The notes under the pieces are model-generated. The model saw only the letters and a list, made by a program, of their open reading frames with translations, was not told where the DNA came from and searched no databases. This document shows positions 1 through 64,000 of a stretch of 64,000 bases of DNA, piece by piece. Numbering within the stretch: position 1 is the stretch's first letter; every line of letters starts with the position of its first letter. Source of the DNA: a virus. A program made the position numbers and the translations under genes. The stretch is taken from IMG/VR virus record IMGVR_UViG_3300048573_000442; one strand, 5' to 3'.

Positions 1-274
1 ACTGAATAATGTAAACCGACTGCGTCTTAATTGTCAGGGTTTTTAAATTAGGGTACAAGAGCTTTACGCGTTCATAAATGCTGCGCTCTTCTACGATGTT
101 TAGCCATCGCTCGGGATAGGAGAAATATAGCGAAGTTGTTTTTTCATCAACTCGTTCATGATCAAATAAGTTCTCTAGATGAGTTTTGCCCATATGCAGT
201 TCATATTCGAGGCTCTCGCAGCGCATATGTGGGCGACGGTGGACATAGACTAAAATTTCAAAAGGGTAATTCAT
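1..274 (-). CDS. hypothetical protein, 3'-truncated by window edge
   Basis: ATG at 274 overlaps the TGA of 271..564 (ATGA); frame open to position 1: MNYPFEILVYVHRRPHMRCESLEY...PERWLNIVEERSIYERVKLLYPNLKTLTIKTQSVYIIQ. Confidence 0.6.
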   Translation of the reverse strand, partial: MNYPFEILVYVHRRPHMRCESLEYELHMGKTHLENLFDHERVDEKTTSLYFSYPERWLNIVEERSIYERVKLLYPNLKTLTIKTQSVYIIQ

Positions 275-564
275 TTTTTAAAGTAAAAAGCTAGTGTAAG
301 CCAAACAGTGTATGCTACGGCAATAGCAACATTAGTCCACATGCTAAACGTTTGCTTAAGCATGTGGAACATATAAATCCCCCAGTACCCCCAAAGAGTA
401 AAGAAGAAAATCATTCCAATGCTTACGCCCTTGAGCTGGCGGTCTTTTAGCAGCATGCGAATGTTATCAAGCAAGAAAATAACTGCTCCGATTTGGAACA
501 AAGAAGTGATAAGGTCGAGTGGCACAAAAATCTCCTGTTTTAACCGTCCAAGCAGATTGTACAC
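271..564 (-). CDS. small 3-TM membrane protein, PQ-loop/SemiSWEET-like
   Basis: 97 aa, three hydrophobic segments; LLKDRQLKGVSIGMIFFFTLWGYWGIY...WTN resembles the SemiSWEET/PQ-loop pattern; no PQ dipeptide. Confidence 0.45.
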   Translation of the reverse strand: MYNLLGRLKQEIFVPLDLITSLFQIGAVIFLLDNIRMLLKDRQLKGVSIGMIFFFTLWGYWGIYMFHMLKQTFSMWTNVAIAVAYTVWLTLAFYFKK

Positions 565-588
565 CGTAAACGGGAGATTTTGAAAATT

Positions 589-2580
589 TTAAACTAGACC
601 AAAGGGAACGGGTTCGCCTCCGAACTGGTCCCCGTCTAAAGATGTATCAAGGTCAGAGTCTGCAGCGACATTCTCATACACTAGTTTCTGCGCAATTTCG
701 CTTTCACCAGAAAGATATTTTAGCAGCTTAATAACAAGTAGGGTTGCTGAAATAGTGTCGTCTGTTGCTCCTTTTTTCGCAGCATAGGACCCACCAGCAG
801 CAATATAATTTTGAAGTTCAAAATGCAAAACATCAGAATTGATGATCAACCCGTTATTAATTCGCTCAATCAAGTTCTTCATTTGCATACACGCTAGCAG
901 TTTTGAAGAGCCCGTAGTATAGCACCCGAACTTTCCATTATTCTCATTATACAAATTGACGCCGTCAATATCAACGCCTTCTCCATCATCATTTTGCAAC
1001 ATTGCAACTAAAGCTTCGCCAATACCATTCCGTTCAAAAGTCCAAAGAACTTCTGCTGAATTACGATTGGCATCAGAAGCCCTAAGGTGTTTAAGAAGCC
1101 ATTTAATTTTGGCATAAATTAATGGGATATTAACAGTGTTTAAGCGAAGTTCGGCGACCTGTTCCAATGACGGAAACTCGAACACTTCTATAGCAGTGAA
1201 ATCGCTTCCTGTGCCAGTAGCAGGATCGACACCGACTAAGTACATTCGGTTGGGGCCTGAAACTTCTTTCCAAAATTTAAAGCCCATATTTTCAAATAGT
1301 GGCGGTTTTGTTTGTAAGGAATGAAGTTTGCGGGTATCTACTAGCAACGCATCTGAAGAAAGGAATTCGCAGTCTACTTCTTGGCGAACTTTAACTGGGC
1401 CCAATTTGCCTTTCATTTCGTCATAGTATTTTTGGTCACGTTCTGGATGTTCATGCCAAAGAGCTTTTACGGGGAAAAATGAATTTTGGCCAGAATTGGC
1501 ACCGCGCCATATAGTTGCAAATAGGTCACTATCTCCGTTGGGAGTACTAGTCAGAATAAATTTGCCACCTGTGGACAATGAAGGCGCAATAGAAGCCCAC
1601 ATTTCTTCTTGAATTCTTCGATTTAAGAAGGCAATTTCATCGATAAAAAGGCAGTTATGACTTATGACGGAATTAGTAATATAAGAATGGACATCTTCAA
1701 CCTGAACCAAATCATAGACCGTTTGGCTTTCGCAGTGTGGCAGTAGACTCAGAACTTTTAAATTCCGGTCAATAATATCGCCAGTCAATAATTCGCTAGC
1801 GGGCCTAAATTCACCGTTGGCAAATATCTTGTGATCTGGTGTGCAAATTAGATTAGACCTATCACTAAACTCCAGTTTCAAAGTTTTGGAGTTTTTAGTT
1901 TCTAGTAATCCGGTAAAGTCTTTAAATCCTGAACCAGTTAAAACCTGAAAGCCCGCTATTTCGTAAAATCCTTTTCGTGGAAGTTCTGATAAGTAGTCTA
2001 CAAGACTAAGGATACGTTCAATCGGAATAACTTGTATTTCACCAGTTTCTTTATTCCTAATGGTTATTTTTGTAGACCCGTCTACGCATGACGGCGAACC
2101 ACCTCGACCTGTCTTTTCGCTAGTTGCTTCAGATTTTATTTTTGATCCATTGTCAAATTCTATACTCGTCCTAGAATAATACCGACATCCCGGTTTCAAC
2201 CAAGCGGGCAATTCTTCATATGCGAATTTTATGCGTGACATAATCTCTGTTGCGTGGTTCATTGCTTTAGATGCAATAACTGCAAGTTTGTCATCTGCAA
2301 AGCATGTTAACCAAAGGATGTACATTGCGACGACAGTTGTTTTTCCCAATTGTCTGCTGGCAAGCACCACCGTGTCCTTTTTCTCATGTATGGCCGCTAA
2401 CATCCGTTTTTGGTATTCATACAGTTCCATTGGCAATATTCCCTTTGTAGGGTGCTGGACTTTTACGAACTTCTCGATGAAATACACCGGATCGCTTTTA
2501 CACCTTATGAGGTCTTGAATTGATTCTGGGGTATACTCAGTTTGAGCATACGCCTTTTTGATTGATAGATTGGTTGCCAT
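589..2580 (-). CDS. gp17: terminase large subunit (T4 gp17-like) with intein
   Basis: ASRQLGKTT Walker A, LFIDEIAF Walker B, TSTPNG coupling motif, GVDPATG nuclease motif. Confidence 0.95.
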   Translation of the reverse strand: MATNLSIKKAYAQTEYTPESIQDLIRCKSDPVYFIEKFVKVQHPTKGILPMELYEYQKRMLAAIHEKKDTVVLASRQLGKTTVVAMYILWLTCFADDKLAVIASKAMNHATEIMSRIKFAYEELPAWLKPGCRYYSRTSIEFDNGSKIKSEATSEKTGRGGSPSCVDGSTKITIRNKETGEIQVIPIERILSLVDYLSELPRKGFYEIAGFQVLTGSGFKDFTGLLETKNSKTLKLEFSDRSNLICTPDHKIFANGEFRPASELLTGDIIDRNLKVLSLLPHCESQTVYDLVQVEDVHSYITNSVISHNCLFIDEIAFLNRRIQEEMWASIAPSLSTGGKFILTSTPNGDSDLFATIWRGANSGQNSFFPVKALWHEHPERDQKYYDEMKGKLGPVKVRQEVDCEFLSSDALLVDTRKLHSLQTKPPLFENMGFKFWKEVSGPNRMYLVGVDPATGTGSDFTAIEVFEFPSLEQVAELRLNTVNIPLIYAKIKWLLKHLRASDANRNSAEVLWTFERNGIGEALVAMLQNDDGEGVDIDGVNLYNENNGKFGCYTTGSSKLLACMQMKNLIERINNGLIINSDVLHFELQNYIAAGGSYAAKKGATDDTISATLLVIKLLKYLSGESEIAQKLVYENVAADSDLDTSLDGDQFGGEPVPFGLV
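1654..2088 (-). mobile_element. mini-intein (145 aa) in terminase
   Basis: Begins CVDGSTKI; CTPDH block B; VYDLVQVEDVHSYITNSVISHN end followed by +1 Cys; inserted just before Walker B; too short to hold an endonuclease. Confidence 0.9.
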
Positions 2581-2608
2581 AATTTTCCATATTTAAAATA
2601 TAACAAAG

Positions 2609-2616
2609 TATTTATC
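2609..2616 (-). promoter_or_regulatory. T4-like late promoter (GATAAATA) for terminase
   Basis: NATAAATA about 30 nt upstream of the gp17 ATG; gp55 is encoded in the window. Confidence 0.6.
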
Positions 2617-2673
2617 AACTACCTAACAGCTAAAGGCTGTTAAGGTTGCTGTTAGGTTTTCTTGCTTATAATT

Positions 2674-2681
2674 TATAAATA
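2674..2681 (+). promoter_or_regulatory. T4 late promoter TATAAATA driving the LRR array
   Basis: Exact T4 late consensus 43 nt upstream of the first array ATG. Confidence 0.75.
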
Positions 2682-2723
2682 AGGAAATGCAATAATTTAC
2701 TGACGCTTGCCACGGGGAATAAA

Positions 2724-3368
2724 ATGAAATTAAAACAATTATTTGAATCTACATCTAAACAAGAAGTTGAAACAGTCTTAAACAGGTACGGGATTGAGAA
2801 CTACACCATCAATGATGACTTGTCCGTGGATGTCGATGGAGATGTTGATCTAAGTGAAAATAAGTTGAGTTCGATTCCTGTCAATTTTGGGAAGATCAGT
2901 GGAATTTTTGACTGCTCTAACAACCTGCTAACCTCTTTACAAGGAGCACCAAGAGAAATAGGCGGGTATTTCGGTTGCTCTGGTAACCAATTAGCCTCCT
3001 TACAAGGAGCACCAAGAGAAGTCGGTGGGGGCTTTAAATGCTCTGATAACAAATTAGCTTCTTTGCAGGGTGCGCCAAAAGAAGTAGGCGGGCATTTTTG
3101 GTGCTATCATAACCAATTAACCTCTTTGCAAGGCGGGCCAAGAGAAGTTAATGAGGGTTTTGATTGCTGTTATAACAAACTGACATCTTTACTGGGCGCG
3201 CCTAGGGTAGTAGGCTGGCATTTCAATTGCTTTAAAAACCGATTAACCTCTTTGCAAGGTGCACCTAGAGAAGTAGGCGGGGAGTTTAATTGCCGTTTTA
3301 ATCCAAAATTGACCTCACTTGACGGAATTGGCAATGTTGCCGGACAAATTAAAAGCGACCTATCATGA
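2724..3368 (+). CDS. LRR-like 21-aa repeat protein 1 (7 repeats)
   Basis: MKLKQLFES leader, NYTINDDLSVDVDGDVDL N-cap, xFxCxxN repeats, LDGIGNVAG C-cap. Confidence 0.9.
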   Translation: MKLKQLFESTSKQEVETVLNRYGIENYTINDDLSVDVDGDVDLSENKLSSIPVNFGKISGIFDCSNNLLTSLQGAPREIGGYFGCSGNQLASLQGAPREVGGGFKCSDNKLASLQGAPKEVGGHFWCYHNQLTSLQGGPREVNEGFDCCYNKLTSLLGAPRVVGWHFNCFKNRLTSLQGAPREVGGEFNCRFNPKLTSLDGIGNVAGQIKSDLS

Positions 3369-4018
3369 AATTAAAACAATTATTCGGATTCTCGTTTTCG
3401 ACCTCAAAAGAAAAAGTTGAAAACGTTCTTAAGAAATACAAAATCACAAACTATACAATCAATGACGATCTGTCTGTTGATGTGGATGAGGATATAGATT
3501 TTCGTGGTTCAAATTTAAAAAGATTTCCAATCAAATTTGGCAAAATAAAGGGAAATTTTAATTGTTCTAACACCCAGTTGGAAACGCTTAAAGATGGCCC
3601 GAATGAAGTCAGCGAAAACTTTTACTGTCACAATAACCAATTAGTATCTTTGGAAGGTGCGCCAAAAGAAGTGGGCGGGAGTTTTTGGTGCATGAAGAAC
3701 GAATTGATTTCTTTGAACGGTTCACCAAGGGAAGTAGGCGGGGATTTCAACTGCGACTTAAACCGACTAGCATCCTTACGGGGGGCCGCGCGTGAAGTGG
3801 GTGGCGCATTTGGCTGCGAGAGTAATGAACTGCAGACTTTGGAAGGATGCCCTCGCATTGTAGGCGGGGATTTTTATTGCTCTAAAAACAAATTAACATC
3901 TTTGCACGGCGCACCTAGAGAAATTGGCGGGGATTTTAATTGCCGTTTTAATCCAAATTTGACCTCACTTGACGGGATCGGCAATGTTGCCGGAGAAATT
4001 GAAAGCGATCTATCATGA
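3365..4018 (+). CDS. LRR-like repeat protein 2 (7 repeats, most divergent)
   Basis: Same caps and repeat; MKLKQLFG leader. Confidence 0.9.
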   Translation: MKLKQLFGFSFSTSKEKVENVLKKYKITNYTINDDLSVDVDEDIDFRGSNLKRFPIKFGKIKGNFNCSNTQLETLKDGPNEVSENFYCHNNQLVSLEGAPKEVGGSFWCMKNELISLNGSPREVGGDFNCDLNRLASLRGAAREVGGAFGCESNELQTLEGCPRIVGGDFYCSKNKLTSLHGAPREIGGDFNCRFNPNLTSLDGIGNVAGEIESDLS

Positions 4019-4788
4019 AATTAAAACAGCTGTTTGAATCAGTGTCTAAACAAGATGTGGAATCCATCTTAAAGAAATACGGGATTAAGAACTATACCAT
4101 CAATGATGACATGTCAGTCGATGTTGATGGGGACGTGAAGCTAAATAATAATCACTTAAGTTCGATTCCTGTTAATTTTGGGAAAGTAAGTGGGCATTTT
4201 TGGTGTCATAAAAACCAATTAACTTCTTTACAAGGTACACCTAAAGAAGTCGGTAAGGATTTTGATTGTTCTCACAACCAATTAACTTCTTTACAAGGTG
4301 CTCCTGGGGAAGTTGGTGGCGGCTGTTTTAATTGCCACAACAACAAATTGACCTCTTTACAAGGTGCACCTAGAGAAATTGGTGGAAGTTTTTGGTGCGC
4401 TGATAACAAATTAACTTCTTTACAAGGCGGGCCAAGAGAAGTCGATGGGAGTTTTTCGTGCGCTAGTAACCAATTGTCCTCTTTACAAGGCGCTCCAAGA
4501 GAAGTTGGTGGGCATTTTTATTGCTCTAAAAACAAATTGACCTCTTTACAAGGTGCTCCTAGAGAAGTTGATGGGCATTTTTATTGCTCTAACAACCAAT
4601 TAACTTCTTTGCAAGGTGCTTCAAGAGAAGTTGGCGGAGGGTTTTGGTGCCATAATAACCAATTAACTTCTCTACAAGGCGCACCTAAGGAAGTCGGTGG
4701 GGATTTTAATTGCTCTAACAATCCGAATTTGGCATCACTTGACGGAATCGGCAATGTTGCCGGGCACATTTTTAGCAATCTATCATGA
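4015..4788 (+). CDS. LRR-like repeat protein 3 (9 repeats)
   Basis: Same caps and repeat. Confidence 0.9.
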   Translation: MKLKQLFESVSKQDVESILKKYGIKNYTINDDMSVDVDGDVKLNNNHLSSIPVNFGKVSGHFWCHKNQLTSLQGTPKEVGKDFDCSHNQLTSLQGAPGEVGGGCFNCHNNKLTSLQGAPREIGGSFWCADNKLTSLQGGPREVDGSFSCASNQLSSLQGAPREVGGHFYCSKNKLTSLQGAPREVDGHFYCSNNQLTSLQGASREVGGGFWCHNNQLTSLQGAPKEVGGDFNCSNNPNLASLDGIGNVAGHIFSNLS

Positions 4789-5492
4789 AATTAAGGCAAT
4801 TATTCGAATCTACATCTAAGCAAGATGTAGAATCCATCTTAAACAAATATAAAATAGCAAACTACGCTATCAATGATGACTTATCAGTAGATGTCGATGG
4901 AGATGTGGATCTGAGTAATAAGAAGTTAAGTTCGATTCCTGTTAATTTTGGGAAAGTAAGCGGAATTTTTGACTGCTCTAACAACCTGCTAACCTCTTTA
5001 CAAGGCGCACCTAGGGAAGTTGGTGGTGATTTTAATTGCTCTTATAGCCAGTTAACTTCCTTACAGGGTGCTCCTACCATAGCCTATGGTAATTTTATTT
5101 GCTCTGCCAACCAATTAACATCTTTGGAAAGGGCACCTAGGGAAGTAGGTGGGGATTTTATTTGCTCTAATAACCGTTTGATTTCTTTAAAGGGTGCACC
5201 TAGAGAAGTTGGAGGGCATTTCAGTTGCGCGCGTGCCAAACTGACATCTTTAGAAGGTGCACCTAGAAAAGTAGGTGGGAATTTTTGGTGTGTTAGCAAC
5301 CAATTGCCCTCTTTACAAGGCGGGCCTAAAGAAGTTGGTGGGGATTTTAACTGTAATAGTAACAAATTGACCTCTTTACAAGGCGCACCAAGAGAAGTTG
5401 GTGGGAGTTTTTGGTGCCGCAACAATCCGAATTTGACCTCACTTAACGGAATCAGTAATGTTGGCGGAGACGTTTTTAGCGACATAAAATGA
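4785..5492 (+). CDS. LRR-like repeat protein 4 (8 repeats)
   Basis: Same caps and repeat. Confidence 0.9.
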   Translation: MKLRQLFESTSKQDVESILNKYKIANYAINDDLSVDVDGDVDLSNKKLSSIPVNFGKVSGIFDCSNNLLTSLQGAPREVGGDFNCSYSQLTSLQGAPTIAYGNFICSANQLTSLERAPREVGGDFICSNNRLISLKGAPREVGGHFSCARAKLTSLEGAPRKVGGNFWCVSNQLPSLQGGPKEVGGDFNCNSNKLTSLQGAPREVGGSFWCRNNPNLTSLNGISNVGGDVFSDIK

Positions 5493-6265
5493 AATTAAAA
5501 CAATTATTTGAATCAGTTGCAGTCCCTAAACAAAAAGTTGAATCCATCCTTAAAAAATACAGGATCGAGAATTACGCCATTAATGATGACTTGTCAGTAG
5601 ATGTCGATGGAGATGTGGATCTAAGCTACAAGAAGTTAAGTTCGATTCCTGTCAATTTTGGGAAGGTTAGTGGCAGTTTTTATTGCTCTGACAACAAATT
5701 GACTTCTTTAGAAGGTGCACCGAGAGAAGTCAGTGGGGATTTTGATTGCACTCATAACCAATTAACTTCTTTACAAGGTTCACCTAGAGAAGTAGGCGGG
5801 CATTTTTACTGCTATCATAACCAATTAACTTCTTTACAGGGTTCACCTAGGGAAGTCAGCGGACATTTTTGGTGCTATAGCAACCAATTAACCTCTTTGC
5901 AAGAAGGTCCTAGAGAAGTCGGAGGGAATTTTAATTGCTCTGATAACGAATTGGTAACCATGCAAGGTTCACCTAGGGAAGTAGGCGGGCATTTTAACTG
6001 CTCTACCAACAAATTGACTTCTTTACAAGGTGCACCTAAAGAAGTAGGTGGGGATTTTAGGTGCTCTGGCAACCAATTAACATCTTTGGAAAGGGCGCCT
6101 AGAGAAGTTGGTAAGGATTTTATTTGCTCTGATAACAAATTAACTTCTTTACAAGGCGCACCTAGAGAAGTTGGTGGGCATTTTTTTTGCTACAACAACG
6201 TAAATTTAAAATCACTTGACGGAATCGGTAATGTAGCCGGAGAAATTGAAAGCGACCTATCATGA
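5489..6265 (+). CDS. LRR-like repeat protein 5 (9 repeats)
   Basis: Same caps and repeat. Confidence 0.9.
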   Translation: MKLKQLFESVAVPKQKVESILKKYRIENYAINDDLSVDVDGDVDLSYKKLSSIPVNFGKVSGSFYCSDNKLTSLEGAPREVSGDFDCTHNQLTSLQGSPREVGGHFYCYHNQLTSLQGSPREVSGHFWCYSNQLTSLQEGPREVGGNFNCSDNELVTMQGSPREVGGHFNCSTNKLTSLQGAPKEVGGDFRCSGNQLTSLERAPREVGKDFICSDNKLTSLQGAPREVGGHFFCYNNVNLKSLDGIGNVAGEIESDLS

Positions 6266-6969
6266 AATTAAAACAATTATTTGATTCAACTTCTAGACAA
6301 AAAGTTGAATCTATCCTGAAAAAATATAAAATAACGAACTACGTCATTAACGACGACTTGTCTGTAGATGTCGATGGGGATGTGGATTTGGATAGTAAAC
6401 GCCTAAGTTCGATTCCTGTTAATTTCGGAAAAGTTAGTGGGAGTTTTGATTGCTATAAAAACAAATTGACCTCTTTACAAGGTGTTCCGAGAGAAGTCGG
6501 TAAGGGTTTTGATTGTTCTCATAACCAATTAACATCTTTACAAGGTGCGCCTGGGGAAGTTGGTAGGGATTTTAACTGCTCTCATAACCAATTAACTTCT
6601 TTACAAGGTTCACCTAGGGAAGTCAACAGACATTTTTGGTGTTCTCACAACCAATTAACTTCTTTGCAAGGAGCACCTAGAGAAGTAGGTGAGCTTTTTA
6701 CTTGCGCTAATAACCAATTAACATCCTTACAAGGTGCACCTAGAGAAGTCGGTGGAGAGTTTTACTGCTATGGTAACAAATTGACCTCTTTGCAGGGTGC
6801 TCCTAGAGAAGTTGGCGGAGGGTTTTGGTGCAATAATAACGAATTGACCTCTTTGCAGGGTGCTCCTAGAGAAGTTGGTAAGGATTTTTGGTGTGGCAAA
6901 AATCCGAATTTGAAATCCCTTGACGGAATCGGCAATGTTGCCGGAGAAATTAAAAGCGACATAAAATGA
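6262..6969 (+). CDS. LRR-like repeat protein 6 (8 repeats)
   Basis: Same caps and repeat; MKLKQLFD leader. Confidence 0.9.
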   Translation: MKLKQLFDSTSRQKVESILKKYKITNYVINDDLSVDVDGDVDLDSKRLSSIPVNFGKVSGSFDCYKNKLTSLQGVPREVGKGFDCSHNQLTSLQGAPGEVGRDFNCSHNQLTSLQGSPREVNRHFWCSHNQLTSLQGAPREVGELFTCANNQLTSLQGAPREVGGEFYCYGNKLTSLQGAPREVGGGFWCNNNELTSLQGAPREVGKDFWCGKNPNLKSLDGIGNVAGEIKSDIK

Positions 6970-7622
6970 AATTAAAACAACTATTTGAATCAGTTGCAGC
7001 CCCTAAACAAGAAGTTGAATCTATCCTAAAGAAATATGGTATCGAAAACTACACCATAAATGATGACTTGTCAGTAGATGTCGATGGAGATGTGGATCTA
7101 AGTAATAAACACCTAAGTTCATTTCCAGTGAATTTCGGAAAAGTTAGCGGGAGTTTTGATTGCTCTGACAACAAATTGGCAACTTTAGAAGGCGCACCAA
7201 GAGAAGTCGGCGGGGATTTTATCTGCTCTTCCAACAAATTGGCCTCTCTAAAAGGAGCGCCTAGAGAAGTCAGCGAGATTTTTAATTGCTCTTATAACCA
7301 ATTAACTTCTTTGCAAGGAGCGCCTAGAGAAGTGGATATAGATTTCATTTGCTCTTATAACAAATTAGCTTCTCTAAACGGCTCGCCAAGGGAAGTCGGT
7401 GGGAGCTTTTATTGCTTTAAAAACCAATTAACATCGCTAAAAGGAGCTCCTTGGGAAGTCAGCGAGAATTTTGATTGCTCTGACAACAAATTGACGACTT
7501 TAGAAGGCGCACCTAGAGAAATAGGTGGAAATTTTTATTGTTATGATAACCCAGATTTAAAATCCCTTGATGGAATCGGTAACGACAGCGTTGCCGGAGA
7601 AATTGGAAGCGACATAAAATGA
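6966..7622 (+). CDS. LRR-like repeat protein 7 (7 repeats)
   Basis: Same caps and repeat. Confidence 0.9.
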   Translation: MKLKQLFESVAAPKQEVESILKKYGIENYTINDDLSVDVDGDVDLSNKHLSSFPVNFGKVSGSFDCSDNKLATLEGAPREVGGDFICSSNKLASLKGAPREVSEIFNCSYNQLTSLQGAPREVDIDFICSYNKLASLNGSPREVGGSFYCFKNQLTSLKGAPWEVSENFDCSDNKLTTLEGAPREIGGNFYCYDNPDLKSLDGIGNDSVAGEIGSDIK

Positions 7623-8515
7623 AATTAAAACAATTATTTGAATCAACTTCTGGACAAGAAGTTGAATCTATCCTAAAGAAATACGGTATCGAAAACTACA
7701 CCATAAATGATGACTTGTCAGTAGATGTCGATGGAGATGTGGAGTTAAATAATAATAGCTTAAGTTCAATTCCTGTCAATTTTGGGAAAGTTAGCGGCAG
7801 TTTTAATTGCCTTTTTAACAAACTGGCTTCTTTGCAAGGCGCACCAAGAGAAGTCGATGGAGATTTTATTTGCTCTCATAACCAATTAACTTCTTTACAA
7901 GGCGCGCCAAGAGAAGTCGGAGGGAATTTTTATTGCTATCACAACAAATTAACTTCTTTGCAAGGTGCTCCTGGGGAAGTTGGTGGAAATTTTTATTGCT
8001 ATCGCAACAAATTAACCTCTTTGCAAGGTGCATCTAGGGAAGTGGGTGGGAGTTTTGATTGCTCTGAAAACCAATTAACATCCTTACAAGGTGCACCGAG
8101 AGAAGTAGGCGGGGCTTTTAATTGCTCTGGCAACCAATTAACATCCCTACAAGGTGCACCTAGGGAAGTAGGTGGAAGTTTTTATTGTTATCACAACAAA
8201 TTAACTTCTTTACAAGGCGCATCTAGGGAAGTTGGTAGGGTTTTTGATTGCTCTTATAATGAATTAATGTCCTTACAAGGTGCACCTAGAGAAGTGGGTG
8301 GGAATTTTGTTTGCTCTCATAACCAATTAACTTCTTTGCAGGGTGCACCGAGAGAAGTTGGCGGGAGTTTTTATTGCGGTAGCAATCATTTGTCCTCTTT
8401 GCAAGGAGCTCCTAGGGAAGTTGGTGGAAATTTTTATTGCTCCAAAAATTCAAATTTGTCCTCACTTGACGGGATCGGCAATGTAGCCGGAGAAATTGAA
8501 AGCGACATTAAATGA
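7619..8515 (+). CDS. LRR-like repeat protein 8 (11 repeats)
   Basis: Same caps and repeat; 298 aa = 235 + 3x21. Confidence 0.9.
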   Translation: MKLKQLFESTSGQEVESILKKYGIENYTINDDLSVDVDGDVELNNNSLSSIPVNFGKVSGSFNCLFNKLASLQGAPREVDGDFICSHNQLTSLQGAPREVGGNFYCYHNKLTSLQGAPGEVGGNFYCYRNKLTSLQGASREVGGSFDCSENQLTSLQGAPREVGGAFNCSGNQLTSLQGAPREVGGSFYCYHNKLTSLQGASREVGRVFDCSYNELMSLQGAPREVGGNFVCSHNQLTSLQGAPREVGGSFYCGSNHLSSLQGAPREVGGNFYCSKNSNLSSLDGIGNVAGEIESDIK

Positions 8516-8548
8516 AATTAAAACTGTCAGTTGCAACCTCTAAACATG
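8512..8548 (+). pseudogene. remnant 5' end of a ninth LRR array unit
   Basis: ATGA overlap then ATGAAATTAAAAC-TG-TCAGTTGCAACCTCTAAACA, matching the unit 5/7 start (atgaaattaaaacaattatttgaatcagttgcagtccctaaaca) with a deletion; no repeats follow. Confidence 0.65.
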
Positions 8549-8557
8549 TTCAGCAAC

Positions 8558-9406
8558 TTATTTCATGTGTTCCGAAAGGTCTTGCCAACTTTTAATTTCG
8601 GGATTAGTTTCTACCAGCTTACGCATTTTGTCCCACACGTTTTGCGGGATAACAATTGCGCCGCCGTCAAACCATACTTCCTGATGTTTCTCTGAATGTC
8701 TAAGAGTTGCTGGAGTACACGCATGCATTTGCAGTTTAGAAGGTGAGTATGCGTCTAAAATTGTTTCTAAAAAATGTTTACGGAAATCGTCGTTCTGCAA
8801 CAGTTCCGAATAATCACTTTGTTGTATTCGTTCGTATGCTTCGCTATCTACATCGCGTATTTGCACATCGAACTGTTCCAGCGATTCAAATGGGTCAGTT
8901 CCTGTGTCCAGTCCTGTATTCAGACCTGTCTCTACAAAGGCAGCCAAATAATCATTCATTTCATTAATTGGTTCCAAATTTCCAAAAAGATCAATAATCT
9001 TTTCCCAGATGTCAAGATCGCCGACTTCTCCGATTTTTGCGTTTTTAACCGGGAGCACAATGTATCTCTCATCGCCAAAACCCTTAGCGTAGGCTAAATT
9101 TGTAGTGCATATCATTGATTGACTTCGCTTAGGAAAATCTTTCATCTCTGGGTGATTATCGAAAATGGTTGTGTACCAATTGGATGTATTTTGGCTTTTG
9201 CGTTTTGTCTTTGTCAAATCAACATAGGAAAAACCTAAACCAGCTCTCATGCCCCGATAGAATGGCTGCTGTTCTTTGAGCATCCAGAATAAATCTGGGC
9301 AATGTTCGTTCAAGTAAAAGGTGATAGGACGAGTAGTAAGCGGTTCAAACACCTGTTTAAGTGAACCTTCTGCTTTTGCTTCTAAGAATGTTTTAAATGT
9401 TTTCAT
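8558..9406 (-). CDS. putative ADP-ribosyltransferase-like protein (R-S-E type), capsid-targeting-like leader
   Basis: MKTFKTFLEA; FYRGM, SMICTT..YAKGFG, QEVWF motifs. Confidence 0.55.
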   Translation of the reverse strand: MKTFKTFLEAKAEGSLKQVFEPLTTRPITFYLNEHCPDLFWMLKEQQPFYRGMRAGLGFSYVDLTKTKRKSQNTSNWYTTIFDNHPEMKDFPKRSQSMICTTNLAYAKGFGDERYIVLPVKNAKIGEVGDLDIWEKIIDLFGNLEPINEMNDYLAAFVETGLNTGLDTGTDPFESLEQFDVQIRDVDSEAYERIQQSDYSELLQNDDFRKHFLETILDAYSPSKLQMHACTPATLRHSEKHQEVWFDGGAIVIPQNVWDKMRKLVETNPEIKSWQDLSEHMK

Positions 9407-10247
9407 TTTTCATAGCTTCCGATAAATCTTGCCAATTTCTAATTCGTTTTTTGCTTGATCTATACATACTTCTCATTTTGTTCCATTCGTCTAATGGAAT
9501 AATAATGGCACCAGTATCAAACCACACCTCATGCCCTATATAAGTCAGTTCTTCGATTTCGCCAAATGCGGACCCATCAATCCGCAGCACTTTCGGCGAA
9601 TACGCCTTCAAAATTGATTCCAAGAACAAATTTGTAAATTCGGTCTTCTCTAATAGGGACGAATATTTGCTGTTTTTAAGTCTTTGAAAAACTTGGCTAT
9701 TTACATCTTTTATTTGGCGGTCAAATTCCTGCAGAAGCCCAAACGAGCATTTTTCTGTTTTTAGTCCACATTGAATGATTCCGGAAAAGAAATCATTCAT
9801 TGTTTTTATTTCTACTTCATCCCCAAAAATTTTAATCCAAAGGTCCCAAATGTCCGACACGTAAATTTCTGCTACTTTAGCATTTTTAACTGGCAGGATA
9901 GCATATACCTGACTTCCAAATCCATGTGCATAATCGAAATCGGTGGTACAAATCATAGACTCGCTTCTTTTCGGGAGATGACTCATTTCAGGATGATTGT
10001 CAAATATTTCCGTGTACCAATTAGAAGAGTTTTGGCTTTTACGTTTTGTCCCTGTCAAATCAACAAATGAAACACTTAGACCTGATCTCATGCCACGGTA
10101 CAGAACTGCTTTCTCCGTCAGCGCCCAGAACGTATCGGGGCAATACTTATTTAGGTAGTAGGCAGCTGGATGTTCCGTAAGGGGCTGATACACTAGCGAA
10201 GCAGAACCTTCTGCTTTTGCTTCTAGGAATGTTTTAAACGTTTTCAT
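9393..10247 (-). CDS. putative ART-like paralog
   Basis: MKTFKTFLEA; LYRGM, SMICTT..YAHGFG, HEVWF. Confidence 0.55.
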   Translation of the reverse strand: MKTFKTFLEAKAEGSASLVYQPLTEHPAAYYLNKYCPDTFWALTEKAVLYRGMRSGLSVSFVDLTGTKRKSQNSSNWYTEIFDNHPEMSHLPKRSESMICTTDFDYAHGFGSQVYAILPVKNAKVAEIYVSDIWDLWIKIFGDEVEIKTMNDFFSGIIQCGLKTEKCSFGLLQEFDRQIKDVNSQVFQRLKNSKYSSLLEKTEFTNLFLESILKAYSPKVLRIDGSAFGEIEELTYIGHEVWFDTGAIIIPLDEWNKMRSMYRSSKKRIRNWQDLSEAMKNENI

Positions 10248-10825
10248 AGTACGGTTCCTTTAACAATTGAATTAATTGCGTTTATAACAGTTGAATGTTG
10301 AACAACTTCAAAATGGTTTGTCGCTAATAGCAATTCATCCGTTGGCTTTACGCATCTTTGGGATTTTACTGATACAACTCCATCATTAGCATTAGCCATA
10401 AACGGCGATCCTCCGCCAGTAGTTACTACATTTAGCCAACGGCATGGAGGAATTATATTTCTCGAGTATGCAACTGAATTGCTATAAGGTGCTAAATCTT
10501 TCATGACTAGCAATTTTGGAAATGCATAACGTAAAAAGGCAGCAGCGTTATGCCCGCCGAACGGTGTTGATATCGTAATAATTCCGACAACATTTGGGTC
10601 TTCGCAGGCGATACGATGTGCCAAAATTCCACCCAAACTATGTGCAACAATAAAGTATTTTTGGGAAAGTTCTTCATGCTTAATAGCGTTATGCACGCTG
10701 TCGATTGATTGCGTGCTGTCGTATTCAGCAACAATTGGAATATGATCTTGTATCTGGGAAATAATGTGATTAAACACAATTCCAGAGCTATTAAATCCGT
10801 GAATGTAAAGAATTGTGGGTTTCAT
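10244..10825 (-). CDS. alpha/beta hydrolase (lipase/esterase-like)
   Basis: YIHGF oxyanion loop, AHSLGG nucleophile elbow, ISTPFGG, NDGVV, NHF. Confidence 0.85.
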   Translation of the reverse strand: MKPTILYIHGFNSSGIVFNHIISQIQDHIPIVAEYDSTQSIDSVHNAIKHEELSQKYFIVAHSLGGILAHRIACEDPNVVGIITISTPFGGHNAAAFLRYAFPKLLVMKDLAPYSNSVAYSRNIIPPCRWLNVVTTGGGSPFMANANDGVVSVKSQRCVKPTDELLLATNHFEVVQHSTVINAINSIVKGTVL

Positions 10826-11072
10826 TTAGGATGTTATGTTCGGGTATTGTTAATTTGCCAGCAGAGATTAGATCTCTTCTAATGACTATTAGTCTAGTCA
10901 ATTCTTTAGACAAATGGGATATTTGATCTGAAGTTGATTGGCGATTATATTTTTGAACGTATTTGTTAATCGCATCTTGAGTCATATAGTTAATGACATC
11001 GGAGTAATGATTTATCCGTTCGCTATCAACCACAAAAGCGGTTTTAACTTTTTCAGTAATAATCTTTGACAT
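10791..11072 (-). CDS. hypothetical protein
   Basis: 93-aa ORF overlapping both neighbours in a dense operon. Confidence 0.55.
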   Translation of the reverse strand: MSKIITEKVKTAFVVDSERINHYSDVINYMTQDAINKYVQKYNRQSTSDQISHLSKELTRLIVIRRDLISAGKLTIPEHNILNETHNSLHSRI

Positions 11073-11835
11073 GTTTCTGTAAATCTTGCCAATCGTCTAT
11101 ATTGATAATGACTGCGCCTTTATCAAACCAAACTTCCCCCTGAATTATTTTCGAGGATTCAAGTGTTGCGGTAGTTTTTGCCAGTAGGCCAGTTTTTCTA
11201 GGAGAATATGCATCAAATAATTCTTTAAGAAAATCGCTTGAAATGACACGTTTATATTTTTCGGCAAAACGCAATCTTTCAATAATTTCACCGTTTTTAT
11301 TTTTTAGGGCTTCATCGAATTTTACCAATGCATTAAAACAGGATTCATCTTCTTCATCATAATCAAGCAGGTTTTTTAAAAAATAATTTGCGTCGATCAG
11401 TGAAAGCGATTTCCCGAATAGGGTTGTCCTAAGATCCCACATGTCCTGTTCGCCAACTAAACCTATTTTTGAACCGTTTACAGGAATCACTGCAAATACT
11501 GATCCAAACGCACTTGCATAACCTTTAGATGTGGAGCAAATTATAGATTTGCTACGTTTGGGAAAGTCCTGCATTTCGGGGTGATTATCAAAAATTTCAG
11601 TATAAAAATTATTGGTGTTTTGGCTTTTCCTGGCCGTCCTTGCCAAATTGACAAAAGCAGGAGGATGATCCCATTGTAGCTTCCCGAATCCCCGATAAAA
11701 TGGTTTATCTTGCTCGATCATCCATAAAGAATCAGAACAATGCCTTTTTAGAAATTCGTGTATGTGATCAATTGGTTCAAATACCTGTTTAGGCGAATCT
11801 TCCGCTTTTGCTTCTAAGAAAGTTTTAAATTTCAT
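11053..11835 (-). CDS. putative ART-like paralog
   Basis: MKFKTFLEA; FYRGF, IICSTS..YASAFG, QGEVWF. Confidence 0.55.
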   Translation of the reverse strand: MKFKTFLEAKAEDSPKQVFEPIDHIHEFLKRHCSDSLWMIEQDKPFYRGFGKLQWDHPPAFVNLARTARKSQNTNNFYTEIFDNHPEMQDFPKRSKSIICSTSKGYASAFGSVFAVIPVNGSKIGLVGEQDMWDLRTTLFGKSLSLIDANYFLKNLLDYDEEDESCFNALVKFDEALKNKNGEIIERLRFAEKYKRVISSDFLKELFDAYSPRKTGLLAKTTATLESSKIIQGEVWFDKGAVIINIDDWQDLQKHVKDYY

Positions 11836-12808
11836 TTTTCAATTTCTCACTGATAAAGTGGGCGACAGATTTAGTCACTAAAATCACAGGACCGCCAATC
11901 CATAATTCTGTCGTACAGTGAAGGTCAAATAAACTAGAGGGCATATTAGCCGTAGTAAAAACTGTATGCTCTGTTGCCTCCGCAGAATATGCTTCCCAAA
12001 TATGATCCAAGAAATGATCCAAGCATTCCGTCGGTGCATTATTAAAAACACTCATGAAAAGCGCAACTGCCGGTTTATTCCTATCCTTCAGTAGTCTGTC
12101 GAATTCTTGAAAACTTTCAAGCGTCTGTTTCAATTTTAAAGCTTCAAACAAATGATTAAAGTGTTCGATATTCCGGTGGGTCCCGAAAAGATTGATTCGG
12201 GTTTGCCACATATCATCATTATTCACTGCACCCATTTTTACTCCATTAAATGGAATAACAACAATATCCTCTCCTTTTGCAGTACTTCCATAACCACTTG
12301 CAATTTTCGGACATGTAGTTGCTATGAAAGAGGCGCTGCGTTTGGGGAAATGGGCCCTTTTTGGATTAGCATCCAAAAGCATATTATAGAAGTTGCCAGC
12401 GCTAATGCTCTTCCTAGAAGTCAACGTCGGATCTGAAACAACTGCACCTGTTGCTAATAGATCGGCCTTCGGGCTTTGGCCGGAAATGCCTCGCCATATA
12501 AACTTTGCGTCCTTTAGAAACGGGACAAAATCTGACGCCTTTTGGCGAATGAGATCTAAGGTTTCATCAAGGGGTTTAGGTTCATAAACAGGCTTTGATT
12601 CCTTTAAGAACTCTGAGAATCTTAAACCTTCTTTTAAGCCCATCATTCGTTTAGTTATTGCCATTCTAAGTGCCCAATGTCTAGGATCATTTTTATCATA
12701 GTCGTATTCAGAACTGATAATTTCTTCAGCTTTATCCCAAAGATGTTCTGCTCTATCAAGAGGTATTTTTGCTTTTTTAGCTAAATGTTTTAGTGCAGTA
12801 AGTGGCAT
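11825..12808 (-). CDS. putative ART-like paralog with extra N-terminal helical domain
   Basis: About 60-aa basic N-domain, internal LRFSEFLKE, then IWRGI, FIATT..IASGYG, TELWI. Confidence 0.5.
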   Translation of the reverse strand: MPLTALKHLAKKAKIPLDRAEHLWDKAEEIISSEYDYDKNDPRHWALRMAITKRMMGLKEGLRFSEFLKESKPVYEPKPLDETLDLIRQKASDFVPFLKDAKFIWRGISGQSPKADLLATGAVVSDPTLTSRKSISAGNFYNMLLDANPKRAHFPKRSASFIATTCPKIASGYGSTAKGEDIVVIPFNGVKMGAVNNDDMWQTRINLFGTHRNIEHFNHLFEALKLKQTLESFQEFDRLLKDRNKPAVALFMSVFNNAPTECLDHFLDHIWEAYSAEATEHTVFTTANMPSSLFDLHCTTELWIGGPVILVTKSVAHFISEKLKNEI

Positions 12809-12809
12809 T

Positions 12810-13466
12810 TTAAAAGTCAGGAAATTGTGGAGGTGGGGCGAAATTTGACGTGTATCTTGCTATTCCACTAGTAAACCTGAAATCGTCAATATATCCAGTA
12901 AAATATTTTGAAACAGATGTATATGCACCAAGTTGGAAATCTCCAGTTGCAAAATCAGTGTTTGCAACTGATGCCACCAAAATGCCATTTTGGTACAATC
13001 GAGTATTTGGGGAATCCAAAACGACCGCAACATGAACCCATTCATTTATTGGCAATGGAGCATTTGCTGTCGCCAAAACGGGAACGACATTTCGTTTGCC
13101 TATAACAAGATTTCCGCTTATTGTTTCCAATGTCAGCCCGCTACCGCTAACAGAAAAAAGAATCCCGACGTCAGAGGCAACGGTTTTATAAAGCCAGAAT
13201 TCAATCGTAAACTTGCTACCAAATAATGACATCGTATTTGACGGTCTAGTCAAATACGATGAGCCGTTTAAATATAGGGACGCTGCGCCAAATTGTTTTT
13301 CTGAGCTACTAATAACTGGGGCCCCAATGCCCGTCCAAACTCCACTTGCCGAATCACCAAAGTTTGAATCAAAGCGTAATAGGCTGATTACGTTAGTCCA
13401 AAATGGATCTGGTGGTTGTGCAGTTGATTGGTAAATTGCGCGGATGAGAACTGAAATGTCTAGCAT
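12810..13466 (-). CDS. LamG/concanavalin A-like lectin domain protein
   Basis: DPFWTNVISLLRFD, FTIEFW, EWVHVAVV, FTGYIDDFRFTSGIARYTSNF; start moved to the internal Met at 13466. Confidence 0.8.
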   Translation of the reverse strand: MLDISVLIRAIYQSTAQPPDPFWTNVISLLRFDSNFGDSASGVWTGIGAPVISSSEKQFGAASLYLNGSSYLTRPSNTMSLFGSKFTIEFWLYKTVASDVGILFSVSGSGLTLETISGNLVIGKRNVVPVLATANAPLPINEWVHVAVVLDSPNTRLYQNGILVASVANTDFATGDFQLGAYTSVSKYFTGYIDDFRFTSGIARYTSNFAPPPQFPDF

Positions 13467-13473
13467 AATTAGT

Positions 13474-13956
13474 TTATTCTTTATTAAAGTCGTCCCAAAT
13501 TTCTTTATCTGCTTTTCTAGCAGGCCCGCCAACAATAAACGAATTCACTCGAGCCATCGCCCATTGTGCTTGGGCAACACCCGGTCTATGCCCAGTTCTC
13601 CAAGCTGCAGAACCCTTATTGAACACTCGCCGTAAAATAGATACGGGAATTCCTGTTTTTTCAGACTTATTCTTGAGCGCAACGTCAATATTTGAAGACT
13701 CGCCAAACAGCTCTTCATACTTTTCAGTATGTTCGCTTTTTGGTATAGATTTTCCTGCCGACTTCAACTGTTTCTTATATTTCCTATCAGCGGTCCAGTT
13801 GTCAGGATAAGCTTTTGGATCTTTATGGTCAAGACGTTTAAACTTATCAATTTCTTTTGACATCTCTTTTTTCAGGGGAGGTTTGTTTTTTGCCCCCTTA
13901 AAATCCAAATACTTTGGATTTGTCTCAGAAATGAACTGTTTAAACGTTATCGTCAT
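13474..13956 (-). CDS. conserved phage protein (DUF5824-like), capsid-targeting-like leader
   Basis: MTITFKQFISE; ALKNKSEKTGIP..L..VFNKG.AAWRTGHRPG...QWA.ARVNSF motif recalled from T4-like phages and giant viruses. Confidence 0.6.
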   Translation of the reverse strand: MTITFKQFISETNPKYLDFKGAKNKPPLKKEMSKEIDKFKRLDHKDPKAYPDNWTADRKYKKQLKSAGKSIPKSEHTEKYEELFGESSNIDVALKNKSEKTGIPVSILRRVFNKGSAAWRTGHRPGVAQAQWAMARVNSFIVGGPARKADKEIWDDFNKE

Positions 13957-13958
13957 GA

Positions 13959-14213
13959 TTATTTTGCTGGCTTAACAACGTCTTTAAACACTACGCCTTC
14001 AGAACCATCCCATTCGCCGACGCCGATAGTCTCCTTGCGCTTATACGGCTTAGTTCCAATGAAAGCATTGCAGATGTCCTGGTCTCCATCAAACCAAGCA
14101 CCTGGCTGATATTTGCGAACGGCAGTTTTCCATGAACTATAAGTCGTGTAAACAGTTTCCCCCATATGGTTCTTTGCTTCTTTAAGATTTACTAGTTGTT
14201 TTAGTAATTGCAT
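13959..14213 (-). CDS. hypothetical protein
   Basis: MQLLKQLVNLKE leader; GATAAATA upstream. Confidence 0.7.
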   Translation of the reverse strand: MQLLKQLVNLKEAKNHMGETVYTTYSSWKTAVRKYQPGAWFDGDQDICNAFIGTKPYKRKETIGVGEWDGSEGVVFKDVVKPAK

Positions 14214-14242
14214 TTTTGTGCCTCTATTGGTTAAATGTATAT

Positions 14243-14539
14243 TTATCTCTTGTCGTAATTAACGTGTATTACTTTTGCTTTAATTACGCCAAGGCCCTGA
14301 AGTATATGTTTTTTCAACCGCAATGTCAACTTTTCAGACAGGTCTTTTTGAAAGCCTAGATCCCTAGGTCTGTCTGCACAATCCGTCCTGAACTCTATAA
14401 CAGTTTGTGGCCCCTCATCTAATAAATGGATGCTAAAGATCTTACAAGCAATGAGTTCTTCTTCAGCAATGTGGTGCAGCATGTTTTCCCATTTTTTAAG
14501 GTGTTCTTCACGCTTAAGGAATTCTTTAAATGTCTTCAT
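14243..14539 (-). CDS. hypothetical protein
   Basis: MKTFKEFLKREE leader; ATGA-coupled to upstream gene. Confidence 0.7.
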   Translation of the reverse strand: MKTFKEFLKREEHLKKWENMLHHIAEEELIACKIFSIHLLDEGPQTVIEFRTDCADRPRDLGFQKDLSEKLTLRLKKHILQGLGVIKAKVIHVNYDKR

Positions 14540-15186
14540 AAAATTTCTGCCAATCTTGGTTTAATGACATCATAAAATAGATTGCTTAAAGTATCTATTT
14601 TGTAATACTGCTTGCATTTCAAATGAATTTCATTGCCGTTATCGATGCATTCTTCAAGCTCTTCATTTACATTCCATCTAGCGTGTGAAAATTTTTTAAC
14701 TAGCATGTCTGCTGCCATAGTCTGACGCTGATCATAGTTGTATTGGTTTTCTTTATCAGCTGCGAATATTTTGCCAGATAAATAGGCTGAAGAGCCGTAT
14801 GCGTCTTTAAATGCGTCCTTGCCCGTATCAGCATTACAAACCCATTGAAATTCCCCAATTGGGAAAATAGCAAATACCTTTCCGTATTGTCTAGCATCGT
14901 TTTGTTGACCAGTAACAAACATCCAATTTCGAATAGGCTCGCCGACTAAATCAACAAAAAAATCATTCATTTTATCATGCAAGTACGTGCTTGAATCCCT
15001 AGGCCCGCCACGTAGCCTAAAATCCCTGATCTCCCAATCGGCAGACCCTCCAGATTCAGAGCCGCGATACATCAATTTGTTTCCGCCGGTTCCTTTTAGT
15101 TGCTTAAATAAAAATGAGCAGTCTTCTTCAAATCGTTTAAGATCAAAAGATTTTTGTTCGTTTAGGAAAGTTTTAAATGTTTTCAT
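14536..15186 (-). CDS. putative ART-like paralog
   Basis: Start moved to MKTFKTFLNE (15186); MYRGS, MFVTG...ARQYG, NEIHL. Confidence 0.45.
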   Translation of the reverse strand: MKTFKTFLNEQKSFDLKRFEEDCSFLFKQLKGTGGNKLMYRGSESGGSADWEIRDFRLRGGPRDSSTYLHDKMNDFFVDLVGEPIRNWMFVTGQQNDARQYGKVFAIFPIGEFQWVCNADTGKDAFKDAYGSSAYLSGKIFAADKENQYNYDQRQTMAADMLVKKFSHARWNVNEELEECIDNGNEIHLKCKQYYKIDTLSNLFYDVIKPRLAEIL

Positions 15187-15880
15187 ATTTAACCCATGGG
15201 TCGTTGATGACAATAGTTCCGTCTTCAGCAATCATAAAATTGCTGCTGTGTAAATCGTTTTGGAACCCGTTCTTGCGCCCAATTTGGACGACATCGAATA
15301 TAGTAGAGGCCAATTTAACTAATTGCTGTTGGCCCATATGGAGTATGAGGTACTCCAAACCTGATGAAATCTCTAGTGCTGTTCTCGTAAAAAACATTTT
15401 GCCTTTTCTTGCAAACAGCGACTGATTATCAATTTCTAAGGCAGCTGGATGTTCTATATAGGTCGTAACAGCTTTAAGATATTCGATCTTTTTGTTGTTA
15501 AATGCGTCTACCTCTGTTGATAAGAACCCAAGTGCGATGCCAGTGTGTTCTGATATAGAACCCATCTCAAAAAGGCGTTCAGATTTTGCTATTAGCACCT
15601 TGGTGCCAGTCTCTGAGTTAACAATTGTTTCCGGGGCGCCAATATCAGGGATAAATTGGTTATTTTTATTTGCCAAACAGTATTTTAGCCACTTGACAAA
15701 TACGCTTGACCTCGAATCGTTTAGTGGACCGATCGCCAACAACACTTCATGTTTTTCATTCATCCAGACCGTCTTATCATATCCACTAGCTTCCATGAAA
15801 TAGCCGCGATCCCTCATTAGATGAAACAACCAAGAACTATCATCAGGTGAAAAATCAGATTCAAATAGGCGATGTTTCAT
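15173..15880 (-). CDS. protein kinase-like (T7 gp0.7-like) 1
   Basis: Start MKHRLFE (ATGA-coupled); ASGYDK, YC..NKNNQFIPDI, DLHSSNFM, INDPW. Confidence 0.75.
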   Translation of the reverse strand: MKHRLFESDFSPDDSSWLFHLMRDRGYFMEASGYDKTVWMNEKHEVLLAIGPLNDSRSSVFVKWLKYCLANKNNQFIPDIGAPETIVNSETGTKVLIAKSERLFEMGSISEHTGIALGFLSTEVDAFNNKKIEYLKAVTTYIEHPAALEIDNQSLFARKGKMFFTRTALEISSGLEYLILHMGQQQLVKLASTIFDVVQIGRKNGFQNDLHSSNFMIAEDGTIVINDPWVKYENI

Positions 15881-16605
15881 TTGTACCATCCATCGGCTTT
15901 CTTTACAAGTACCTCTAATGGGATGATATTTGGCGACAAATATTTCTCAGCCTCTTCTCGCATCTGTTTTAAATATCTTTTCCCTACAGGATTTTTCAAA
16001 GGCTCACTAAAAAACCCCTGAACAGATTTAAAAATTTTCAAGATGGCTTTGTCGTCAAGGGCGCCATCATTTTCAACCTGCTTAAAAAAATCAACTTTCG
16101 CCTGTAGAAACTTTGCGTTTTCCAAATTGACTTCACTGACTTTGCGAATAAATTCTGCGTCAACTTTTCGTCCAGAAATATCAGTTCGAGATTTTGCCCT
16201 TTTAAGAGATGTTTCCAAGCTTGCGTGAACAAACACTACTCCTACATCATATCCTATAGATTCAAGAATGCCTATGCGATGCAATATTTGGGAAACATTA
16301 TTCGAAGTGCTATCAACAAACAGTGGCAGCATCGAATTCATATAGCCTGTTAAAGATTTTTTTGTGATTTTAATCGATGAATCTCTTAATTCGGGCCACG
16401 TTTCAGAGGATACTTCCTTATCAAGTTTAAAGGCCATGAATTCGGTTGCAATGTCAGTATTGACTACTTTTGGGGAAATTTGCCCCCTTAGGTTCCTGAC
16501 TGTGTAACTCTTGCCGGCACCTGGCAAGCCAATCACGAAAACAGCTTTAAGAATGCCAGCATCATTAATGCCTTCTGTTATGTAGGTTTTGAAATTTGTT
16601 GTCAT
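15877..16605 (-). CDS. P-loop kinase (AAA_33/zeta-toxin-like)
   Basis: VFVIGLPGAGKS Walker A, VNTD, FVDST, R..SR lid; MTTNFKTYITE leader. Confidence 0.75.
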   Translation of the reverse strand: MTTNFKTYITEGINDAGILKAVFVIGLPGAGKSYTVRNLRGQISPKVVNTDIATEFMAFKLDKEVSSETWPELRDSSIKITKKSLTGYMNSMLPLFVDSTSNNVSQILHRIGILESIGYDVGVVFVHASLETSLKRAKSRTDISGRKVDAEFIRKVSEVNLENAKFLQAKVDFFKQVENDGALDDKAILKIFKSVQGFFSEPLKNPVGKRYLKQMREEAEKYLSPNIIPLEVLVKKADGWYK

Positions 16606-16609
16606 AATT

Positions 16610-17290
16610 TTAAAAGGATGCCCATGGATCGGTGATAACTAAAGTGCCGTCTGAAGCAATCATAAAGTTACCGGAATGTAAATCTAGAAAGCCGCTGCTA
16701 GGAGTTGCATTAATAATATCTATTAAAGTTCCTAGCAAAAAGTCAAAATCCTCGACGCTTAACACCAATAGCGCCATGCTTTCGGTAATATCCCCACTTG
16801 CTTCTAATCTAGCTTTTGCGTCCGCAATGACTTTTGATTTTAGGTCTTTTTGTAAAATGCTAGTAGAGCCAATAGCACTAGTGCAAGCTTTCACAAGTTC
16901 ATGAATTGCTTCTCGTATCTGGCTGAGTTCGGAAGAGACTTCAAACAAGCGTTCGATGTTGGCGACGATAAACTTCTCACCGCTTATAGTAAGTGGTTTT
17001 GAAAAACTAATATTTGGTAAATGGGGATTGGATGAATGTTGAAAACAAAAACTTACCCACTTTTTGAAATTGGCTGTTTCCCTATAGCTTTCGTCATGTT
17101 GGATTATTTTGACGTTATGTGTTTTTGGATTAACAAATGCTGCTTTAAAAGCGCCAGCTCTCAAAAATTTGTAACCTAAGCCTTTCATATGTTCTAAAAG
17201 AATGCTGCTTCTTCTAGATTCATCATTAAAATCCTGTTCTTCTGTGCTGATGGACTCGACCAAATATTTTTTGAAATTGCGCGCCATCAT
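16610..17290 (-). CDS. protein kinase-like (T7 gp0.7-like) 2
   Basis: MARNFKKYLVE; RAGAFKAAF, VK, FC.QHSSNPHLPNI, DLHSGNFM, ITDPW. Confidence 0.8.
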   Translation of the reverse strand: MMARNFKKYLVESISTEEQDFNDESRRSSILLEHMKGLGYKFLRAGAFKAAFVNPKTHNVKIIQHDESYRETANFKKWVSFCFQHSSNPHLPNISFSKPLTISGEKFIVANIERLFEVSSELSQIREAIHELVKACTSAIGSTSILQKDLKSKVIADAKARLEASGDITESMALLVLSVEDFDFLLGTLIDIINATPSSGFLDLHSGNFMIASDGTLVITDPWASF

Positions 17291-17985
17291 TATGCCCATG
17301 GGTCAGTTATGACTATTGTTCCGTCTTCGCCAAGCATGAAATTTCCTGGATGCAAATCGAGAATTGAGTTACTAGGTGAAAAATCAATAATGTCTATTAT
17401 GGTCCCTATCAAAGAATCGATATCTTCAACACTTAATAGCAGTAATGAATGAGCATCATTTTCAAATTCGTCATTGGAGCCAAAATTTTCAAGAGAGCTT
17501 TTTATTTCAGCTATTAATTCGTCTCGGGGTTTATTTTTGCCGCCGCTCGAAGCTCTTGATGTTTCGCATAAATCCGCAATTTCAGTCAACGCGAAACCGA
17601 TAGAAACAATACTAGAACTGTCTATCGAAAATAGTCTTTCAATGGTGGCAATCTGAAACACATGCTTCGTGCCATCTTCACCTCCTATTTTTAACGGGCG
17701 ATCAAGTTTTATAATCGGGAGATGCGGGTTGTTCTTATGTTGTTTGCAAAAATCTATCCAGCGAGTAAAAGTACTAAATGAAGCTGGATTATTCTTGTAC
17801 AAAATTATTTTTGTCGAGCTAGAATCCATATACGCAGCTTTTTCAACCCCACTGCCGAGAAATTTGAACCCGTTTAGAACCATATATTTGTGCAAAGCAA
17901 AAGCACGTTCGCGATCAGCGAAACTCCCCGATCTCAAATACTTGGGGGCTTCATGGCTTTCGGCTAGAAAATGTTTAAAGTTCAT
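17290..17985 (-). CDS. protein kinase-like (T7 gp0.7-like) 3
   Basis: Start moved to MNFKHFLAE; LGSGVEKAAY, FCKQHKNNPHLP, DLHPGNFM, ITDPW. Confidence 0.8.
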   Translation of the reverse strand: MNFKHFLAESHEAPKYLRSGSFADRERAFALHKYMVLNGFKFLGSGVEKAAYMDSSSTKIILYKNNPASFSTFTRWIDFCKQHKNNPHLPIIKLDRPLKIGGEDGTKHVFQIATIERLFSIDSSSIVSIGFALTEIADLCETSRASSGGKNKPRDELIAEIKSSLENFGSNDEFENDAHSLLLLSVEDIDSLIGTIIDIIDFSPSNSILDLHPGNFMLGEDGTIVITDPWA

Positions 17986-18028
17986 TTTAATGGGAATGTA
18001 ACATTCAGTTAAGTTTGCGCTATCCACT

Positions 18029-18928
18029 TTATTCCTCACGCGATTTGATTTCAATGACAACAGCTTTAAACAATTCTATCGGTACAAGGAAAGCCTTCCC
18101 AGAAAACCAGCACTCCCTACTCTCCGGCAGCTTATCCCCATAATTCGCAACTGACAGATTGAGCGAATCAGGCGTGAATACTGCATCAGCTATCGCCTGA
18201 GTTAGGTTGCTGTGATTCTGTGTGATAAACTCACGAATGTACGTAACGCTTACATTCGGGAAAGTGCGGACAAACGCATCTATTACATCGTCAATAGGGG
18301 CTTTAGCAATAGTCTCTTGAAATTGATGCAAACTGACAACGCTTTCGTATCTATTGGCCAAAGGCAAAGTATGTGTTCCTACTCTATTCACAAACACAAA
18401 AAGTTTGTCACTAAGGTAATCTAACGGCACTTCGCGGCCGAAGAAGTTAACATCGCAATTTAGGAAATCGCGCTTATCACAAAATGTAATTAACGAACTT
18501 GAATTTTTCCCAACCGGGACCACCACTGAAACCGCTCCGTACGAACTAGCAGATGATAGAGAAGTAGAGCAGATGAGAGATTTTGAACGATCTGGAATTC
18601 CTGCCTGATTTAACGGCCCTGAAATTGCCATCATCAATTGATACACGTTGTCAGTATCTTTCGACGTTCTTATGCCAGTAGATGAATCAATATACGATAG
18701 TTTCGGCGCTCTTGGGCTGCTGAGGTCCCTTGAGCTTTTTGAACTCCCTCGATATAAAATGCCGCCATTTTTTAATGCTGATAAGAATCCTGGGCAATGC
18801 TTAAGCAAAGCGTCAGTTGCACTCACGATATCCTTTTCATTGAAGTGTTCAGACTTATTCAATAAGGTCCTTTTTCTCCATGCCTTCACTACGGCTTCAT
18901 TCAGTGCAAGTATTTCTGCCAATTTCAT
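18029..18928 (-). CDS. putative ART-like paralog
   Basis: MKLAEILALNE; LYRGS, LICSTS..ASSYG, RECWF. Confidence 0.55.
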   Translation of the reverse strand: MKLAEILALNEAVVKAWRKRTLLNKSEHFNEKDIVSATDALLKHCPGFLSALKNGGILYRGSSKSSRDLSSPRAPKLSYIDSSTGIRTSKDTDNVYQLMMAISGPLNQAGIPDRSKSLICSTSLSSASSYGAVSVVVPVGKNSSSLITFCDKRDFLNCDVNFFGREVPLDYLSDKLFVFVNRVGTHTLPLANRYESVVSLHQFQETIAKAPIDDVIDAFVRTFPNVSVTYIREFITQNHSNLTQAIADAVFTPDSLNLSVANYGDKLPESRECWFSGKAFLVPIELFKAVVIEIKSREE

Positions 18929-18931
18929 AAT

Positions 18932-19378
18932 TCAATCCAGCTGTTTAATGTTGCCGTCTACTGTTATCATGCGTAATATTTCTTCACGGTTTGCAACGAG
19001 AATATTGTTAGTAGTTTTCCCGCCATTGGCATATGGAACAAAACTTTGATTTGCACGCTTTCTATCAGTCTTTGCTTTTGATCTGCTATTTACAGCGCTG
19101 AGTGCAATGTTGAGATAATTTGCAGCTACCTCGGCATTTCGAGCAGCATATCTTGGCTCAATGACTTCTAAATAATCCTGCTGGGTTTTAAATGCATCTA
19201 GCGCCGCAGTATAAATTTCATCAATTCTTTGCTCTATAAGAACATCATCGGCATCTTTGTGATCCACTGGCGGCTCTGTTGCAGAAAGTTCCTGCTTGGG
19301 CTGTTCAACCATGCCATATTCTTCTTCAATGTCAAACTCTTCACTCATGTTAAATGCTTGTTCCAATGGATTTCTCAT
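18932..19378 (-). CDS. possible terminase small subunit (gp16-like)
   Basis: 148 aa, helical; R.AEVAA.. segment and C-terminal TTNNILV..REEILRM resemble T4-like gp16 tails. Confidence 0.45.
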   Translation of the reverse strand: MRNPLEQAFNMSEEFDIEEEYGMVEQPKQELSATEPPVDHKDADDVLIEQRIDEIYTAALDAFKTQQDYLEVIEPRYAARNAEVAANYLNIALSAVNSRSKAKTDRKRANQSFVPYANGGKTTNNILVANREEILRMITVDGNIKQLD

Positions 19379-19857
19379 TTTCGTGTTCCTTTAGTTCCTC
19401 TAGACTTAATAGCACCTTTAGTTTGTCTCGTAGACGGCCGTTTTTGTGCTTGTGCAAACAATTCGCGTTCAGTGACCAGCCTAAATCGAGCGCCAATGGC
19501 TTTTGCAAGATTTTCTGCAGCTTGCCACTTCGCAGCGTTTCTGATGAGCATAAGCTTATCGTAATTTGATTTAGCTTCTGACATCATTGCTTCTTTTAAT
19601 GGCTTAATCTCAACAATTTCTAAAGTGTTGTTAGTATACTGGACTAAAAAGTCTGGCCAATAATGTTTGACTTGCTTAGTAATTGGGTCCAAATATGTTA
19701 TATTTAGATTTTTCGGTTCACTGAACCATTTAGACACATGAATAGAATTATCTAGTGCCCGCATATAAGCTATTTCCCAACTAGAGCGGGCAACAATTCG
19801 CCTTGCATCCCCTGCATATTTCTTTGGGTTAGTTGGAACAAAAACGAGATTTGCCAT
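19375..19857 (-). CDS. gp4: head completion nuclease gp4-like (TnsA N-terminal fold), paralog 2
   Basis: PKKY.G, RSSWE, Y.DP..K..HYWPDF, EIKP. Confidence 0.8.
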   Translation of the reverse strand: MANLVFVPTNPKKYAGDARRIVARSSWEIAYMRALDNSIHVSKWFSEPKNLNITYLDPITKQVKHYWPDFLVQYTNNTLEIVEIKPLKEAMMSEAKSNYDKLMLIRNAAKWQAAENLAKAIGARFRLVTERELFAQAQKRPSTRQTKGAIKSRGTKGTRK

Positions 19858-19859
19858 AA

Positions 19860-20300
19860 TTATTTCTTAGCCTTTTTAACGCCTTGGTGGAAAATGCTTT
19901 TTTCGGTAAGCACGCGAAATTTCATTCCTCGCTCTTGGCAATAAATTGCTGCGCTCTTCCATTTAGCTTCATTGACAACCAATGCATCCTTTGATCTCTG
20001 GCTTTTAGCAAATTGTTTGTCAGATTCATGAAGTGGTTTAACTTCTACCAATTCTTTAATTAGATTTCCGTCTTTGTCCATGTATTCGACAAAGAAATCC
20101 GGAAAATAGCGGTGCACTTTACTATCGAGTGGACTCAAATAAGGGATAACTATTTCTTCTGAACCCCATTTTAAGACATCTGGGCGACTGTCAAAATACT
20201 TCATGCATGCAACTTCCCAAGAAGAACGGGCAAAAATAGCATTTGGATCCCCAACGTATTTGGTGGGGTTTTTAGGTATGAAACGAGCGTTAAGCGCCAT
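19860..20300 (-). CDS. gp4: head completion nuclease gp4-like, paralog 1
   Basis: PKNPTKYVGD, RSSWE, WGSEEI.IPY.SPLD.KVHRYFPDF, EVKP, NEAKW. Confidence 0.9.
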   Translation of the reverse strand: MALNARFIPKNPTKYVGDPNAIFARSSWEVACMKYFDSRPDVLKWGSEEIVIPYLSPLDSKVHRYFPDFFVEYMDKDGNLIKELVEVKPLHESDKQFAKSQRSKDALVVNEAKWKSAAIYCQERGMKFRVLTEKSIFHQGVKKAKK

Positions 20301-21582
20301 TGTCGTACGGCACTGAAAGGTCTGTTACTGGGGCAGCATTGTCAGTAATAGCGGGTTTAGTAGGAAGCGCAAAACCCTGTACTACGCCAGTACCAATAGA
20401 ATTAATCGTCCTATTTGCTGCAGCGCCTAATGAACCCGAAACCGAACCTATTGCCCCATTTAAAGCGCGACCGACTGCATTATTCCCGACTACCTTTCGT
20501 AATGCTCCACTAATAGCGCTCTGAACTGCTCGTTCGCCTTGGCGTGCAAGAATGTCAACAAATGGGTTGCGCTCATTTCCTGGAGAAGTTTTTGCGCCCC
20601 TAACAATATACGCTGAACCTTCGTTATATCCGGACAATATGTCTATGATCATTGGCGCTGAAGGGGATCTATGTTGTCTTGCAGTGCTAGAATCCTTAGC
20701 AGCAGAAAGGCCTGTTTCTATATAAAGCGTATCGAAATCAAAGGTCCCAGTAATCAAATTGAAATTGGTGTCCTCATGATCATGATCGCCAAGTGATAAT
20801 TTGGAAATCCGCGGATTCGTAAAAACAAAGTCGTTTACTTTTACTGGGTCATGTGAACCCATCTCCATGTAATATTGATGGATTATGATTTTTGCAAGAA
20901 CGTTATTGTTCCCGCCATACAGCGCGCCTCTGTTTGATGAGTCGAGTTCATTAGGGGAATTACTAAATGAAAAACCATAGTCTCCTAAATTTGTTGAAGC
21001 CTCATGTTCCCTTCTAGATATTGGCACATGCAGCATGCGATAAAGATTTGCAAAATCCAGCGATTTGTTAGAAACGTCATCATAGAAAGTAAATGAAATT
21101 TCATCATGTGTTATGCTTTTTAGAACCTTAGTTCTAAAATTATACATATTAACCATTTCATAATCAAACGATACCGACGGAAGATCTATCTGCTTAACAG
21201 AATAATCTAACCCGCGCATTAACTCATCAACAGTTTTGCCACCAAGCGTCGATGCATATTCGGCAATGCCCGAATTGAAAATAAATGAAACTTTAAAAAG
21301 GAACTTTGTTCTTGGAATATTTGATGCAGTTGAATTCCTGCCAGTCGAGACATTTTGGGCTGCGTATCTAGTAGAATCCCAAACAAGGGGGGTTATTTGG
21401 GCAATTGCGTCAGCAGCTGAAACTGCATCGCTATCGCCTGTTAATTCGGTTGCGCCAGTAGATTTAAAAATCCCAGAAAGCGCGCGATCGGCAACACCTT
21501 GGACTGCAGCTCCAAACTGTTTAAAGGCTTCTGCTTCTAAAGCAACACCCGTAGATTTGATAATGTTTTTCACATCGCGCAT
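20290..21582 (-). CDS. tail-tube-fold baseplate/tube initiator (gp54/gp48-like)
   Basis: IDLPSVSFDYE..NMYN...ISFTFYDD tube-type pattern; adjacent to tube gene. Confidence 0.55.
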   Translation of the reverse strand: MRDVKNIIKSTGVALEAEAFKQFGAAVQGVADRALSGIFKSTGATELTGDSDAVSAADAIAQITPLVWDSTRYAAQNVSTGRNSTASNIPRTKFLFKVSFIFNSGIAEYASTLGGKTVDELMRGLDYSVKQIDLPSVSFDYEMVNMYNFRTKVLKSITHDEISFTFYDDVSNKSLDFANLYRMLHVPISRREHEASTNLGDYGFSFSNSPNELDSSNRGALYGGNNNVLAKIIIHQYYMEMGSHDPVKVNDFVFTNPRISKLSLGDHDHEDTNFNLITGTFDFDTLYIETGLSAAKDSSTARQHRSPSAPMIIDILSGYNEGSAYIVRGAKTSPGNERNPFVDILARQGERAVQSAISGALRKVVGNNAVGRALNGAIGSVSGSLGAAANRTINSIGTGVVQGFALPTKPAITDNAAPVTDLSVPYDNGA

Positions 21583-21607
21583 AATAATTCCTAAGACTAA
21601 TAAGAAG

Positions 21608-21615
21608 TATTTATG
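21608..21615 (-). promoter_or_regulatory. late promoter (CATAAATA)
   Basis: NATAAATA 26 nt upstream of 21582. Confidence 0.6.
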
Positions 21616-21653
21616 GCAGACGTAACAATTTGGGCATCCTAACCGGAAATGAA

Positions 21654-21681
21654 TAAAGGCTACTTTAAAAGTAGCCTTTAT
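21654..21681. terminator. hairpin terminator after tail tube gene
   Basis: taaaggctactt-taa-aagtagccttta inverted repeat. Confidence 0.6.
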
Positions 21682-21719
21682 CTTTAACTGATAACGAGTT
21701 GAACCCGTTATCTTACAGC

Positions 21720-22310
21720 TTAAAGATTACCGCCCAATGCAGTACCATAGCCAGCACCAAGCAGTTCTTGACGTGCATGGTCATAACGAAGTTGCAAACT
21801 AATTGTTGCAGCAGTTGAATCAGAGTAATCCATATCGCCATAATCAACCGATGCGATAAAGCAGCCTTCAAGTTTCCAACGCTCAACTACGCCTTCGCCA
21901 CCGTCTAGGGCCTCAAGGATAGTTCCGAATTTGTAATCAGAACCCGTAGCAGCTTGAGCTAGCCACTCGCCAGGAAGATCTCCGCCGATCAAACGCTGTT
22001 GAGTTTCCAGCTGACCCTGAATGGCACCTGAAGCCAAACCGGTAATATCGTCTTCAACCGTTAATGAAATCGGTTCGAAAGTGTGCTTTCCAGCAACATA
22101 GGCAGTGGAGTTATAGCGGTGCATCGTCACTTGTTCAAATGACAGGTTCGGACGCTGAACGTTAGTTGCCTGACGAGTAAGTTCGCGTGAAGATGCGCCG
22201 GGTACCAAACGCGCTAAGCCCACAAAGGTTACTTGCCAGCGGTGCTTTAGCTTAGGGTGAAGTATGCCGGAACCAGCGGCAGGAATACCAATTTGTGATA
22301 ATGTCGACAT
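21720..22310 (-). CDS. gp19: tail tube protein
   Basis: RWQVTF, RPNLSFE, YVAGKHTFEPISLTVEDD, W.LEGCF, LRYD; close to sheath; own late promoter at 22369-22376. Confidence 0.85.
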   Translation of the reverse strand: MSTLSQIGIPAAGSGILHPKLKHRWQVTFVGLARLVPGASSRELTRQATNVQRPNLSFEQVTMHRYNSTAYVAGKHTFEPISLTVEDDITGLASGAIQGQLETQQRLIGGDLPGEWLAQAATGSDYKFGTILEALDGGEGVVERWKLEGCFIASVDYGDMDYSDSTAATISLQLRYDHARQELLGAGYGTALGGNL

Positions 22311-22403
22311 TTTTTCTCCTTGAATAAGTAATGCAATCGCCCGAGTGGCAAATGTTTAAATCATTGCCTATTTATGGGAACAATCAAAAAACACACAAAC
22401 CTC

Positions 22404-23216
22404 TTAATTTAGGCTATCTAAGAATGAACTATACGCTGTTGTAACAGGAACTCCTGACTTTGCAATCAAGTGAAACGGGACTAAAATATATCCATCAGAA
22501 TCATAGAAGAATATTTCGTTGCGCGACGTAATTGCTTCGGCAAAGCTTTCGTTGTTCTTATAATAATCTAGAGCAAACAGCTTTATCGCCTTAATAAGAT
22601 CAGCGTGCTTTAGCTTTAAAATATTTCTATCTGAGCATTTACGAGCAGCTGCTTCTGTATGTTGTTCGGCATTTCCGTCGAGATTGTGAACCCAAACAGC
22701 TGATGAAACACTTCCTATAATCGTGAAAAGATTTTCAAAGAACTCGATTAGTTCAAAAGCCGTAATAGGGAATTTACTACGCGGCAACAAATCCCTAATA
22801 CTTTCGGCAAAAAACTCAAGGCCTCCGTCTTCGCCAACATAAGAATCTTGTAGTTTTTTAGACCATGCCCACTGAAAATTTCCACATGGGAAGCAAAATG
22901 CTAAATGTTTTGCGTACTTAGAGGCCTCTGTCAAGGAACCGACTGCAAAAAAGGATCGTTGGCGAATATCAGGTATGCCATATGCAGCGTCAATTGCGGC
23001 GTTGAATGCGAAACTGAATTCTTGGCTTGAATCTCTTGGCGGACGGTATTTGGGATGCGGAATTATTAAAGCTTTTTCAACAGGCCTACTTACAGATCTG
23101 AACAATGCTTTGCCATCAGACAGCGCTAAAAATGGTTGACAGTGTTGCTTAATCAGCTCTGAGGCGTTTTTAAGTAGGTCGTCCTGCTCTGTCAAAAATT
23201 GCCTAAACTGGGTCAT
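22404..23216 (-). CDS. putative ART-like paralog (divergent)
   Basis: MTQFRQFLTE; LFRS, IRQRSFFAVGS..EASKY, NEIFF. Confidence 0.45.
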   Translation of the reverse strand: MTQFRQFLTEQDDLLKNASELIKQHCQPFLALSDGKALFRSVSRPVEKALIIPHPKYRPPRDSSQEFSFAFNAAIDAAYGIPDIRQRSFFAVGSLTEASKYAKHLAFCFPCGNFQWAWSKKLQDSYVGEDGGLEFFAESIRDLLPRSKFPITAFELIEFFENLFTIIGSVSSAVWVHNLDGNAEQHTEAAARKCSDRNILKLKHADLIKAIKLFALDYYKNNESFAEAITSRNEIFFYDSDGYILVPFHLIAKSGVPVTTAYSSFLDSLN

Positions 23217-23566
23217 TTTAAATTTTCGATTTTATAACGGGCTTTAAAAGCTGTTGCAATAACTGCATCCCACTCATTTTGAATAAACGAATCTTGTGGG
23301 ATTTCGGTTTTTGCTGTTTCTGCCCATTCAGTAAAGTTTTTAATAAAAGCTTCTGCGTCGTTAGTAGGAAAACCATTTGAATCGGGAGTCGTATCCTGCA
23401 TGACCCCATATTTTCCCTGGTACATCTCTGCTAAGCCATCGATAAGTTCTATTAGCGCATCGTAAAAATCATTAAGGGCCACGTGAACCGCAAATGATTT
23501 CGTTTTAAGGTGCAGAGCGTGAGAAATATCTCTAGCTGCAAAAAGATTGGCAATGATTTTGTCCAT
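23213..23566 (-). CDS. ferritin-like four-helix protein (DUF5856-like)
   Basis: SH.LHL.T.SFA.H.AL..FYD.L..L.D..AE.YQG.YG; late promoter at 23591-23598. Confidence 0.7.
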   Translation of the reverse strand: MDKIIANLFAARDISHALHLKTKSFAVHVALNDFYDALIELIDGLAEMYQGKYGVMQDTTPDSNGFPTNDAEAFIKNFTEWAETAKTEIPQDSFIQNEWDAVIATAFKARYKIENLK

Positions 23567-23647
23567 GTTTTTCCTGTTAGCAACACAACATATTTATCCA
23601 CTTAAAGGGAAGGTTCTTTTAGAACCTTCCCTGTCCAGCGAAACTTG

Positions 23648-25486
23648 TTAAGAAATTTCTGCGCCAGTTGACAATACTCGCAGTGGGATGTGCACGAATT
23701 CTGCAACCTTCGTTGGCTTAATTGCAACCTCAAGATACAGTTCATTATTGTCAATTCTGAACGGGGTGTTATTTGACTCATCACAGAGGGTGGCGAAGTC
23801 ATATAAGCCGCGTTTAGTCAACACATCATTTAGCAAGCCATCGGCCATGGACTTAATGTTGTCGCGAGTCACCTTATCATTTGGTTCAAACACGAACGGG
23901 AATGAACCTTTACGAAGCTGACGTCTAAGGAACATAACCAGTCTAATCACGTTGACGCGATCAAGGGCTGAAGTAACAGGCGATGAAGTTTTCTGCCCCC
24001 ATACCAAAAGGCCGCGACCTGGGAATTGAACAATCGGGTTGATGTTTCTAAATGATTCATACAAGCCATCACGCTGACCAATGTTGAGGTTGGCTTCCAC
24101 GAAAGTAGTTGCTGAACCCAGGGTTCCAGAAACGTAACCGACTTGAGAAACTCCAGTCACGCGACCGCGGTTTACGCCAGCAGGAGCAAACCAGATGTAT
24201 GATTGATTGTCACTATAGGCATAAGTGCGAAGAGCGATACCTGATGGGGCAACGCACACATTGCGGCCGTCCAAGTTGCTTGCCAAGCCCCAAGGGTAGT
24301 AATAAGCGGCGTTCTGTGACTGAACCCGTGCAGATGTCAGTGACCAAGTTGGAACTTGCTCTGGGGTTTTATCGACCGGGGTATCTGCGATAACCATTGC
24401 TTCTTCTAAAACGTCATTGCTAAGAGCCACGAGTTCGTCGACTACTTCATGATAACCAGGGCACAGGATCAAATTGTATTCGTAAATTTCGGAACGAACT
24501 TCTGTGTTGCTGTTGATTTCTGCCTGCAGAGCGGTCACAATTGAAGCGCGGCGAGCTGCATCATTGGCGCCAAGCGGATTAAAGATGCTTACGCTAGCCA
24601 AGTTGACAGTAAACACGTCGCCTGCAACGAATGGGACTGTACCTGCAACAGCCGTAAAGTTCAGTTCGCTTGCGGTGAAAGGAACGTTTAGGGTGCCAGT
24701 GCCAATTGAACCAGACACAGAACCGGCGACATCAAATATTGATGCGCTTGTAAACGTTACAGTGATGGTCTCTGCAGTAGAATCCTGAGTTGTTGCAATG
24801 TCAATTAGTTCACCATTACCAACACCAGCAAATGCAGCTTGATATAACAGTTCAAATTGGAAATAATCGCCCGCGACAAACGGTGTGGTCCCTGCGTTAA
24901 CAGTGAAGCTGACGATAGATGAGCTAAAAGCTGCGCCTACGGTACCTGCACCGAGCGTTCCAGAGTCTGAACCGATAACAGTAAACTGTGTTGCGCTTGA
25001 CATCACTACTGAAATTGTTTCTGGGCGAACCATTTGTGAAGGGGCTGCAATAGCTGCAATAGTCCCGTTGCCAGTACCTACTCTGGTTACATCGCCAGAA
25101 ACTGGGGTCCCAGCGGAAATAAATGTGGTGGTTTCGTCGCTTAGGTCAATATTAGCACGTACAACATATGCACGATTGCCAACTCCAAGGAATTGATTAA
25201 GGGCAAAAAGACCGTATTCATTTCGAGCATCACCGTGATACTCATTTCCAGAAACATCGTTTCTGAATGCTGGTACGCCATACAATTGAATACTTTGGCC
25301 AAGTGAAGTAACGGTCCTTACTGTGCTGTGCTCGTAGGTTGCTCCCGCTGGTGTAACACCGTTGGGCTGCATCTTGTTTTTACGAGTTGCAATAAAGAAA
25401 AGTGGAACCGTCGGTGCACTTGAAGGGATATAAAACGATTCGTCTATTAGCGTAACTGAAACGCCTGGGCTGATTAATGATGCCAT
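23648..25486 (-). CDS. gp18: tail sheath protein
   Basis: SPGVSV, WFAPAGVNRG, INPIV.FPGRG..VWGQKT, DRVNV.RL, FVFEPND; promoter at 25541-25548. Confidence 0.95.
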   Translation of the reverse strand: MASLISPGVSVTLIDESFYIPSSAPTVPLFFIATRKNKMQPNGVTPAGATYEHSTVRTVTSLGQSIQLYGVPAFRNDVSGNEYHGDARNEYGLFALNQFLGVGNRAYVVRANIDLSDETTTFISAGTPVSGDVTRVGTGNGTIAAIAAPSQMVRPETISVVMSSATQFTVIGSDSGTLGAGTVGAAFSSSIVSFTVNAGTTPFVAGDYFQFELLYQAAFAGVGNGELIDIATTQDSTAETITVTFTSASIFDVAGSVSGSIGTGTLNVPFTASELNFTAVAGTVPFVAGDVFTVNLASVSIFNPLGANDAARRASIVTALQAEINSNTEVRSEIYEYNLILCPGYHEVVDELVALSNDVLEEAMVIADTPVDKTPEQVPTWSLTSARVQSQNAAYYYPWGLASNLDGRNVCVAPSGIALRTYAYSDNQSYIWFAPAGVNRGRVTGVSQVGYVSGTLGSATTFVEANLNIGQRDGLYESFRNINPIVQFPGRGLLVWGQKTSSPVTSALDRVNVIRLVMFLRRQLRKGSFPFVFEPNDKVTRDNIKSMADGLLNDVLTKRGLYDFATLCDESNNTPFRIDNNELYLEVAIKPTKVAEFVHIPLRVLSTGAEIS

Positions 25487-25662
25487 GATTTGCCTCTCCT
25501 ATAAATGTTCTAAGCAAAAAGAATTGTCTTTCGATACGAATATTTATGAAGTTGCAGATTTTGGGGCGAAATTCGAACCTTTTTTCAAAAACTGTGCAAC
25601 ATTGAATAAGAAACTCAGTTAAAGATAAATAGGCAATCCACGTTACTAAAAGGATTCCAACC

Positions 25663-26289
25663 ATGAAAATGACACTTCTAGCTTCCTTCATCACTGAAGC
25701 CCGTGATAAAGATTTAAAATACACTGAAAAAGTGGTCAAGAATAAAATTGACCGCGTTACAGTTGAACTCCACGGCCACCATTCTGGTGCGATGTCTGCG
25801 TTAACCAATCGTTACGACCGCTTAGATCGTGCTATTAAAGAGATGACGATTCGCCGTAATGAAATGAACGAAAAAATCAAAGATAAAGTTACTGATCTTT
25901 TTGACGCCGAGGATATTGTTTTGACGCGTGTTGTTGAAACGGTATCATTCACTTTGACCTTATCAAAATTGGTTAAGGCTGCAGAACAGAAAGACAAGGT
26001 CGTAGTGGATTACGAATCCATCGCAAAAGAACTGGCCAAGCTAATTCCAGATGAATTACAGAAAGCTGTTCAAGAAATTACAGATCGATATACAGAGGTT
26101 TCGCTAGCTGCCGATAAATCTCCGGCTTTAAGAGTAAAGAACAAGAACGATGACAAGTTGACCGAAGACGTTTTGAGTTCCCTGAAGCGCTACATGGAAA
26201 GCATCCATAAATGGGTGTCAAGCATGGTAAAATGGGGTAATAAGTACGACAAGAAGCTTGATAAACTTAAAGAAAAAATAAAAGCATAA
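25663..26289 (+). CDS. hypothetical coiled-coil protein with capsid-targeting-like leader
   Basis: MKMTLLASFITEA; GATAAATA at 25624-25631 and AAGGA SD. Confidence 0.75.
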   Translation: MKMTLLASFITEARDKDLKYTEKVVKNKIDRVTVELHGHHSGAMSALTNRYDRLDRAIKEMTIRRNEMNEKIKDKVTDLFDAEDIVLTRVVETVSFTLTLSKLVKAAEQKDKVVVDYESIAKELAKLIPDELQKAVQEITDRYTEVSLAADKSPALRVKNKNDDKLTEDVLSSLKRYMESIHKWVSSMVKWGNKYDKKLDKLKEKIKA

Positions 26290-26313
26290 GAAAAGGGGCC
26301 TAGGCCCCTTTTT
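26290..26313. terminator. bidirectional terminator
   Basis: Perfect palindrome aaaaggggcctaggcccctttt between convergent genes. Confidence 0.85.
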
Positions 26314-26323
26314 CAATTTTTGA

Positions 26324-27073
26324 CTAGCGCCTATCGACAGTTATTGTCCCATACGAGCTTCCTGGTTCAAATGGGACCATTTGTCCATTTTCGTCAAATT
26401 CGTTGACTTGGAACCCGTCTAAGTTACCTATTTGCACAAAAATCTTCCTAACCATTTCATCCTTAATGTCTATTGGAACTGAAATATAGAACGGAATGAC
26501 GAATTGCAAAGACCAAACAATAATACGCCTATCGCCACCTGGTGGAAAATTCTCTTCATTATTAATTCCGACTAATTCAACCGATGCAATTTTAGTCCAA
26601 TCGAAGGCCGCATCTGATGTCTGTATCTGTAGCGTAGGATCAAATAGCATAAGCAGCTGCTCGAGAATTTGATGCATCTGATTTGAATTGGATGCGTAGA
26701 TAGACAGATCCACATTCATGATATACGGGATTGGCATAACCCTTACTACAGTTTTTAAATCATTTGGAAAAACTCCACCAGCTGGCAAATAAACCCTGCG
26801 GTCTACGACTCCTGTCCCCTTTTTATTAGGCGACAAATTCAGTCCCGTCATATTTGCAGACATGATAGGTAACGAAAACGGCTTATTTTGTGTATTGCCT
26901 GCCTGTAACGCAGCGACTACGCGATCTCTGCTACCTACAGTGATAGGAACTCCTAAAAATTCCTGATCCCCGCATTCATTTCTACCAGTAGAAACTGTAA
27001 GACCTGCAAAAATGTTGCAGAATTGGAGAAGAGCAGCTTTCATTTGCCCTTCATAAAAGTGCTGATTAATCAT
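26324..27073 (-). CDS. gp15: tail terminator/sheath stabilizer
   Basis: HFY...LQFCNIF, VPITVG.RDR, LP.MS, PIPY...L.IY, QILEQLL..FDP; synteny gp13-gp14-gp15-gp18. Confidence 0.8.
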   Translation of the reverse strand: MINQHFYEGQMKAALLQFCNIFAGLTVSTGRNECGDQEFLGVPITVGSRDRVVAALQAGNTQNKPFSLPIMSANMTGLNLSPNKKGTGVVDRRVYLPAGGVFPNDLKTVVRVMPIPYIMNVDLSIYASNSNQMHQILEQLLMLFDPTLQIQTSDAAFDWTKIASVELVGINNEENFPPGGDRRIIVWSLQFVIPFYISVPIDIKDEMVRKIFVQIGNLDGFQVNEFDENGQMVPFEPGSSYGTITVDRR

Positions 27074-27088
27074 GATTTCCTATTTAGT

Positions 27089-27550
27089 CTATGTGTTTAC
27101 AATTTCGCCGTCCACGTTCCCGATTCCGTCAAGCGTTTTCAGCATCGGATTGTTAAAGCACCAAAAATCTCTACCAACTTCTCTAGGTGAACCTTTTAAA
27201 GATGTCAATTGGTTTTCAGAGCACTTAAAGCTCCCACCGACTTCTCTTGGGGCACCTTGTAAAGAGATCAATTTGTTGGCATGGCACCAAAACCCTCCGC
27301 TTACTTCTCTCGGCGCACCTTGTAAAGATGCCAATTGGTTGCCAGAGCAATCAAAATATTTTGTTACTTTGCCAAATTGAACAGGGATTACAGTTAAAGA
27401 CTTCCCATATAAATCTACTCCGCCATCCACATCAACAGTCAAGTCATCATTGATTGCGTAGTTCGTTATTTTATATTTATTTAGGATCGATTCAACTTCT
27501 TCTTTAGAAGAAGGAAATCTGGTATTTTCAAACAGCTGTTTTAACTTCAT
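27089..27550 (-). CDS. LRR-like repeat protein 9 (4 repeats)
   Basis: MKLKQLFE leader, same caps and 21-aa repeat as the array. Confidence 0.9.
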   Translation of the reverse strand: MKLKQLFENTRFPSSKEEVESILNKYKITNYAINDDLTVDVDGGVDLYGKSLTVIPVQFGKVTKYFDCSGNQLASLQGAPREVSGGFWCHANKLISLQGAPREVGGSFKCSENQLTSLKGSPREVGRDFWCFNNPMLKTLDGIGNVDGEIVNT

Positions 27551-29394
27551 AACTTCTTCTTTAAGCTTTGCTTGGTATCTGATTGCAAAATGTTTCTAAC
27601 ACTTGGGCGATGTGAACTATAATCTCCGCGCCGGTCAGTTTCCATGAATATCCAACGATTTTTGATCGCGGAGAATTTATAAAGCCTTGGCGGGATTTTT
27701 GTTTCAGGCGCATAATATAATCTGAAATAATCCCCGTCAGAAACCCCAGCGGCCTCTGGCAATTTATAACCTTCTCCATAAGGTTCACCATTACTTGGCA
27801 ACCCATCTTCAATATGTGGCCCCTGAGGTCCTGCCGGGAACGGCTGCTGGGCGACAGCTTCTGGCTGCCCTTTTGCATTTGCACTTGGCAATGCGGCCTT
27901 TAATGGCTGGCCGACAGTCACTATCAAATCATCTGACCCGACTTCTGGAACTGCATCTGCTGCAATTTTAATGATCTCTTCAGTTTGTGTTAACGGCGTA
28001 GTATCCAGCTGATTATTAAACTGCAGCAAATCATCTGACAGCAAATATTTTTGCGTGTTTAAAGAACCAAAAATATCGCGGGTTTCTTGTGATGGCAGTG
28101 CCTGTTGTGCCTGAAACCTATAAAGCATTGGTTGCCATTGTGGGCCAAAGCCTTCAGATGCCCATCCCGTATCAGTAACTTCTAAGAATTTTCTAACCGG
28201 ATTCAAATTGTGATCATACTGCATTTCAGGAACAACTTCAATAATGTCGCCGACGACTATTGGCCGCCCGAGTAATTGAACCATACTATTAAATGAAGCA
28301 GTAAAGGAATACTGATCTAATATATTAATGCCGAATCTGGACAAATCTGACGTTGAATCTGCAGGATTGAATTGAACTCTTAGGGTTATTGGCGAATCCG
28401 CATAATCTCTATCACGATTTTCGTTAAAAAACAGGTCTTGAATATTATTGATATCAGTGGGAACCGAATCTCTTACATCGAATTCTGAAACTTCCCAACT
28501 ACCTGTTCCCGTAAACATTGTCGGGACCACACGAACCGCATTTGCTAGCAGCGCCGATTTAAGCCCAAGTGTTTGTGGTAATGGCGACTGGACTAGATTA
28601 AAAATTCCGGCACGCTTCCACACATAATCGATTGCAACAGTAAACATATCGCCGATCGAATAGGGAGTAGAACCAGCAATAACCGAGAAATTCAAAATTG
28701 TGCTGTTAAATGCTTCGCCAACAGTCGCAAAGCCAAAGGTTCCAGGGATACCGCTAACAAAGACTTCAAATTCAAAAGAACTCACTGCTATAAGAGTTAC
28801 CGTGCATGGCGCTGCGTTGACACCAACTGACCTAATAGTTACCGACCCATTACCAATGCCAGAATAAAGCGGCTGTGCAACCGTGCATGAACCATCTGAT
28901 ATATCAAGGCGAACCTGTTTTGCCCATCTATTTGGATCAGTAGATTGAGTAAGCGCAACTGACCCTATTTCAAGCATTTTGGGCTTACTGGGAGCGTAAG
29001 CGGGTTGGCCATTATGCAACTTAAACCCGAAACTTGCGCCTATCCAGGATGATCCTGGCAGTCCAGGACCCTGCATAGAAGATCTCCAAGAACCGCCAGA
29101 ATTTATCCCTGCTAATGGGAACCCAGGATACGCAGACGTTGCGAATAGGGTTGATTCAGATAATAGTGAACCTTTGCCCTGTTCATGAACGCCAAGCAAC
29201 TTGTAAATGTTTATTGGCGCACCACTAATATTTAACACTTCAGCAACATAGGTTTCTTGGCGCTTCCGATCATTTAATTCACAAATATCTGGAACTAATG
29301 AATTTATTTGCCATGTCCCCACGCACAGCTCTTGCGCAACATATGGTGATGGTTGCGTTCCGCTGTTTATTGACCCGTTGCAATTATCTGGCAT
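27547..29394 (-). CDS. gp14: neck/head-closure protein gp14-like with insertion
   Basis: E.L.ISGAPINIY, DLFFNENRDRDY, LSRFGINI.D, GDII motifs; about 250-aa beta-rich insert. Confidence 0.7.
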   Translation of the reverse strand: MPDNCNGSINSGTQPSPYVAQELCVGTWQINSLVPDICELNDRKRQETYVAEVLNISGAPINIYKLLGVHEQGKGSLLSESTLFATSAYPGFPLAGINSGGSWRSSMQGPGLPGSSWIGASFGFKLHNGQPAYAPSKPKMLEIGSVALTQSTDPNRWAKQVRLDISDGSCTVAQPLYSGIGNGSVTIRSVGVNAAPCTVTLIAVSSFEFEVFVSGIPGTFGFATVGEAFNSTILNFSVIAGSTPYSIGDMFTVAIDYVWKRAGIFNLVQSPLPQTLGLKSALLANAVRVVPTMFTGTGSWEVSEFDVRDSVPTDINNIQDLFFNENRDRDYADSPITLRVQFNPADSTSDLSRFGINILDQYSFTASFNSMVQLLGRPIVVGDIIEVVPEMQYDHNLNPVRKFLEVTDTGWASEGFGPQWQPMLYRFQAQQALPSQETRDIFGSLNTQKYLLSDDLLQFNNQLDTTPLTQTEEIIKIAADAVPEVGSDDLIVTVGQPLKAALPSANAKGQPEAVAQQPFPAGPQGPHIEDGLPSNGEPYGEGYKLPEAAGVSDGDYFRLYYAPETKIPPRLYKFSAIKNRWIFMETDRRGDYSSHRPSVRNILQSDTKQSLKKKL

Positions 29395-29418
29395 AGTGTT
29401 CTACCCTATTTTGGGGTT

Positions 29419-29946
29419 TCATGTTAAATCGCTCGCTATTTCGTCTTCGACACTGCCGATTCCGTCAAGAGACGTCAAATTCGGATTCTTAGAACAATTA
29501 AAACTTCCACCTACTTTTCTAGGAGCGCCCCGTAAAGATGTTAATCGATTGCTATTGCACCAAAACCCGCCATTAACTTCTCTAGGTGCGCCTTGCAAAG
29601 AAGTCAAATTGTTGTTAGAGCAATCAAAATCCCCACTCACTTCTCTAGGAGCACCTTGTAAAGATGTCAATTGATTAGCAAAGCAATTAAAACCTCCACC
29701 CACTTCTTTAGGCGCTCCTTGTAAAGAAGTCAGATGGTTAGCAGAGCAATTAAAATCCCCATTTACTTCCCCGAATTTAACAGGAATAGCTGTCAGTTGT
29801 TGCCAATACAGATCCACGTCCCCGTCAACATCAACCGTCAAGTCGTTGTTGATAACGTAATGCTTGATTCGGTATTTTTCCAGTACCTCTTCTACTTCTT
29901 GTTTAGAAGTGGGAAAGTGCGATTCAAATAATTGTTTTAATTTCAT
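29419..29946 (-). CDS. LRR-like repeat protein 10 (5 repeats)
   Basis: MKLKQLFE leader, same caps and repeat. Confidence 0.9.
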   Translation of the reverse strand: MKLKQLFESHFPTSKQEVEEVLEKYRIKHYVINNDLTVDVDGDVDLYWQQLTAIPVKFGEVNGDFNCSANHLTSLQGAPKEVGGGFNCFANQLTSLQGAPREVSGDFDCSNNNLTSLQGAPREVNGGFWCNSNRLTSLRGAPRKVGGSFNCSKNPNLTSLDGIGSVEDEIASDLT

Positions 29947-29949
29947 GTT

Positions 29950-31818
29950 TTATCCCATTAAAAATGCGGTATTTTGCCATGTGACCCCACCATTACCGAC
30001 TTCATAATCCATCAATTGGCGAAGCAATTCTGTCTGTTTTTCCGAAGCCATATTCAGTAACGTATCCCCGTTCATAGTAATACCGCCATTAGGACCTGGT
30101 AACGTACCATATCGGGTTCTAATCAGACCGAGCATTTCTAACATTTCAGATTCTGCCCAACCTTGCAGCCATTGTTTACACCAGCGATCTAGCAACAGCT
30201 CTTGCTCAGTTCGTTCGATTGCAACTTCTAAAACCACACGTTCTTCATTATTAGTAAGATTGCGTAAAATGACAAGTTGTCGAGATGCTTCGTCCCAAGT
30301 GAACACTAAATTACCCGCGAAAATCTTTTCAAACTGTTCAGACATTTGGTGGAACAAATGTACAGCAGTCAAATCAACCATACCGCCTTGAAATAGCTGA
30401 TTAAAGAATACCTGTGCGTACATTCCGCGTTCTGCGGAAAGGTTTGTTAACCCCATCATATTCACGCGATGAACTTTTATAACGTTGACAATTCGATCAG
30501 TTTTATTCCTAGGGTCATTCAAATAATAAACTGATTGCCCCTTTTTAAGGGAGATGGAAATGTGCCGGTGCGCATAGGCATTATCTGCACGTTGTCTAAA
30601 TGTTTCAAGCGCGTTATCTACCGCAATTTGAAATTGTTCTTCTGCTAATTCGACACATGTTTGGGGGTAACCTAATTGATGCTTGAGAACATTGATCAAA
30701 CGTAAACGCTCATCTTGTGTTCCATCTGTTCCTACGCCTATACGATCCGTTGTTGGGGAGCCCTCGCTATCAGTATCGGCCTTAACCCAGCTGGTTCCGT
30801 CCCATGCTAACAGATCACGTTTTGCAGAGTTGTAGAAAAAATCACCGACATCTGGTTTTACCGGATCTTCTTGGCCTGCAGGGGTATCTGATAATAACCC
30901 GTTCTCCCAATTTACTCCATCGCTAGTTATTTGAATGAGGTTGCCAGAAAGATCGAACCAGCCTCCCAAAGTAAAAACCTTCAGTTTTATTGTTCCTGGG
31001 CCTCCGTGTGTTGCTCTGGTGTAAAAACAAATTACTTGCCCGACAGATGGAACCGCTGGATAATCGGGAACAGTATTTGCACTAGAAAATGGTGCCCAAC
31101 TTGCACCCATTTTGATTCTAGTGTTTGCTGAATTACAAGCACTCCATGCCCCATTCGAAAAGAATTTCAAATCGTTTTCAGTGGTATTAAAGAATATAGA
31201 ATTCTGTGAAATCAGCGGCGCATTGCCAGTCTGTATCACTTTATCACCAGCGTTGACCCATACCTGTGCAACATCATTCCATGCAAATACAGTATTTGCA
31301 GCAGGGTCATAATAGACTTGACCGCTATAAGGATTTTCAGGTGCAATACTTGAACGGGGTATTGCACCTGCATATGTTTGAGAATCCTTTTCGAACCTTG
31401 ATGATTCTAGCGGATATGATTGTTTACCAATTGTAAAGTACTGGAGAATATTAGAAGCGACATGAATAGAAGCGTAGTAAATCTTATTGTCGTCAATATT
31501 AAAAACTTCTACTGAAGTCTGCGTGGTGTTGTCGCCAAAAAAACCGTAAAACGCTGCAACTACTTTACTGTTCCCGACCGTATCGGATGGGAGCGCCCAA
31601 TCGGTTGAAGCGCTATATCTAACGCCGTCCTCTGGAAACTCTGTCGATGAAAACTTTTGCTCTGATAAAAGAACAACCGCGCCATTATAGGCGACAATTG
31701 GACTTGGCAAATTCCAAGTCAATCTGATTGAAGTCGGAGAAGTTTTAATTGCGGATATATTAACCTGGCGGCCATCAATCCACAGTTGATGAGTCGTCAT
31801 TTGAGTTTGATCTGGCAT
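29950..31818 (-). CDS. gp13: neck protein gp13-like with long N-terminal extension
   Basis: C-terminal LG.P...VEL.EEQF..AVDNALE.F, W...W..A....LG.IR..Y..LPGP.GG..NG; promoter at 31848-31855. Confidence 0.8.
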   Translation of the reverse strand: MPDQTQMTTHQLWIDGRQVNISAIKTSPTSIRLTWNLPSPIVAYNGAVVLLSEQKFSSTEFPEDGVRYSASTDWALPSDTVGNSKVVAAFYGFFGDNTTQTSVEVFNIDDNKIYYASIHVASNILQYFTIGKQSYPLESSRFEKDSQTYAGAIPRSSIAPENPYSGQVYYDPAANTVFAWNDVAQVWVNAGDKVIQTGNAPLISQNSIFFNTTENDLKFFSNGAWSACNSANTRIKMGASWAPFSSANTVPDYPAVPSVGQVICFYTRATHGGPGTIKLKVFTLGGWFDLSGNLIQITSDGVNWENGLLSDTPAGQEDPVKPDVGDFFYNSAKRDLLAWDGTSWVKADTDSEGSPTTDRIGVGTDGTQDERLRLINVLKHQLGYPQTCVELAEEQFQIAVDNALETFRQRADNAYAHRHISISLKKGQSVYYLNDPRNKTDRIVNVIKVHRVNMMGLTNLSAERGMYAQVFFNQLFQGGMVDLTAVHLFHQMSEQFEKIFAGNLVFTWDEASRQLVILRNLTNNEERVVLEVAIERTEQELLLDRWCKQWLQGWAESEMLEMLGLIRTRYGTLPGPNGGITMNGDTLLNMASEKQTELLRQLMDYEVGNGGVTWQNTAFLMG

Positions 31819-31859
31819 CTCTAATTCCCTATAACAAAATATATGGCTATTTATGAAAA

Positions 31860-32732
31860 TTAGTCAACTGGGCAACCAGCAATCATCCAATCATGAAGAT
31901 GCCTATCAAGGCAGATTTTCGGTTTCCAATTGGGCGGATTCTCAAACGTGTTCTCACTGCTTAAAGATGCTCCGCTAGATCGATTTTCTATTCTTACCCC
32001 TGTAAAGTGCAAACCTTCTATGATTTTGTCATATGGGACCAAAGGACTAGTGTTCGACGAATCAAATACTAGTCCTTTAACTTCATCAAAAATGAGATGT
32101 TTTATGCACCGTACAGCATCAAAGACGTGTACATATTGCTGCACATTGGTATTGCATTTGGTCAAATCAACTGTTTCGCCATTAATGATAGCGTTTTTGA
32201 TTTGCCAGGTTATCGATGTTGGACGATTAAGCCTGAGTTCTCCAGGCCCAAACACATGAACCATCCTAAGAATTTTGGCATCTATATGATGTTCGTCTAC
32301 ATAGAACTTGACTAGCTGCTCGCTTTGGTTTAAGTCTAGCTGCGCATGTGGATATAATGAAGCAGATGGCAAAACTACCAAGATAGGGGTTTTAGAGATA
32401 CGCGAATATTCCAAAATAGAAATCAGCGTCCTATAATTGGCAGCTATTTCTGAAGCGTCAAAAACTGGCGAATCTATATGACCGTGTGCTAAATGTACTA
32501 CATGATCAAATTGAGTTGCGAGCCCTAAAACATCTGCCAAATTTGGAAGATTAAAATACATCTGTTGCTGAAGAAAGAAAAGCTCACATTCCTGTGGATA
32601 AAAAACCTGAGCCATACACGCTGGCTTAGAATTCCTATCTACCACAGTAACATGAGCTTTGTCTTCTAACAAACTAGAAACTAGTTGTTGGCCAATATAT
32701 CCTTGGCCACCCGTGATCAGGATTGATTTCAT
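31860..32732 (-). CDS. NAD-dependent epimerase/dehydratase (extended SDR)
   Basis: ILITGGQGYIG, VVHLA, LR..HVFGPG, YVHV.D. Confidence 0.8.
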   Translation of the reverse strand: MKSILITGGQGYIGQQLVSSLLEDKAHVTVVDRNSKPACMAQVFYPQECELFFLQQQMYFNLPNLADVLGLATQFDHVVHLAHGHIDSPVFDASEIAANYRTLISILEYSRISKTPILVVLPSASLYPHAQLDLNQSEQLVKFYVDEHHIDAKILRMVHVFGPGELRLNRPTSITWQIKNAIINGETVDLTKCNTNVQQYVHVFDAVRCIKHLIFDEVKGLVFDSSNTSPLVPYDKIIEGLHFTGVRIENRSSGASLSSENTFENPPNWKPKICLDRHLHDWMIAGCPVD

Positions 32733-32801
32733 TCGTCCTCATAAGTGGTTGTTTATTAACACTTATTTATTAAGTCGGATATGTCCATGCGTCTGGCATT
32801 T

Positions 32802-33145
32802 TTACATTTCACGGTCCGCACTGTATACGGTTCCTGAACAGATCTGATAAATTGCGTTTAATGCGAACGATGCGTTTGTTAGATCTTGTCTTATTTCAAA
32901 AATTATGTCGTGGACATTGTTCGAATCGAAATCTTCAACAAAAGCTTCTGCGGCATCTCGGTCAAACACGGCTATAAACTTTTTAAATCGATAGAGTCAG
33001 TAAACTTTTGGATTTTGTCAAGTTCCCCGTCAATATCTGTAAATTTTTCTTGCATCCTAGCTTGAAAATTTGCATTATTTCTTAAATCAGCATTTTCAGA
33101 TATTGTTGCTAATCCAGCAAGTTTGCGCAATTTGTTTTGGTCCCT
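32802..33145 (-). pseudogene. disrupted gene with N-terminal LRKLAG motif
   Basis: AAGGAA SD, then AGG (no ATG) GAC CAA AAC AAA TTG CGC AAA CTT GCT GGA = DQNKLRKLAG; one-base frameshift in the A5 run at 32980-32984 joins to an open frame ending TAA at 32802. Confidence 0.55.
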
Positions 33146-33402
33146 TTCGTTTCCTTAAATAGTTTGGCTAATGTAGCCATTTATGTTTAAGACGCTTTAT
33201 CTTTTCAATCTATGCAATGGAACAATAAAAACGACCCGTCGCCGCGATCAACTTCCAAACAATCGGCCCCATCTACTGAATACTGTTGCCACTTATTTAA
33301 TTTCGGAAGTATCGTACCCTTCGCAATTAACATTTTTATGGTTCCTCTATGCCTAATAACTGCATCATCTGTAAACTCGATACGCTCACCAACTTTGAAT
33401 TC

Positions 33403-33888
33403 TTAAAGTGAATATCCCATTTTCAATTCATCTTTTAGAACGCCTTCAATTTTGACATGTTTTGATGCGTCAAAAACTGCCAAAGACAATGATGACCCCG
33501 AATTAAAATCATTAGGGTCGTAATCTTCTATATAAGAGCCATCAAATCCGGCTTCGACCATCAGGGATAAAAAAGATCTTACTTCGCCCTCATCAAATTC
33601 TCCAACATTTTCGTCGAACATTGAATACAAAAAGTCCTCATCCGGCCAGATGCGTTTTGCAATATTTTCCGCCTGTTTTATAGATGCAATTTTCCCCCCA
33701 GTGAACCGACAGATATACGTTATCTGTTTATCGTTATTTTCTTTGCCAGATTTGTGCCAACCTAAAGCATCTGCCTTATTTAGAGAAAACCATGCAATAC
33801 CAGCCTTAAAAATACTAAATTTTTCTGTTGATGAATGATAAATTTTCTTTGTAAATGCCTCTGTGAATATTAATTCTTTTAATAGCAT
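33403..33888 (-). CDS. putative His-type ADP-ribosyltransferase-like protein
   Basis: MLLKELIFTE leader; IYHSS..F..F..GIAWFS.NK..A, ending SLAVFD. Confidence 0.45.
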   Translation of the reverse strand: MLLKELIFTEAFTKKIYHSSTEKFSIFKAGIAWFSLNKADALGWHKSGKENNDKQITYICRFTGGKIASIKQAENIAKRIWPDEDFLYSMFDENVGEFDEGEVRSFLSLMVEAGFDGSYIEDYDPNDFNSGSSLSLAVFDASKHVKIEGVLKDELKMGYSL

Positions 33889-33947
33889 GGTGCCCTCGAC
33901 GTCAGATGTGGAAATTTTTAACCCATGTCTATTTACTCTCGAATAGA

Positions 33948-34220
33948 CTAATTTAAATATTCTGACAACACGTCAATTTTGAATTCTAGTTGAACTTTTT
34001 GAACTCGAAGACTCTTAACAGCCTCGACACAAATATCATTACTATGCGTTCGGGCAGCATTCGCAAATACATTTGACTGTGTCGCATGCGCGATAGCTGC
34101 AGAAATCAATCGATGCTCCGCAATCAATTTGTCTTTATAGTCGTGAGAAAATATTTCCATATGTTTTGGTATTTTTATAGGTTTGTGTTTATTAAAGAAG
34201 CTTTTAAAAAATTTCAGCAT
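33948..34220 (-). CDS. hypothetical protein
   Basis: Likely start MLKFFKSFF at 34220, overlapping the upstream stop. Confidence 0.55.
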   Translation of the reverse strand: MLKFFKSFFNKHKPIKIPKHMEIFSHDYKDKLIAEHRLISAAIAHATQSNVFANAARTHSNDICVEAVKSLRVQKVQLEFKIDVLSEYLN

Positions 34221-34863
34221 AGTGTCCCAGAAGTCGAGCATCGTATTGGTACTTTCGCTTATTCGGCACTTTTTGTGATTGGATAATTTCTGGCAAAATT
34301 TTATCCTTCTGCTTAATAAATCCATCAATAAACCATTGTGGAATCTCTCGCTGCTTCCATCTTGCAAAGCGCCACTTTTCAGAAACGTAATAATCTCGAT
34401 ACGATTGCATTACGTCACTAGGGATATATTTATCAGGCATTGCTGGAGTCGGCGGCGTGAACACTCCGGCCTTAATATTTTTTGGCGAATTTTTCAAAAA
34501 CGGAATAAGCTGTTCACATGCGTGAATTTTTCCATAACGACGCGTATACTCTTTCGCCATTTCCACAAATAACTGAAAATGCCAGTCATAGTTCTCCTTG
34601 CACTTCATTGTCCACACAGTAGATGGATGCGAAGGATGCGCAACCTGATAACAAACTGGCTGCAAAATGGTATTGCTAGCAGAATCATACTCTTCGCCAG
34701 GCAAAACAAATTTTGGCTTTTTGTTACCTGTTTTTACCCCATCCAAAATACGGTGGGCGGTCGACAGCATTTGTGCCGACTCGGTGACCATTTTGACGAC
34801 ATGCCGGTCTATGAGCGAAACCGCAATATCCGCTGGAGTTTCATCGATGTAAAAAATATTCAT
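34204..34863 (-). CDS. pyrimidine dimer DNA glycosylase family protein
   Basis: MNIFY.D..P......D.HVVKM..ESAQMLSTAHR, HP.HPST.W, EYT.RYGK.H, AMPD.Y, YR.YY. Confidence 0.8.
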   Translation of the reverse strand: MNIFYIDETPADIAVSLIDRHVVKMVTESAQMLSTAHRILDGVKTGNKKPKFVLPGEEYDSASNTILQPVCYQVAHPSHPSTVWTMKCKENYDWHFQLFVEMAKEYTRRYGKIHACEQLIPFLKNSPKNIKAGVFTPPTPAMPDKYIPSDVMQSYRDYYVSEKWRFARWKQREIPQWFIDGFIKQKDKILPEIIQSQKVPNKRKYQYDARLLGHYAEIF

Positions 34864-35264
34864 GCTGCGAGAGCTTCCAGTTTTTCAAAGTCTTTATCAA
34901 TGCTTCCGCGGCCTTTCTTACGATCTGTGGCTTTATACTTGATCAGCTTTTCGAGCTGCTCAAGTGCTTCGTACTTGGTAGGGAAGTTCCACTCTTTTTC
35001 TTCTTTCCAATCTTTTGCAAGGGAAATAACCCGCCAGCCTTCAGTTGCGTGCTCTTCTACTTTGTAGAATTTTTTGACTGCTTCCCACCAGTCTGAACCA
35101 GCGAACTTAGAATCCAGCGAATCTTGTGTACGCTTGAACTGCTCGTCCATGAGAGCATTTGCGATGCTCAATACTTTTGCCAGAAGCTCAGCGCTGGCAT
35201 TCGACCGCTTCAGCGAGTTAAAACGTTCAAAAGCTTCAGCTGCGGTTTCTTTTTTAAGCTTCAT
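34860..35264 (-). CDS. hypothetical protein
   Basis: 134-aa ORF with upstream GGAG and ATGA coupling. Confidence 0.7.
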   Translation of the reverse strand: MKLKKETAAEAFERFNSLKRSNASAELLAKVLSIANALMDEQFKRTQDSLDSKFAGSDWWEAVKKFYKVEEHATEGWRVISLAKDWKEEKEWNFPTKYEALEQLEKLIKYKATDRKKGRGSIDKDFEKLEALAA

Positions 35265-35339
35265 ATTAAGCTCCGTTAAGTTGGTATGAAGTTATTGTAC
35301 CGCAAAAGAGGCACATTTTTCGCTAGTGCGTAAAACTTT

Positions 35340-36845
35340 TTATGAAACCTGACAAACAAAATTGATAGTCCCAGCATCAAAAATCTGGTAGAACCCCAAC
35401 TCCTTGTTCCATTGTTCTTCTGTCATTACTGTGCCGGCAGGTTTTCTTCTGCTAAGCCTATGAACTCTAGAAGTCAAATCTGTGTACGAATAGCCAACAG
35501 AGCTCTCGGCGTACACAGCGAACCCATTTGCCAAGTAAACATTTTTAAAAGGATTCGCCCATCGCAAATCTGCCCAAGAGTAAACCTTCTGAATGTTCAT
35601 GACTTTGCACACATGTTTTAACAGCTTAGAGAATGCGCCAGGAATTCTACCACTTGACGCAAACCGTACCAACTCAACAGCACCATCTTCTTTCTTCTGG
35701 TTCATAGCTGCACGCTTCTGTTGAAATGTCATTACTGCGACAACATTGCCATCCTTCTTAAGGGCAAAATTAAACTTCGTTCCAGCTCCACTACCCTGTA
35801 AATGATTATCATTTAAAAATGCTGAAGCTTCTTTAAACGGAATCGATTCAATAATACACTGCCTAGCATACGCTAATGTTATCCCCGAACCTAATAGAGA
35901 CAGCAGCCGCGATTTAACAATGTCCTGCTTTTGTAGCCACTCATCTTCGAAAATTTGAATCAAATGAATTCCTCTATCCCGACACAATTCGTATTTCAAT
36001 CGATGCTTGCCTTTAGGGTAATCCATTGCACCAGAATGCCAATATAGCCCGTGGTATTCGATTGCAATCTTCCTAACACCGTCATAGAAATCAAGCTCTA
36101 ACCCGCCAGGTAAAATTCCTTTGCAATGTCTTTGGAAATGTATTCCATTAGCTATAAGAAATTCATTAATGTGTTCTTCTGCTTCTGAAGTACCATTTAG
36201 CGGAGGATGACACGTATGACAGATGGTAGGTCCCCAAGAATGCTTTTTAAATGTTTGCAAATGCCTTGTAACAACTCCGTTACACTTGCAACAAGTCGCA
36301 CTGACTTTAATCTTCTGTTCATCAATAAAAACATTACAGTCTTTCGCCCAAGAACTTATTAGTCGCGGAACCTCTTCAGTAATTTTGTCCCAATTTTCAC
36401 TTTTCCTTTCAGCGCCTAATTCTGTTAGATGCTCAAGCTGATTCGAATAACGTGCTGAATCTTTATAAGGCGGACGTTCATTCTCTGCGTAGTACGCCTG
36501 TAAAGCGGCAGAAAGATTTCTTTTATTCTGCTCTGTGACATTACGTTTGCGACCAATATTTGATTGTCCTGCAACAAGCGCGTTCTTCGAACTTGCTCTC
36601 CTCTGTGCATCAGTTCTAACTGGCGGTTCGTTCTTTAATTTTTCACTAATTTTTGCTTTCGTCTCATCTGACATGGGAGAACGGGATTTAACAGCTTGAC
36701 CAAGTTTCAGTTTCGTCTCAGCAGATGCGCCTAAAGGACCATCAGGATAAAGCTCAAGATACTGATCCTTCGTTAAAGAATGCTTCTTTAAGTGCTGAGA
36801 ATCAATTTTCTTGAATTGTTGTTTACAGATTGGGCATGTTAGCAT
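35340..36845 (-). CDS. free-standing homing endonuclease (Zn finger + NUMOD3-like + PD-(D/E)XK, Hef-like)
   Basis: CPICK...HLKKH, SDETKAKIS repeats, ELDFY..IAIEYHGLYWH, IFEDEW, YSWAD.RW, FD.G. Confidence 0.75.
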   Translation of the reverse strand: MLTCPICKQQFKKIDSQHLKKHSLTKDQYLELYPDGPLGASAETKLKLGQAVKSRSPMSDETKAKISEKLKNEPPVRTDAQRRASSKNALVAGQSNIGRKRNVTEQNKRNLSAALQAYYAENERPPYKDSARYSNQLEHLTELGAERKSENWDKITEEVPRLISSWAKDCNVFIDEQKIKVSATCCKCNGVVTRHLQTFKKHSWGPTICHTCHPPLNGTSEAEEHINEFLIANGIHFQRHCKGILPGGLELDFYDGVRKIAIEYHGLYWHSGAMDYPKGKHRLKYELCRDRGIHLIQIFEDEWLQKQDIVKSRLLSLLGSGITLAYARQCIIESIPFKEASAFLNDNHLQGSGAGTKFNFALKKDGNVVAVMTFQQKRAAMNQKKEDGAVELVRFASSGRIPGAFSKLLKHVCKVMNIQKVYSWADLRWANPFKNVYLANGFAVYAESSVGYSYTDLTSRVHRLSRRKPAGTVMTEEQWNKELGFYQIFDAGTINFVCQVS

Positions 36846-36862
36846 GATGCGATTGTACCATG

Positions 36863-36888
36863 AAAAATGGTGTCCCGAAGAACACCAT
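36863..36888 (-). terminator. terminator with cUUCGg loop
   Basis: Minus strand atggtgttc-TTCG-ggacaccat-TTTT. Confidence 0.6.
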
Positions 36889-36922
36889 ACAAAATTAACT
36901 TCTTATTAGCCGTGAGAACTTT

Positions 36923-37243
36923 TTAATCTACAAACAACATAATTTCATCCAAAGGCAGGCGCAGTATCGAAGCTACTTCTTCTGGAGACGTGCCGTTTTT
37001 AAGAAGCTCAAATAATTCTTGAGCTTCGGAATCAGTAATTTTAGAAGTTTTTGGCATTTTTTTAAATTGATCTATCTGGCCGAAATCTACATTGGTAGTA
37101 CCGCCATCTTGGAATTTAACAGCATAATACTCCCACGCCTTATTCACTGAGGCCACGGTTCCAATTTTCCCCTTTGCCAAAAGGATTACCTTATCACCCT
37201 TTTTAAAAGGGGTTGCAGCATTAAGCGTTTCTAGTAAGTTCAT
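36923..37243 (-). CDS. hypothetical protein with SH3/KOW-like N-terminus
   Basis: FKKGDKV...GTV; TATAAATA at 37274-37281. Confidence 0.65.
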   Translation of the reverse strand: MNLLETLNAATPFKKGDKVILLAKGKIGTVASVNKAWEYYAVKFQDGGTTNVDFGQIDQFKKMPKTSKITDSEAQELFELLKNGTSPEEVASILRLPLDEIMLFVD

Positions 37244-37301
37244 AATTGATCCTTCATATGGATTATAAAGCCGTATTTATATAGGAGCTTTTAATCAAGT
37301 G

Positions 37302-37937
37302 TCATAATGTTTTATGACCTTTAAGGATGTTTTCTTCCCATTTCAGCATTTGTAAGTTCGAAATATCTGAAGCTTGTTCTACCGACCATCCACGTTTAAA
37401 ACATTCCATGATAGACACTTTATGATCGAGATGGTATGCGCCTACTTCACCAGCCAAACCCCTTTGATGCCCATCAGGATTTAGAATTTCTATTTTGTCC
37501 TGGTAAATTTTGTTAGATTGGGATCTAACTTTTTGCTTATAGCTATAATAGGCAGCTTCGTCATAATCTATGCCATGCTTATCTTCATATGCTTTCAATG
37601 CGGTAGCCATACGATTTTTAGGCCCACAAGTTCCACAAGGAAGTTGTTCATAGCCAGATTGCTCATTTTTCTTAATACCAGTCAATAGGTTGCCAAAGAC
37701 TGTGGGCCATTCTTTTCCGCAACATGGCGCAATCAACCGATAAACGCGCTTATTATGCTTATTGACTTCTGGTTCGCCGACTACTTTATAGCCATAGTCT
37801 TCAATGATTCCCTTTTCAACAGTGACGCGATCGTCCTTCTTGTTTTTAGCGCAACACGAAATGCATGTATCAGATCGACTAGCTGTTAATAACACTTCTC
37901 CACAAGCAACGCATTCTCTTTCTTTCCACTTTGCCAC
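37302..37937 (-). CDS. HNH endonuclease
   Basis: CxxC zinc pairs; YHLDHKVSI...SNLQML...EN..KG. Confidence 0.75.
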   Translation of the reverse strand: MAKWKERECVACGEVLLTASRSDTCISCCAKNKKDDRVTVEKGIIEDYGYKVVGEPEVNKHNKRVYRLIAPCCGKEWPTVFGNLLTGIKKNEQSGYEQLPCGTCGPKNRMATALKAYEDKHGIDYDEAAYYSYKQKVRSQSNKIYQDKIEILNPDGHQRGLAGEVGAYHLDHKVSIMECFKRGWSVEQASDISNLQMLKWEENILKGHKTL

Positions 37938-38014
37938 AAAAATCTCCTTGTCAGTTAATTGAGATTTAATTGTAACTCTTAGGCTGATTGCTCAAAATCT
38001 TTTTTCGAGAAAAT

Positions 38015-38040
38015 AAAAAAGGGGCCGAAGCCCCTTTTTA
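38015..38040 (-). terminator. terminator after major capsid gene
   Basis: Minus strand aaaaaggggc-TTCG-gcccc-TTTTTT, cUUCGg tetraloop. Confidence 0.85.
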
Positions 38041-38058
38041 TTTGGAAATCTGATTCGA

Positions 38059-39303
38059 TTAAACGAAAGACAGATTGGCTACGGAGATGCGCCCGTAATA
38101 GTCCGCAGAGTTCCCTAGTGAAGTTGCAGTAGATGTGAAAGTCGCTTTTCCGTAGCGGGTCATCAATGACACGTGAGGATTGAAGGTATCAGCGTTCACA
38201 ACCACACCAGATGAAACCAGAGGAACATATGGGCAATAGAAGTAACCGCTATCCATTTCACCGGTGCCACCTTTGTAACCCATCAGGATTGGCTCAGTGC
38301 CTTGATCGTGATAGATGTAGGTATACACTTTGATTGAACCGTTTAGGGTACCAACCAACTTGGTGTTATTAGGACCTTCGAAAGAACCAGAAACAGCAGG
38401 TGCGAATACTGATTTAGCAGCACTTTGCAGTACTGATACGACCAGAGGAGACACAACGATAAAGTTTGCTGGGCCCTTACGGGTTTTACGAGCGATTTCG
38501 TTAGCTACCTTGTTGATTAGCACGCCGAGAACAGCATGACGATCGCCAACATAGTTAGGCACGCCAGTCATAGGACCAGCCATATCGAATGATTCGGTAG
38601 TACCGGCCAAAGCGATCAGGTCGTTAATGATTTCGTTGTCGATTTCAGAAACGATGGCGGCTGACAGAGAAGCGGTGATTTCTGATTCCAGATCCAAACC
38701 GTGTGAAGCCTTCAAATCTTGCATAGCTTCTGGGGTCCAGCGAGCTTGCAGTTTACGTGAACCGGCAGTCACAGTCTGCTTCAACACTTCAAGAGTCATA
38801 CCGCGACCGCCGAATGCTTCCAGGTTGCCGGTCAAGCCGCTTGAACCGTTAGAAGTACCAACGCCAGATGGGAATGCACCTGAAGATACAGAAGCGTCTA
38901 CTGAAGAGTAGAAACGACGCAGTTTAGCGTCTACGTGGCCAAATACTTCGTCACCAGCGGTGATGTCGTCATTTGGGTTTGACAGGGTACCAGCAGCAGC
39001 TGTAGCGTTCACTGATTCAGAGAACAGGAAGCGCATTGAGTATACCAGGCCAACAGGACCGCTCATTGGCTGGGTGCCAACAATTTCGGTAGCCATGGTA
39101 CCAGGGATAATACGACGCAGCATAGGAATGACAATCTTCTGGAAGTTGCCGATGGTGCCAGCTGAATTAACGCCTGCGCCAGCAGTTTCGCGAAGATGCT
39201 GCATTTGGTTTTCTAACACGGGAGCCAGAATTGCCTTCTTGCGCTCGCTCAGACCATCTAAGAGGGTCTCTTTACTTTCTTGCCAATTTTCAAATAGTTC
39301 CAT
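38059..39303 (-). CDS. gp23: major capsid protein
   Basis: QPMSGPVGL, RKLQARWT.E..QDL.A.HGLD.E, EID.EI, GYKG....DSG.FYCPYVP, MTRYG. Confidence 0.97.
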   Translation of the reverse strand: MELFENWQESKETLLDGLSERKKAILAPVLENQMQHLRETAGAGVNSAGTIGNFQKIVIPMLRRIIPGTMATEIVGTQPMSGPVGLVYSMRFLFSESVNATAAAGTLSNPNDDITAGDEVFGHVDAKLRRFYSSVDASVSSGAFPSGVGTSNGSSGLTGNLEAFGGRGMTLEVLKQTVTAGSRKLQARWTPEAMQDLKASHGLDLESEITASLSAAIVSEIDNEIINDLIALAGTTESFDMAGPMTGVPNYVGDRHAVLGVLINKVANEIARKTRKGPANFIVVSPLVVSVLQSAAKSVFAPAVSGSFEGPNNTKLVGTLNGSIKVYTYIYHDQGTEPILMGYKGGTGEMDSGYFYCPYVPLVSSGVVVNADTFNPHVSLMTRYGKATFTSTATSLGNSADYYGRISVANLSFV

Positions 39304-39321
39304 TTGTTTCTCCTTGTGGAC

Positions 39322-40224
39322 TTAGCGGGACGGCATACCGGCAAGCTTACGCAGATGAGCTAATTGATCATCCTTGGCTGCTGGTGCTTGTTTTGCCTTA
39401 TAACCGGCATCATCGCCAGTGTATAGGACTGCTTTTGACTCTTTTAGGGGAGCCATAACAGATTTTCTTCCAGATGCGACATCAGAGGAATCTTCTTCCT
39501 TCAGAATGCGACCAATGAAGTTTGTGTATGCTTCTTCGAGGCGTTCGGTATCAACGTTCTGAAGCACGAATGCCATCTGTTCACGTTTGCGACCGTTCAA
39601 AGGAGCAAGAATTTTTTCCATTTTTGCTTCACGTACGACTGCAGCTTTGGACTCTTCCAATGCGCCGATGGTCTTTTCAGCATCTTTGAGTTTTGCAATA
39701 GCAGCGCTCAGTTTAGCCTGTGCTGAATTTTCGTCGTGATGTGACTTACCGAATTCATTAGCAAATGCTTCGAAAATCTTGCGACCGAATTCATTCTGCT
39801 TAACAACTTCCATGTCTTCACGAAGTTCTTGGAATTCTTCTGCTAGACGCATTTCAAAGAATGCATCCATTTTGTCAATCAACTCGTCGAGTTCAGAAGA
39901 CAATTGTTCGGCCATAACATGCTTTTCTTCAACCACTTTTTTGGCAAATTCTGCCTCAAGGTCGCGAAAGCGTTCAATGTCGCCTTTTAGTTCTTCAACT
40001 TCTTCAATTAATTTTGAAGTAACAAATGAATCGATCTGTTCGGCTAGAGCAGCTTTTTCACTTGTCCACATCTCGGCTAATTCGGTTCTGACTTCACCAG
40101 AAACTTCTTCTTTGATCGTCTGCTTGTATTGGTTAACAGCGTCTGACCACTTTGAAGAAATTTCAGTCTTAGCATCTTCGCTAAGCAGTTCAGAACTTAG
40201 CAATTTCTGAAGGATTTCATCCAT
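39322..40224 (-). CDS. gp22: prohead core scaffolding protein
   Basis: Acidic coiled coil upstream of gp23; start moved to MDEIL with AGGAGA SD; FGRKIFEAF; TATAAATA at 40304-40311. Confidence 0.85.
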   Translation of the reverse strand: MDEILQKLLSSELLSEDAKTEISSKWSDAVNQYKQTIKEEVSGEVRTELAEMWTSEKAALAEQIDSFVTSKLIEEVEELKGDIERFRDLEAEFAKKVVEEKHVMAEQLSSELDELIDKMDAFFEMRLAEEFQELREDMEVVKQNEFGRKIFEAFANEFGKSHHDENSAQAKLSAAIAKLKDAEKTIGALEESKAAVVREAKMEKILAPLNGRKREQMAFVLQNVDTERLEEAYTNFIGRILKEEDSSDVASGRKSVMAPLKESKAVLYTGDDAGYKAKQAPAAKDDQLAHLRKLAGMPSR

Positions 40225-40353
40225 GCGGTTCTCCTTTTTCTTTAAAATTTTTGACTTCTTACTGATGAATTTTCTTTTCAAGATATCAGTATCTCTCGAA
40301 AAGTATTTATAAAGACTGTCGCAAATTTTAAAAAATTATGACAGTCTTATGAA

Positions 40354-40776
40354 TTAACGGTAATCTTCGTCGTCTTCTTGATCGTCACCATCATGAGAAG
40401 GCGCTAATTGGGCTGCCAAGCTTTCTTGCCATTCAGAATTGCGCTGGGTTTGAATCCACTCAACCATTGCTTGAATAGCACCAGAATTATCGGCTAGAAA
40501 TTCTCGAATATCACGATAGTTGGAATCAAGGGTGCTGACAAGTTTTTCAAAATTACGAACGCCACGTTCGCCCTCAAGACTATACACTTCTTCTTGGTCC
40601 ATGAACTCATCAACCAACTCGCCCATATCTTTATCATCATGGCCGCCAAAGTTCTCTTTAATACCAGCAACTTGTTGCATTTTAGCAGTCAGGTAATCAT
40701 GAAGAGCCGTTGAGGCCTGCTCCTGTTTGTCATTGATTAAGCTATCGATGACTTTTGAAAGTTGTTCTTTACTCAT
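40354..40776 (-). CDS. prohead core protein-like (gp67/68 position)
   Basis: Acidic; located between protease and scaffold; promoter at 40828-40835. Confidence 0.5.
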   Translation of the reverse strand: MSKEQLSKVIDSLINDKQEQASTALHDYLTAKMQQVAGIKENFGGHDDKDMGELVDEFMDQEEVYSLEGERGVRNFEKLVSTLDSNYRDIREFLADNSGAIQAMVEWIQTQRNSEWQESLAAQLAPSHDGDDQEDDEDYR

Positions 40777-40874
40777 ATAGTTTCTCCTTAGGGGTAAGAT
40801 TAAGATGCTTTTTGCATCAGCTCGCAGTATTTATGTCTACTGTCAATCTGTGCACGGCTGGTATTGATAAAACA

Positions 40875-41432
40875 TTACCGTCTCGGTGTGTACAAATCCT
40901 TTGGTTTCTTGGTAACAGCAGCCTTTAAATCCACTTGATAATAACTTTCTTCTCCAGTATGGAGATTTTTAAAACTTACTATACCAGGAAGGGTTTGATC
41001 GGGGTGTTTTGCGTTTACCATGTGAAACGAATATTTGTTATGCGCAGATTGTAGGAATTTCTGTAAATGATTTCCCTTAACACTGTATCTAGCTGAGGTT
41101 CCAGAAGTATTAACTACTTTATGAACTGCAGTTGATGTAATGGCATCAAGCAGTTTAGCGTATTTTTCTGAAGAAATTTCTTTTGCGGCACCAGAAGCGT
41201 CTAGTGGAATATTCCAATCTGCTGTTGGCAACATTTTCAGAATAGCTTCACGATCTTCAGCGGCCAATCTTTTAAGAGCTCGATTTTTAGCCTCAATAAC
41301 CTCGGGCTGATTATCAATGTCTATCTTGGCAGACTCGGTCATTAAAACAGCTTGACTTTCGCCATCATAGTTGCCAGCTGCTTCCATAATTGGGGGAAGA
41401 CCAGCAAGCTTGCGTAATTGGTTTTTATCCAT
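40875..41432 (-). CDS. hypothetical head-associated protein with N-terminal LRKLAG motif
   Basis: MDKNQLRKLAGLPPIME; located in the head operon. Confidence 0.6.
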   Translation of the reverse strand: MDKNQLRKLAGLPPIMEAAGNYDGESQAVLMTESAKIDIDNQPEVIEAKNRALKRLAAEDREAILKMLPTADWNIPLDASGAAKEISSEKYAKLLDAITSTAVHKVVNTSGTSARYSVKGNHLQKFLQSAHNKYSFHMVNAKHPDQTLPGIVSFKNLHTGEESYYQVDLKAAVTKKPKDLYTPRR

Positions 41433-41444
41433 TTTCGTTCTGCC

Positions 41445-42059
41445 TCATTTGTAAGAAAGTAAAGAATTCAAGAAATTTTGAATTTCGGTTTTAAGGTATT
41501 TTTGAGCCTTAGGATCATGAGCAACAGCTTCTGCCAAACTCATGATTTTAGGGTTTTCAACTGATTCGCGGACAACGTCGGGATAACAACCAGGGCCAGA
41601 TGGCGTTGCAACAACGTCGACTGTCAGAAATGAGAAATCTTCTACGATACCTTCGCTTGTTACATTACCTGTTCCACGACTTGAAACTCCGAGTTTAACT
41701 CCTCCTTCAATCAAGCTCTTAACGATTAAACCGGATGGAGTATCCAAAATTTTGCATTTGCCGACGGCATTATTTCCGTCCATCCAAGCTTCAGTAATAA
41801 TGTGAGAAACGTTTTTCAAATCAATTGACAAACCATCAGGGTGGTTTAATTCGCCCATGACGTAAGTGCCTTCTTTGATACCGGCATTAATCACGCTAAC
41901 GGCTCGTTCAATTTGTGCTTTTGGATAGACTCGTTGATTAAGATTTCGCTGTTCGGCAGCCATCATGCGGCCAACAAGAAATAGATTCCTTGCTTGATCG
42001 CGTGATTCAAGAAGTTGTGCCTGTGATGGAGCCAAATGCTCGATAAGAAGTTGGTTCAT
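41445..42059 (-). CDS. gp21: prohead protease
   Basis: N.N.RVYP, GELNHP, VSH.I, ILDTP.G.IV, LGVSSRG.G, VATPS; TATAAATA at 42090-42097. Confidence 0.95.
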   Translation of the reverse strand: MNQLLIEHLAPSQAQLLESRDQARNLFLVGRMMAAEQRNLNQRVYPKAQIERAVSVINAGIKEGTYVMGELNHPDGLSIDLKNVSHIITEAWMDGNNAVGKCKILDTPSGLIVKSLIEGGVKLGVSSRGTGNVTSEGIVEDFSFLTVDVVATPSGPGCYPDVVRESVENPKIMSLAEAVAHDPKAQKYLKTEIQNFLNSLLSYK

Positions 42060-42123
42060 GTGTTCACCTCGCTTTTACATGTAATTACGTATTTATAATG
42101 TCAATGTAAAAGCGAGGGTATTT

Positions 42124-44331
42124 TCAACGCGGTGCTGTTTCTTCTGGCGCTGGAGCTGAAACAGGTTCGGCTATAGGGGCTTCTGCTGGAGCGCTTTCTG
42201 GCTGTTCTGGTTGAGAGGCTTCTTCTGGCTCTGGCGGTGAGAATTCTTGTCTAGCAGTTTCGTCGTAAATCATTCGCAGATCAATATCATCGTCATCTGT
42301 CTCTTCAATGTTGAGTTCCTGTTTAAGCAGGGTTTCGTTCAGTTTGATATCATCTTCAGTCAATCCCAAATATCGTTTCATTGCAAACCGCTTAGAGATA
42401 AATTTAGTTGGCTCGATTGCGTTAAAACTGTTTATTAAATCTGCATCTAGCGCTGCTTGACGGTACAATGCAAAGTTTTGAGGCTCTGGTAATCTAAGCT
42501 GAAACAACTCTGAATCGACATTGATGCCTGTGACCTTAAGATATGTTTTAAACTGTTCGTCTAAAACATCTTCGATTTGCGCTTGTAGGCGAATGATGTA
42601 ATTGGCAAACCTAAGTTCTTCAATATAAGCAATGCCAACTTTGCCATCAGTAAATTGCGCTCCCTGTGCATCAGGACCCTTCATATAAGACGTAGGAACC
42701 CTTAGCGCGCGGAACACTTTGTTTAGAAAGTAATCAAGCTCTGGAATTTCCCATGCTTGGCCGCCAGGTAAAGTTTCTACACGTGACCCTCGGCCTGCGG
42801 CAGTAACAGGAAAGAAATAGTCCTCGCTGATCGAGTTTTTAGTATAAACTCCTGCGTCCAATGCAAATGTGTGGAAGTCGTGGAATTTTTCACTTCCGTC
42901 AATGGTCAATGTTCCAACGTCTGCATCTTCTACGAATTCGACTGACACTATTTTACAATCTTTAAGTTTCTCTTCAGGCGTTCCAGTATCTTTAGATGGA
43001 GCTAAATCAATTTCAATTTCGTGTTCCTTCTTAAAGTCGTTAACGACTTTACCTAATAGCACGAATTCAGCCAAAGATGTGTCAAAAATCAATTCTTCTG
43101 TTTCTTCAGCCTTTCGCAAGAATGGGAAAAAGCTATCATTTTTTGAAATATGTTGGGCCTCAATAAACCCCTTGCCCTGAATTGGGAATTTATGATCTGG
43201 GGTGCAGATAATATTTTTCCCATTGTCAAGCGTGAGTTTGATGCGCTTAGTATTTTTGCGAGTAACACCAGCCCAAGTAATTAAACCTGGCGCGAATTTA
43301 CCAGTGATGGGATCAATGGAATATGCCCAATTTGTTTTACCTTGTGTGTGCTCAGTAATAATTTCCTGAAGCTCAAGAGTTCTTCCATCCAGAAGGGGAA
43401 TTTTCGTGTCTAATGCTAGACATTCCGGATTATATGAAGAATCTGTTTGATTGGCATTAGATGCACTCGGCACCCGTTTTTGCCTAATGTCGTTTTTAAT
43501 TTGCTCTAGATACTGCTTAACCTTATTAGGCATCATGTTGCCGACATCGATATAAAACACTCTTCGCTCAGGTGCACGAACTACTCGATAGATAATTGCT
43601 GCATCTTCAAGCATAATCAATTTTTGCCAATCGCGATAGGCAGATTGCAGAATTGACAGTCCAAATGGGGCAGATTCGCCCATGTCGTCTGATAAAGAGA
43701 AATGCAGAATGGCCGCTGCAGGACTAATTTCTATTGACTCTGAACTTTGAAAAGTCGAATTAGACATGCGCTGTGTCTGGAAGAACGTAGACGGCCGTAT
43801 GTGATATGCCATCTTGTTACCGCTTTCATCCAATTCGATGCCAACAACTCGAGTAGGATGAACAAACTCCCATGGAGCGGTATCTGAGGTTTTTCTAAAA
43901 AAGCAATCCCCATACTTAATCATGCAACGAGCAATGCTAAAATTCTTTTTTGTGAGGCCGTGAAATTTGCTCCAATGTCTAAGAGATGCCCGAATAGTCG
44001 TCGTCAACCCGTCGCTTAGTTGTTGATTTTCTTCAGTTTGATAATCTATCGTAAATGGTAAACTAGTTCGCTTATCCATATTCGAAATTTCTTCTGCTAT
44101 AGTATCAAGCGCACGAGTAATATCCCCAATGTCCATTGCGTCGTATTGCTTATATCGAGCCAGTCTTGATGAGGACCCGCGTAATAAATTAGCAAACCAA
44201 GACACTGACGAATGAGTTGCATAGCCAGCAGAATTAGTATCAACCCCATCGCCAATTGTGCTCTGGTGACTGTAGCTATCTTTACGAGATGGAGGAGTTA
44301 CGATTCTGAAATAATTTGTCCATTGTGACAT
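42124..44331 (-). CDS. gp20: portal protein with intein
   Basis: LED...IYR..RAPERRVFYIDVGNM, EDYF, VETLPGG, YF..K..RAL.VP.S, EE.RF..YI.RLQ. Confidence 0.95.
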   Translation of the reverse strand: MSQWTNYFRIVTPPSRKDSYSHQSTIGDGVDTNSAGYATHSSVSWFANLLRGSSSRLARYKQYDAMDIGDITRALDTIAEEISNMDKRTSLPFTIDYQTEENQQLSDGLTTTIRASLRHWSKFHGLTKKNFSIARCMIKYGDCFFRKTSDTAPWEFVHPTRVVGIELDESGNKMAYHIRPSTFFQTQRMSNSTFQSSESIEISPAAAILHFSLSDDMGESAPFGLSILQSAYRDWQKLIMLEDAAIIYRVVRAPERRVFYIDVGNMMPNKVKQYLEQIKNDIRQKRVPSASNANQTDSSYNPECLALDTKIPLLDGRTLELQEIITEHTQGKTNWAYSIDPITGKFAPGLITWAGVTRKNTKRIKLTLDNGKNIICTPDHKFPIQGKGFIEAQHISKNDSFFPFLRKAEETEELIFDTSLAEFVLLGKVVNDFKKEHEIEIDLAPSKDTGTPEEKLKDCKIVSVEFVEDADVGTLTIDGSEKFHDFHTFALDAGVYTKNSISEDYFFPVTAAGRGSRVETLPGGQAWEIPELDYFLNKVFRALRVPTSYMKGPDAQGAQFTDGKVGIAYIEELRFANYIIRLQAQIEDVLDEQFKTYLKVTGINVDSELFQLRLPEPQNFALYRQAALDADLINSFNAIEPTKFISKRFAMKRYLGLTEDDIKLNETLLKQELNIEETDDDDIDLRMIYDETARQEFSPPEPEEASQPEQPESAPAEAPIAEPVSAPAPEETAPR
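42835..43422 (-). mobile_element. mini-intein (196 aa) in portal
   Basis: Begins CLALDTKIPLLDG; CTPDHKF block B; DVGTLTIDG..FHTFALDAGVYTKN end with +1 Ser; no LAGLIDADG motifs seen. Confidence 0.88.
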
Positions 44332-44343
44332 GTTTGGTACCTA

Positions 44344-47268
44344 TTAAAAAGCGTCTACTGCTTGTGGGGTGTTTCTACGCCCGAACATTGGCTCGGAAAT
44401 TTTAAACGTTGGCGTATTTTGGGGGGCGATAATAGCCAATAATCTAACAGCTTCATTTAGAACCTGTGTTATTTGGACTAATTGGTTTTGAGCGGCAACA
44501 TCAGAAACTTGAATGATTCCTGATGCTGATCGTGAACTATTTATCAGTTCTGACGAAGCTGCTTCCCGTTCTGGCGGGGAAATAGAAGATTTTGACGTTG
44601 ATGAAGGGCTCGCGTTATAAACATCGTAAACGCCTGTTGCGAGCCCGCTTGCTGCTTTTGTCGTCTTGGTGCCAAAGTCCGCGGCTTCGTCGCCGCCATT
44701 GAACAGATCGTAAATCCAGCCACCCAGGGTGGTCTGACTGCCCGTCAGTGTACTGGTCAGCTTGTTGATGGGCTCGACCAGCAGCGTGCCGACTCCGTAC
44801 ATAGCAACGCCAACGCCTGCGACAAGGCCAGCAGAACCAAGCGCTGCACCGCCTCTTAGCATTGTTGCGCCCAATGGCAATAATGCTTTGCCCAACCCGG
44901 ATACCAACGATCCTGCGCCAGCGCCTCCAAGCGCAAGTAATGATTTTGCAGCTAGCCCACTTGAAAATGCGAGGCCAGTGATTGCGGCTGCTCCAGCTAA
45001 AGCAGCAACTGTTAGGGAATTAGTTGCAATAGAAACTGCAGTTTCCCTAATTTCAGTAAGGTGCATAATCGTATTATCAGGTTTGGCAGCCTCTTGTGAC
45101 CTAGCTCGCGCTTCTTCACTGGTCCCGATTTTTGCCCGCTCCTTAATTGCCATTTGCGAGTACATATCTAGCTGATTCTCAATGTCTGCTCCAGGAGAAG
45201 TAGCTTCAAGCATAAAATCGCGAATCGTCCCCTGTTGGAGGCCTACGGCCTCTGTTTCATATGTTCCCCTTCTTGCAGCAACGCGTTCTAAAAGTTTCTG
45301 ATATTCTTCAGTTTCGCTACCTTTACCGGTAGTCTTCCTCATACCTTTTACAGATAAATGATATGCGCGCATTTGTTCCTCTGCGCTGAAACCAAGTGCT
45401 CCCATTTGAACCATTAGTTTCGCACCACCTTCAAATCGTTCACGGACCTTTGCGCGTTTTGCAGCTTCTTGTATCTTTATTGCGTCCTGCGCCTGCTGAA
45501 TGCTTAAGCCCCGAACATGTAGTTCGTTTCGCTGGGATTCCAAATTATCGCTGTATGCTTGAGACTGTGCAGCAGTCATGCCAAGCATGGTCTTCATGAC
45601 ATCTTCGCCGCCAAATAATTCGCTATTCAGGCTAGCATATTCAGCAGCGTTTATGTTTATAGTTCCCGATAGCTTATTAAAGGACTCCATCGTCTTTCGC
45701 ATATACCCGTTTAATGCATTTTCGTTAGACGTATCAACTCCGCTTGAGATTGCCGCTTCAGTTGCGGGAGCTATTATTGCAGCCGCCTGTTTAAATGAGT
45801 ATCCGAACTCGTTAAAAGTGTTTTCAAAACCACTGCGAAGCGAGCCAAATGCGCTTGCACCATAATTTGCCATTACCCTTTTGTTATCCAGCATGAACTT
45901 TGTAGTTTCATCAAAGCTCATTCCCATTGCAATCGACTTTTGCTGAACATCAAGATACGATGTTGCTATGCTAGCTACGTTGAAGTCTGAAGTCTCAGAC
46001 ATAATGGTCAGTAAGGCAGTTGCGGTTTTACTAAGTGCTGCTACTGTTCCGGCGTAGGTAGAAAGTTCGCCGATCTTATTGGTTCCTGCCTCAGCTAGCC
46101 CATCAAGAGAAAACTTACGTTTGATGGCGCCTAATGCAGTGTTCGCATTGACGCCAATCTTATCTAGGCGCTGGGTAGTTTCGGCTGTGGTTTTATAAAA
46201 GGTTTCTAAAACTTCTGCGAGACGACTAAGTTCTTTATTAACTGTTATTTTCGCTTCTTCATCTTTGGGATCGACATTGCCGAAATCCCCGCTTTGCATG
46301 CGTGAAAGAATCTCTGTAACATCTGAAGGAAGTTTGACCTTTAGGGATTTTAGTTGTTCGAATGCAGCCGCCATAGATGCTTGCATTTCTTCGCCTTGTC
46401 CAGGAACGGCGTTGCTTGCGTTGGCATCGTTATACGTTTTTAGAATACCTTCAGACAGCATCTCCTCGACAGACTTTCCACTCATACTCGAGAAATCTTT
46501 AAATGCTTCTCCGAGTGCAACGTTTGCCTCGCCCATCCTTATTCGGAGTTGGGAAAAGTCATCCGGCATCAAGTTGTTATTAAACTCGTTTGCCGCTTCA
46601 TCGATCAAGTTCATTGCGACCAACATGCTTCTTGACATGTCGTTGGCCTTCAAAATCTTTGTCGCATCAGTCAACTGCGAGACATATTTTGCATGATCTG
46701 CAGATGTAGCATCCGAATTAATTTCTGCTGCTCTACTAATAAGAGCTGCATTCATAAGGCTCGAGTTTCTTTGAACTACGCTGAAATTGTTTGATAACCC
46801 GGTTGTTCCCTTAACAAGGTTTTTAAACGCCGCAACCTGTTGCGGAAGCGATAACCTAATGAGTTTTGTATACTCAATCGTGAGTTTGTCTTGGGTTTGC
46901 TTTACCCCCTCGGTAGATTGGGCAAGTTGTTCTTGAGCTTTTTTAACCCGTTCGGCTTTACTTCCGCTAGACGTGCCCCGTGGATCACTTGCTGCAGCAC
47001 CGATTAAATTTCTGAATGCAGCAGTAGACTCCTTTAAAAGGCGGTTTTGCGCAGTCAGGTTTTTTGAATTCAGACGAAGCTGACGTTCATAATCGTCCAT
47101 CGCAGCTTCACCGAAAGCACTCATGTTTGAAGAGCGCGTGGAACGTGAAGAACTTGCTGCTCCGCCACCACTATGAGATGCGCCTGTTACTCGAGCAAGT
47201 GTGTTTACGCTTGAAGTAAGAGCTGTTATAAGCGCGTTTAATTGTGCATCAGAGTATTGTGTTGACAT
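44344..47268 (-). CDS. tape-measure-like protein
   Basis: 974 aa, Ala/Ser-rich and helical, with Gly/Ala-rich hydrophobic segments; divergent from gp26/gp51. Confidence 0.55.
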   Translation of the reverse strand: MSTQYSDAQLNALITALTSSVNTLARVTGASHSGGGAASSSRSTRSSNMSAFGEAAMDDYERQLRLNSKNLTAQNRLLKESTAAFRNLIGAAASDPRGTSSGSKAERVKKAQEQLAQSTEGVKQTQDKLTIEYTKLIRLSLPQQVAAFKNLVKGTTGLSNNFSVVQRNSSLMNAALISRAAEINSDATSADHAKYVSQLTDATKILKANDMSRSMLVAMNLIDEAANEFNNNLMPDDFSQLRIRMGEANVALGEAFKDFSSMSGKSVEEMLSEGILKTYNDANASNAVPGQGEEMQASMAAAFEQLKSLKVKLPSDVTEILSRMQSGDFGNVDPKDEEAKITVNKELSRLAEVLETFYKTTAETTQRLDKIGVNANTALGAIKRKFSLDGLAEAGTNKIGELSTYAGTVAALSKTATALLTIMSETSDFNVASIATSYLDVQQKSIAMGMSFDETTKFMLDNKRVMANYGASAFGSLRSGFENTFNEFGYSFKQAAAIIAPATEAAISSGVDTSNENALNGYMRKTMESFNKLSGTININAAEYASLNSELFGGEDVMKTMLGMTAAQSQAYSDNLESQRNELHVRGLSIQQAQDAIKIQEAAKRAKVRERFEGGAKLMVQMGALGFSAEEQMRAYHLSVKGMRKTTGKGSETEEYQKLLERVAARRGTYETEAVGLQQGTIRDFMLEATSPGADIENQLDMYSQMAIKERAKIGTSEEARARSQEAAKPDNTIMHLTEIRETAVSIATNSLTVAALAGAAAITGLAFSSGLAAKSLLALGGAGAGSLVSGLGKALLPLGATMLRGGAALGSAGLVAGVGVAMYGVGTLLVEPINKLTSTLTGSQTTLGGWIYDLFNGGDEAADFGTKTTKAASGLATGVYDVYNASPSSTSKSSISPPEREAASSELINSSRSASGIIQVSDVAAQNQLVQITQVLNEAVRLLAIIAPQNTPTFKISEPMFGRRNTPQAVDAF

Positions 47269-47291
47269 GGGCTTTTACGCTCTCAGGACTG

Positions 47292-47322
47292 TATAAATAG
47301 AATAGGGCTTAGTCTATTTATT
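47292..47322. promoter_or_regulatory. pair of oppositely oriented late promoters
   Basis: TATAAATA (+) 47292-47299 toward gp26; AATAAATA (-) 47315-47322 toward the tape measure gene. Confidence 0.6.
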
Positions 47323-47373
47323 GCTCAATGTAAAACCCTGAACTAGACCATAATTTATAATATCGGAGAAACA

Positions 47374-48159
47374 ATGTCAGATACAAACCCCCTTTTAAGT
47401 TCACTAAAATTGCCAGGGCGCATTTTCCAAATCCCTTCGCGCGGGGTGTTTTATACAAATGGTGAACTATCGCCAAATGTAAAAAATGGCGAACTTCATG
47501 TTCGCGCGATGTCAGCGCTTGATGAAATCAACTTAAAAAATCCTGATCAATTGTTTTCCGGTGACGCTTTGAATGCAGTGTTTAAAACGTGTATTGATGG
47601 AGTTGAAAAGCCGACAGAGCTTTTAGCTAAGGACGTTGATGCTATTATGATGTTTTTACGAACTGTTACATATGGCCCAAATTACGAGTTCATCGCAAAA
47701 CATACTTGCGAAAATGCTAAAGAGCATACTTACGTTGGCAACGTTGACGAAATGATTAATCGAAGCGTCATGATTGACCCGACACAGGCGGAGAAACAGT
47801 ACACTGTCACGCTTTCAAATGGGCAGACGGTCTACATTAATCCGAACCGCTACCAGCAGATCCTGGATGTCATCAAATTCAATCAGGGCAAAACTGAAAT
47901 CACTGTTAAGGACCAACAAGACAACTTGATCATGATGCTCCTGGCAGTCGTCAGCCGCATTGATGCTGTTACAGATAGAAAGCATATTGAAGAGTGGTTG
48001 CGTTCGGCTCCTGTTACATATATTAACAAGATTGCATTTCAATCTGAAGCTGTTAATAGCTGGGGCCCCAATCTCAAATATACATGTAAGTGTAAAGATT
48101 GTGGTGAAGAATTTGAAGTTGATATCCCTATCAACCCAGTAACTTTTTTCACAGAATGA
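47374..48159 (+). CDS. gp26: baseplate hub assembly protein
   Basis: LKLP...IPSRG, R.M...DE..L, D...L....R..TYG, H.C, C.C..CG.E..I..NPVTFF. Confidence 0.8.
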   Translation: MSDTNPLLSSLKLPGRIFQIPSRGVFYTNGELSPNVKNGELHVRAMSALDEINLKNPDQLFSGDALNAVFKTCIDGVEKPTELLAKDVDAIMMFLRTVTYGPNYEFIAKHTCENAKEHTYVGNVDEMINRSVMIDPTQAEKQYTVTLSNGQTVYINPNRYQQILDVIKFNQGKTEITVKDQQDNLIMMLLAVVSRIDAVTDRKHIEEWLRSAPVTYINKIAFQSEAVNSWGPNLKYTCKCKDCGEEFEVDIPINPVTFFTE

Positions 48160-48380
48160 TTAAAGCTGGTAATATGTCCGCTATTGAGCAGCATATTATC
48201 AAGTTGGGCAATGAAATCAAGCACTTAGTCAAAGCGGCCTTTGAAATTTCTTACTGGTCAAGAGGCGCTTGGAGCTATCACAGTGTTTTGGCAATGTCTC
48301 AGGCTGAAAGAGAAATAGCAACAGATTTCATTAATGAGCGACTAAAGGTCGCTTCAAAGTCCGCGCATCCAGTTTATTGA
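48156..48380 (+). CDS. gp51: baseplate hub chaperone gp51-like
   Basis: Small ORF coupled to gp26; M...ERE....I.E pattern. Confidence 0.6.
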   Translation: MIKAGNMSAIEQHIIKLGNEIKHLVKAAFEISYWSRGAWSYHSVLAMSQAEREIATDFINERLKVASKSAHPVY

Positions 48381-48418
48381 TCAGCTGCCCAATTCATACA
48401 CTTCTAAGCAGCAAAAAG

Positions 48419-48445
48419 AAAACCCGCTCAAGAGCGGGTTTTTTG
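48419..48445. terminator. bidirectional terminator
   Basis: aacccgctc-aa-gagcgggtt with A/T flanks between convergent genes. Confidence 0.85.
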
Positions 48446-48467
48446 TGTTCTTCATACTAATAGTAAC

Positions 48468-49736
48468 TTATTCGCAATATGATTCGACTTTAATTCGAAG
48501 TCCATGTTTTTCAAACACATCATTCGCAAACGTGTTCTCATCACTAATAATAACTCCGTCGAGCCCATCATGAGCATTGACTCCACTGAAGTTAGTCATT
48601 TCCCAAATGTTGTATCTCTGTTCCCGTTCCCATGAGAAATACATTTGAAACACCTTTTTAAGGTTTTCAGAAGTCGGCTTTATCTTTAAGACGTTAAGAC
48701 AAATATCCTTCTTAGCAGCCCTAAATTGCCTAGTTATAGTTTGCAATCTGTTACCAGCGCTAATGAGTTGCTCAGCAGTCAGTGTTGGGTTAGCCTGCAT
48801 AACAACCCGAACTGCTTCTGAACGTGAAGAACCATCTAGCATAAGGCCGGGACTGGCCCTAGATCCATTTGACAGGGCCATAATTAAGGTTTTTACATGT
48901 TTTAAATTCTCACTGCTAATAGGTAGATGCAGAACATTCTTACATATGTCCTCTCTAAACTCTTTTTTCTGCCTGTCCGCCTTTAACAGTTCGGGATATT
49001 TTAGCTCGAGCAACTTCATATTTCCCATGTATTTTCGATATAAATGACTTACGAGAAACTGGCAATATGAATTCTCAATGTCGACTACCGTCCCGAATAA
49101 TTCCTTTCGAAGCCAACCCGGCCACATTTCAAGGCTCCTAATTGGCCAAACAGAAACATCGCGGGCTTGTAGTTTCCCAGCGGCTTTGTAATAAAACGTG
49201 ACACGCTCTGCTTCATAAAGCCAATTCACTGCACTAATAAGTTCTTCTTTGCCTTCTGAATGTAATCGCTCTTTGACATATAGCCAACGATCTTTTCTAA
49301 CAACGACTTCTGAAGTTACATAATCTTTTTCGTCTGGTTCAGGCCCAGGACAAAACTTTGATGTGTTCAGAAGCTGTTCAATTGCTGAGATTAACTCGTC
49401 AGAAATCTTTTTAGGGCTTACTAATGTTGCGCTCTTGGTGCCATTGTTGAAATTGAACCCAGTTCTTTTAATTGTGAAAAAATGCGTAAGAATCTTTTTT
49501 GCATCGCCAACTTGAGAAGTCAGGGCAGTCAGCAACATTTCTTCTTCTAATAACCCTGGAGCCTTTCGAAGTTTTGAAGTTGCATGATACCAAGCGACAG
49601 CAATGGACAAAACCATTGCCTGTCGCCGTTTTCTTTTACTCCACCACATGCCCTCAAGATTATAAAAATTGCTGACATGTAACGGGTTAGTGCGTTCAAT
49701 TTCTAATGAGGTCCTTATGGGGTGAAAAAATATCAT
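48468..49736 (-). CDS. hypothetical protein with family-A polymerase-like palm motifs
   Basis: AGKL..SLEMWP.WLR..LF, DIENSYCQFL (motif A-like), VKTLIMALSNG (B-like), NAHDGL (C-like). Confidence 0.4.
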   Translation of the reverse strand: MIFFHPIRTSLEIERTNPLHVSNFYNLEGMWWSKRKRRQAMVLSIAVAWYHATSKLRKAPGLLEEEMLLTALTSQVGDAKKILTHFFTIKRTGFNFNNGTKSATLVSPKKISDELISAIEQLLNTSKFCPGPEPDEKDYVTSEVVVRKDRWLYVKERLHSEGKEELISAVNWLYEAERVTFYYKAAGKLQARDVSVWPIRSLEMWPGWLRKELFGTVVDIENSYCQFLVSHLYRKYMGNMKLLELKYPELLKADRQKKEFREDICKNVLHLPISSENLKHVKTLIMALSNGSRASPGLMLDGSSRSEAVRVVMQANPTLTAEQLISAGNRLQTITRQFRAAKKDICLNVLKIKPTSENLKKVFQMYFSWEREQRYNIWEMTNFSGVNAHDGLDGVIISDENTFANDVFEKHGLRIKVESYCE

Positions 49737-50206
49737 CGACGACGAATTACTGAACGAAGTTTAATACGGGAAATAAGTTCTTCAAGAGTTGAGAAAAGCG
49801 GGATTTCGAACCGATCACATACCATTTCCACATTGCCCTTTCGCCAATAGCCCTCTGGGCAGCAAACAAAGACTTTATTGGACTTTGCATAAAGCCCTAG
49901 TTCCATCAGAGTAATTGGCGCTTTGGTTTTTGGGTCAAAATAGTAAACGATTAGATCTGCAGAATCTTGATTATCTAACTCCCAAGTAACTTGCTCATTA
50001 AACTGCGGGTCCTTTATGCTTTGAACCCAGGAGGAATCCCAATCATCCCGCCGAGGATTTAGCAGGATTACATTAAACTTTTCTAAGTTACGGGCGACAG
50101 TTTCTTGCCAATTTTCGGCTTCTCCCATCTCAATGGAGCCACCGAGAAATACTGACAATGCACCAGTATTATTTTCCCACTGATTTGGAGACTTAATTTC
50201 TGTCAT
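49733..50206 (-). CDS. nucleoside 2-deoxyribosyltransferase-like protein
   Basis: VFLGGSI, NWQ, LNPRRDDWD, QV.WEL, APITLMELG. Confidence 0.85.
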   Translation of the reverse strand: MTEIKSPNQWENNTGALSVFLGGSIEMGEAENWQETVARNLEKFNVILLNPRRDDWDSSWVQSIKDPQFNEQVTWELDNQDSADLIVYYFDPKTKAPITLMELGLYAKSNKVFVCCPEGYWRKGNVEMVCDRFEIPLFSTLEELISRIKLRSVIRRR

Positions 50207-50376
50207 TTTTTATTTCGCTTCATTGATTGGTAGATAGAACGCCCACAAGCGGGATCATTCATTTTGGCACCCGTCTTTTTATCTTTGCCGCCTGTCAACC
50301 AATTTTCATCAATTGCCCCCTTATCTTGGAGATGACGAACCAGGGCTCGAAGGTTTTTAGCGCGTTTTGAGTTCAT
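50203..50376 (-). CDS. small basic hypothetical protein (57 aa, below ORF-track cutoff)
   Basis: AAGGG SD, MNSKRAKNLRALVRHLQ...YQSMKRNKK; TGA overlaps next ATG. Confidence 0.6.
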   Translation of the reverse strand: MNSKRAKNLRALVRHLQDKGAIDENWLTGGKDKKTGAKMNDPACGRSIYQSMKRNKK

Positions 50377-50386
50377 TGTTTTCCCT

Positions 50387-51019
50387 TTACAAAATGCCAG
50401 AATATCTAGGATTATAATCAGAATCAGTATGTTCGACCATATAATCGGTCTTTGAAGTGAATAAAAGAGCTTCCCAGCGAGTTACGCTAGCCGTACCAAG
50501 CTTGCCCAACTTTGGGCGCAAGATAACAAATTTAATTTTGTCTGGATCTACGCCAAGGTTTTCGATGAAAAGTGGGGCATCAGCACCAAATACGTTTAAT
50601 TCGTGCAAAGTTTTTTGAGGTCTACGGGTTCCCTTATCGTCCCTTAAAACTGTTGACTTTTCACACTTAGAAATTTTGAAAGCCCCAGTAGAAAATTGTG
50701 CTGAATGATGCGTAGTGGGATTTGGAGTAATCATTGCCCTTCGACCATTTGACCTAATCGCAAAATCAAAGAGCGAATCTATGAACTTGGAGTATGTTCC
50801 TTGGCTGATTACGCTTCTTGGTTTGCCGACAGCTGCGGCGATAACCTCTTTATTCGGCGAAAGCATCGCATTCCCGTTCTGCTTCGCGATCCATGGACCC
50901 ATAAAATCGTACGCTCGTGAATACATTTCATAGTTGGCTGCCACGATTCGCAGTACGTCAGAAAAAGAAGTCGTGGGTCGGAACACATCGACCCTGATAT
51001 TATTTGTATTATAGCTCAT
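50387..51019 (-). CDS. hypothetical protein
   Basis: 210-aa ORF in operon. Confidence 0.7.
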   Translation of the reverse strand: MSYNTNNIRVDVFRPTTSFSDVLRIVAANYEMYSRAYDFMGPWIAKQNGNAMLSPNKEVIAAAVGKPRSVISQGTYSKFIDSLFDFAIRSNGRRAMITPNPTTHHSAQFSTGAFKISKCEKSTVLRDDKGTRRPQKTLHELNVFGADAPLFIENLGVDPDKIKFVILRPKLGKLGTASVTRWEALLFTSKTDYMVEHTDSDYNPRYSGIL

Positions 51020-51026
51020 GATATTT

Positions 51027-51575
51027 TTATTGTAAACCAGTGTACCAAAAATCTTTCTGTGGTAGCAGGTCTTCTAGCAGAAAGATGTCGATCGATGTCC
51101 CATTTTGAGCAATAGTCATTTTCGGCGGGATGTTCATGTCCTTACTTAGGCCAGCTACAAAGGTTGATGAACGATTCCATTTAAAAATAAGCAACGGGAT
51201 TTTATTAATTTTGACAGCATCTACTACAGATTCTTGCATCCATTTAAAAATGTTTGCATTGCCTGCAACCATAATTTCAAAGCTATCAGATTTCGCGTAT
51301 GATTTACACTCTATAGAGAAATTAAAACACACCTTTGCTTCTTTCTGATTGACAGGCACTACATCCCCGACAAATATGTTTAGGGCTTCTTGCCCAAATA
51401 ATTCGCCATAAGCTTGGAAGTTTTTTCCGCCTACTCTGGCTCCGCTGCCTGGGGTCCTGATAAATTTTAGTGGAGCTAATGCCGTTGAAAGCTTTTTAGC
51501 AACCTGATTTTCGAACCCCGACCCTTTAGCTTTGCTGTTAAATCGCTTAGTCTTCTTTTCCTTGATTTGGTCCAT
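51027..51575 (-). CDS. Holliday junction resolvase-like PD-(D/E)XK nuclease
   Basis: KAKG..FE..VAK.L, RTPGSG, GD, IECK. Confidence 0.75.
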   Translation of the reverse strand: MDQIKEKKTKRFNSKAKGSGFENQVAKKLSTALAPLKFIRTPGSGARVGGKNFQAYGELFGQEALNIFVGDVVPVNQKEAKVCFNFSIECKSYAKSDSFEIMVAGNANIFKWMQESVVDAVKINKIPLLIFKWNRSSTFVAGLSKDMNIPPKMTIAQNGTSIDIFLLEDLLPQKDFWYTGLQ

Positions 51576-51650
51576 AGACCTCCCATATAGTTTTGTTTAT
51601 GTGTATCGTGTTCTTGGCACGGTGGTATTTATCACATGAACAAAACTAAA

Positions 51651-52220
51651 TTAGGGGCAATCTGTCCCGAGAAAAATTGAAGTTTCCCTTAATAAGCCAT
51701 ACCCGCATTCTGTGACGGGTTTACCGAATAAGCGATATTGTTCCAGCATTAAGCGTTCATTGCTGGAGTTTGCAAGTTCGAAGTCTGCCAACTTTGAATC
51801 TCGCTTAATTTCACCGGTTAGGGCGTCAATGACTTTAACAGAATAATACTGAGATAGCTTTTTCCAAATTGAGATAGATTCTGGGCTCAACTCTACATCA
51901 GAAATAATGCTGTTGCCGTTACCCCGCAAAGTCCGATGAAGAGAAGTAATGAAACCCCGGTTTCTCCATTTAGGGACAACAAAAGTCCTATTGATTACAA
52001 GTGCTTTTGGTTGCAAAATTTGCACTGCTTTAGCAAATGCGACCATTTCATTATCAACGACAATAACAAAGAAAAAATCATTTGCAAATTGCTGATAGAG
52101 CAATTTATGACCTTCGACGTTCGCCGTTTTATAAGGTTGCAGATCTGTTAAAATTGACAGTTCAAACGGGTTAGCGTTTGGTTGCTGCGGAATTCGCGTA
52201 ATTTCGCTAAGTTTTACCAT
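51651..52220 (-). CDS. GNAT-like acetyltransferase 2
   Basis: FVVPKWRNRGF motif A; SD..LSPESI.IWK.L. Confidence 0.6.
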   Translation of the reverse strand: MVKLSEITRIPQQPNANPFELSILTDLQPYKTANVEGHKLLYQQFANDFFFVIVVDNEMVAFAKAVQILQPKALVINRTFVVPKWRNRGFITSLHRTLRGNGNSIISDVELSPESISIWKKLSQYYSVKVIDALTGEIKRDSKLADFELANSSNERLMLEQYRLFGKPVTECGYGLLRETSIFLGTDCP

Positions 52221-52795
52221 TATGGTAACGATTCGCCTATAAAAATTTGGTGCTCAAGTGTTTGGAAATTGTTTGGGGAATAAAGCCATTTGTGAATTCG
52301 TTCTAAAAGAAAATGATCAGCGTTTACATACGCGGGGTTGTCAAAATCACAATCAACCGCGTTACGCCTTCCCCCGGAATCCCTATCTACTACTTTCATT
52401 CCGTTAGTATGTTTCCTCAAATTCTTCCAAATTGAAATTGATTCCGGTGAAAGTTGCGAATCTGAAACCAGCACAAACCCCTGGTTATGAAGCGTCAAAT
52501 AAAGTGCGGTCATTAATCCTCGGTTCCTGAATTTCAGCGGAGCCCAAGTTTGCTTTATGATTATGCCGCCTTCAATATCATCTAGCTTGACAGCCTTCAT
52601 ATACGCAGCATTTTCCCCATTTACTTGAACTACGAAAAAATAACTGTCGCCCACTTCATTACATAGTAACGGATACTGTTCGACTTTGGCCTTCCTAAAC
52701 TGTGTCGCGCAATCAAACACCCCATGTTCAAATTGGAAAATGTTTGACTGCTTCGGAATTTTTGAAACTTCAGCTAATTTCATCAATTTCGCCAT
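52220..52795 (-). CDS. GNAT-like acetyltransferase 1
   Basis: WAPLKFRNRGL motif A; SD..LSPESI.IWK.L; paralog of neighbour. Confidence 0.6.
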   Translation of the reverse strand: MAKLMKLAEVSKIPKQSNIFQFEHGVFDCATQFRKAKVEQYPLLCNEVGDSYFFVVQVNGENAAYMKAVKLDDIEGGIIIKQTWAPLKFRNRGLMTALYLTLHNQGFVLVSDSQLSPESISIWKNLRKHTNGMKVVDRDSGGRRNAVDCDFDNPAYVNADHFLLERIHKWLYSPNNFQTLEHQIFIGESLP

Positions 52796-54527
52796 TGACG
52801 ATTATTCTGCTGAATCCGTTCTGTTTGCGAATTGTTACTGTTCGATCAAATCGGCCAACTGCTTCAGGACGATGGGAGATGATCCAAAGTCCTAAGCCCT
52901 CATCCCGTGTTTTATCTTTAAGCAGCTTGAACACATTTTCTACACCAGAAGCATCTAAACTCGCATCAATCTCATCAATAAACATTAGGTTGACACGGCT
53001 ATGCAGATGGTGAAGAACGTCCCTGAAAGCTAAAGACATAGACAGGTTTACTCGTTTCTTTTCACCGCTTGAAAGATTGCCAAAATCAAGTTCCCGCCCG
53101 TATTCTGCAACACAGCAACTCATATCATCGTCAAATCGCACAACATGTGGCAATCCGAGCTCTTTAGTATAATGGACCAAGCGATTGTTTAGGAATGGGA
53201 TGGTTTTTTGAATAATCTTCCGGCGAATAAACGAGTTTTTATCAGTCAGCAGTTTTAGAAGGAACTGCTGGTGGTCCAAAACCTTTTTTAGTTCATTTAG
53301 GTCAGTATAGTCAATAGAAGTAACTGGATTTAACACAAGCTGTTCATATGCTTCTTCATGGGGGTTTAAAGCTGATAAGTTTTCCTGAATTTTCTGTGAA
53401 GCAGTGGAAGCAATCGCTTCAGCTTTTATTGCCTCTGACAATGAAGCGAATTTCATGAGAGACTTTGCGTTTTTGCGCTGCTCAATAATCTCTGCGGCTT
53501 CATCTGATAAGGTTTTAACAATACCCTCAAATTCTTCTTGCTGAATAATCTTTTCTTCAAGAAGCGCCCGTTTTTCTTCAAGCTTAACCATCGCCCCAGC
53601 ATATTCTTGTAAGCAGTAAGGACATTTTGCATCCTCAAGATGTTCAAGTTCGGCCACAAGCTTTTTAACTTCTTGCGCAATCGCGGTCTTGTCCTTTTTA
53701 GCAACGGAAAGTTTTTTCTCAATACTAGCTTCTTGATCCTTTAACATTGAAACCAGGGAATGCAATTCCTTCTCTTCGTCCATGTTTACAGCTTCCATCA
53801 GTTCGAGCTGCTTTTTTAGGCTTTCCACTTGATTACTGCGGTCGGTTTCCCATCGCTCAATGCGCGACTTTGCATCTTTAACATGCTTATTGTAAAGTGT
53901 TACGGCAGCTTCACGTTCTCGAATGATTGCCTCTTGAACAGAAATGCTTCCTTCGGTTTGCTTAATGCGTTCTTTGAGCTTAATAGCTTTCTCTGTCAAT
54001 ATAGTGATATTAAACAGTTCTTCGATTTGCTGGCGTTGCTGGGAAACTGGCACCATAAGAAACGGCATGCTGTTCCCTGAAAAGATTATGACTTTGGTAA
54101 ACAAATCATAGCTCATGCCAATAATTTCTTGAACTAGCGCATCGTTTCCAGTAACACTGTCTAATGTAATATCTTCGCCGTTTTTTAGGACCTGAATGTT
54201 AAAGGTTTCTCCCCTACAACGGTAGACTTCATATTCGTCATCTCCCTTTGAAAAGAAAATGCGGACCTCCATCAGCGTGCCTTTAAGCCCGTTTGTCTTA
54301 TTCACTAAGTTGTTTAGGGAAATTGAATCAAACGGTTTGTTATATAGCGCATAGCATATTGCGTTAATGATTGCACTTTTACCGCAGCCATTTGCGCCCA
54401 TCGTGTCTAAGTTTTCCCCGACGATTAAGGTACTTCCCAAAGTGGTCAGATCAATCGTAATGGTTGCATTTCCGAATGAGAGCAAATTTCTGAGTTCAAT
54501 ATATTTTAAAATTAACGGATTTGACAA
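52770..54527 (-). CDS. gp46: recombination endonuclease ATPase subunit (Rad50/SbcC-like)
   Basis: GANGCGKS, CPYC zinc hook, LSSGEKKR signature, FIDEIDASLD, ISH. Confidence 0.95.
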   Translation of the reverse strand: MSNPLILKYIELRNLLSFGNATITIDLTTLGSTLIVGENLDTMGANGCGKSAIINAICYALYNKPFDSISLNNLVNKTNGLKGTLMEVRIFFSKGDDEYEVYRCRGETFNIQVLKNGEDITLDSVTGNDALVQEIIGMSYDLFTKVIIFSGNSMPFLMVPVSQQRQQIEELFNITILTEKAIKLKERIKQTEGSISVQEAIIREREAAVTLYNKHVKDAKSRIERWETDRSNQVESLKKQLELMEAVNMDEEKELHSLVSMLKDQEASIEKKLSVAKKDKTAIAQEVKKLVAELEHLEDAKCPYCLQEYAGAMVKLEEKRALLEEKIIQQEEFEGIVKTLSDEAAEIIEQRKNAKSLMKFASLSEAIKAEAIASTASQKIQENLSALNPHEEAYEQLVLNPVTSIDYTDLNELKKVLDHQQFLLKLLTDKNSFIRRKIIQKTIPFLNNRLVHYTKELGLPHVVRFDDDMSCCVAEYGRELDFGNLSSGEKKRVNLSMSLAFRDVLHHLHSRVNLMFIDEIDASLDASGVENVFKLLKDKTRDEGLGLWIISHRPEAVGRFDRTVTIRKQNGFSRIIVNGEIDEIS

Positions 54528-54537
54528 TTTCTATCCT

Positions 54538-55569
54538 TTATAGGTTTTGATAGATTTCTACGAGGCGTTTTGATTCAATCGACGATGCATTAGTCAATCC
54601 AGTCTGAAGCATTTTTATAACTGCATCGTTTAACGAGCTCAAGTCAAAGTTCTCTAAAACTTCTTCCCCGGCTATAGCTTCTTTTCGCTCGGCAGTGTTT
54701 TCTTCTAGGACAAATTCCCTTAAAGAAAAAAGTTTAACCATTTCGTCTTTAAGCGTCTGAGCATCCATGTAACTGATTTCAACATCTAACAGGCAGCGAA
54801 CTCTGCATTTAGTCGGAAAGTCTGGAACCTTCCCATCTAGAATATCTGACAGTTTCACTTTGCGATATTTGGGGCAATCATCCCAGTCGATGAAATCAAC
54901 ATCGGCAGTTTCTGTGTCCAATATGCACATTCCTCGCGCATCATCCCAAGCATCTCCATAATTTGTCGGGAACGTATTGCCGATATAAACGATGTTATCG
55001 GTTGCTTGGCGCTTATGAAAATGCCCAGAGAAAATGTATTCAGGTCCAGCAAACTGTTTATGGTCTGGGCCATGTTCGATTCGTCGGTCTGAACCGGTCA
55101 CGATAAAGTTTCTAAATTCAAAATGACCGAATACGTATTTCGGCTTATTTTTGGTAATTCCTTCTGCCATTAACGGATATTCTTCGTTGAAAAGAAACGG
55201 GAAGAAGGCAAACTTGTCAACGTATTTTGCTTCATTGACTATAATAACGTTTTTGAATTGGGAAAAATGGTATGTTGAAAATTGCTGGCGGGTCGATCGA
55301 TGGAATAAATCGTGATTGCCTACGCAAAAATAAATTGGTAGCCCCAACGCATCTAATTTCAGAAGACCGTCAAATGAAGCATTTAGTGTTGCCACATTTA
55401 TGGAATTCCGGTTTTCAAACCAATCGCCCATAAACACGATGGCATCACATTTCTCTCTTACCGCTGTATTTGCGAACCAATCAATGTAGTCTAAACAGTC
55501 TTGGTTATGAAGAGAGGAATTACCCTTTGCGCCCCAATGAATATCAGTAAAAAGCGCTGGCTTCTTCAT
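54538..55569 (-). CDS. gp47: recombination endonuclease nuclease subunit (Mre11/SbcD-like)
   Basis: TDIHWG, GDWF, GNHD, GHFE, SGHFH. Confidence 0.95.
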   Translation of the reverse strand: MKKPALFTDIHWGAKGNSSLHNQDCLDYIDWFANTAVREKCDAIVFMGDWFENRNSINVATLNASFDGLLKLDALGLPIYFCVGNHDLFHRSTRQQFSTYHFSQFKNVIIVNEAKYVDKFAFFPFLFNEEYPLMAEGITKNKPKYVFGHFEFRNFIVTGSDRRIEHGPDHKQFAGPEYIFSGHFHKRQATDNIVYIGNTFPTNYGDAWDDARGMCILDTETADVDFIDWDDCPKYRKVKLSDILDGKVPDFPTKCRVRCLLDVEISYMDAQTLKDEMVKLFSLREFVLEENTAERKEAIAGEEVLENFDLSSLNDAVIKMLQTGLTNASSIESKRLVEIYQNL

Positions 55570-56135
55570 TCGGCAGCCTTTCTCACAAAACTGCGAGTTT
55601 CTGCATCATAAACCAAATCAGCGCCGGTTAAGATAGTTACTTCGCCAGGTTCCCGACCTGGGTATCTTGCGGTTTCTTCACACTCGCCAATATCATTAGG
55701 ATTTACCAAATCCCCGTCTAGTTCTTTAAGAACTGTGCTATCAACATAGTTAAAACTCGGGTTTGACCCAGCATTTATTAGCAGTTTGTCTCTAATGTTT
55801 TGTTGCTTTTTCTCATTTGCAATAAACTGTAGAAACGAATTATGAATTGCGGTCGTATAGAAAGCAAATGGGTTATCATACTTTTCGCAATTAAATTTTA
55901 AGGCATTTTTACAAAGGTTTTCAACTGCAGAAGAAACCATATCAGCTCGAAATGAATAGTTGACAAAACTACCCTTTTTAGAGTACCGATCTGCAATCAT
56001 CCAAACCATTTTGATAAGGCGCTCCGTGACCTCGCCTTTTGCTTTCGCTTCGATTACTGCCGGTAAAAGATCGGCATTCCTTACATAGTGTCCTGTGGTA
56101 GTTGTTGATTTTTCTCTTTTGGTTTTAGGTTTCAA
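55566..56135 (-). CDS. gp55: late transcription sigma factor
   Basis: HYV.N..L, F.NYSFR.DM...A.EN....A..F.....NPFAFYT...NSF...I..EKKQ. Confidence 0.9.
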   Translation of the reverse strand: MKPKTKREKSTTTTGHYVRNADLLPAVIEAKAKGEVTERLIKMVWMIADRYSKKGSFVNYSFRADMVSSAVENLCKNALKFNCEKYDNPFAFYTTAIHNSFLQFIANEKKQQNIRDKLLINAGSNPSFNYVDSTVLKELDGDLVNPNDIGECEETARYPGREPGEVTILTGADLVYDAETRSFVRKAAE

Positions 56136-56245
56136 AGTAAAGTTCTCCTTGTTGCTGAAGGAGCTATTTTTATTATACTACGTATAGTAAGAAAGTTAAA
56201 CTCTGTTCATAAATACCCATGAACTTCACTTCCTGAGACAAAAAT

Positions 56246-56947
56246 ATGGTAGACGAACAGTATTATTTATTTGAAGCAATGGCTGCCATGGGTAGCAAAC
56301 GAGTCGCGGTCGTAATTGGCCGATTTAACCCTCCCACATTAGGACACTACGCAATTTTTAATAAGGTTAAAAGTGTTCTTCGTGCTAATAGTAAGTTTGA
56401 TCTCGATGTTATTCCTGTAGTCATTGTCATTGGTGGCAGCAAGTCTGATGCTGATAAGTCAAGGAATCCCCTATCAGTAGACGACCGGATAATGTTTATG
56501 CAGGCCTCTGGACATGCTGATGGGATTACGTTCATGTCTGCAAAAAACGCATACGCTGCTCTGGCAAACTTGCGAAATTCAGATTTAGAACCTATTGCTA
56601 TTGCTGCAGGCTCTGACAGAATCGCAGATTATAAACGGATCCTAGATGATAATTTTAAAGACCCAAAGGGCGAGAAAATTAGGCATCATACTATTACTCT
56701 ACAGAGGGATGAAGATTCTGGCGTTGAATTAAACGCACAAGATAAAAATGACGCCCTAGATACATTGCTTGATGAATTAAAGAAAACCGGAAAAATAGAT
56801 GTTGACCTTATTTCTGGCTCACTTGCTAGACGGGCAGTAGAGTTAAATCGACTTGAAGAATTTTCGATTATTACGGGGTTGAAGTCTAAGCCAGTCCTTG
56901 CCAAAAAAATGTTTGGCAAAATACAAACTTCTTTAAGGGGGTCATAA
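56246..56947 (+). CDS. cytidyltransferase-like nucleotidyltransferase
   Basis: IGRFNPPTLGH (HxGH-like), KSRNPLS, AGSDR, ISGS..R; CATAAATA at 56208-56215. Confidence 0.8.
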   Translation: MVDEQYYLFEAMAAMGSKRVAVVIGRFNPPTLGHYAIFNKVKSVLRANSKFDLDVIPVVIVIGGSKSDADKSRNPLSVDDRIMFMQASGHADGITFMSAKNAYAALANLRNSDLEPIAIAAGSDRIADYKRILDDNFKDPKGEKIRHHTITLQRDEDSGVELNAQDKNDALDTLLDELKKTGKIDVDLISGSLARRAVELNRLEEFSIITGLKSKPVLAKKMFGKIQTSLRGS

Positions 56948-58024
56948 ATGCCTTCATTTAATTTGGGTAAAACCCTGGCAGCGTCCTTATCAGTACCGTT
57001 AGCAAATGTTGCAAATGCCGCTTCAAACGCAGTTGCTGATAGCGTTGGCAGAGTTGTTTCATCTGCTGCCCAGAGCGTAGCGAATTACGCTCTACCAGAC
57101 GGCGTAACTAAAGCTGCCGAAGCTGCAAACAAGTTACTAAAACAAAACAATATCGGGGACTTTTCAAATCTTACGTCCACTGTTAAATTGGAAACGAAAA
57201 GTGGAGTAACTTCCATTTCTGATGCAGCCAGCGGGAAAATATTAACGCAAGTTGGCCAAGAAGAAACAAATAACGAAGAAGCGGAATTTACTCCGCCCAC
57301 AAAAGAGTTAAAGGTTACCATTTATCAAGAGCCTGCTGGAATCCGACCGGTTATTTTTGATGTCATGCCCACCATTTCAGAAGATGGTTCAGCTTCATAT
57401 GAAGCGTTTTCACCAATTCACCATCCTGGCGAAATCCTAAAATACGTAGGTTCGTCTGCTCGCTCGTGGCAAATTAGTGCCCAATTAGTTTCTCGTAATA
57501 TTGCAGAGGCAAGTAAAAACTTAACGACTCTAAATATTATTAGATCTTGGCGCATGCCGTTTTATGGGCTTGGAACGGAAGCAACAGATGCAGAACTCCT
57601 TGGCGCACCGCCGCCAATTCTGACGTTATCAGCTTATGGCAATAGCGTAATTGGCCCGGTAAAATGTGTCCTAGAATCATATTCTACTAGCTGGCCAAAC
57701 GACGTAGATTATCTGCAGGCAATAGATGAATTGACGGGACAATCTTCCCCGTTTCCTGTAATCTTATCAATAAACATCAACTTGAAAGAGTCTTGGTCTC
57801 CAAAGGAGTTTAGCAATTTCAGCTTGCGAGGTTACCAACGCGGTGACATGCAGTCTGCTTTTTCTGCTGTTAGGGGGCCAAGGCCGACTATAGGGGCAGG
57901 AACGGGAACAACAGGGTCATGGGGTGGCGAAGCGAGAGATGCTTCTGGGAAACGGTACAGCTTAAATGAACCTGCAACTTGGGGCGGAGAAGCAAGGGAT
58001 GCTTCTGGCACAAGGTTTAACTAA
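56948..58024 (+). CDS. baseplate/tube-cap protein (gp48-like tube fold)
   Basis: P.ISE...ASY.....HPG...Y..S..R.W, PPP.L.L, P..L.I...LKE; start of the baseplate cluster. Confidence 0.5.
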   Translation: MPSFNLGKTLAASLSVPLANVANAASNAVADSVGRVVSSAAQSVANYALPDGVTKAAEAANKLLKQNNIGDFSNLTSTVKLETKSGVTSISDAASGKILTQVGQEETNNEEAEFTPPTKELKVTIYQEPAGIRPVIFDVMPTISEDGSASYEAFSPIHHPGEILKYVGSSARSWQISAQLVSRNIAEASKNLTTLNIIRSWRMPFYGLGTEATDAELLGAPPPILTLSAYGNSVIGPVKCVLESYSTSWPNDVDYLQAIDELTGQSSPFPVILSININLKESWSPKEFSNFSLRGYQRGDMQSAFSAVRGPRPTIGAGTGTTGSWGGEARDASGKRYSLNEPATWGGEARDASGTRFN

Positions 58025-58048
58025 ACAATCCTACATAGCAATCAAAAC

Positions 58049-58423
58049 ATGACTAATAGCAACTCTTTATACAACAAATTCTCAAGATATGTAGGTGGAG
58101 GAATTACTGAAACCTCTGGCGACTTCCTAGAATGGTGGGAACGCGCTGAATTTGAGCAAGATGAATCAGATATAGTTTACCCAGTTGAAAACTTTTATGA
58201 GGGTCGATTAGATTTAATCGCTTCAGTTTTCTACAATGAACCAAGATTGTGGTGGTTTATTGCCCAATACAACAACATCCTTAACCCTGCAGAAGAAATA
58301 ACTGCTGGCCGCATTTTGCTAATACCTACAAAATCAAGGATTGCGTTAATGATAAATAGTAGACACGGTGGAGTGCAAAGCACTAGAGCGCCTGTCAATA
58401 CTATTTCCCAAATCATAAAATGA
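58049..58423 (+). CDS. gp53: baseplate wedge protein (LysM-like)
   Basis: YEGRLDLIASVFYNEPRLWWFIAQYNNI.NP..E..G..L.IP. Confidence 0.8.
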   Translation: MTNSNSLYNKFSRYVGGGITETSGDFLEWWERAEFEQDESDIVYPVENFYEGRLDLIASVFYNEPRLWWFIAQYNNILNPAEEITAGRILLIPTKSRIALMINSRHGGVQSTRAPVNTISQIIK

Positions 58424-60567
58424 CCACAAATTACGCAAACCCCTTGGATGACTTTAGGTCGTACACGTACCATCATATTCTCACGATTAGTAATACGACA
58501 GAGGCGTTCAGAAAAATGGTTTCACCCGATAAGGGAAAACCTCGTATTTTATCTGCTATCGAACGTGCCTCAATTGGGGATAAAATTGACATAGATGGCG
58601 ACCCAGCATATTTGCTGGTAGATACCAGAAGATTTTCACAATTTTCTATTACGGAAGTCGAGATGGAGCATATCTACGGCACCGGCCCAGTTTCAAATCC
58701 GTCCGTTCCGTCTGGAACAATGCGTGTCAAGCTCATAGACACAACAGGACTCACGTTTTTTAACTTCCTATCAGATGTATTAAGAAACAAGCTTAAGACT
58801 ACTAGGGCTTCTGCGTTCTTTCTTTTGACTATCGTGTTTGTTGGCCATAGACACGACGGAACCACAGAAACTATTTCAACGTGTAACATCCCGCTGATTT
58901 TGCTGTTAATGGGCTTTAAATTTAGTAGCAGCGGCACAGTGTTCGATATCGAGTTCATGGAAACAGAGGGTTCTGCTCAACGGGGAATGTCTTTCGAACA
59001 AATTAATAATTGCGGGTATGTTCGTTCAGCAACCACGAAGGGAGGACCCCCTACAGTTGGGCAAATGGCCCTCAATTTTGAAAAGCAGCTAAACATTAGA
59101 GCGCTAGAATTTTATCAAAAATACCAAAACTCTGCATTAAGCGAAACAGAAAAGGCTAATAGCTCAAGAGCTGGCAAACTGGTTCAGTACATGATTACTT
59201 TGCCAAATTCGAAGCAATTCAATTGGGCCGACGGATTTAAAATTACTGTAGCCAATCCGTCCCAACACCAAGAACAATACTTTATCGCAGGCGGGGAGGC
59301 GTTGGGCCAAAACGAACTTTTGGGGATTGGGGCCCAAAATTCTTTTGCAGGAGAACCCGAGGAAGAAAAAGAAGGCTTGACACAAAGCTCAAACGGAAAA
59401 GAAATCGATTACACTTTAAGCTTCTCAAAAAATGCTTCAATTGCAGACGTGCTTAAAAAAATTCTTGAGAGTTCCGAGGACTTTCTAAAATTGGCAGGTC
59501 AGAAATCAATAGAAGCTAACAATGGATTGACTTGCAAAATTGTTACTAATATCACCAGTGATAAAAACACGTATTTGATTCACTACGACATTTACCCCGT
59601 AACTATCCCAAAGGCCGTAACGGGTCCAAAAACTGGGGCTACAGCGACTGGACTCTCAGTCAACGGTTTAAATTTGTTAAACTATGATTATATTTTCACG
59701 GGTAAAAATAGTCACATTAAAGATTTGGACATCATCTATAAGCCAGAGAGCGCAGTAGCATTGGACACAGAGGTAGATATCGGTGTTAGTCGGCATAAGC
59801 GAATTGCAGAAAGTGGTAACACCAAGGCTGGAGTCAAGGCTGCAGAAAAAGGGTCAGCTAAATCAAGTGACACGGCTTTTTTATTGCGCCCGAACGATCC
59901 AATATTTCCCCCTGAAGAAACTTCTGACCAACAGAAAAATAACAATTCAAATAGGAAAGAAACTGCGACAAGAGATGAAGCGATTGAAAGCTTTAGGGTT
60001 AAACAGGAATATGTCAGGAGCTTAGCATTTTTCCATTTTGTGAGTTCCTTAGATCTGGAAATGACAATTCGCGGAAACCCAAACATTATGCGAAAATATG
60101 CCGATCGCGAAGAACGTGGCGGTGTTGCCCCGCACGGAAACATAATTGATACCAAAGTTCTAGAATCACTGAATAAACAGAAACCTGATTCAGCAGGCTC
60201 GAATTATAGCACCGCAATTGCCGAAAGGCTTAACACTGCGAAGAAGCAATACTACGAAGAATACTATCAGCCGAGATTGCAAAAAATAACGACTGCGCAG
60301 CCAAGACCGAATGATTCGTTATTGGGAAATGGGGATATAGTCACATCCCCGATATTCGTGAAACTAAATATTAGGGCCCCAAACGTAGACAACCTTGGAG
60401 CCGCGCTTGCTGATGGCCCGATGTTTACCGACCAGTTTTTCTATGATGGGCCGTACATGGTTCTTTTTGTTAAACACTCGCTAATTAACGGGGAATTTAC
60501 GCAAACATTAAGCTTAATACCTTTTGATATTAATGGGAAATTTTCCACTTCTGGGGATGCACCATGA
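58420..60567 (+). CDS. baseplate hub protein (gp27-like)
   Basis: 715 aa between gp53 and gp5; NPL..F.SY.Y, ITEVEM, M.IRGNP, H....G.FTQ.L end. Confidence 0.55.
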   Translation: MTTNYANPLDDFRSYTYHHILTISNTTEAFRKMVSPDKGKPRILSAIERASIGDKIDIDGDPAYLLVDTRRFSQFSITEVEMEHIYGTGPVSNPSVPSGTMRVKLIDTTGLTFFNFLSDVLRNKLKTTRASAFFLLTIVFVGHRHDGTTETISTCNIPLILLLMGFKFSSSGTVFDIEFMETEGSAQRGMSFEQINNCGYVRSATTKGGPPTVGQMALNFEKQLNIRALEFYQKYQNSALSETEKANSSRAGKLVQYMITLPNSKQFNWADGFKITVANPSQHQEQYFIAGGEALGQNELLGIGAQNSFAGEPEEEKEGLTQSSNGKEIDYTLSFSKNASIADVLKKILESSEDFLKLAGQKSIEANNGLTCKIVTNITSDKNTYLIHYDIYPVTIPKAVTGPKTGATATGLSVNGLNLLNYDYIFTGKNSHIKDLDIIYKPESAVALDTEVDIGVSRHKRIAESGNTKAGVKAAEKGSAKSSDTAFLLRPNDPIFPPEETSDQQKNNNSNRKETATRDEAIESFRVKQEYVRSLAFFHFVSSLDLEMTIRGNPNIMRKYADREERGGVAPHGNIIDTKVLESLNKQKPDSAGSNYSTAIAERLNTAKKQYYEEYYQPRLQKITTAQPRPNDSLLGNGDIVTSPIFVKLNIRAPNVDNLGAALADGPMFTDQFFYDGPYMVLFVKHSLINGEFTQTLSLIPFDINGKFSTSGDAP

Positions 60568-61832
60568 ACCGACAAATACAGCGATCACTTAATGACTCGA
60601 TTCCATTTATAGTAGAGGGTCAAGTAGTTGACACTTCTGACCCGGACCAAATGGGTCGAGTTAAAATTTGGATCCCATCTATTGATGGAGAAACTATAAG
60701 CGTTGATATTTTGCCCTGGGCAAACTATGCTTCGCCCCTGTTTGGTTTCACAGTTGAATACCCTCATGGTTCTGGGTCATCAGAAAATAAATCTGACTCG
60801 GCTTATGGATTATGGGCGATACCGAAAATCGGGGCGACCGTTTATGTTTTCTTTCTAAACGCAAACCCTGACGTAAGATGTTATTTTGCATGCTCTACAC
60901 GATTGCATCGCAATCGTTCGCTGCCTGCAGGCCGGAACATGGACCCAAATGGAAAAGTTGGTCCGTGGGGAGATTCTGGCGATGGGCGCGGAAATCTTCG
61001 TCCTTTACAACCTGCGTTTGATAATCTTCGTATTCAGTTCCAAAATAAATTGAATGAGTCGCAAGCCCAATCTCGTGGTGCCGTAGAGCGACAGGTTGCC
61101 CAAGCAAAAACAAACAAAGACGGACTCGAAGGCTATTCAAACGGCGCCAAAGACCAATCATCCTTGGAGCCACAAACTTATTCTTTGACAACACCAGGAG
61201 GCCACGCGCTCATTTTCCAGGATGACCCCACGGGAGCTCGGGCGAGATTAAAAACCGCAGATGGGAATCAAATCATTCTTGATGATGTCAACGAGAGAAT
61301 TTATATTAGTACTGCTCACGGAAAATCTTGGTTTGAAATGGATAAGGATGGGCATGTTCATGTTTACGGAGCATCCTCAATAAGCATGCGTGCGGGCAAA
61401 GATTTCAACATTGCTGCTGATGGGAACATCAATATGGAAGCGATGGGCGACATCAATCTTAAAGCTGGAGGAAATACAAACACTACTTCTGGCGGTGATT
61501 TGAATGCTGCTTCAGTAGGTTCTACGTCAATTTCTTCATGCGATAATGTAAATATCTCCAGCGAGAAAAAGGTAATGGTCACTGCGACTTCTGATTTGCA
61601 TTTATTGGCGCAACAGTCGTTAAAATTAACTGCCCGATCTGGAGCAGATTTTAGCGGCGGGGCATACATTTATGCTACGGCTTCAGCGATTCATTTGAAT
61701 GGTCCCGCTGCAAGTGCTGCTGATTCTGCAAAATGTGCAGCTCAAGCTTCTGGCCCAGTAATTATTCCTTCGCATGAACCATGGGTTAGACCTGAATCCC
61801 AAGACTCTCGCGGACCGAATTGGAAACCTTGA
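60564..61832 (+). CDS. gp5: baseplate central spike (gp5/VgrG-like)
   Basis: G.VVD..DP.QMGRVK OB-fold, LPWA, P.IG..V.V.F, T.GGH.....DD, beta-helix repeats, HEPW. Confidence 0.85.
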   Translation: MNRQIQRSLNDSIPFIVEGQVVDTSDPDQMGRVKIWIPSIDGETISVDILPWANYASPLFGFTVEYPHGSGSSENKSDSAYGLWAIPKIGATVYVFFLNANPDVRCYFACSTRLHRNRSLPAGRNMDPNGKVGPWGDSGDGRGNLRPLQPAFDNLRIQFQNKLNESQAQSRGAVERQVAQAKTNKDGLEGYSNGAKDQSSLEPQTYSLTTPGGHALIFQDDPTGARARLKTADGNQIILDDVNERIYISTAHGKSWFEMDKDGHVHVYGASSISMRAGKDFNIAADGNINMEAMGDINLKAGGNTNTTSGGDLNAASVGSTSISSCDNVNISSEKKVMVTATSDLHLLAQQSLKLTARSGADFSGGAYIYATASAIHLNGPAASAADSAKCAAQASGPVIIPSHEPWVRPESQDSRGPNWKP

Positions 61833-61845
61833 TTAGGGAAACAAC

Positions 61846-62217
61846 ATGACACGTGCTTTATACAAGGGATTTTCTACAGCAAATTGGAGAAAATCTCGTT
61901 CATTACAAGTTAACAACATTGATTTGGTTAAAATTGATCTACTCGCTCACATTTATACAGAACGCGGCGAACGAGTCATGATGCCAGGTTTCGGAACGAG
62001 AATCCCAGCATTAGCGTTTGAACCCAATGATGAAAACACTCGTAGAATTGTCGAGGAAGACTTAACAGAAGTGTTTAATTACGATCCGCGCGTTAGGTTA
62101 ATTTCCCTTAACGTGCTGTCGTTGCCCGATAACAACGCCATTGTTGCAATTGCAGATCTCCTTTATATTGAATTCGATGTTCGCGATAACCTGCGCATTG
62201 AAGTTGCCACACAATAA
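61846..62217 (+). CDS. gp25: baseplate wedge protein
   Basis: DL..HI.T..GERVMMPGFG..I..L.FEP, YDPRV. Confidence 0.9.
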   Translation: MTRALYKGFSTANWRKSRSLQVNNIDLVKIDLLAHIYTERGERVMMPGFGTRIPALAFEPNDENTRRIVEEDLTEVFNYDPRVRLISLNVLSLPDNNAIVAIADLLYIEFDVRDNLRIEVATQ

Positions 62218-62282
62218 AGTTCTTCACGCTATAGAACGTTTAGCTTTGCTGTCATAAATAACAAAAACACAATGGGACCACA

Positions 62283-64000
62283 ATGACTATCAAGAACACT
62301 TACGCAAGCGAAGCTTGGGATAAAGCATATAACGCATTCCAACAAATAAATTTTACTGCTTATGACTATGACACTATTAAAGAGTCACTGATACAGCACC
62401 TTAAGGTATATCACCCAGAAGACTTTAATGATTTTATTGAATCTTCGTCTCTAATTGCTATTTTGGAACTTTTTGCTTATATCGGCGAACAGCTTGCATA
62501 TCGTGTTGATGCCAATGCACATGAAAACTTTATTTCAACCGCGCAGAGAAAACAGTCAATCTTACGTCTTGCCCGCCTTGTATCTTATAAGGCGTCAAGA
62601 AATATTCCCGCGCGAGGTTTGGCAAAAATCGAATCGATCAGGACCTCAGAAACCGTATTTGATTCACTCGGAAATAACTTAGCTAATCTAGTTATAAACT
62701 GGAACGATTCTAACAACGTGAACTGGAAGGAACAGTTTTTCCTTGTACTAGGTCGTGTTTTGACTTCTAAGTTTGGACAGCCTGTTAAGGCCAACCAAAT
62801 CGGCGACGTTGCGATGAATCTATACACCCTGAACAATCAATTAAGTTCTTTCAGAAACGGCGTCTATGCCTTCTCCGCTTCTGGTGCCAACGAGCAAGTT
62901 CAAATGGAAGCGGTTCCTGCGGACATTGATGAAAATGGCCCAAGCGAAAGGGGACCAGACCTAAATGCGCAATTCAACATCATTTATGCAAGCGATGGAA
63001 AAGGCGATGGCTCAGATTATACTGGCTTCTTGCTATTTTTGAAACAGGGTACACTCTTACGAACCGACTATCGTATTACTGAACCTACTGCTAACCGCAG
63101 ACTTGAACTTGACGCCATCAACGTTAATGACACAGACGTATGGGTATATGGCGTAGACGAAAATGATACCATTACTGATGTATGGCATAAAGTCGATACG
63201 CTAAATGAGCAGAATCTGCAGTTCAATGATGTCAAAAAACGCAAAAAATATGAGATCGAAACTTTAGAGAATGATAGAGTTGCTTTCTTATTTGGTGACG
63301 GGAATTTTAGCGATTCTCCAGTTGGACGGTTCCAGCTATGGACCCGGGTTTCTGCAAATCAAACCGTTAACATTCCAAAAAACCGCATTTCGGGTCAACC
63401 GCTTTCATTCACCTACCTAAATGCACAACGTAATTCTCACAACTGTGACATTACATTCTCTTTGACTGCAGCAATGCAGAACAATTCTGCATCTGAAACC
63501 ATAGAGCAGATTAGACAGTCTGCGCCAGCCTCATATTCTGCCCAAAATCGGATGGTAAACGGCCAAGATTACAACACTTATATGCTAAAGGACCCGTCGG
63601 TCCTAAGGCTTAAAACTATTAACCGCACATTTGCAGGCCAGCCCAAGTATATCGAGTGGAACGATGCTTCGCGAAAATACGAAAATGTCAAATTGTTCGG
63701 CGACGATCTGACATTATTTTCCGATATTTCTGTTGACATGATTGAAACACGCGCAGCGCCGAGAACGCTCATTGACAGCACAATAGAACCACTACTTCAG
63801 ACAAATGGAGTATTCAATAGTATAGTTCACGCAATGGCGACTACGCCTAGTGCAGATGGTATTATTGTCTATCCGAGAAGAAAGTTGCTTGATGATAATC
63901 AAACAAAATATTTTAATTTAGACGGCACACCAGTTGCCCCATATGGCGAACTCTACAATGCATGGGTTCAAAGCACTATTACTAATGGCGGCGATGGATC
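62283..64000 (+). CDS. gp6: baseplate wedge protein, 3'-truncated by window edge
   Basis: Read directly: MTIKNTYASEAW...DYDTIKESLI..PEDFNDFIESS..ILELFAY....AYR.D....ENFI.TAQR..SILRLA; CATAAATA at 62253-62260. Confidence 0.9.
   Translation, partial: MTIKNTYASEAWDKAYNAFQQINFTAYDYDTIKESLIQHLKVYHPEDFNDFIESSSLIAILELFAYIGEQLAYRVDANAHENFISTAQRKQSILRLARLVSYKASRNIPARGLAKIESIRTSETVFDSLGNNLANLVINWNDSNNVNWKEQFFLVLGRVLTSKFGQPVKANQIGDVAMNLYTLNNQLSSFRNGVYAFSASGANEQVQMEAVPADIDENGPSERGPDLNAQFNIIYASDGKGDGSDYTGFLLFLKQGTLLRTDYRITEPTANRRLELDAINVNDTDVWVYGVDENDTITDVWHKVDTLNEQNLQFNDVKKRKKYEIETLENDRVAFLFGDGNFSDSPVGRFQLWTRVSANQTVNIPKNRISGQPLSFTYLNAQRNSHNCDITFSLTAAMQNNSASETIEQIRQSAPASYSAQNRMVNGQDYNTYMLKDPSVLRLKTINRTFAGQPKYIEWNDASRKYENVKLFGDDLTLFSDISVDMIETRAAPRTLIDSTIEPLLQTNGVFNSIVHAMATTPSADGIIVYPRRKLLDDNQTKYFNLDGTPVAPYGELYNAWVQSTITNGGDG

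Follow-up and report, generated by a model that had tools for sequence, protein, structure and literature searches.

The window analyzed here is a 64,000-nt stretch of IMG/VR record IMGVR_UViG_3300048573_000442, whose source is an uncultured T4-like giant phage, and all ORFs in the window were searched. We identified all 7 minus-strand ORFs of interest, starting at 8558, 9393, 11053, 11825, 14536, 18029, and 22404, referred to here as paralogs 1 to 7. Paralogs 1 (8558..9406, 282 aa) and 2 (9393..10247, 284 aa) overlap by 14 nt and share the leader MKTFKTFLEAKAE, with paralog 1 carrying FYRG, KRSQSMICTT, and HQEVWF and matching phrog_12810 at E 9.8e-33, and paralog 2 carrying LYRG, KRSESMICTT, and GHEVWF. 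Paralog 3 (11053..11835, 260 aa) also has a PHROG match and is the reference for structural model 1 (pLDDT 91); on the minus strand, its leader (residues 1-13) occupies 11797-11835, R48 11692-11694, R94 11554-11556, S101-T102-S103 11527-11535, and E234 11134-11136. Paralog 4 (11825..12808, 327 aa; IWRG, KRSASFIATT, TTELWI) has an N-terminal extension of approximately 60 residues followed by an internal leader-like LRFSEFLKES, and it has many homologs of 320-334 aa, the match starting at residue 55. Paralog 5 (14536..15186, 216 aa) is counted from the ATG at 15186, the likely start rather than the TTG at 15231; it carries MYRG, IRNWMFVTG, and GNEIHL, matches phrog_11975 at E 1.4e-17, belongs to a divergent subfamily with a short insert, and is the reference for model 2 (pLDDT 90.9). 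Paralog 6 (18029..18928, 299 aa; LYRG, DRSKSLICSTS, SRECWF) begins with the variant N-terminus MKLAEILALNE, and paralog 7 (22404..23216, 270 aa; LFRS, IRQRSFFAVGS, RNEIFF), a member of the divergent subfamily with the leader MTQFRQFLTE and a phrog_11975 match at E 6.7e-17, lies between a tail sheath gene and a tail tube gene.

These 7 ORFs are true paralogs, which bears out the shared motifs and the expanded family proposed in the preliminary description. Five matched phrog_12810 (E 7e-19 to 1e-32) and 6 matched phrog_11975, neither of which has a functional annotation, and since 4 ORFs matched both PHROGs, the two groups are linked. A profile built from the divergent subfamily alone (A3) recovered 8558, 9393, and 18029 at E 4e-7 to 9e-5 and aligned with ORF 11053 in hhalign at a probability of 93.9% (E 1.6e-7), and hmmsearch over all window ORFs retrieved exactly these 7 and none besides. 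Searches of Pfam and NCBIfam gave no matches for the paralogs. The family is large, with matches to 7,130 cluster representatives from a library of 1.8 billion proteins and approximately 10 copies on one IMG/VR contig. We found nothing in favor of chance motifs in 7 unrelated ORFs, a reading given practically no credence and already refuted by PHROG E values down to 1e-32, by the hmmsearch and hhalign matches across subfamilies, and by secondary-structure elements in identical order in both models.

All 7 copies lie in late operons. On the minus strand between 8 and 26 kb, the late-promoter-like motif ATAAATA occurs 5 times, always intergenic and 25-59 nt before gene starts. The copy at 23591..23597 (minus) lies 25 nt before gene 23213-23566, and the next gene, paralog 7, overlaps that one by 4 nt. 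The copy at 21608..21614 (minus), 26 nt before gene 20290-21582, heads a gap-free string running through paralog 6, 3 kinase paralogs, and paralog 5, and that at 14240..14246 (minus), 27 nt before gene 13959-14213, heads the gene string holding paralogs 4, 3, 2, and 1. A zeta-toxin/AAA_33-type P-loop kinase (15877..16605, minus) has the similar leader MTTNFKTYITE and matches positions 258-465 of phrog_12810, so this is the kinase that other phages have fused to the ART-like domain. One such fusion is gp53 (778 aa) of Agrobacterium phage Atu_ph07, a single protein joining the ART-like domain and a zeta-toxin-type kinase, which in the window have separate genes.

We counted conserved residues in a 205-member alignment, numbered by ORF 11053. 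The arginine of (F/Y/W)R(G/S), R48, was present in 195 members (H in 5, K in 5) and followed by glycine in 188; R94 of P-K-R-S was invariant (205/205), S97 was found in 189 members and T102 in 140, A107 was conserved, and Y/F110 occurred in 200. E234 was Glu in 188 members and Asp in 6. Putative active-site residues were retained in 92-100% of members, and 3 further near-invariant positions lie beyond the motifs described earlier: R69 (203/205), P118 (205/205), and D131 (203/205). Every paralog in the window carries YRG, WRG, or FRS, at a predicted strand spanning 46-50 in model 1 and 39-43 in model 2, and the divergent subfamily interchanges R and H at this strand-1 position, with YHG, WHG, and FHG variants. 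C-S-T-S, C-T-T-N, or A-T-T-C was found in 5 of the 7 copies, where model 1 has S97 to T102 at a strand (98-101) and then a helix (104-108); the S-T-S stretch is degenerate in 14536 (FVTGQ) and 22404 (FAVGS). Strand 234-237 of model 1 begins at E234, and in model 2 E186 stands just before strand 187-190. As modeled, R, S, and E are at the canonical ART positions, namely, strand 1, strand 2 with the next helix, and the front of strand 5, and the motif positions of the phage family agree with the tabulated ART layout of [R/H]-G-[T/S], S-x-S, and x-x-E (PMC7955679). The long S-to-E spacing had been ascribed to a helical insert, and such an insert is predicted in both models; in model 1 it runs to approximately 70 residues (with helices from 146 to 215) and in 14536 (model 2) to approximately 40.

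The predicted fold was examined with 2 AlphaFold models from separate alignments, model 1 for ORF 11053 (pLDDT 91.0) and model 2 for 14536 (pLDDT 90.9), each searched against 48,161 chains. Bacillus cereus BC2332 (PDB 2aua), which we take to be a DUF2441 member, ranked first for both models (Z 5.9 and 5.7), with 130-131 of 199-210 residues aligned at rmsd 3.5-4.1 and 8-10% sequence identity. The rifampin ART Arr ranked second (Z 5.0 and 5.1 for models 1 and 2) and diphtheria toxin third (Z 4.4 and 4.0); all structural Z values were modest, staying below 8 in a range that, as the tool warns, can mean a common arrangement alone. The next matches of model 1 included many PARPs, exotoxin A, cholix, Tpt1, TreX, CteC, and DarT, and CopC and OspC3 were also among the ART-fold matches. 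In a second search, model 1 matched 2aua_A at Z 6.6, all 8 entries listed being ART-fold or ART-like, and the top matches of model 2 showed the same pattern. In the Foldseek check on ART folds that had been proposed, Foldseek found no significant PDB match for the models; ART folds topped the 48,161-chain search (BC2332, Z 5.9 and 5.7). The split beta-sheet ART core that had been anticipated thus holds as a resemblance of the predicted fold to ARTs in 2 models of pLDDT 91, at modest Z.

SCOP places BC2332-like proteins at d.166.1.6, within its ADP-ribosylation superfamily (PMC3000352), and the Pfam ART clan includes DUF2441 (PMC7955679). The ESM Atlas independently pointed to DUF2441 (features 0.82, structure TM 0.55), which was the closest Atlas cluster to carry a name. 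The PF10386 (DUF2441) HMM gave no matches at E up to 1 among the 55 members scanned; the resemblance to DUF2441 is at the level of fold and embedding alone. BC2332 and the phage family are both placed in the ART superfamily or clan and are both without known function, but the phage proteins add a leader, N-terminal helices, and the helical insert. Judging from the models, this large family of unnamed phage proteins resembles the ART superfamily in fold, in a divergent form nearest to BC2332/DUF2441. Arr and diphtheria toxin, members of the H-Y-E clade, were the second and third core-fold matches in both searches, with alignments to the phage models spanning only 78-88 residues. Their triad is H-Y-D/E; the phage family has R in strand 1, replaced by H only within a portion of one subfamily, and its strand 2 carries S-T-S but no conserved Tyr.

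The preliminary description had gone further and assigned the paralogs to the cholera-toxin-type (R-S-E) ARTs, an assignment that is not established: the E/Q-x-E motif of the ARTT loop is not conserved at strand 5 in the 7 copies or the 205-member alignment, the nearest folds (BC2332, Arr, diphtheria toxin, and PARPs) belong to the diphtheria/PARP side, and in the divergent subfamily H can stand in place of R. The residues two before the Glu are H, G, Q, T, S, G, and R across the 7 copies, with Q in one only. Cholera toxin, pertussis toxin, C3, iota toxin, and VIP2 were absent among the matches listed, an absence that at such Z excludes nothing, and AvrPphF ORF2 (Z 3.3) and CteC (Z 2.8) fell below BC2332, Arr, and diphtheria toxin. 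Nor was the suggested kinship with T4 Alt, ModA, and ModB supported. Hhalign probabilities were approximately 5% or less (Alt 0.3%, ModB 0.9%, ModA 5.4%, and 2.2% and 0.5% for the ModA/B profile), with a short YRG stretch as the sole aligned piece; Pfam ART families including PF26816 (ModA/B) gave no matches, and a PDB sequence hmmsearch gave none to any ART. Alt and the phage family have in common the strand-1 aromatic-R-G/S and a late Glu, and the T4-type head, tail, and protease genes are a lineage trait shared by T4 and this phage. In contrast to Alt, ModA, and ModB, the phage family has no E-x-E and has a helical insert of 40-70 residues before the Glu. Its proteins are also shorter (216-327 aa against 682 aa for Alt) and present in 7 copies rather than as the one packaged enzyme of T4, and their leader is of the internal-protein type, whereas Alt has its own propeptide.

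Packaging in the head, which had been proposed by analogy with the mono-ADP-ribosyltransferase Alt, which travels in the capsid, is processed by gp21, and enters the host along with the DNA (PMC5694885), is backed by the leader and by virion proteomics of a relative. A leader of the form M(K/T).F(K/R).F(L/I).E stands at the start of 5 of the 7 copies, is internal in 11825, and is a variant in 18029; it is the best-conserved segment and is disordered in both models. Window copies start with MKTFKTFL.E, resembling the capsid targeting sequences of T4 IPII and IPIII (MKTYQEFIAE) and IPI (MKTFKEF), although the cargo domain of the T4 internal proteins is unrelated to that of the phage family. Most window copies have an (L/I)-x-E like gp21 cut sites, with L-x-E in 4 of the 7 (11825, 14536, 18029, and 22404), whereas the other 3 read FLEAKAE, without a clean L-x-E. 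We also identified a T4 gp21-type head maturation protease (41445..42059, minus; phrog_207 E 1.6e-55), the enzyme expected, by analogy with T4, to remove the leaders.

In Atu_ph07, a 490-kb phage of a different host, the tandem array gp53-gp63 holds 12 copies of the domain (E 6e-43 to 5e-17), with up to 13 counted in this phage, in proteins annotated only as hypothetical; they are true homologs of the window family. All 11 of the gp53-gp63 proteins were detected in purified Atu_ph07 virions, each represented by 3-31 unique peptides (PMC6102473, Table S5), a presence that falls short of proof of ejection. A strict pattern search found no MKTFK-type leader in Atu_ph07. Virion packaging of the paralogs is well, if indirectly, supported by the leader, the gp21-type protease, the late operons, and the Atu_ph07 virions. 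Because the Atu_ph07 relatives are inside the virion, the window copies are, by analogy, probably enzymes that enter the host together with the DNA.

On balance, we lean toward packaged and injected ART-fold enzymes that transfer ADP-ribose to host macromolecules. The genes would be transcribed late, in operons shared with head-completion and tail genes, and the short T4 internal-protein-like N-terminal leader would direct the proteins into the prohead, where a gp21-type protease may trim it; the proteins would then be ejected into the host alongside the DNA. NAD+ would most likely be bound in a putative pocket lined by the [R/H]-G of strand 1, the S-T-S of strand 2 and the helix after it, and the Glu of strand 5, and ADP-ribose would be transferred to host macromolecules, with both the transferase chemistry and the targets inferred. 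The variable helical insert just before the putative catalytic Glu, together with the divergence of the paralogs, may give different target specificities.

It is rather improbable that the paralogs are instead noncatalytic internal head or virion structural proteins, whose ART likeness would reflect a shared arrangement or be a degenerate relic, with the conserved residues serving folding, DNA binding, or assembly. Z values of only 4-6.6, the lack of a sequence link to enzyme families in Pfam and PDB hmmsearch, the abundance of homologs in Atu_ph07 virions, and the mostly nonenzymatic nature of the T4 internal proteins with the same leader are consistent with such a role, but R48, R69, R94, S97, D131, and E234 are near-invariant in 205 members otherwise 15-50% identical, an active-site-like pattern. 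The conserved residues also fall exactly at the ART triad positions, and matches of the two models that span the whole domain are almost all ART folds.

We regard as unlikely, though less so than a structural role, packaged ART-fold proteins that are not protein ADP-ribosyltransferases and that could hydrolyze NAD+, modify nucleic acids or small molecules in the manner of DarT, Tpt1, and Arr, or target immune signals that are nucleotides or derive from NAD. The nearest folds include the small-molecule ART Arr as well as Tpt1 and DarT, and the family is without the E/Q-x-E typical of protein-Arg, Asn, or Cys ARTs. R69, R94, and D131, which lie outside the classical triad and are without counterpart in classical ARTs, suggest phosphate-rich ligands and could indicate a different chemistry. 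The domain is, further, fused to or adjoining the zeta-toxin/AAA_33 kinase, with which it may cooperate, although fusion in packaged polyvalent proteins may mean co-delivery only. The strand-1, -2, and -5 triad positions suit transferases equally, and no evidence identifies a substrate.

Returning to injected ADP-ribosyltransferases as the favored reading, we tentatively suggest that the paralogs may represent a previously unrecognized, very large family of capsid-loaded ART-fold enzymes of giant T4-related phages, a tandem-array effector repertoire directed at different host or defense targets. If true, each paralog would ADP-ribosylate or NAD-modify a different host or defense target as the DNA enters the cell.

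All 7 minus-strand ORFs of the preliminary description, named here by left coordinate (8558, 9393, 11053, 11825, 14536, 18029, and 22404), were present in the window, and a profile search of the other window ORFs identified no further family member. The phrog_12810 group was matched by 5 of the 7 paralogs (E 7e-19 to 1e-32) and phrog_11975 by 6, with 4 paralogs matching both groups, which are of unknown function in PHROG. Scans of the 7 paralogs and 55 family members against Pfam and NCBIfam gave no meaningful match, and megablast of the region against GenBank phages gave none. ORFs 14536 and 22404 are divergent copies forming one subfamily, whose profile alone recovered 3 of the other 5 paralogs and matched ORF 11053 with a probability of 93.9% (hhalign). 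The start of 14536 is likely the ATG at 15186; with this start the protein begins MKTFKTFLNE and the gene overlaps its upstream neighbor by 14 nt, the same geometry as in the 8558/9393 pair.

AlphaFold models were obtained for ORF 11053 (model 1; 55-sequence alignment, pLDDT 91.0) and ORF 14536 (model 2; separate 20-sequence alignment, pLDDT 90.9). In an exhaustive VIA search, BC2332 (2aua) was the top match of both models (Z 5.9 and 5.7, 130-131 residues), with Arr (Z 5.0 and 5.1) and diphtheria toxin (Z 4.4 and 4.0) also matched; these scores are modest, and values of Z < 8 can stem from common arrangements. Model 1 additionally matched TreX, PARP16, Tpt1, tankyrases, PARP1-4, exotoxin A, cholix, AvrPphF ORF2, CteC, and DarT, and in a second-look run all 8 listed entries were ART-fold or ART-like, including 2aua_A at Z 6.6. 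The second look at model 2 placed BC2332, Arr-2, PARP12, CopC, and OspC3 among its best 10 rows. SCOP places BC2332-like proteins as a family within its ADP-ribosylation superfamily (PMC3000352), and the active-site geometry of BC2332 matched templates of diphtheria toxin, exotoxin A, and cholix (PMC3024214). The nearest annotated ESM Atlas cluster, compared using the Atlas's own model, was DUF2441, which belongs to the Pfam ART clan (PMC7955679); PF10386 (DUF2441) was searched for in the Agrobacterium phage Atu_ph07, in T4, and in the record nearest to the window, a 13-kb fragment (G001) that lacks the family, and was not found. Because two independent models return ART folds consistently and almost exclusively, and not because of any single score, we consider an ART-superfamily fold likely. 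The earlier ART proposal is supported as to the ART-like fold of both predicted models. Foldseek gave no significant PDB match for either, with OspC3/CopC and 2aua near the top (E 0.1-5). Cyclic-nucleotide-binding domains in the model 1 list (Z 2.6-3.6) were read as generic beta-sandwich resemblance because they were missing from the model 2 list. The sole matches in profile searches against all PDB sequences, to spectrin, Fes, and parvalbumin, fell on the helical insert and were spurious.

We counted conserved residues in a 205-member alignment (numbering of ORF 11053), in which the arginine, serine, and glutamate of the preliminary description proved real: R48 was present in 195/205 members (plus 5 H and 5 K), S97 in 189/205, and E234 in 188/205 (plus 6 D). 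G49 (188/205), T102 (140/205), Y/F110 (200/205), and R94 (205/205) were also counted, along with 3 near-invariant residues that had been missed, namely R69 (203/205), P118 (205/205), and D131 (203/205). Among members otherwise 15-50% identical, this conservation looks like that of an active site. In model 1, R48 lies within strand 46-50, S97-T102 in strand 98-101, followed by a helix (104-108) bearing A107, and strand 234-237 opens with E234; the model 2 equivalents (R41, F90-T92, and E186) are placed alike. This placement on predicted strands agrees with the [R/H]-G-[T/S], S-x-S, x-x-E arrangement reported for ARTs (PMC7955679). The long S-to-E spacing, already ascribed to a helical insert, corresponds in the models to a predicted insert of ~70 residues (~40 in 14536) just ahead of the Glu strand. 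Mean identity across the 5 main paralogs was 27% in the insert versus 42% in the core, and the insert may correspond in position to where many ARTs bear target-recognition loops. Several members of the divergent subfamily carry His for Arg on strand 1 (YHG, WHG, and FHG), and His is an alternative ART residue at this position.

Two narrower assignments of the preliminary description were not supported. The cholera-toxin-type (R-S-E) label was not established, as S-T-S is missing in 2 paralogs, the closest folds belong to the diphtheria/PARP/Arr side, and E/Q-x-E is absent, the position 2 residues ahead of the Glu being occupied by H, G, Q, T, S, G, or R in the 7 paralogs. For kinship with T4 Alt, ModA, and ModB, hhalign gave no significant match to the three or to a ModA/B profile; the best local alignments recur on the YRG stretch, a suggestive, nonsignificant likeness to a T4 trio that is itself mutually nonindependent. 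Packaged ARTs are already known from phages, T4 Alt having been the textbook case; the present family is a separate and much larger set of predicted ARTs, tandem-expanded, that carries a leader of the internal-protein type and an atypical set of motifs.

In T4, a capsid targeting sequence of 10-20 residues directs proteins into the prohead before the prohead protease gp21 removes it (PMC5694885); IPII and IPIII begin with MKTYQEFIAE and IPI with MKTFKEF. An M(K/T).F(K/R).F(L/I).E N-terminus was found in 5 of the 7 paralogs, internally in 11825 and as a variant in 18029. No other part of the family is as well conserved as this leader, which is predicted to be disordered in both models. Residues 1-60 of 11825 (11825-12808) comprise an N-terminal extension of ~55-60 residues and then a retained leader-like LRFSEFLKES, and many homologs of 320-334 aa share this layout, their domain match beginning at residue 55; the extension may serve as an elongated propeptide or as an additional targeting module. 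The same leader heads neighboring kinases, a DUF5824 protein (13474-13956, minus strand; PF19141, E 9e-20), which starts MTITFKQFISE, and a 98-aa ORF (14243-14539, minus strand), which starts MKTFKEFLKRE, and therefore marks unrelated cargo.

A gp21-type protease, portal, and major capsid protein are also encoded in the window. Genes between 8 and 26 kb overlap or abut with few intergenic gaps, each of which contains ATAAATA. All 5 minus-strand ATAAATA sites in 8000-26000 (25541, 23591, 22369, 21608, and 14240) are intergenic, 25-59 nt upstream of gene starts, among them those of sheath and tube, which places the paralogs in late operons. The T4 late-promoter octamer in its full form, TATAAATA, was absent from 8-26 kb and occurs at 37274, 40304, and 42090; in this phage the consensus for late promoters appears to be N-ATAAATA. 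Sigma-70 promoter and terminator scans were at chance level. In the virion proteome of Atu_ph07, which has a homologous gene array, gp53 through gp65 were each detected with 3-31 unique peptides (PMC6102473, Table S5). Head packaging, as originally proposed, is supported by the T4-like leader, the late-operon setting, and, most directly, the virion-borne homologs gp53-gp63, and we regard virion loading of the paralogs as very likely.

Other genes of the window were also annotated, all on the minus strand. Three paralogs interleaved with the ART-like genes (15173-15889, 16610-17299, and 17290-18060) matched the T7 gp0.7-type protein kinase group phrog_15752 (E 2e-7 to 2e-9), and 2 of them begin with a capsid-targeting-like leader (MARNFKKYLVE and MNFKHFLAE); these may be a second packaged-enzyme family. 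A small alpha/beta-hydrolase (10244-10825; Pfam Hydrolase_4, E 2e-6, just above the cut-off) without an MKTFK-type leader sits between paralogs 9393 and 11053. Within the accessory gene string, a 241-aa protein (12810-13535) matches a domain from giant virion structural/baseplate-wedge proteins (phrog_24074, phrog_3545, and others, E down to 7e-29). Two adjacent gp4-type head-closure paralogs (19375-19857 and 19860-20300) matched phrog_218 (E 1e-34 and 1.5e-45), and the head gene module contains an HNH or homing-endonuclease-like gene (35340-36845; phrog_3339, E 5e-78). The large terminase (589-2580) matched terminase PHROGs in 2 blocks (residues 6-190 and 306-629) separated by ~115 unmatched residues, which may be an insertion.

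A word-indexed search identified 52 relatives, none of them named, and exhaustive HMMER of 1.84 billion cluster representatives identified 7,130 at E <= 1e-3 and 1,255 at E <= 1e-30. Annotated phages with the family are giant T4-related myoviruses carrying several copies each (Atu_ph07, Salicola SCTP-2, Ralstonia RsoM2USA, and an uncultured 484-kb phage). The domain occurs 13 times in Atu_ph07, with 12 of these copies encoded by the tandem genes gp53-gp63, and arrays of ~5, ~6, and ~10 copies were found on IMG/VR contigs. Fused forms include Atu_ph07 gp53, in which the domain is joined to a zeta-toxin-type kinase, two-copy proteins, and a 2,645-aa protein with 5 copies. In the latter (P0122, from a 356-kb metagenomic contig), 5 separate stretches match the family profile, and a weak GNAT match (E 0.006) falls short of the cut-off; this protein may represent a polyvalent family form.

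We lean toward a reading in which the paralogs are ART-fold enzymes that would be synthesized late, targeted to the prohead by the leader, trimmed by the protease, and, by analogy with T4, ejected with the DNA into the host, where they would use NAD+ to modify host macromolecules, with target choice set by the variable insert and paralog divergence. With fold and delivery unchanged, the chemistry could instead differ (NADase activity, modification of nucleic acids or small molecules, or an effect on nucleotide signals), a rather unlikely alternative that is favored by the additional invariant Arg and Asp residues and by the zeta-type kinase link. That these are noncatalytic internal proteins seems improbable. 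A chance resemblance among the 7 ORFs, to which almost no weight was given, is refuted.

Packaged, injected enzymes work ahead of phage gene expression and are a main route to early host takeover and defense countering. We found no paper or family database naming this family; the Atu_ph07 paper gives the array proteins as hypothetical virion proteins (PMC6102473), and a comparative review of jumbo phages mentions ARTs in general and cites none of them (PMC7824862). Despite thousands of metagenomic members and a dozen virion-borne copies in cultured Atu_ph07, the family carries no annotation other than hypothetical. The predicted ART-type fold and the capsid-targeting leader give about a dozen unexplained Atu_ph07 virion proteins a directly testable hypothesis. 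The alternation of Arg with His and the additional invariant Arg and Asp residues may point to an ART lineage whose chemistry is unusual, and the family suggests that jumbo phages diversify injected enzymes as bacteria do secreted effectors.

Follow-up and report, generated by a model that had tools for sequence, protein, structure and literature searches.

Phage T7 disarms several bacterial defence systems through mass phosphorylation by its gp0.7 kinase (T7K), which acts after its own transcription and translation (PMC13645617), and the locus described here raises the question of whether some phages might bring such a kinase into the cell ready-made. The window, the whole stretch of 64,000 nucleotides that was analysed, comes from an uncultured T4-like jumbo (giant) myophage with a T4-type head. 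It contains four tightly packed, back-to-back open reading frames on the minus strand, in the order K3, K2, P-loop kinase and K1, which a preliminary description had read as three relatives of the T7 kinase clustered with a Walker-A kinase, all bearing a common leader, late-expressed and packaged in the virion. The explanation that we favour as a whole, with a probability of roughly 0.55, is that these are late-made, leader-tagged, T7K-type minimal kinases that are packaged and injected together with the P-loop kinase and act on host proteins. The genes and their leaders are as follows:

17290..17985, minus strand: K3, T7K-like minimal kinase, 231 aa (phrog_15752, E 6.8e-9), with G-loop GSGVEKAAY, beta3 TKII, DLHPGNFM and ITDPWA followed by the stop
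17959-17985, minus strand: codons of the K3 leader, MNFKHFLAE
16610..17287, minus strand: K2, T7K-like minimal kinase, 225 aa (phrog_15752, E 1.6e-9), with G45, K60, D202-L-H-x-x-N207 and D220-P-W
17255-17287, minus strand: K2 leader, MARNFKKYLVE
15877..16605, minus strand: P-loop kinase of the AAA_33 / Zeta_toxin / polynucleotide-kinase type, 242 aa, Walker A GLPGAGKS
16573-16605, minus strand: P-loop kinase leader, MTTNFKTYITE
15173..15880, minus strand: K1, divergent T7K-like paralogue, 235 aa (phrog_15752, E 1.8e-7), with VLLAI for the beta3 Lys and the G-loop Lys, DLHSSNFM and INDPW kept
15860-15880, minus strand: K1 leader, MKHRLFE, short

The start codons of the kinase genes are not certain; further in-frame starts are possible for K2 at 17290 and 17299, and for K1, of the two ATG codons at 15880 and 15889, the former is the likely true start, forming an ATGA overlap with the upstream stop codon.

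K1–K3 are paralogues within a large family of minimal kinases homologous to the kinase domain of T7 gp0.7, and from their sequences they are predicted to be active protein kinases. The homology, already claimed in the preliminary description, is borne out by three approaches that agree: all three proteins match the T7 gp0.7 kinase family phrog_15752 in profile searches (E values above), as do 66 of 66 tested family members (best E 6e-15); hhalign of the 66-sequence family profile against T7 gp0.7 gives a probability of 94.8% (E 5e-8) and places Lys on Lys; and the best Foldseek matches of the kinase model in BFVD are protein kinases of Autographiviridae phages (probability 1.0, with E from 5e-10 to 1e-4). 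The motifs that had been picked out by eye, namely the G-loop, FC..H..NPHLP.I, ERLF, DLH(S/P)(S/G)NFM and I(T/N)DPW, are all present in the alignment of the paralogues, where 44 columns are invariant, and their T7 counterparts (AFCRMYQGRPGIPNV, FDMHSGNIM and ITDP(V)) are real, lying colinear with K2 in the two segments aligned by BLASTP. G45, K60, D202/H204/N207 and D220/P221 of K2 align to the catalytic residues of T7K, and the full set is present in both K2 and K3. The family-invariant G45 falls on T7K G76, whose replacement in the G76F mutant leaves the enzyme catalytically dead (PMC13645617), while the invariant D220-P221 falls on the DPV at 213-215, here DPW instead; published jumbo-phage homologues of T7K likewise do not conserve this Val, and they too lack the shut-off domain (PMC13645617).

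The three paralogues are 225-235 aa long and share 29-44% pairwise identity (K2 and K3 44%, K1 with either 29-31%). In each, an N-lobe is followed by a short helical segment and the D-L-H-x-x-N catalytic loop, and the DFG-like D-P-W comes at the extreme C-terminus; the chains stop 0-6 residues past the DFG-like Asp, and K1–K3 have no activation segment, C-lobe extension or T7K-type shut-off domain. What is shared with T7K is thus the kinase core, with its G-loop Gly, beta3 Lys, D-x-H-S-G-N-x-M, DFG-like D-P-x and FC....NP.(I/L)P helix, as is an essential confinement to phages of both families (phrog_15752 / phrog_2828 for T7K). T7K, however, is the product of an early gene, carries a C-terminal DNA-binding shut-off domain and has no leader, whereas K1–K3 are bare kinase cores with a T4-type leader, present in three copies next to a P-loop kinase in a structural operon that appears to be late. 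The family is almost wholly metagenomic, with 1246 representatives at E<=1e-3 and over 1,200 clusters when grouped at 50% identity. K1–K3 match no Pfam family at E <0.05 and no NCBIfam model, a search of PDB sequences with the family profile gave nothing at E <0.5, and Phage_T7_kinase (PF27024) gave just ‘faint’ matches, on two orthologues in a single related locus (L002). Kinase-PolyVal (PF18762) weakly matches three of the 66 members (best E 8.4e-5), none of them K1–K3; these too are small kinase-fold domains on mobile elements and are thought to be delivered into a recipient cell, but they are truncated kinases inside giant polyvalent proteins of phages and conjugative elements, whereas K1–K3 are free-standing.

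Within this set K1 stands apart. Its lysine region is degenerate, as had been noticed, reading VLLAI where K2 has VKII and K3 has TKII, and the beta3 Lys that is lost is conserved in at least 90% of the family. To call K1 a pseudokinase on this ground was nevertheless to over-read it, as D-L-H-x-x-N, DPW, the invariant Gly and the G-loop Lys are all kept. The plain pseudokinase reading was dropped on comparison with an orthologue of 56% identity, which also lacks the beta3 Lys and also keeps the catalytic loop, DPW, Gly and G-loop Lys. The G-loop residue is Lys in all three paralogues and Gln in the wider family, and in WNK kinases a G-loop Lys serves instead of the beta3 Lys. By analogy, K1 may use its own G-loop Lys in this way, and, judged by its residues, it is at least as likely to be an atypical active kinase as a pseudokinase. 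A broader form of the same doubt would have one or more of K1–K3, and K1 above all, catalytically dead and serving as a binder, a decoy or a filler protein inside the head; the stem branch of K1 is indeed the longest in the tree (1.43), and K1, with its orthologue, has given up an otherwise highly conserved lysine. The retention of Gly, D-L-H-x-x-N and D-P-W at 56% identity would, however, be surprising for a non-catalytic protein, the WNK-like G-loop Lys occurs in all three paralogues and the complete catalytic set of K2 and K3 speaks against it, so that we regard inactivity as very improbable.

The kinase fold is also compatible with substrates other than protein, and the structure models bear on this. 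The AlphaFold2 model of K2 (pLDDT 75, pTM 0.73) has a disordered leader, as does that of the P-loop kinase. Foldseek against the PDB returned nothing at E<=0.001, and its weak kinase-fold rows (E ~2e-3) were headed by small-molecule kinases, namely 5-methylthioribose (MTR) kinase, amicoumacin kinase and APH, while the archaeal tRNA kinase TkArkI appeared in both structure searches. On this evidence K1–K3 could be packaged or late enzymes of kinase fold that modify small molecules, as APH, MTR kinase and choline kinase do, or nucleic acids, as ArkI does, perhaps the same class of substrate as that of their polynucleotide-kinase-like neighbour, with which their adjacency is conserved. Set against this, a PDB-wide search with VIA was headed by Hanks-type protein kinases, and nearly all of its best 50 matches were protein kinases at Z 6-8 (values below 8 being graded middling by the tool), with alignments that stop at the DFG. 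K1–K3 have no counterpart of the helical subdomain with which APH and choline kinases bind their substrates, because the chain ends 0-6 residues past the DFG-like Asp, and Pfam APH (PF01636) has no match in K1–K3 at E<=1 and a weak one in one of the 66 family members (E 0.044). Matches in sequence and structure to T7K, an experimentally proven protein kinase, and its relatives are far stronger, and a non-protein substrate therefore seems distinctly unlikely.

The Walker-A kinase reported amid the paralogues is indeed there, in the reading frame at 15877-16605, and scores above two Pfam gathering thresholds, that of AAA_33 with 41.3 bits (threshold 27) and that of Zeta_toxin with 40 bits (threshold 22.3). 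Among 36 homologues K32, S33, D51, D98, R136, R140 and R146 are invariant, and the model has its highest target TM-score (0.71) and lowest rmsd (3.9 A) with the polynucleotide kinase of Clostridium thermocellum. It shares with the AAA_33 / Zeta_toxin / polynucleotide-kinase group the Walker A GxxGxGKS, an invariant Asp 19 residues past the Walker Lys, the lid arginines and a fold that matches C. thermocellum Pnkp kinase, adenylate kinases and PSTK, and differs from it in the leader for capsid targeting and in a helical extension (~60 residues) at the C-terminus, no antitoxin-like partner having been noticed beside it.

It is the leader that ties these enzymes to the head. In T4, the capsid-targeting sequence (CTS) is MKTYQEFIAE (PMC8442874), and Alt is cleaved at ITE-6 (PMC5694885). 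The leaders here resemble the CTS and end in (L/I/F)-x-E. They had been reported on all four proteins, which holds in full for K3, K2 and the P-loop kinase; that of K1 is short and degenerate, with the L-x-E end retained. Of 106 kinase matches within IMG/VR loci, 72 have the leader, and so have 109 of 120 homologues of the P-loop kinase; in the kinase family alignment the conservation of its Glu reaches at least 90%, and about 26 ORFs with unrelated folds carry it in the 64-kb window, including ADP-ribosyltransferase (ART)-like proteins of the same cassette. The same genome encodes the corresponding head machinery:

41445..42059, minus strand: T4 gp21-type prohead protease (phrog_207, E 1.6e-55; 34% identity to T4 gp21, E 5e-21)
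38059..39303, minus strand: T4 gp23-type major capsid protein, with L-R-E39 at the place of the T4 gp23 L-T-E65 maturation cut

The gp21-type protease is the enzyme expected to remove the leaders. As in T4, a short leader ending in (L/I)-x-E is common to unrelated proteins of one phage that has a gp21-type protease, and the idea of an enzyme or inhibitor loaded into the head, injected and acting before phage gene expression is the same; the cargo, however, is non-homologous, and the predicted set is far larger. To our knowledge, Alt and IPI* are the sole T4 precedents for injected enzymes or inhibitors, and we know of no kinase among T4 head cargo. Our literature searches found no paper describing leader-tagged mini-kinases of this type, and no relevant report on a capsid-targeting sequence combined with a kinase or on kinases as jumbo-phage ejection proteins.

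The tail-tube gene, preceded by an ATAAATA motif of the T4 late promoter type, is followed without gaps by a string of genes in the same direction, to which the kinases belong; the motifs on either side of the string are:

21608..21615, minus strand: late-promoter-like motif CATAAATA, ~30 nt upstream of the tail-tube gene; no motif of this kind lies closer on the upstream side of the gap-less string with the kinases
14240..14247, minus strand: late-promoter-like motif GATAAATA, the next one downstream of the kinase string, ahead of the ORF at 13959-14213

Of 25 ATAAATA motifs, 15 stand in sense orientation within the 60 nt that precede a gene start, where 0.8 would be expected (P 1e-16). Across the whole window TATAAATA in its exact form shows no over-representation, with 5 occurrences where 3.1 are expected, and the enrichment becomes visible only once position relative to gene starts is counted. 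The sole terminator-like site is a weak one with a 5-bp stem, at 17922-17908, inside K3.

Late expression and packaging of the four proteins are thus supported only indirectly, by the likeness of the leader to the T4 CTS, its occurrence on two unrelated families, the gp21-type protease and the gap-less string behind a late-promoter-like motif. It could be argued that K1–K3 are made late but stay in the cytoplasm of the producing cell, working on phage assembly proteins or, late in infection, on host proteins, and that the N-terminal motif is a translation-initiation context or a spreading recombination module rather than a packaging signal. Packaging is, after all, a prediction from gene sequences, and K1–K3 are acidic (pI 5.2-5.6), whereas the T4 internal proteins IPI-III are basic. 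Yet the leader is conserved at the protein level, with the P1 Glu kept in at least 90% of members that are just ~25% identical to one another, it recurs on the unrelated P-loop family, and it agrees at nearly every residue with the T4 CTS as defined by experiment; the protease and the L-x-E site of the capsid protein point the same way, and T4 Alt is itself a packaged enzyme with a very short leader (PMC5694885). We consider a purely cytoplasmic role unlikely. Nor would packaging be common to all jumbo-phage homologues of T7K, because CPT_Munch_521 of Salmonella phage Munch, the sole cultured jumbo-phage relative examined, lacks a leader and has small genes as neighbours, away from any structural module that can be recognised.

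Packaging and injection thus remain the reading that we prefer: because each begins with a T4-style head-loading tag, K1–K3 and the P-loop kinase are probably injected alongside the phage DNA, both packaging and kinase activity being predictions. Under this scheme the kinase genes would be transcribed late together with the tail-tube operon, and each protein would be carried into the prohead's scaffolding core by its leader of 7-11 residues ending in (L/I/F)-x-E, in the manner of the T4 capsid-targeting sequence. The gp21-type protease would then cut after the leader Glu, and the mature acidic enzymes, of ~24-26 kDa, would be retained inside the DNA-filled head. On entering the cell with the DNA, the kinases would draw on host ATP and phosphorylate host proteins ahead of all phage gene expression, the likely targets, by analogy with T7K, being defence and nucleic-acid-handling proteins; the neighbouring P-loop kinase, with the same leader, would be delivered together with them. 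The function of jumbo-phage T7K homologues ‘remains to be elucidated’ according to the T7K study (PMC13645617), and a capsid-preloaded version, if real, would act right at DNA entry. More tentatively, and with less than even confidence, we suggest that T4-like jumbo phages carry a capsid-loaded, leader-tagged set of enzymes (several T7K-type kinases, a P-loop kinase and ART-like proteins) which, once injected, might modify host proteins within seconds of entry and ahead of any phage transcription, disarming defences that an early-expressed T7K reaches too late. With the conserved leader as a guide, the proteins that uncultured T4-like phages inject could then be predicted by a simple rule of sequence.

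Against 50,697 phage records, megablast of the kinase locus gave no match, and tblastn of K2 and a typical family member (P0022) likewise gave none, hence no close homologue from a cultured phage among them. The nearest virus record (G001, 13 kb) contains no homologue. The capsid protein finds its closest counterpart, at 62% identity, in Ralstonia phage RsoM2USA, in which there is no homologue of the kinase family. The gene order of tail tube, two gp4 genes, ART-like gene, kinase or kinases, P-loop kinase and a further ART-like gene recurs in seven other loci. In the tree K1–K3 form one clade (support 100/98), within which each has its own orthologues at 56-60% protein identity; a single kinase was probably triplicated in an ancestor that this phage shares with two relatives, with K1 losing its beta3 Lys afterwards.

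The observation that three kinase paralogues cluster with a P-loop kinase is confirmed, with four minus-strand ORFs occupying 15173-17985 whose stops and starts abut or overlap:

17290-17985, minus strand: kinase paralogue K3, 231 aa, N-terminus MNFKHFLAE
16610-17287, minus strand: kinase paralogue K2, 225 aa, N-terminus MARNFKKYLVE, with further in-frame ATGs at 17290 and 17299
15877-16605, minus strand: P-loop protein, 242 aa, N-terminus MTTNFKTYITE
15173-15880, minus strand: kinase paralogue K1, 235 aa, N-terminus MKHRLFE

For K1, the start originally chosen, ATG 15889, was set aside for the better ATG 15880, which overlaps the upstream stop as ATGA. K2 and K3 share 44% identity and K1 is around 30% identical to either, and the full-length alignment of the three contains 44 invariant columns, among which is found every one of the motifs by which they had been recognised as paralogues.

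Their proposed relationship to the phage T7 gp0.7 protein kinase (T7K), an enzyme to which the defence systems Retron-Eco9 and DarTG1 are known to be sensitive, was borne out by profile search, K1, K2 and K3 matching phrog_15752 with E-values of 1.8e-7, 1.6e-9 and 6.8e-9, respectively, and a remote but solid homology is well supported. BLASTP of K2 against T7 gp0.7 gave two colinear segments, one running from the G-loop to FC..NP.LP and the other from D-x-H-S-G-N-x-M to ITDP, a register that places T7K G76 on G45 (K2 numbering) and T7K D213-P214 on D220-P221. In T7K, a G76F substitution is catalytically dead and the DFG equivalent is DPV 213-215 (PMC13645617). An exhaustive profile search expanded the family to 1246 cluster representatives at E<=1e-3 (252 at E<=1e-10), mostly of 200-230 aa, and an alignment of 66 members has G45, C81, E112, N207, D220 and P221 invariant, with K60, D202 and H204 at least 90% conserved. 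The profile built from these members matched T7 gp0.7 with 94.8% probability (E 5e-8), lysine aligned to lysine, and all 66 individually matched phrog_15752, while Pfam Kinase-PolyVal was matched by three and APH, weakly, by one.

The AlphaFold model of K2 (pLDDT 75, pTM 0.73) points to the same fold, its BFVD matches being Autographiviridae ‘protein kinase’ models and RaK2 H6X4G3 (probability 1.0, E 5e-10 to 1e-4). Foldseek against the PDB gave weak matches (E ~2e-3), with MTR kinase and APH ranked first; a search of 48,161 PDB chains that did not use Foldseek returned protein kinases almost exclusively, including DRAK1, Mps1, PknB, PknE, PpkA and YabT, at Z 6-8 with alignments ending at the DFG. 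Nearly every family member has just 0-6 residues beyond D-P-W and so lacks an activation segment, an alpha-F to alpha-I lobe and the T7K shut-off domain. In some members the core forms the C-terminal part of a protein 300-1100 aa long, or is present twice in tandem (P0005, 458 aa). Jumbo-phage homologues without the shut-off domain (Munch, G17) have been reported, with their function said to await elucidation (PMC13645617).

The suggestion that K1 is a pseudokinase is not compelling. The beta3 lysine is indeed gone from K1 (VLLAI) and from a 56%-identical orthologue (IALVV), but both retain the invariant glycine, D-L-H-x-x-N and D-P-W, and K1 shares with its two paralogues a G-loop lysine (G-x-x-K-[AT]-[AV]-[FWY]) at a position where the wider family has glutamine. 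In WNK kinases the catalytic lysine comes from the G-loop strand, and by this analogy K1 may be an atypical active kinase.

The protein between K2 and K1 passed the gathering scores of both AAA_33 and Zeta_toxin, as expected of the P-loop kinase it had been taken for. Close homologues number 276 (50-73% identical), and many of their contigs are 140-340 kb long. K32, S33, D51, D98 and three arginines are invariant among 36 homologues, and phrog_12810 joins an ADP-ribosyltransferase-like (ART-like) part to a P-loop part that follows it. The model (pLDDT 86) reaches its highest target TM-score, 0.71, on Clostridium thermocellum polynucleotide kinase (rmsd 3.9 A), with adenylate kinases, dephospho-CoA kinase and PSTK as further matches; such predicted fold matches cannot assign a substrate.

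All four proteins had been described as carrying a common leader, a short N-terminal motif ending (L/I/F)-x-E, which holds for K3, K2 and the P-loop kinase; that of K1 is shorter and, like the MRQKITE of its orthologues, near the type of T4 Alt, a packaged enzyme from which just six residues are removed, at ITE-6 (PMC5694885). The T4 capsid-targeting sequence, MKTYQEFIAE, is removed by a single cut of the prohead protease gp21 and suffices for loading foreign proteins into the head (PMC8442874; PMC3012670). Neighbouring genes begin MKTFKEFLKRE, MKTFKTFLNE and MTITFKQFISE, and around 26 ORFs of unrelated kinds in the window have the leader, among them ten LRR proteins, seven ART-like paralogues, several small ORFs and one DUF5824 protein. 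Among relatives, the motif starts 72 of 106 kinase hits (79 IMG/VR loci), at least 90% of the aligned kinase family members keep its glutamate, and 109 of 120 P-loop kinase homologues start M-x-T-F-K-Q-F-I-S-E; in both AlphaFold models it is disordered. The simplest reading of these sequences, and one we infer, is that the leader would act as a portable, protease-removable head-targeting tag.

The window itself encodes a head and tail module of T4 type:

major capsid protein, phrog_138
prohead protease of gp21 type, phrog_207 (E 1.6e-55), 34% identical to T4 gp21
portal, scaffold, sheath, tube and gp4-like head-completion proteins
35340-36845, minus strand: HNH/homing-endonuclease-like gene, 501 aa (phrog_3339, E 5e-78), in the head module near the capsid gene region

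The capsid protein reads H-L-R-E39 and then TAG, no more than two columns from the T4 gp23 cut at L-T-E65/A66. It is 62% identical to its counterpart in the 344-kb Ralstonia phage RsoM2USA and 41-55% to those of other jumbo phages; a DNA-level search with the locus among phage records matched no cultured phage.

The T4 late promoter TATAAATA has ATAAATA as its core, and this heptamer occurs 25 times in the window (both strands counted). Fifteen occurrences are sense-oriented and precede a gene start by no more than 60 nt, against ~0.8 expected (binomial P ~1e-16), concentrated 29-58 nt upstream. Genes for the tube, the protease, the neck and further parts of the head module follow them, as does the LRR array, ahead of which an exact TATAAATA lies at 2674-2681. 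By this concentration, the uncultured jumbo phage appears to have late promoters of T4 type. Two of the motifs flank the kinases:

21608-21615: late-promoter-like motif ahead of the tube gene, the nearest upstream of the kinases
14240-14247: next late-promoter-like motif

Between them run, without gaps, the tube gene, two gp4-like genes, a 148-aa ORF, an ART-like gene, K3, K2, the P-loop kinase, K1, another ART-like gene and a 98-aa ORF, and the sole terminator-like site from tube to 98-aa ORF is a weak 5-bp stem within K3 (17922-17908). Packaging of the kinases and their late expression are well motivated as predictions from sequence. The Munch homologue, CPT_Munch_521, differs in having no leader and in its neighbourhood of small hypothetical genes, where no structural module is recognisable. 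We found no report in the literature of a capsid-targeting sequence tied to a kinase; T7K-type kinases and T4 capsid-targeted cargo are two known things, here combined in a new form.

The other putative cargo genes, listed together with two leaderless genes lying in the putative cargo cassette, are:

2724-8515 (plus strand), 27089-27550 (minus) and 29419-29946 (minus): ten LRR-type paralogues, all starting MKLKQLF(E/D/G)S
8558-9406, 9393-10247, 11053-11835, 11825-12808, 14536-15186, 18029-18928 and 22404-23216, minus strand: seven ART-like paralogues
13474-13956, minus strand: DUF5824 protein (Pfam E 9e-20), leader MTITFKQFISE
10244-10825 and 12810-13535, minus strand: two cassette genes without the leader

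The LRR start reads as another version of the leader. The ART-like proteins, most of which carry it (MKTFKTFLEA, MKTFKTFLNE, MKLAEILALNE, MTQFRQFLTE), share a (Y/W/F)RG ... STS/CTT-like signature, match phrog_12810 or phrog_11975 and are possibly Alt-like ADP-ribosyltransferases. A second match of the DUF5824 protein is to the C-terminal portion of phrog_3041, a family annotated as cytidyltransferase; of the leaderless genes, one is alpha/beta-hydrolase-like (start MKPTILYIHGFNSSG) and the other matches domains of giant virion/baseplate proteins (phrog_24074, E 7e-29).

The arrangement is shared by a Logan contig (L002) of 59% identity and by six IMG/VR loci (L003, L017, L022, L030, L038 and L072), each with one to three kinases and always with the P-loop kinase near; for the clade it runs sheath, ART-like, tube, two gp4-like genes, ART-like, kinase and P-loop kinase. 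Of the 79 IMG/VR loci, 18 or more have T4-type structural genes within 10 kb of the kinase, and another family member directly follows gp13, gp15 and sheath genes. In a maximum-likelihood tree, K1, K2, K3 and their L002 and L072 orthologues form one clade (100/98), arranged as K1 + (K2, K3), and the triplication is therefore older than the split of these three phages. The K2 orthologue of L072 (8942-9705) is in two overlapping ORFs (8942-9517 and 9502-9705), through a frameshift or an assembly error.
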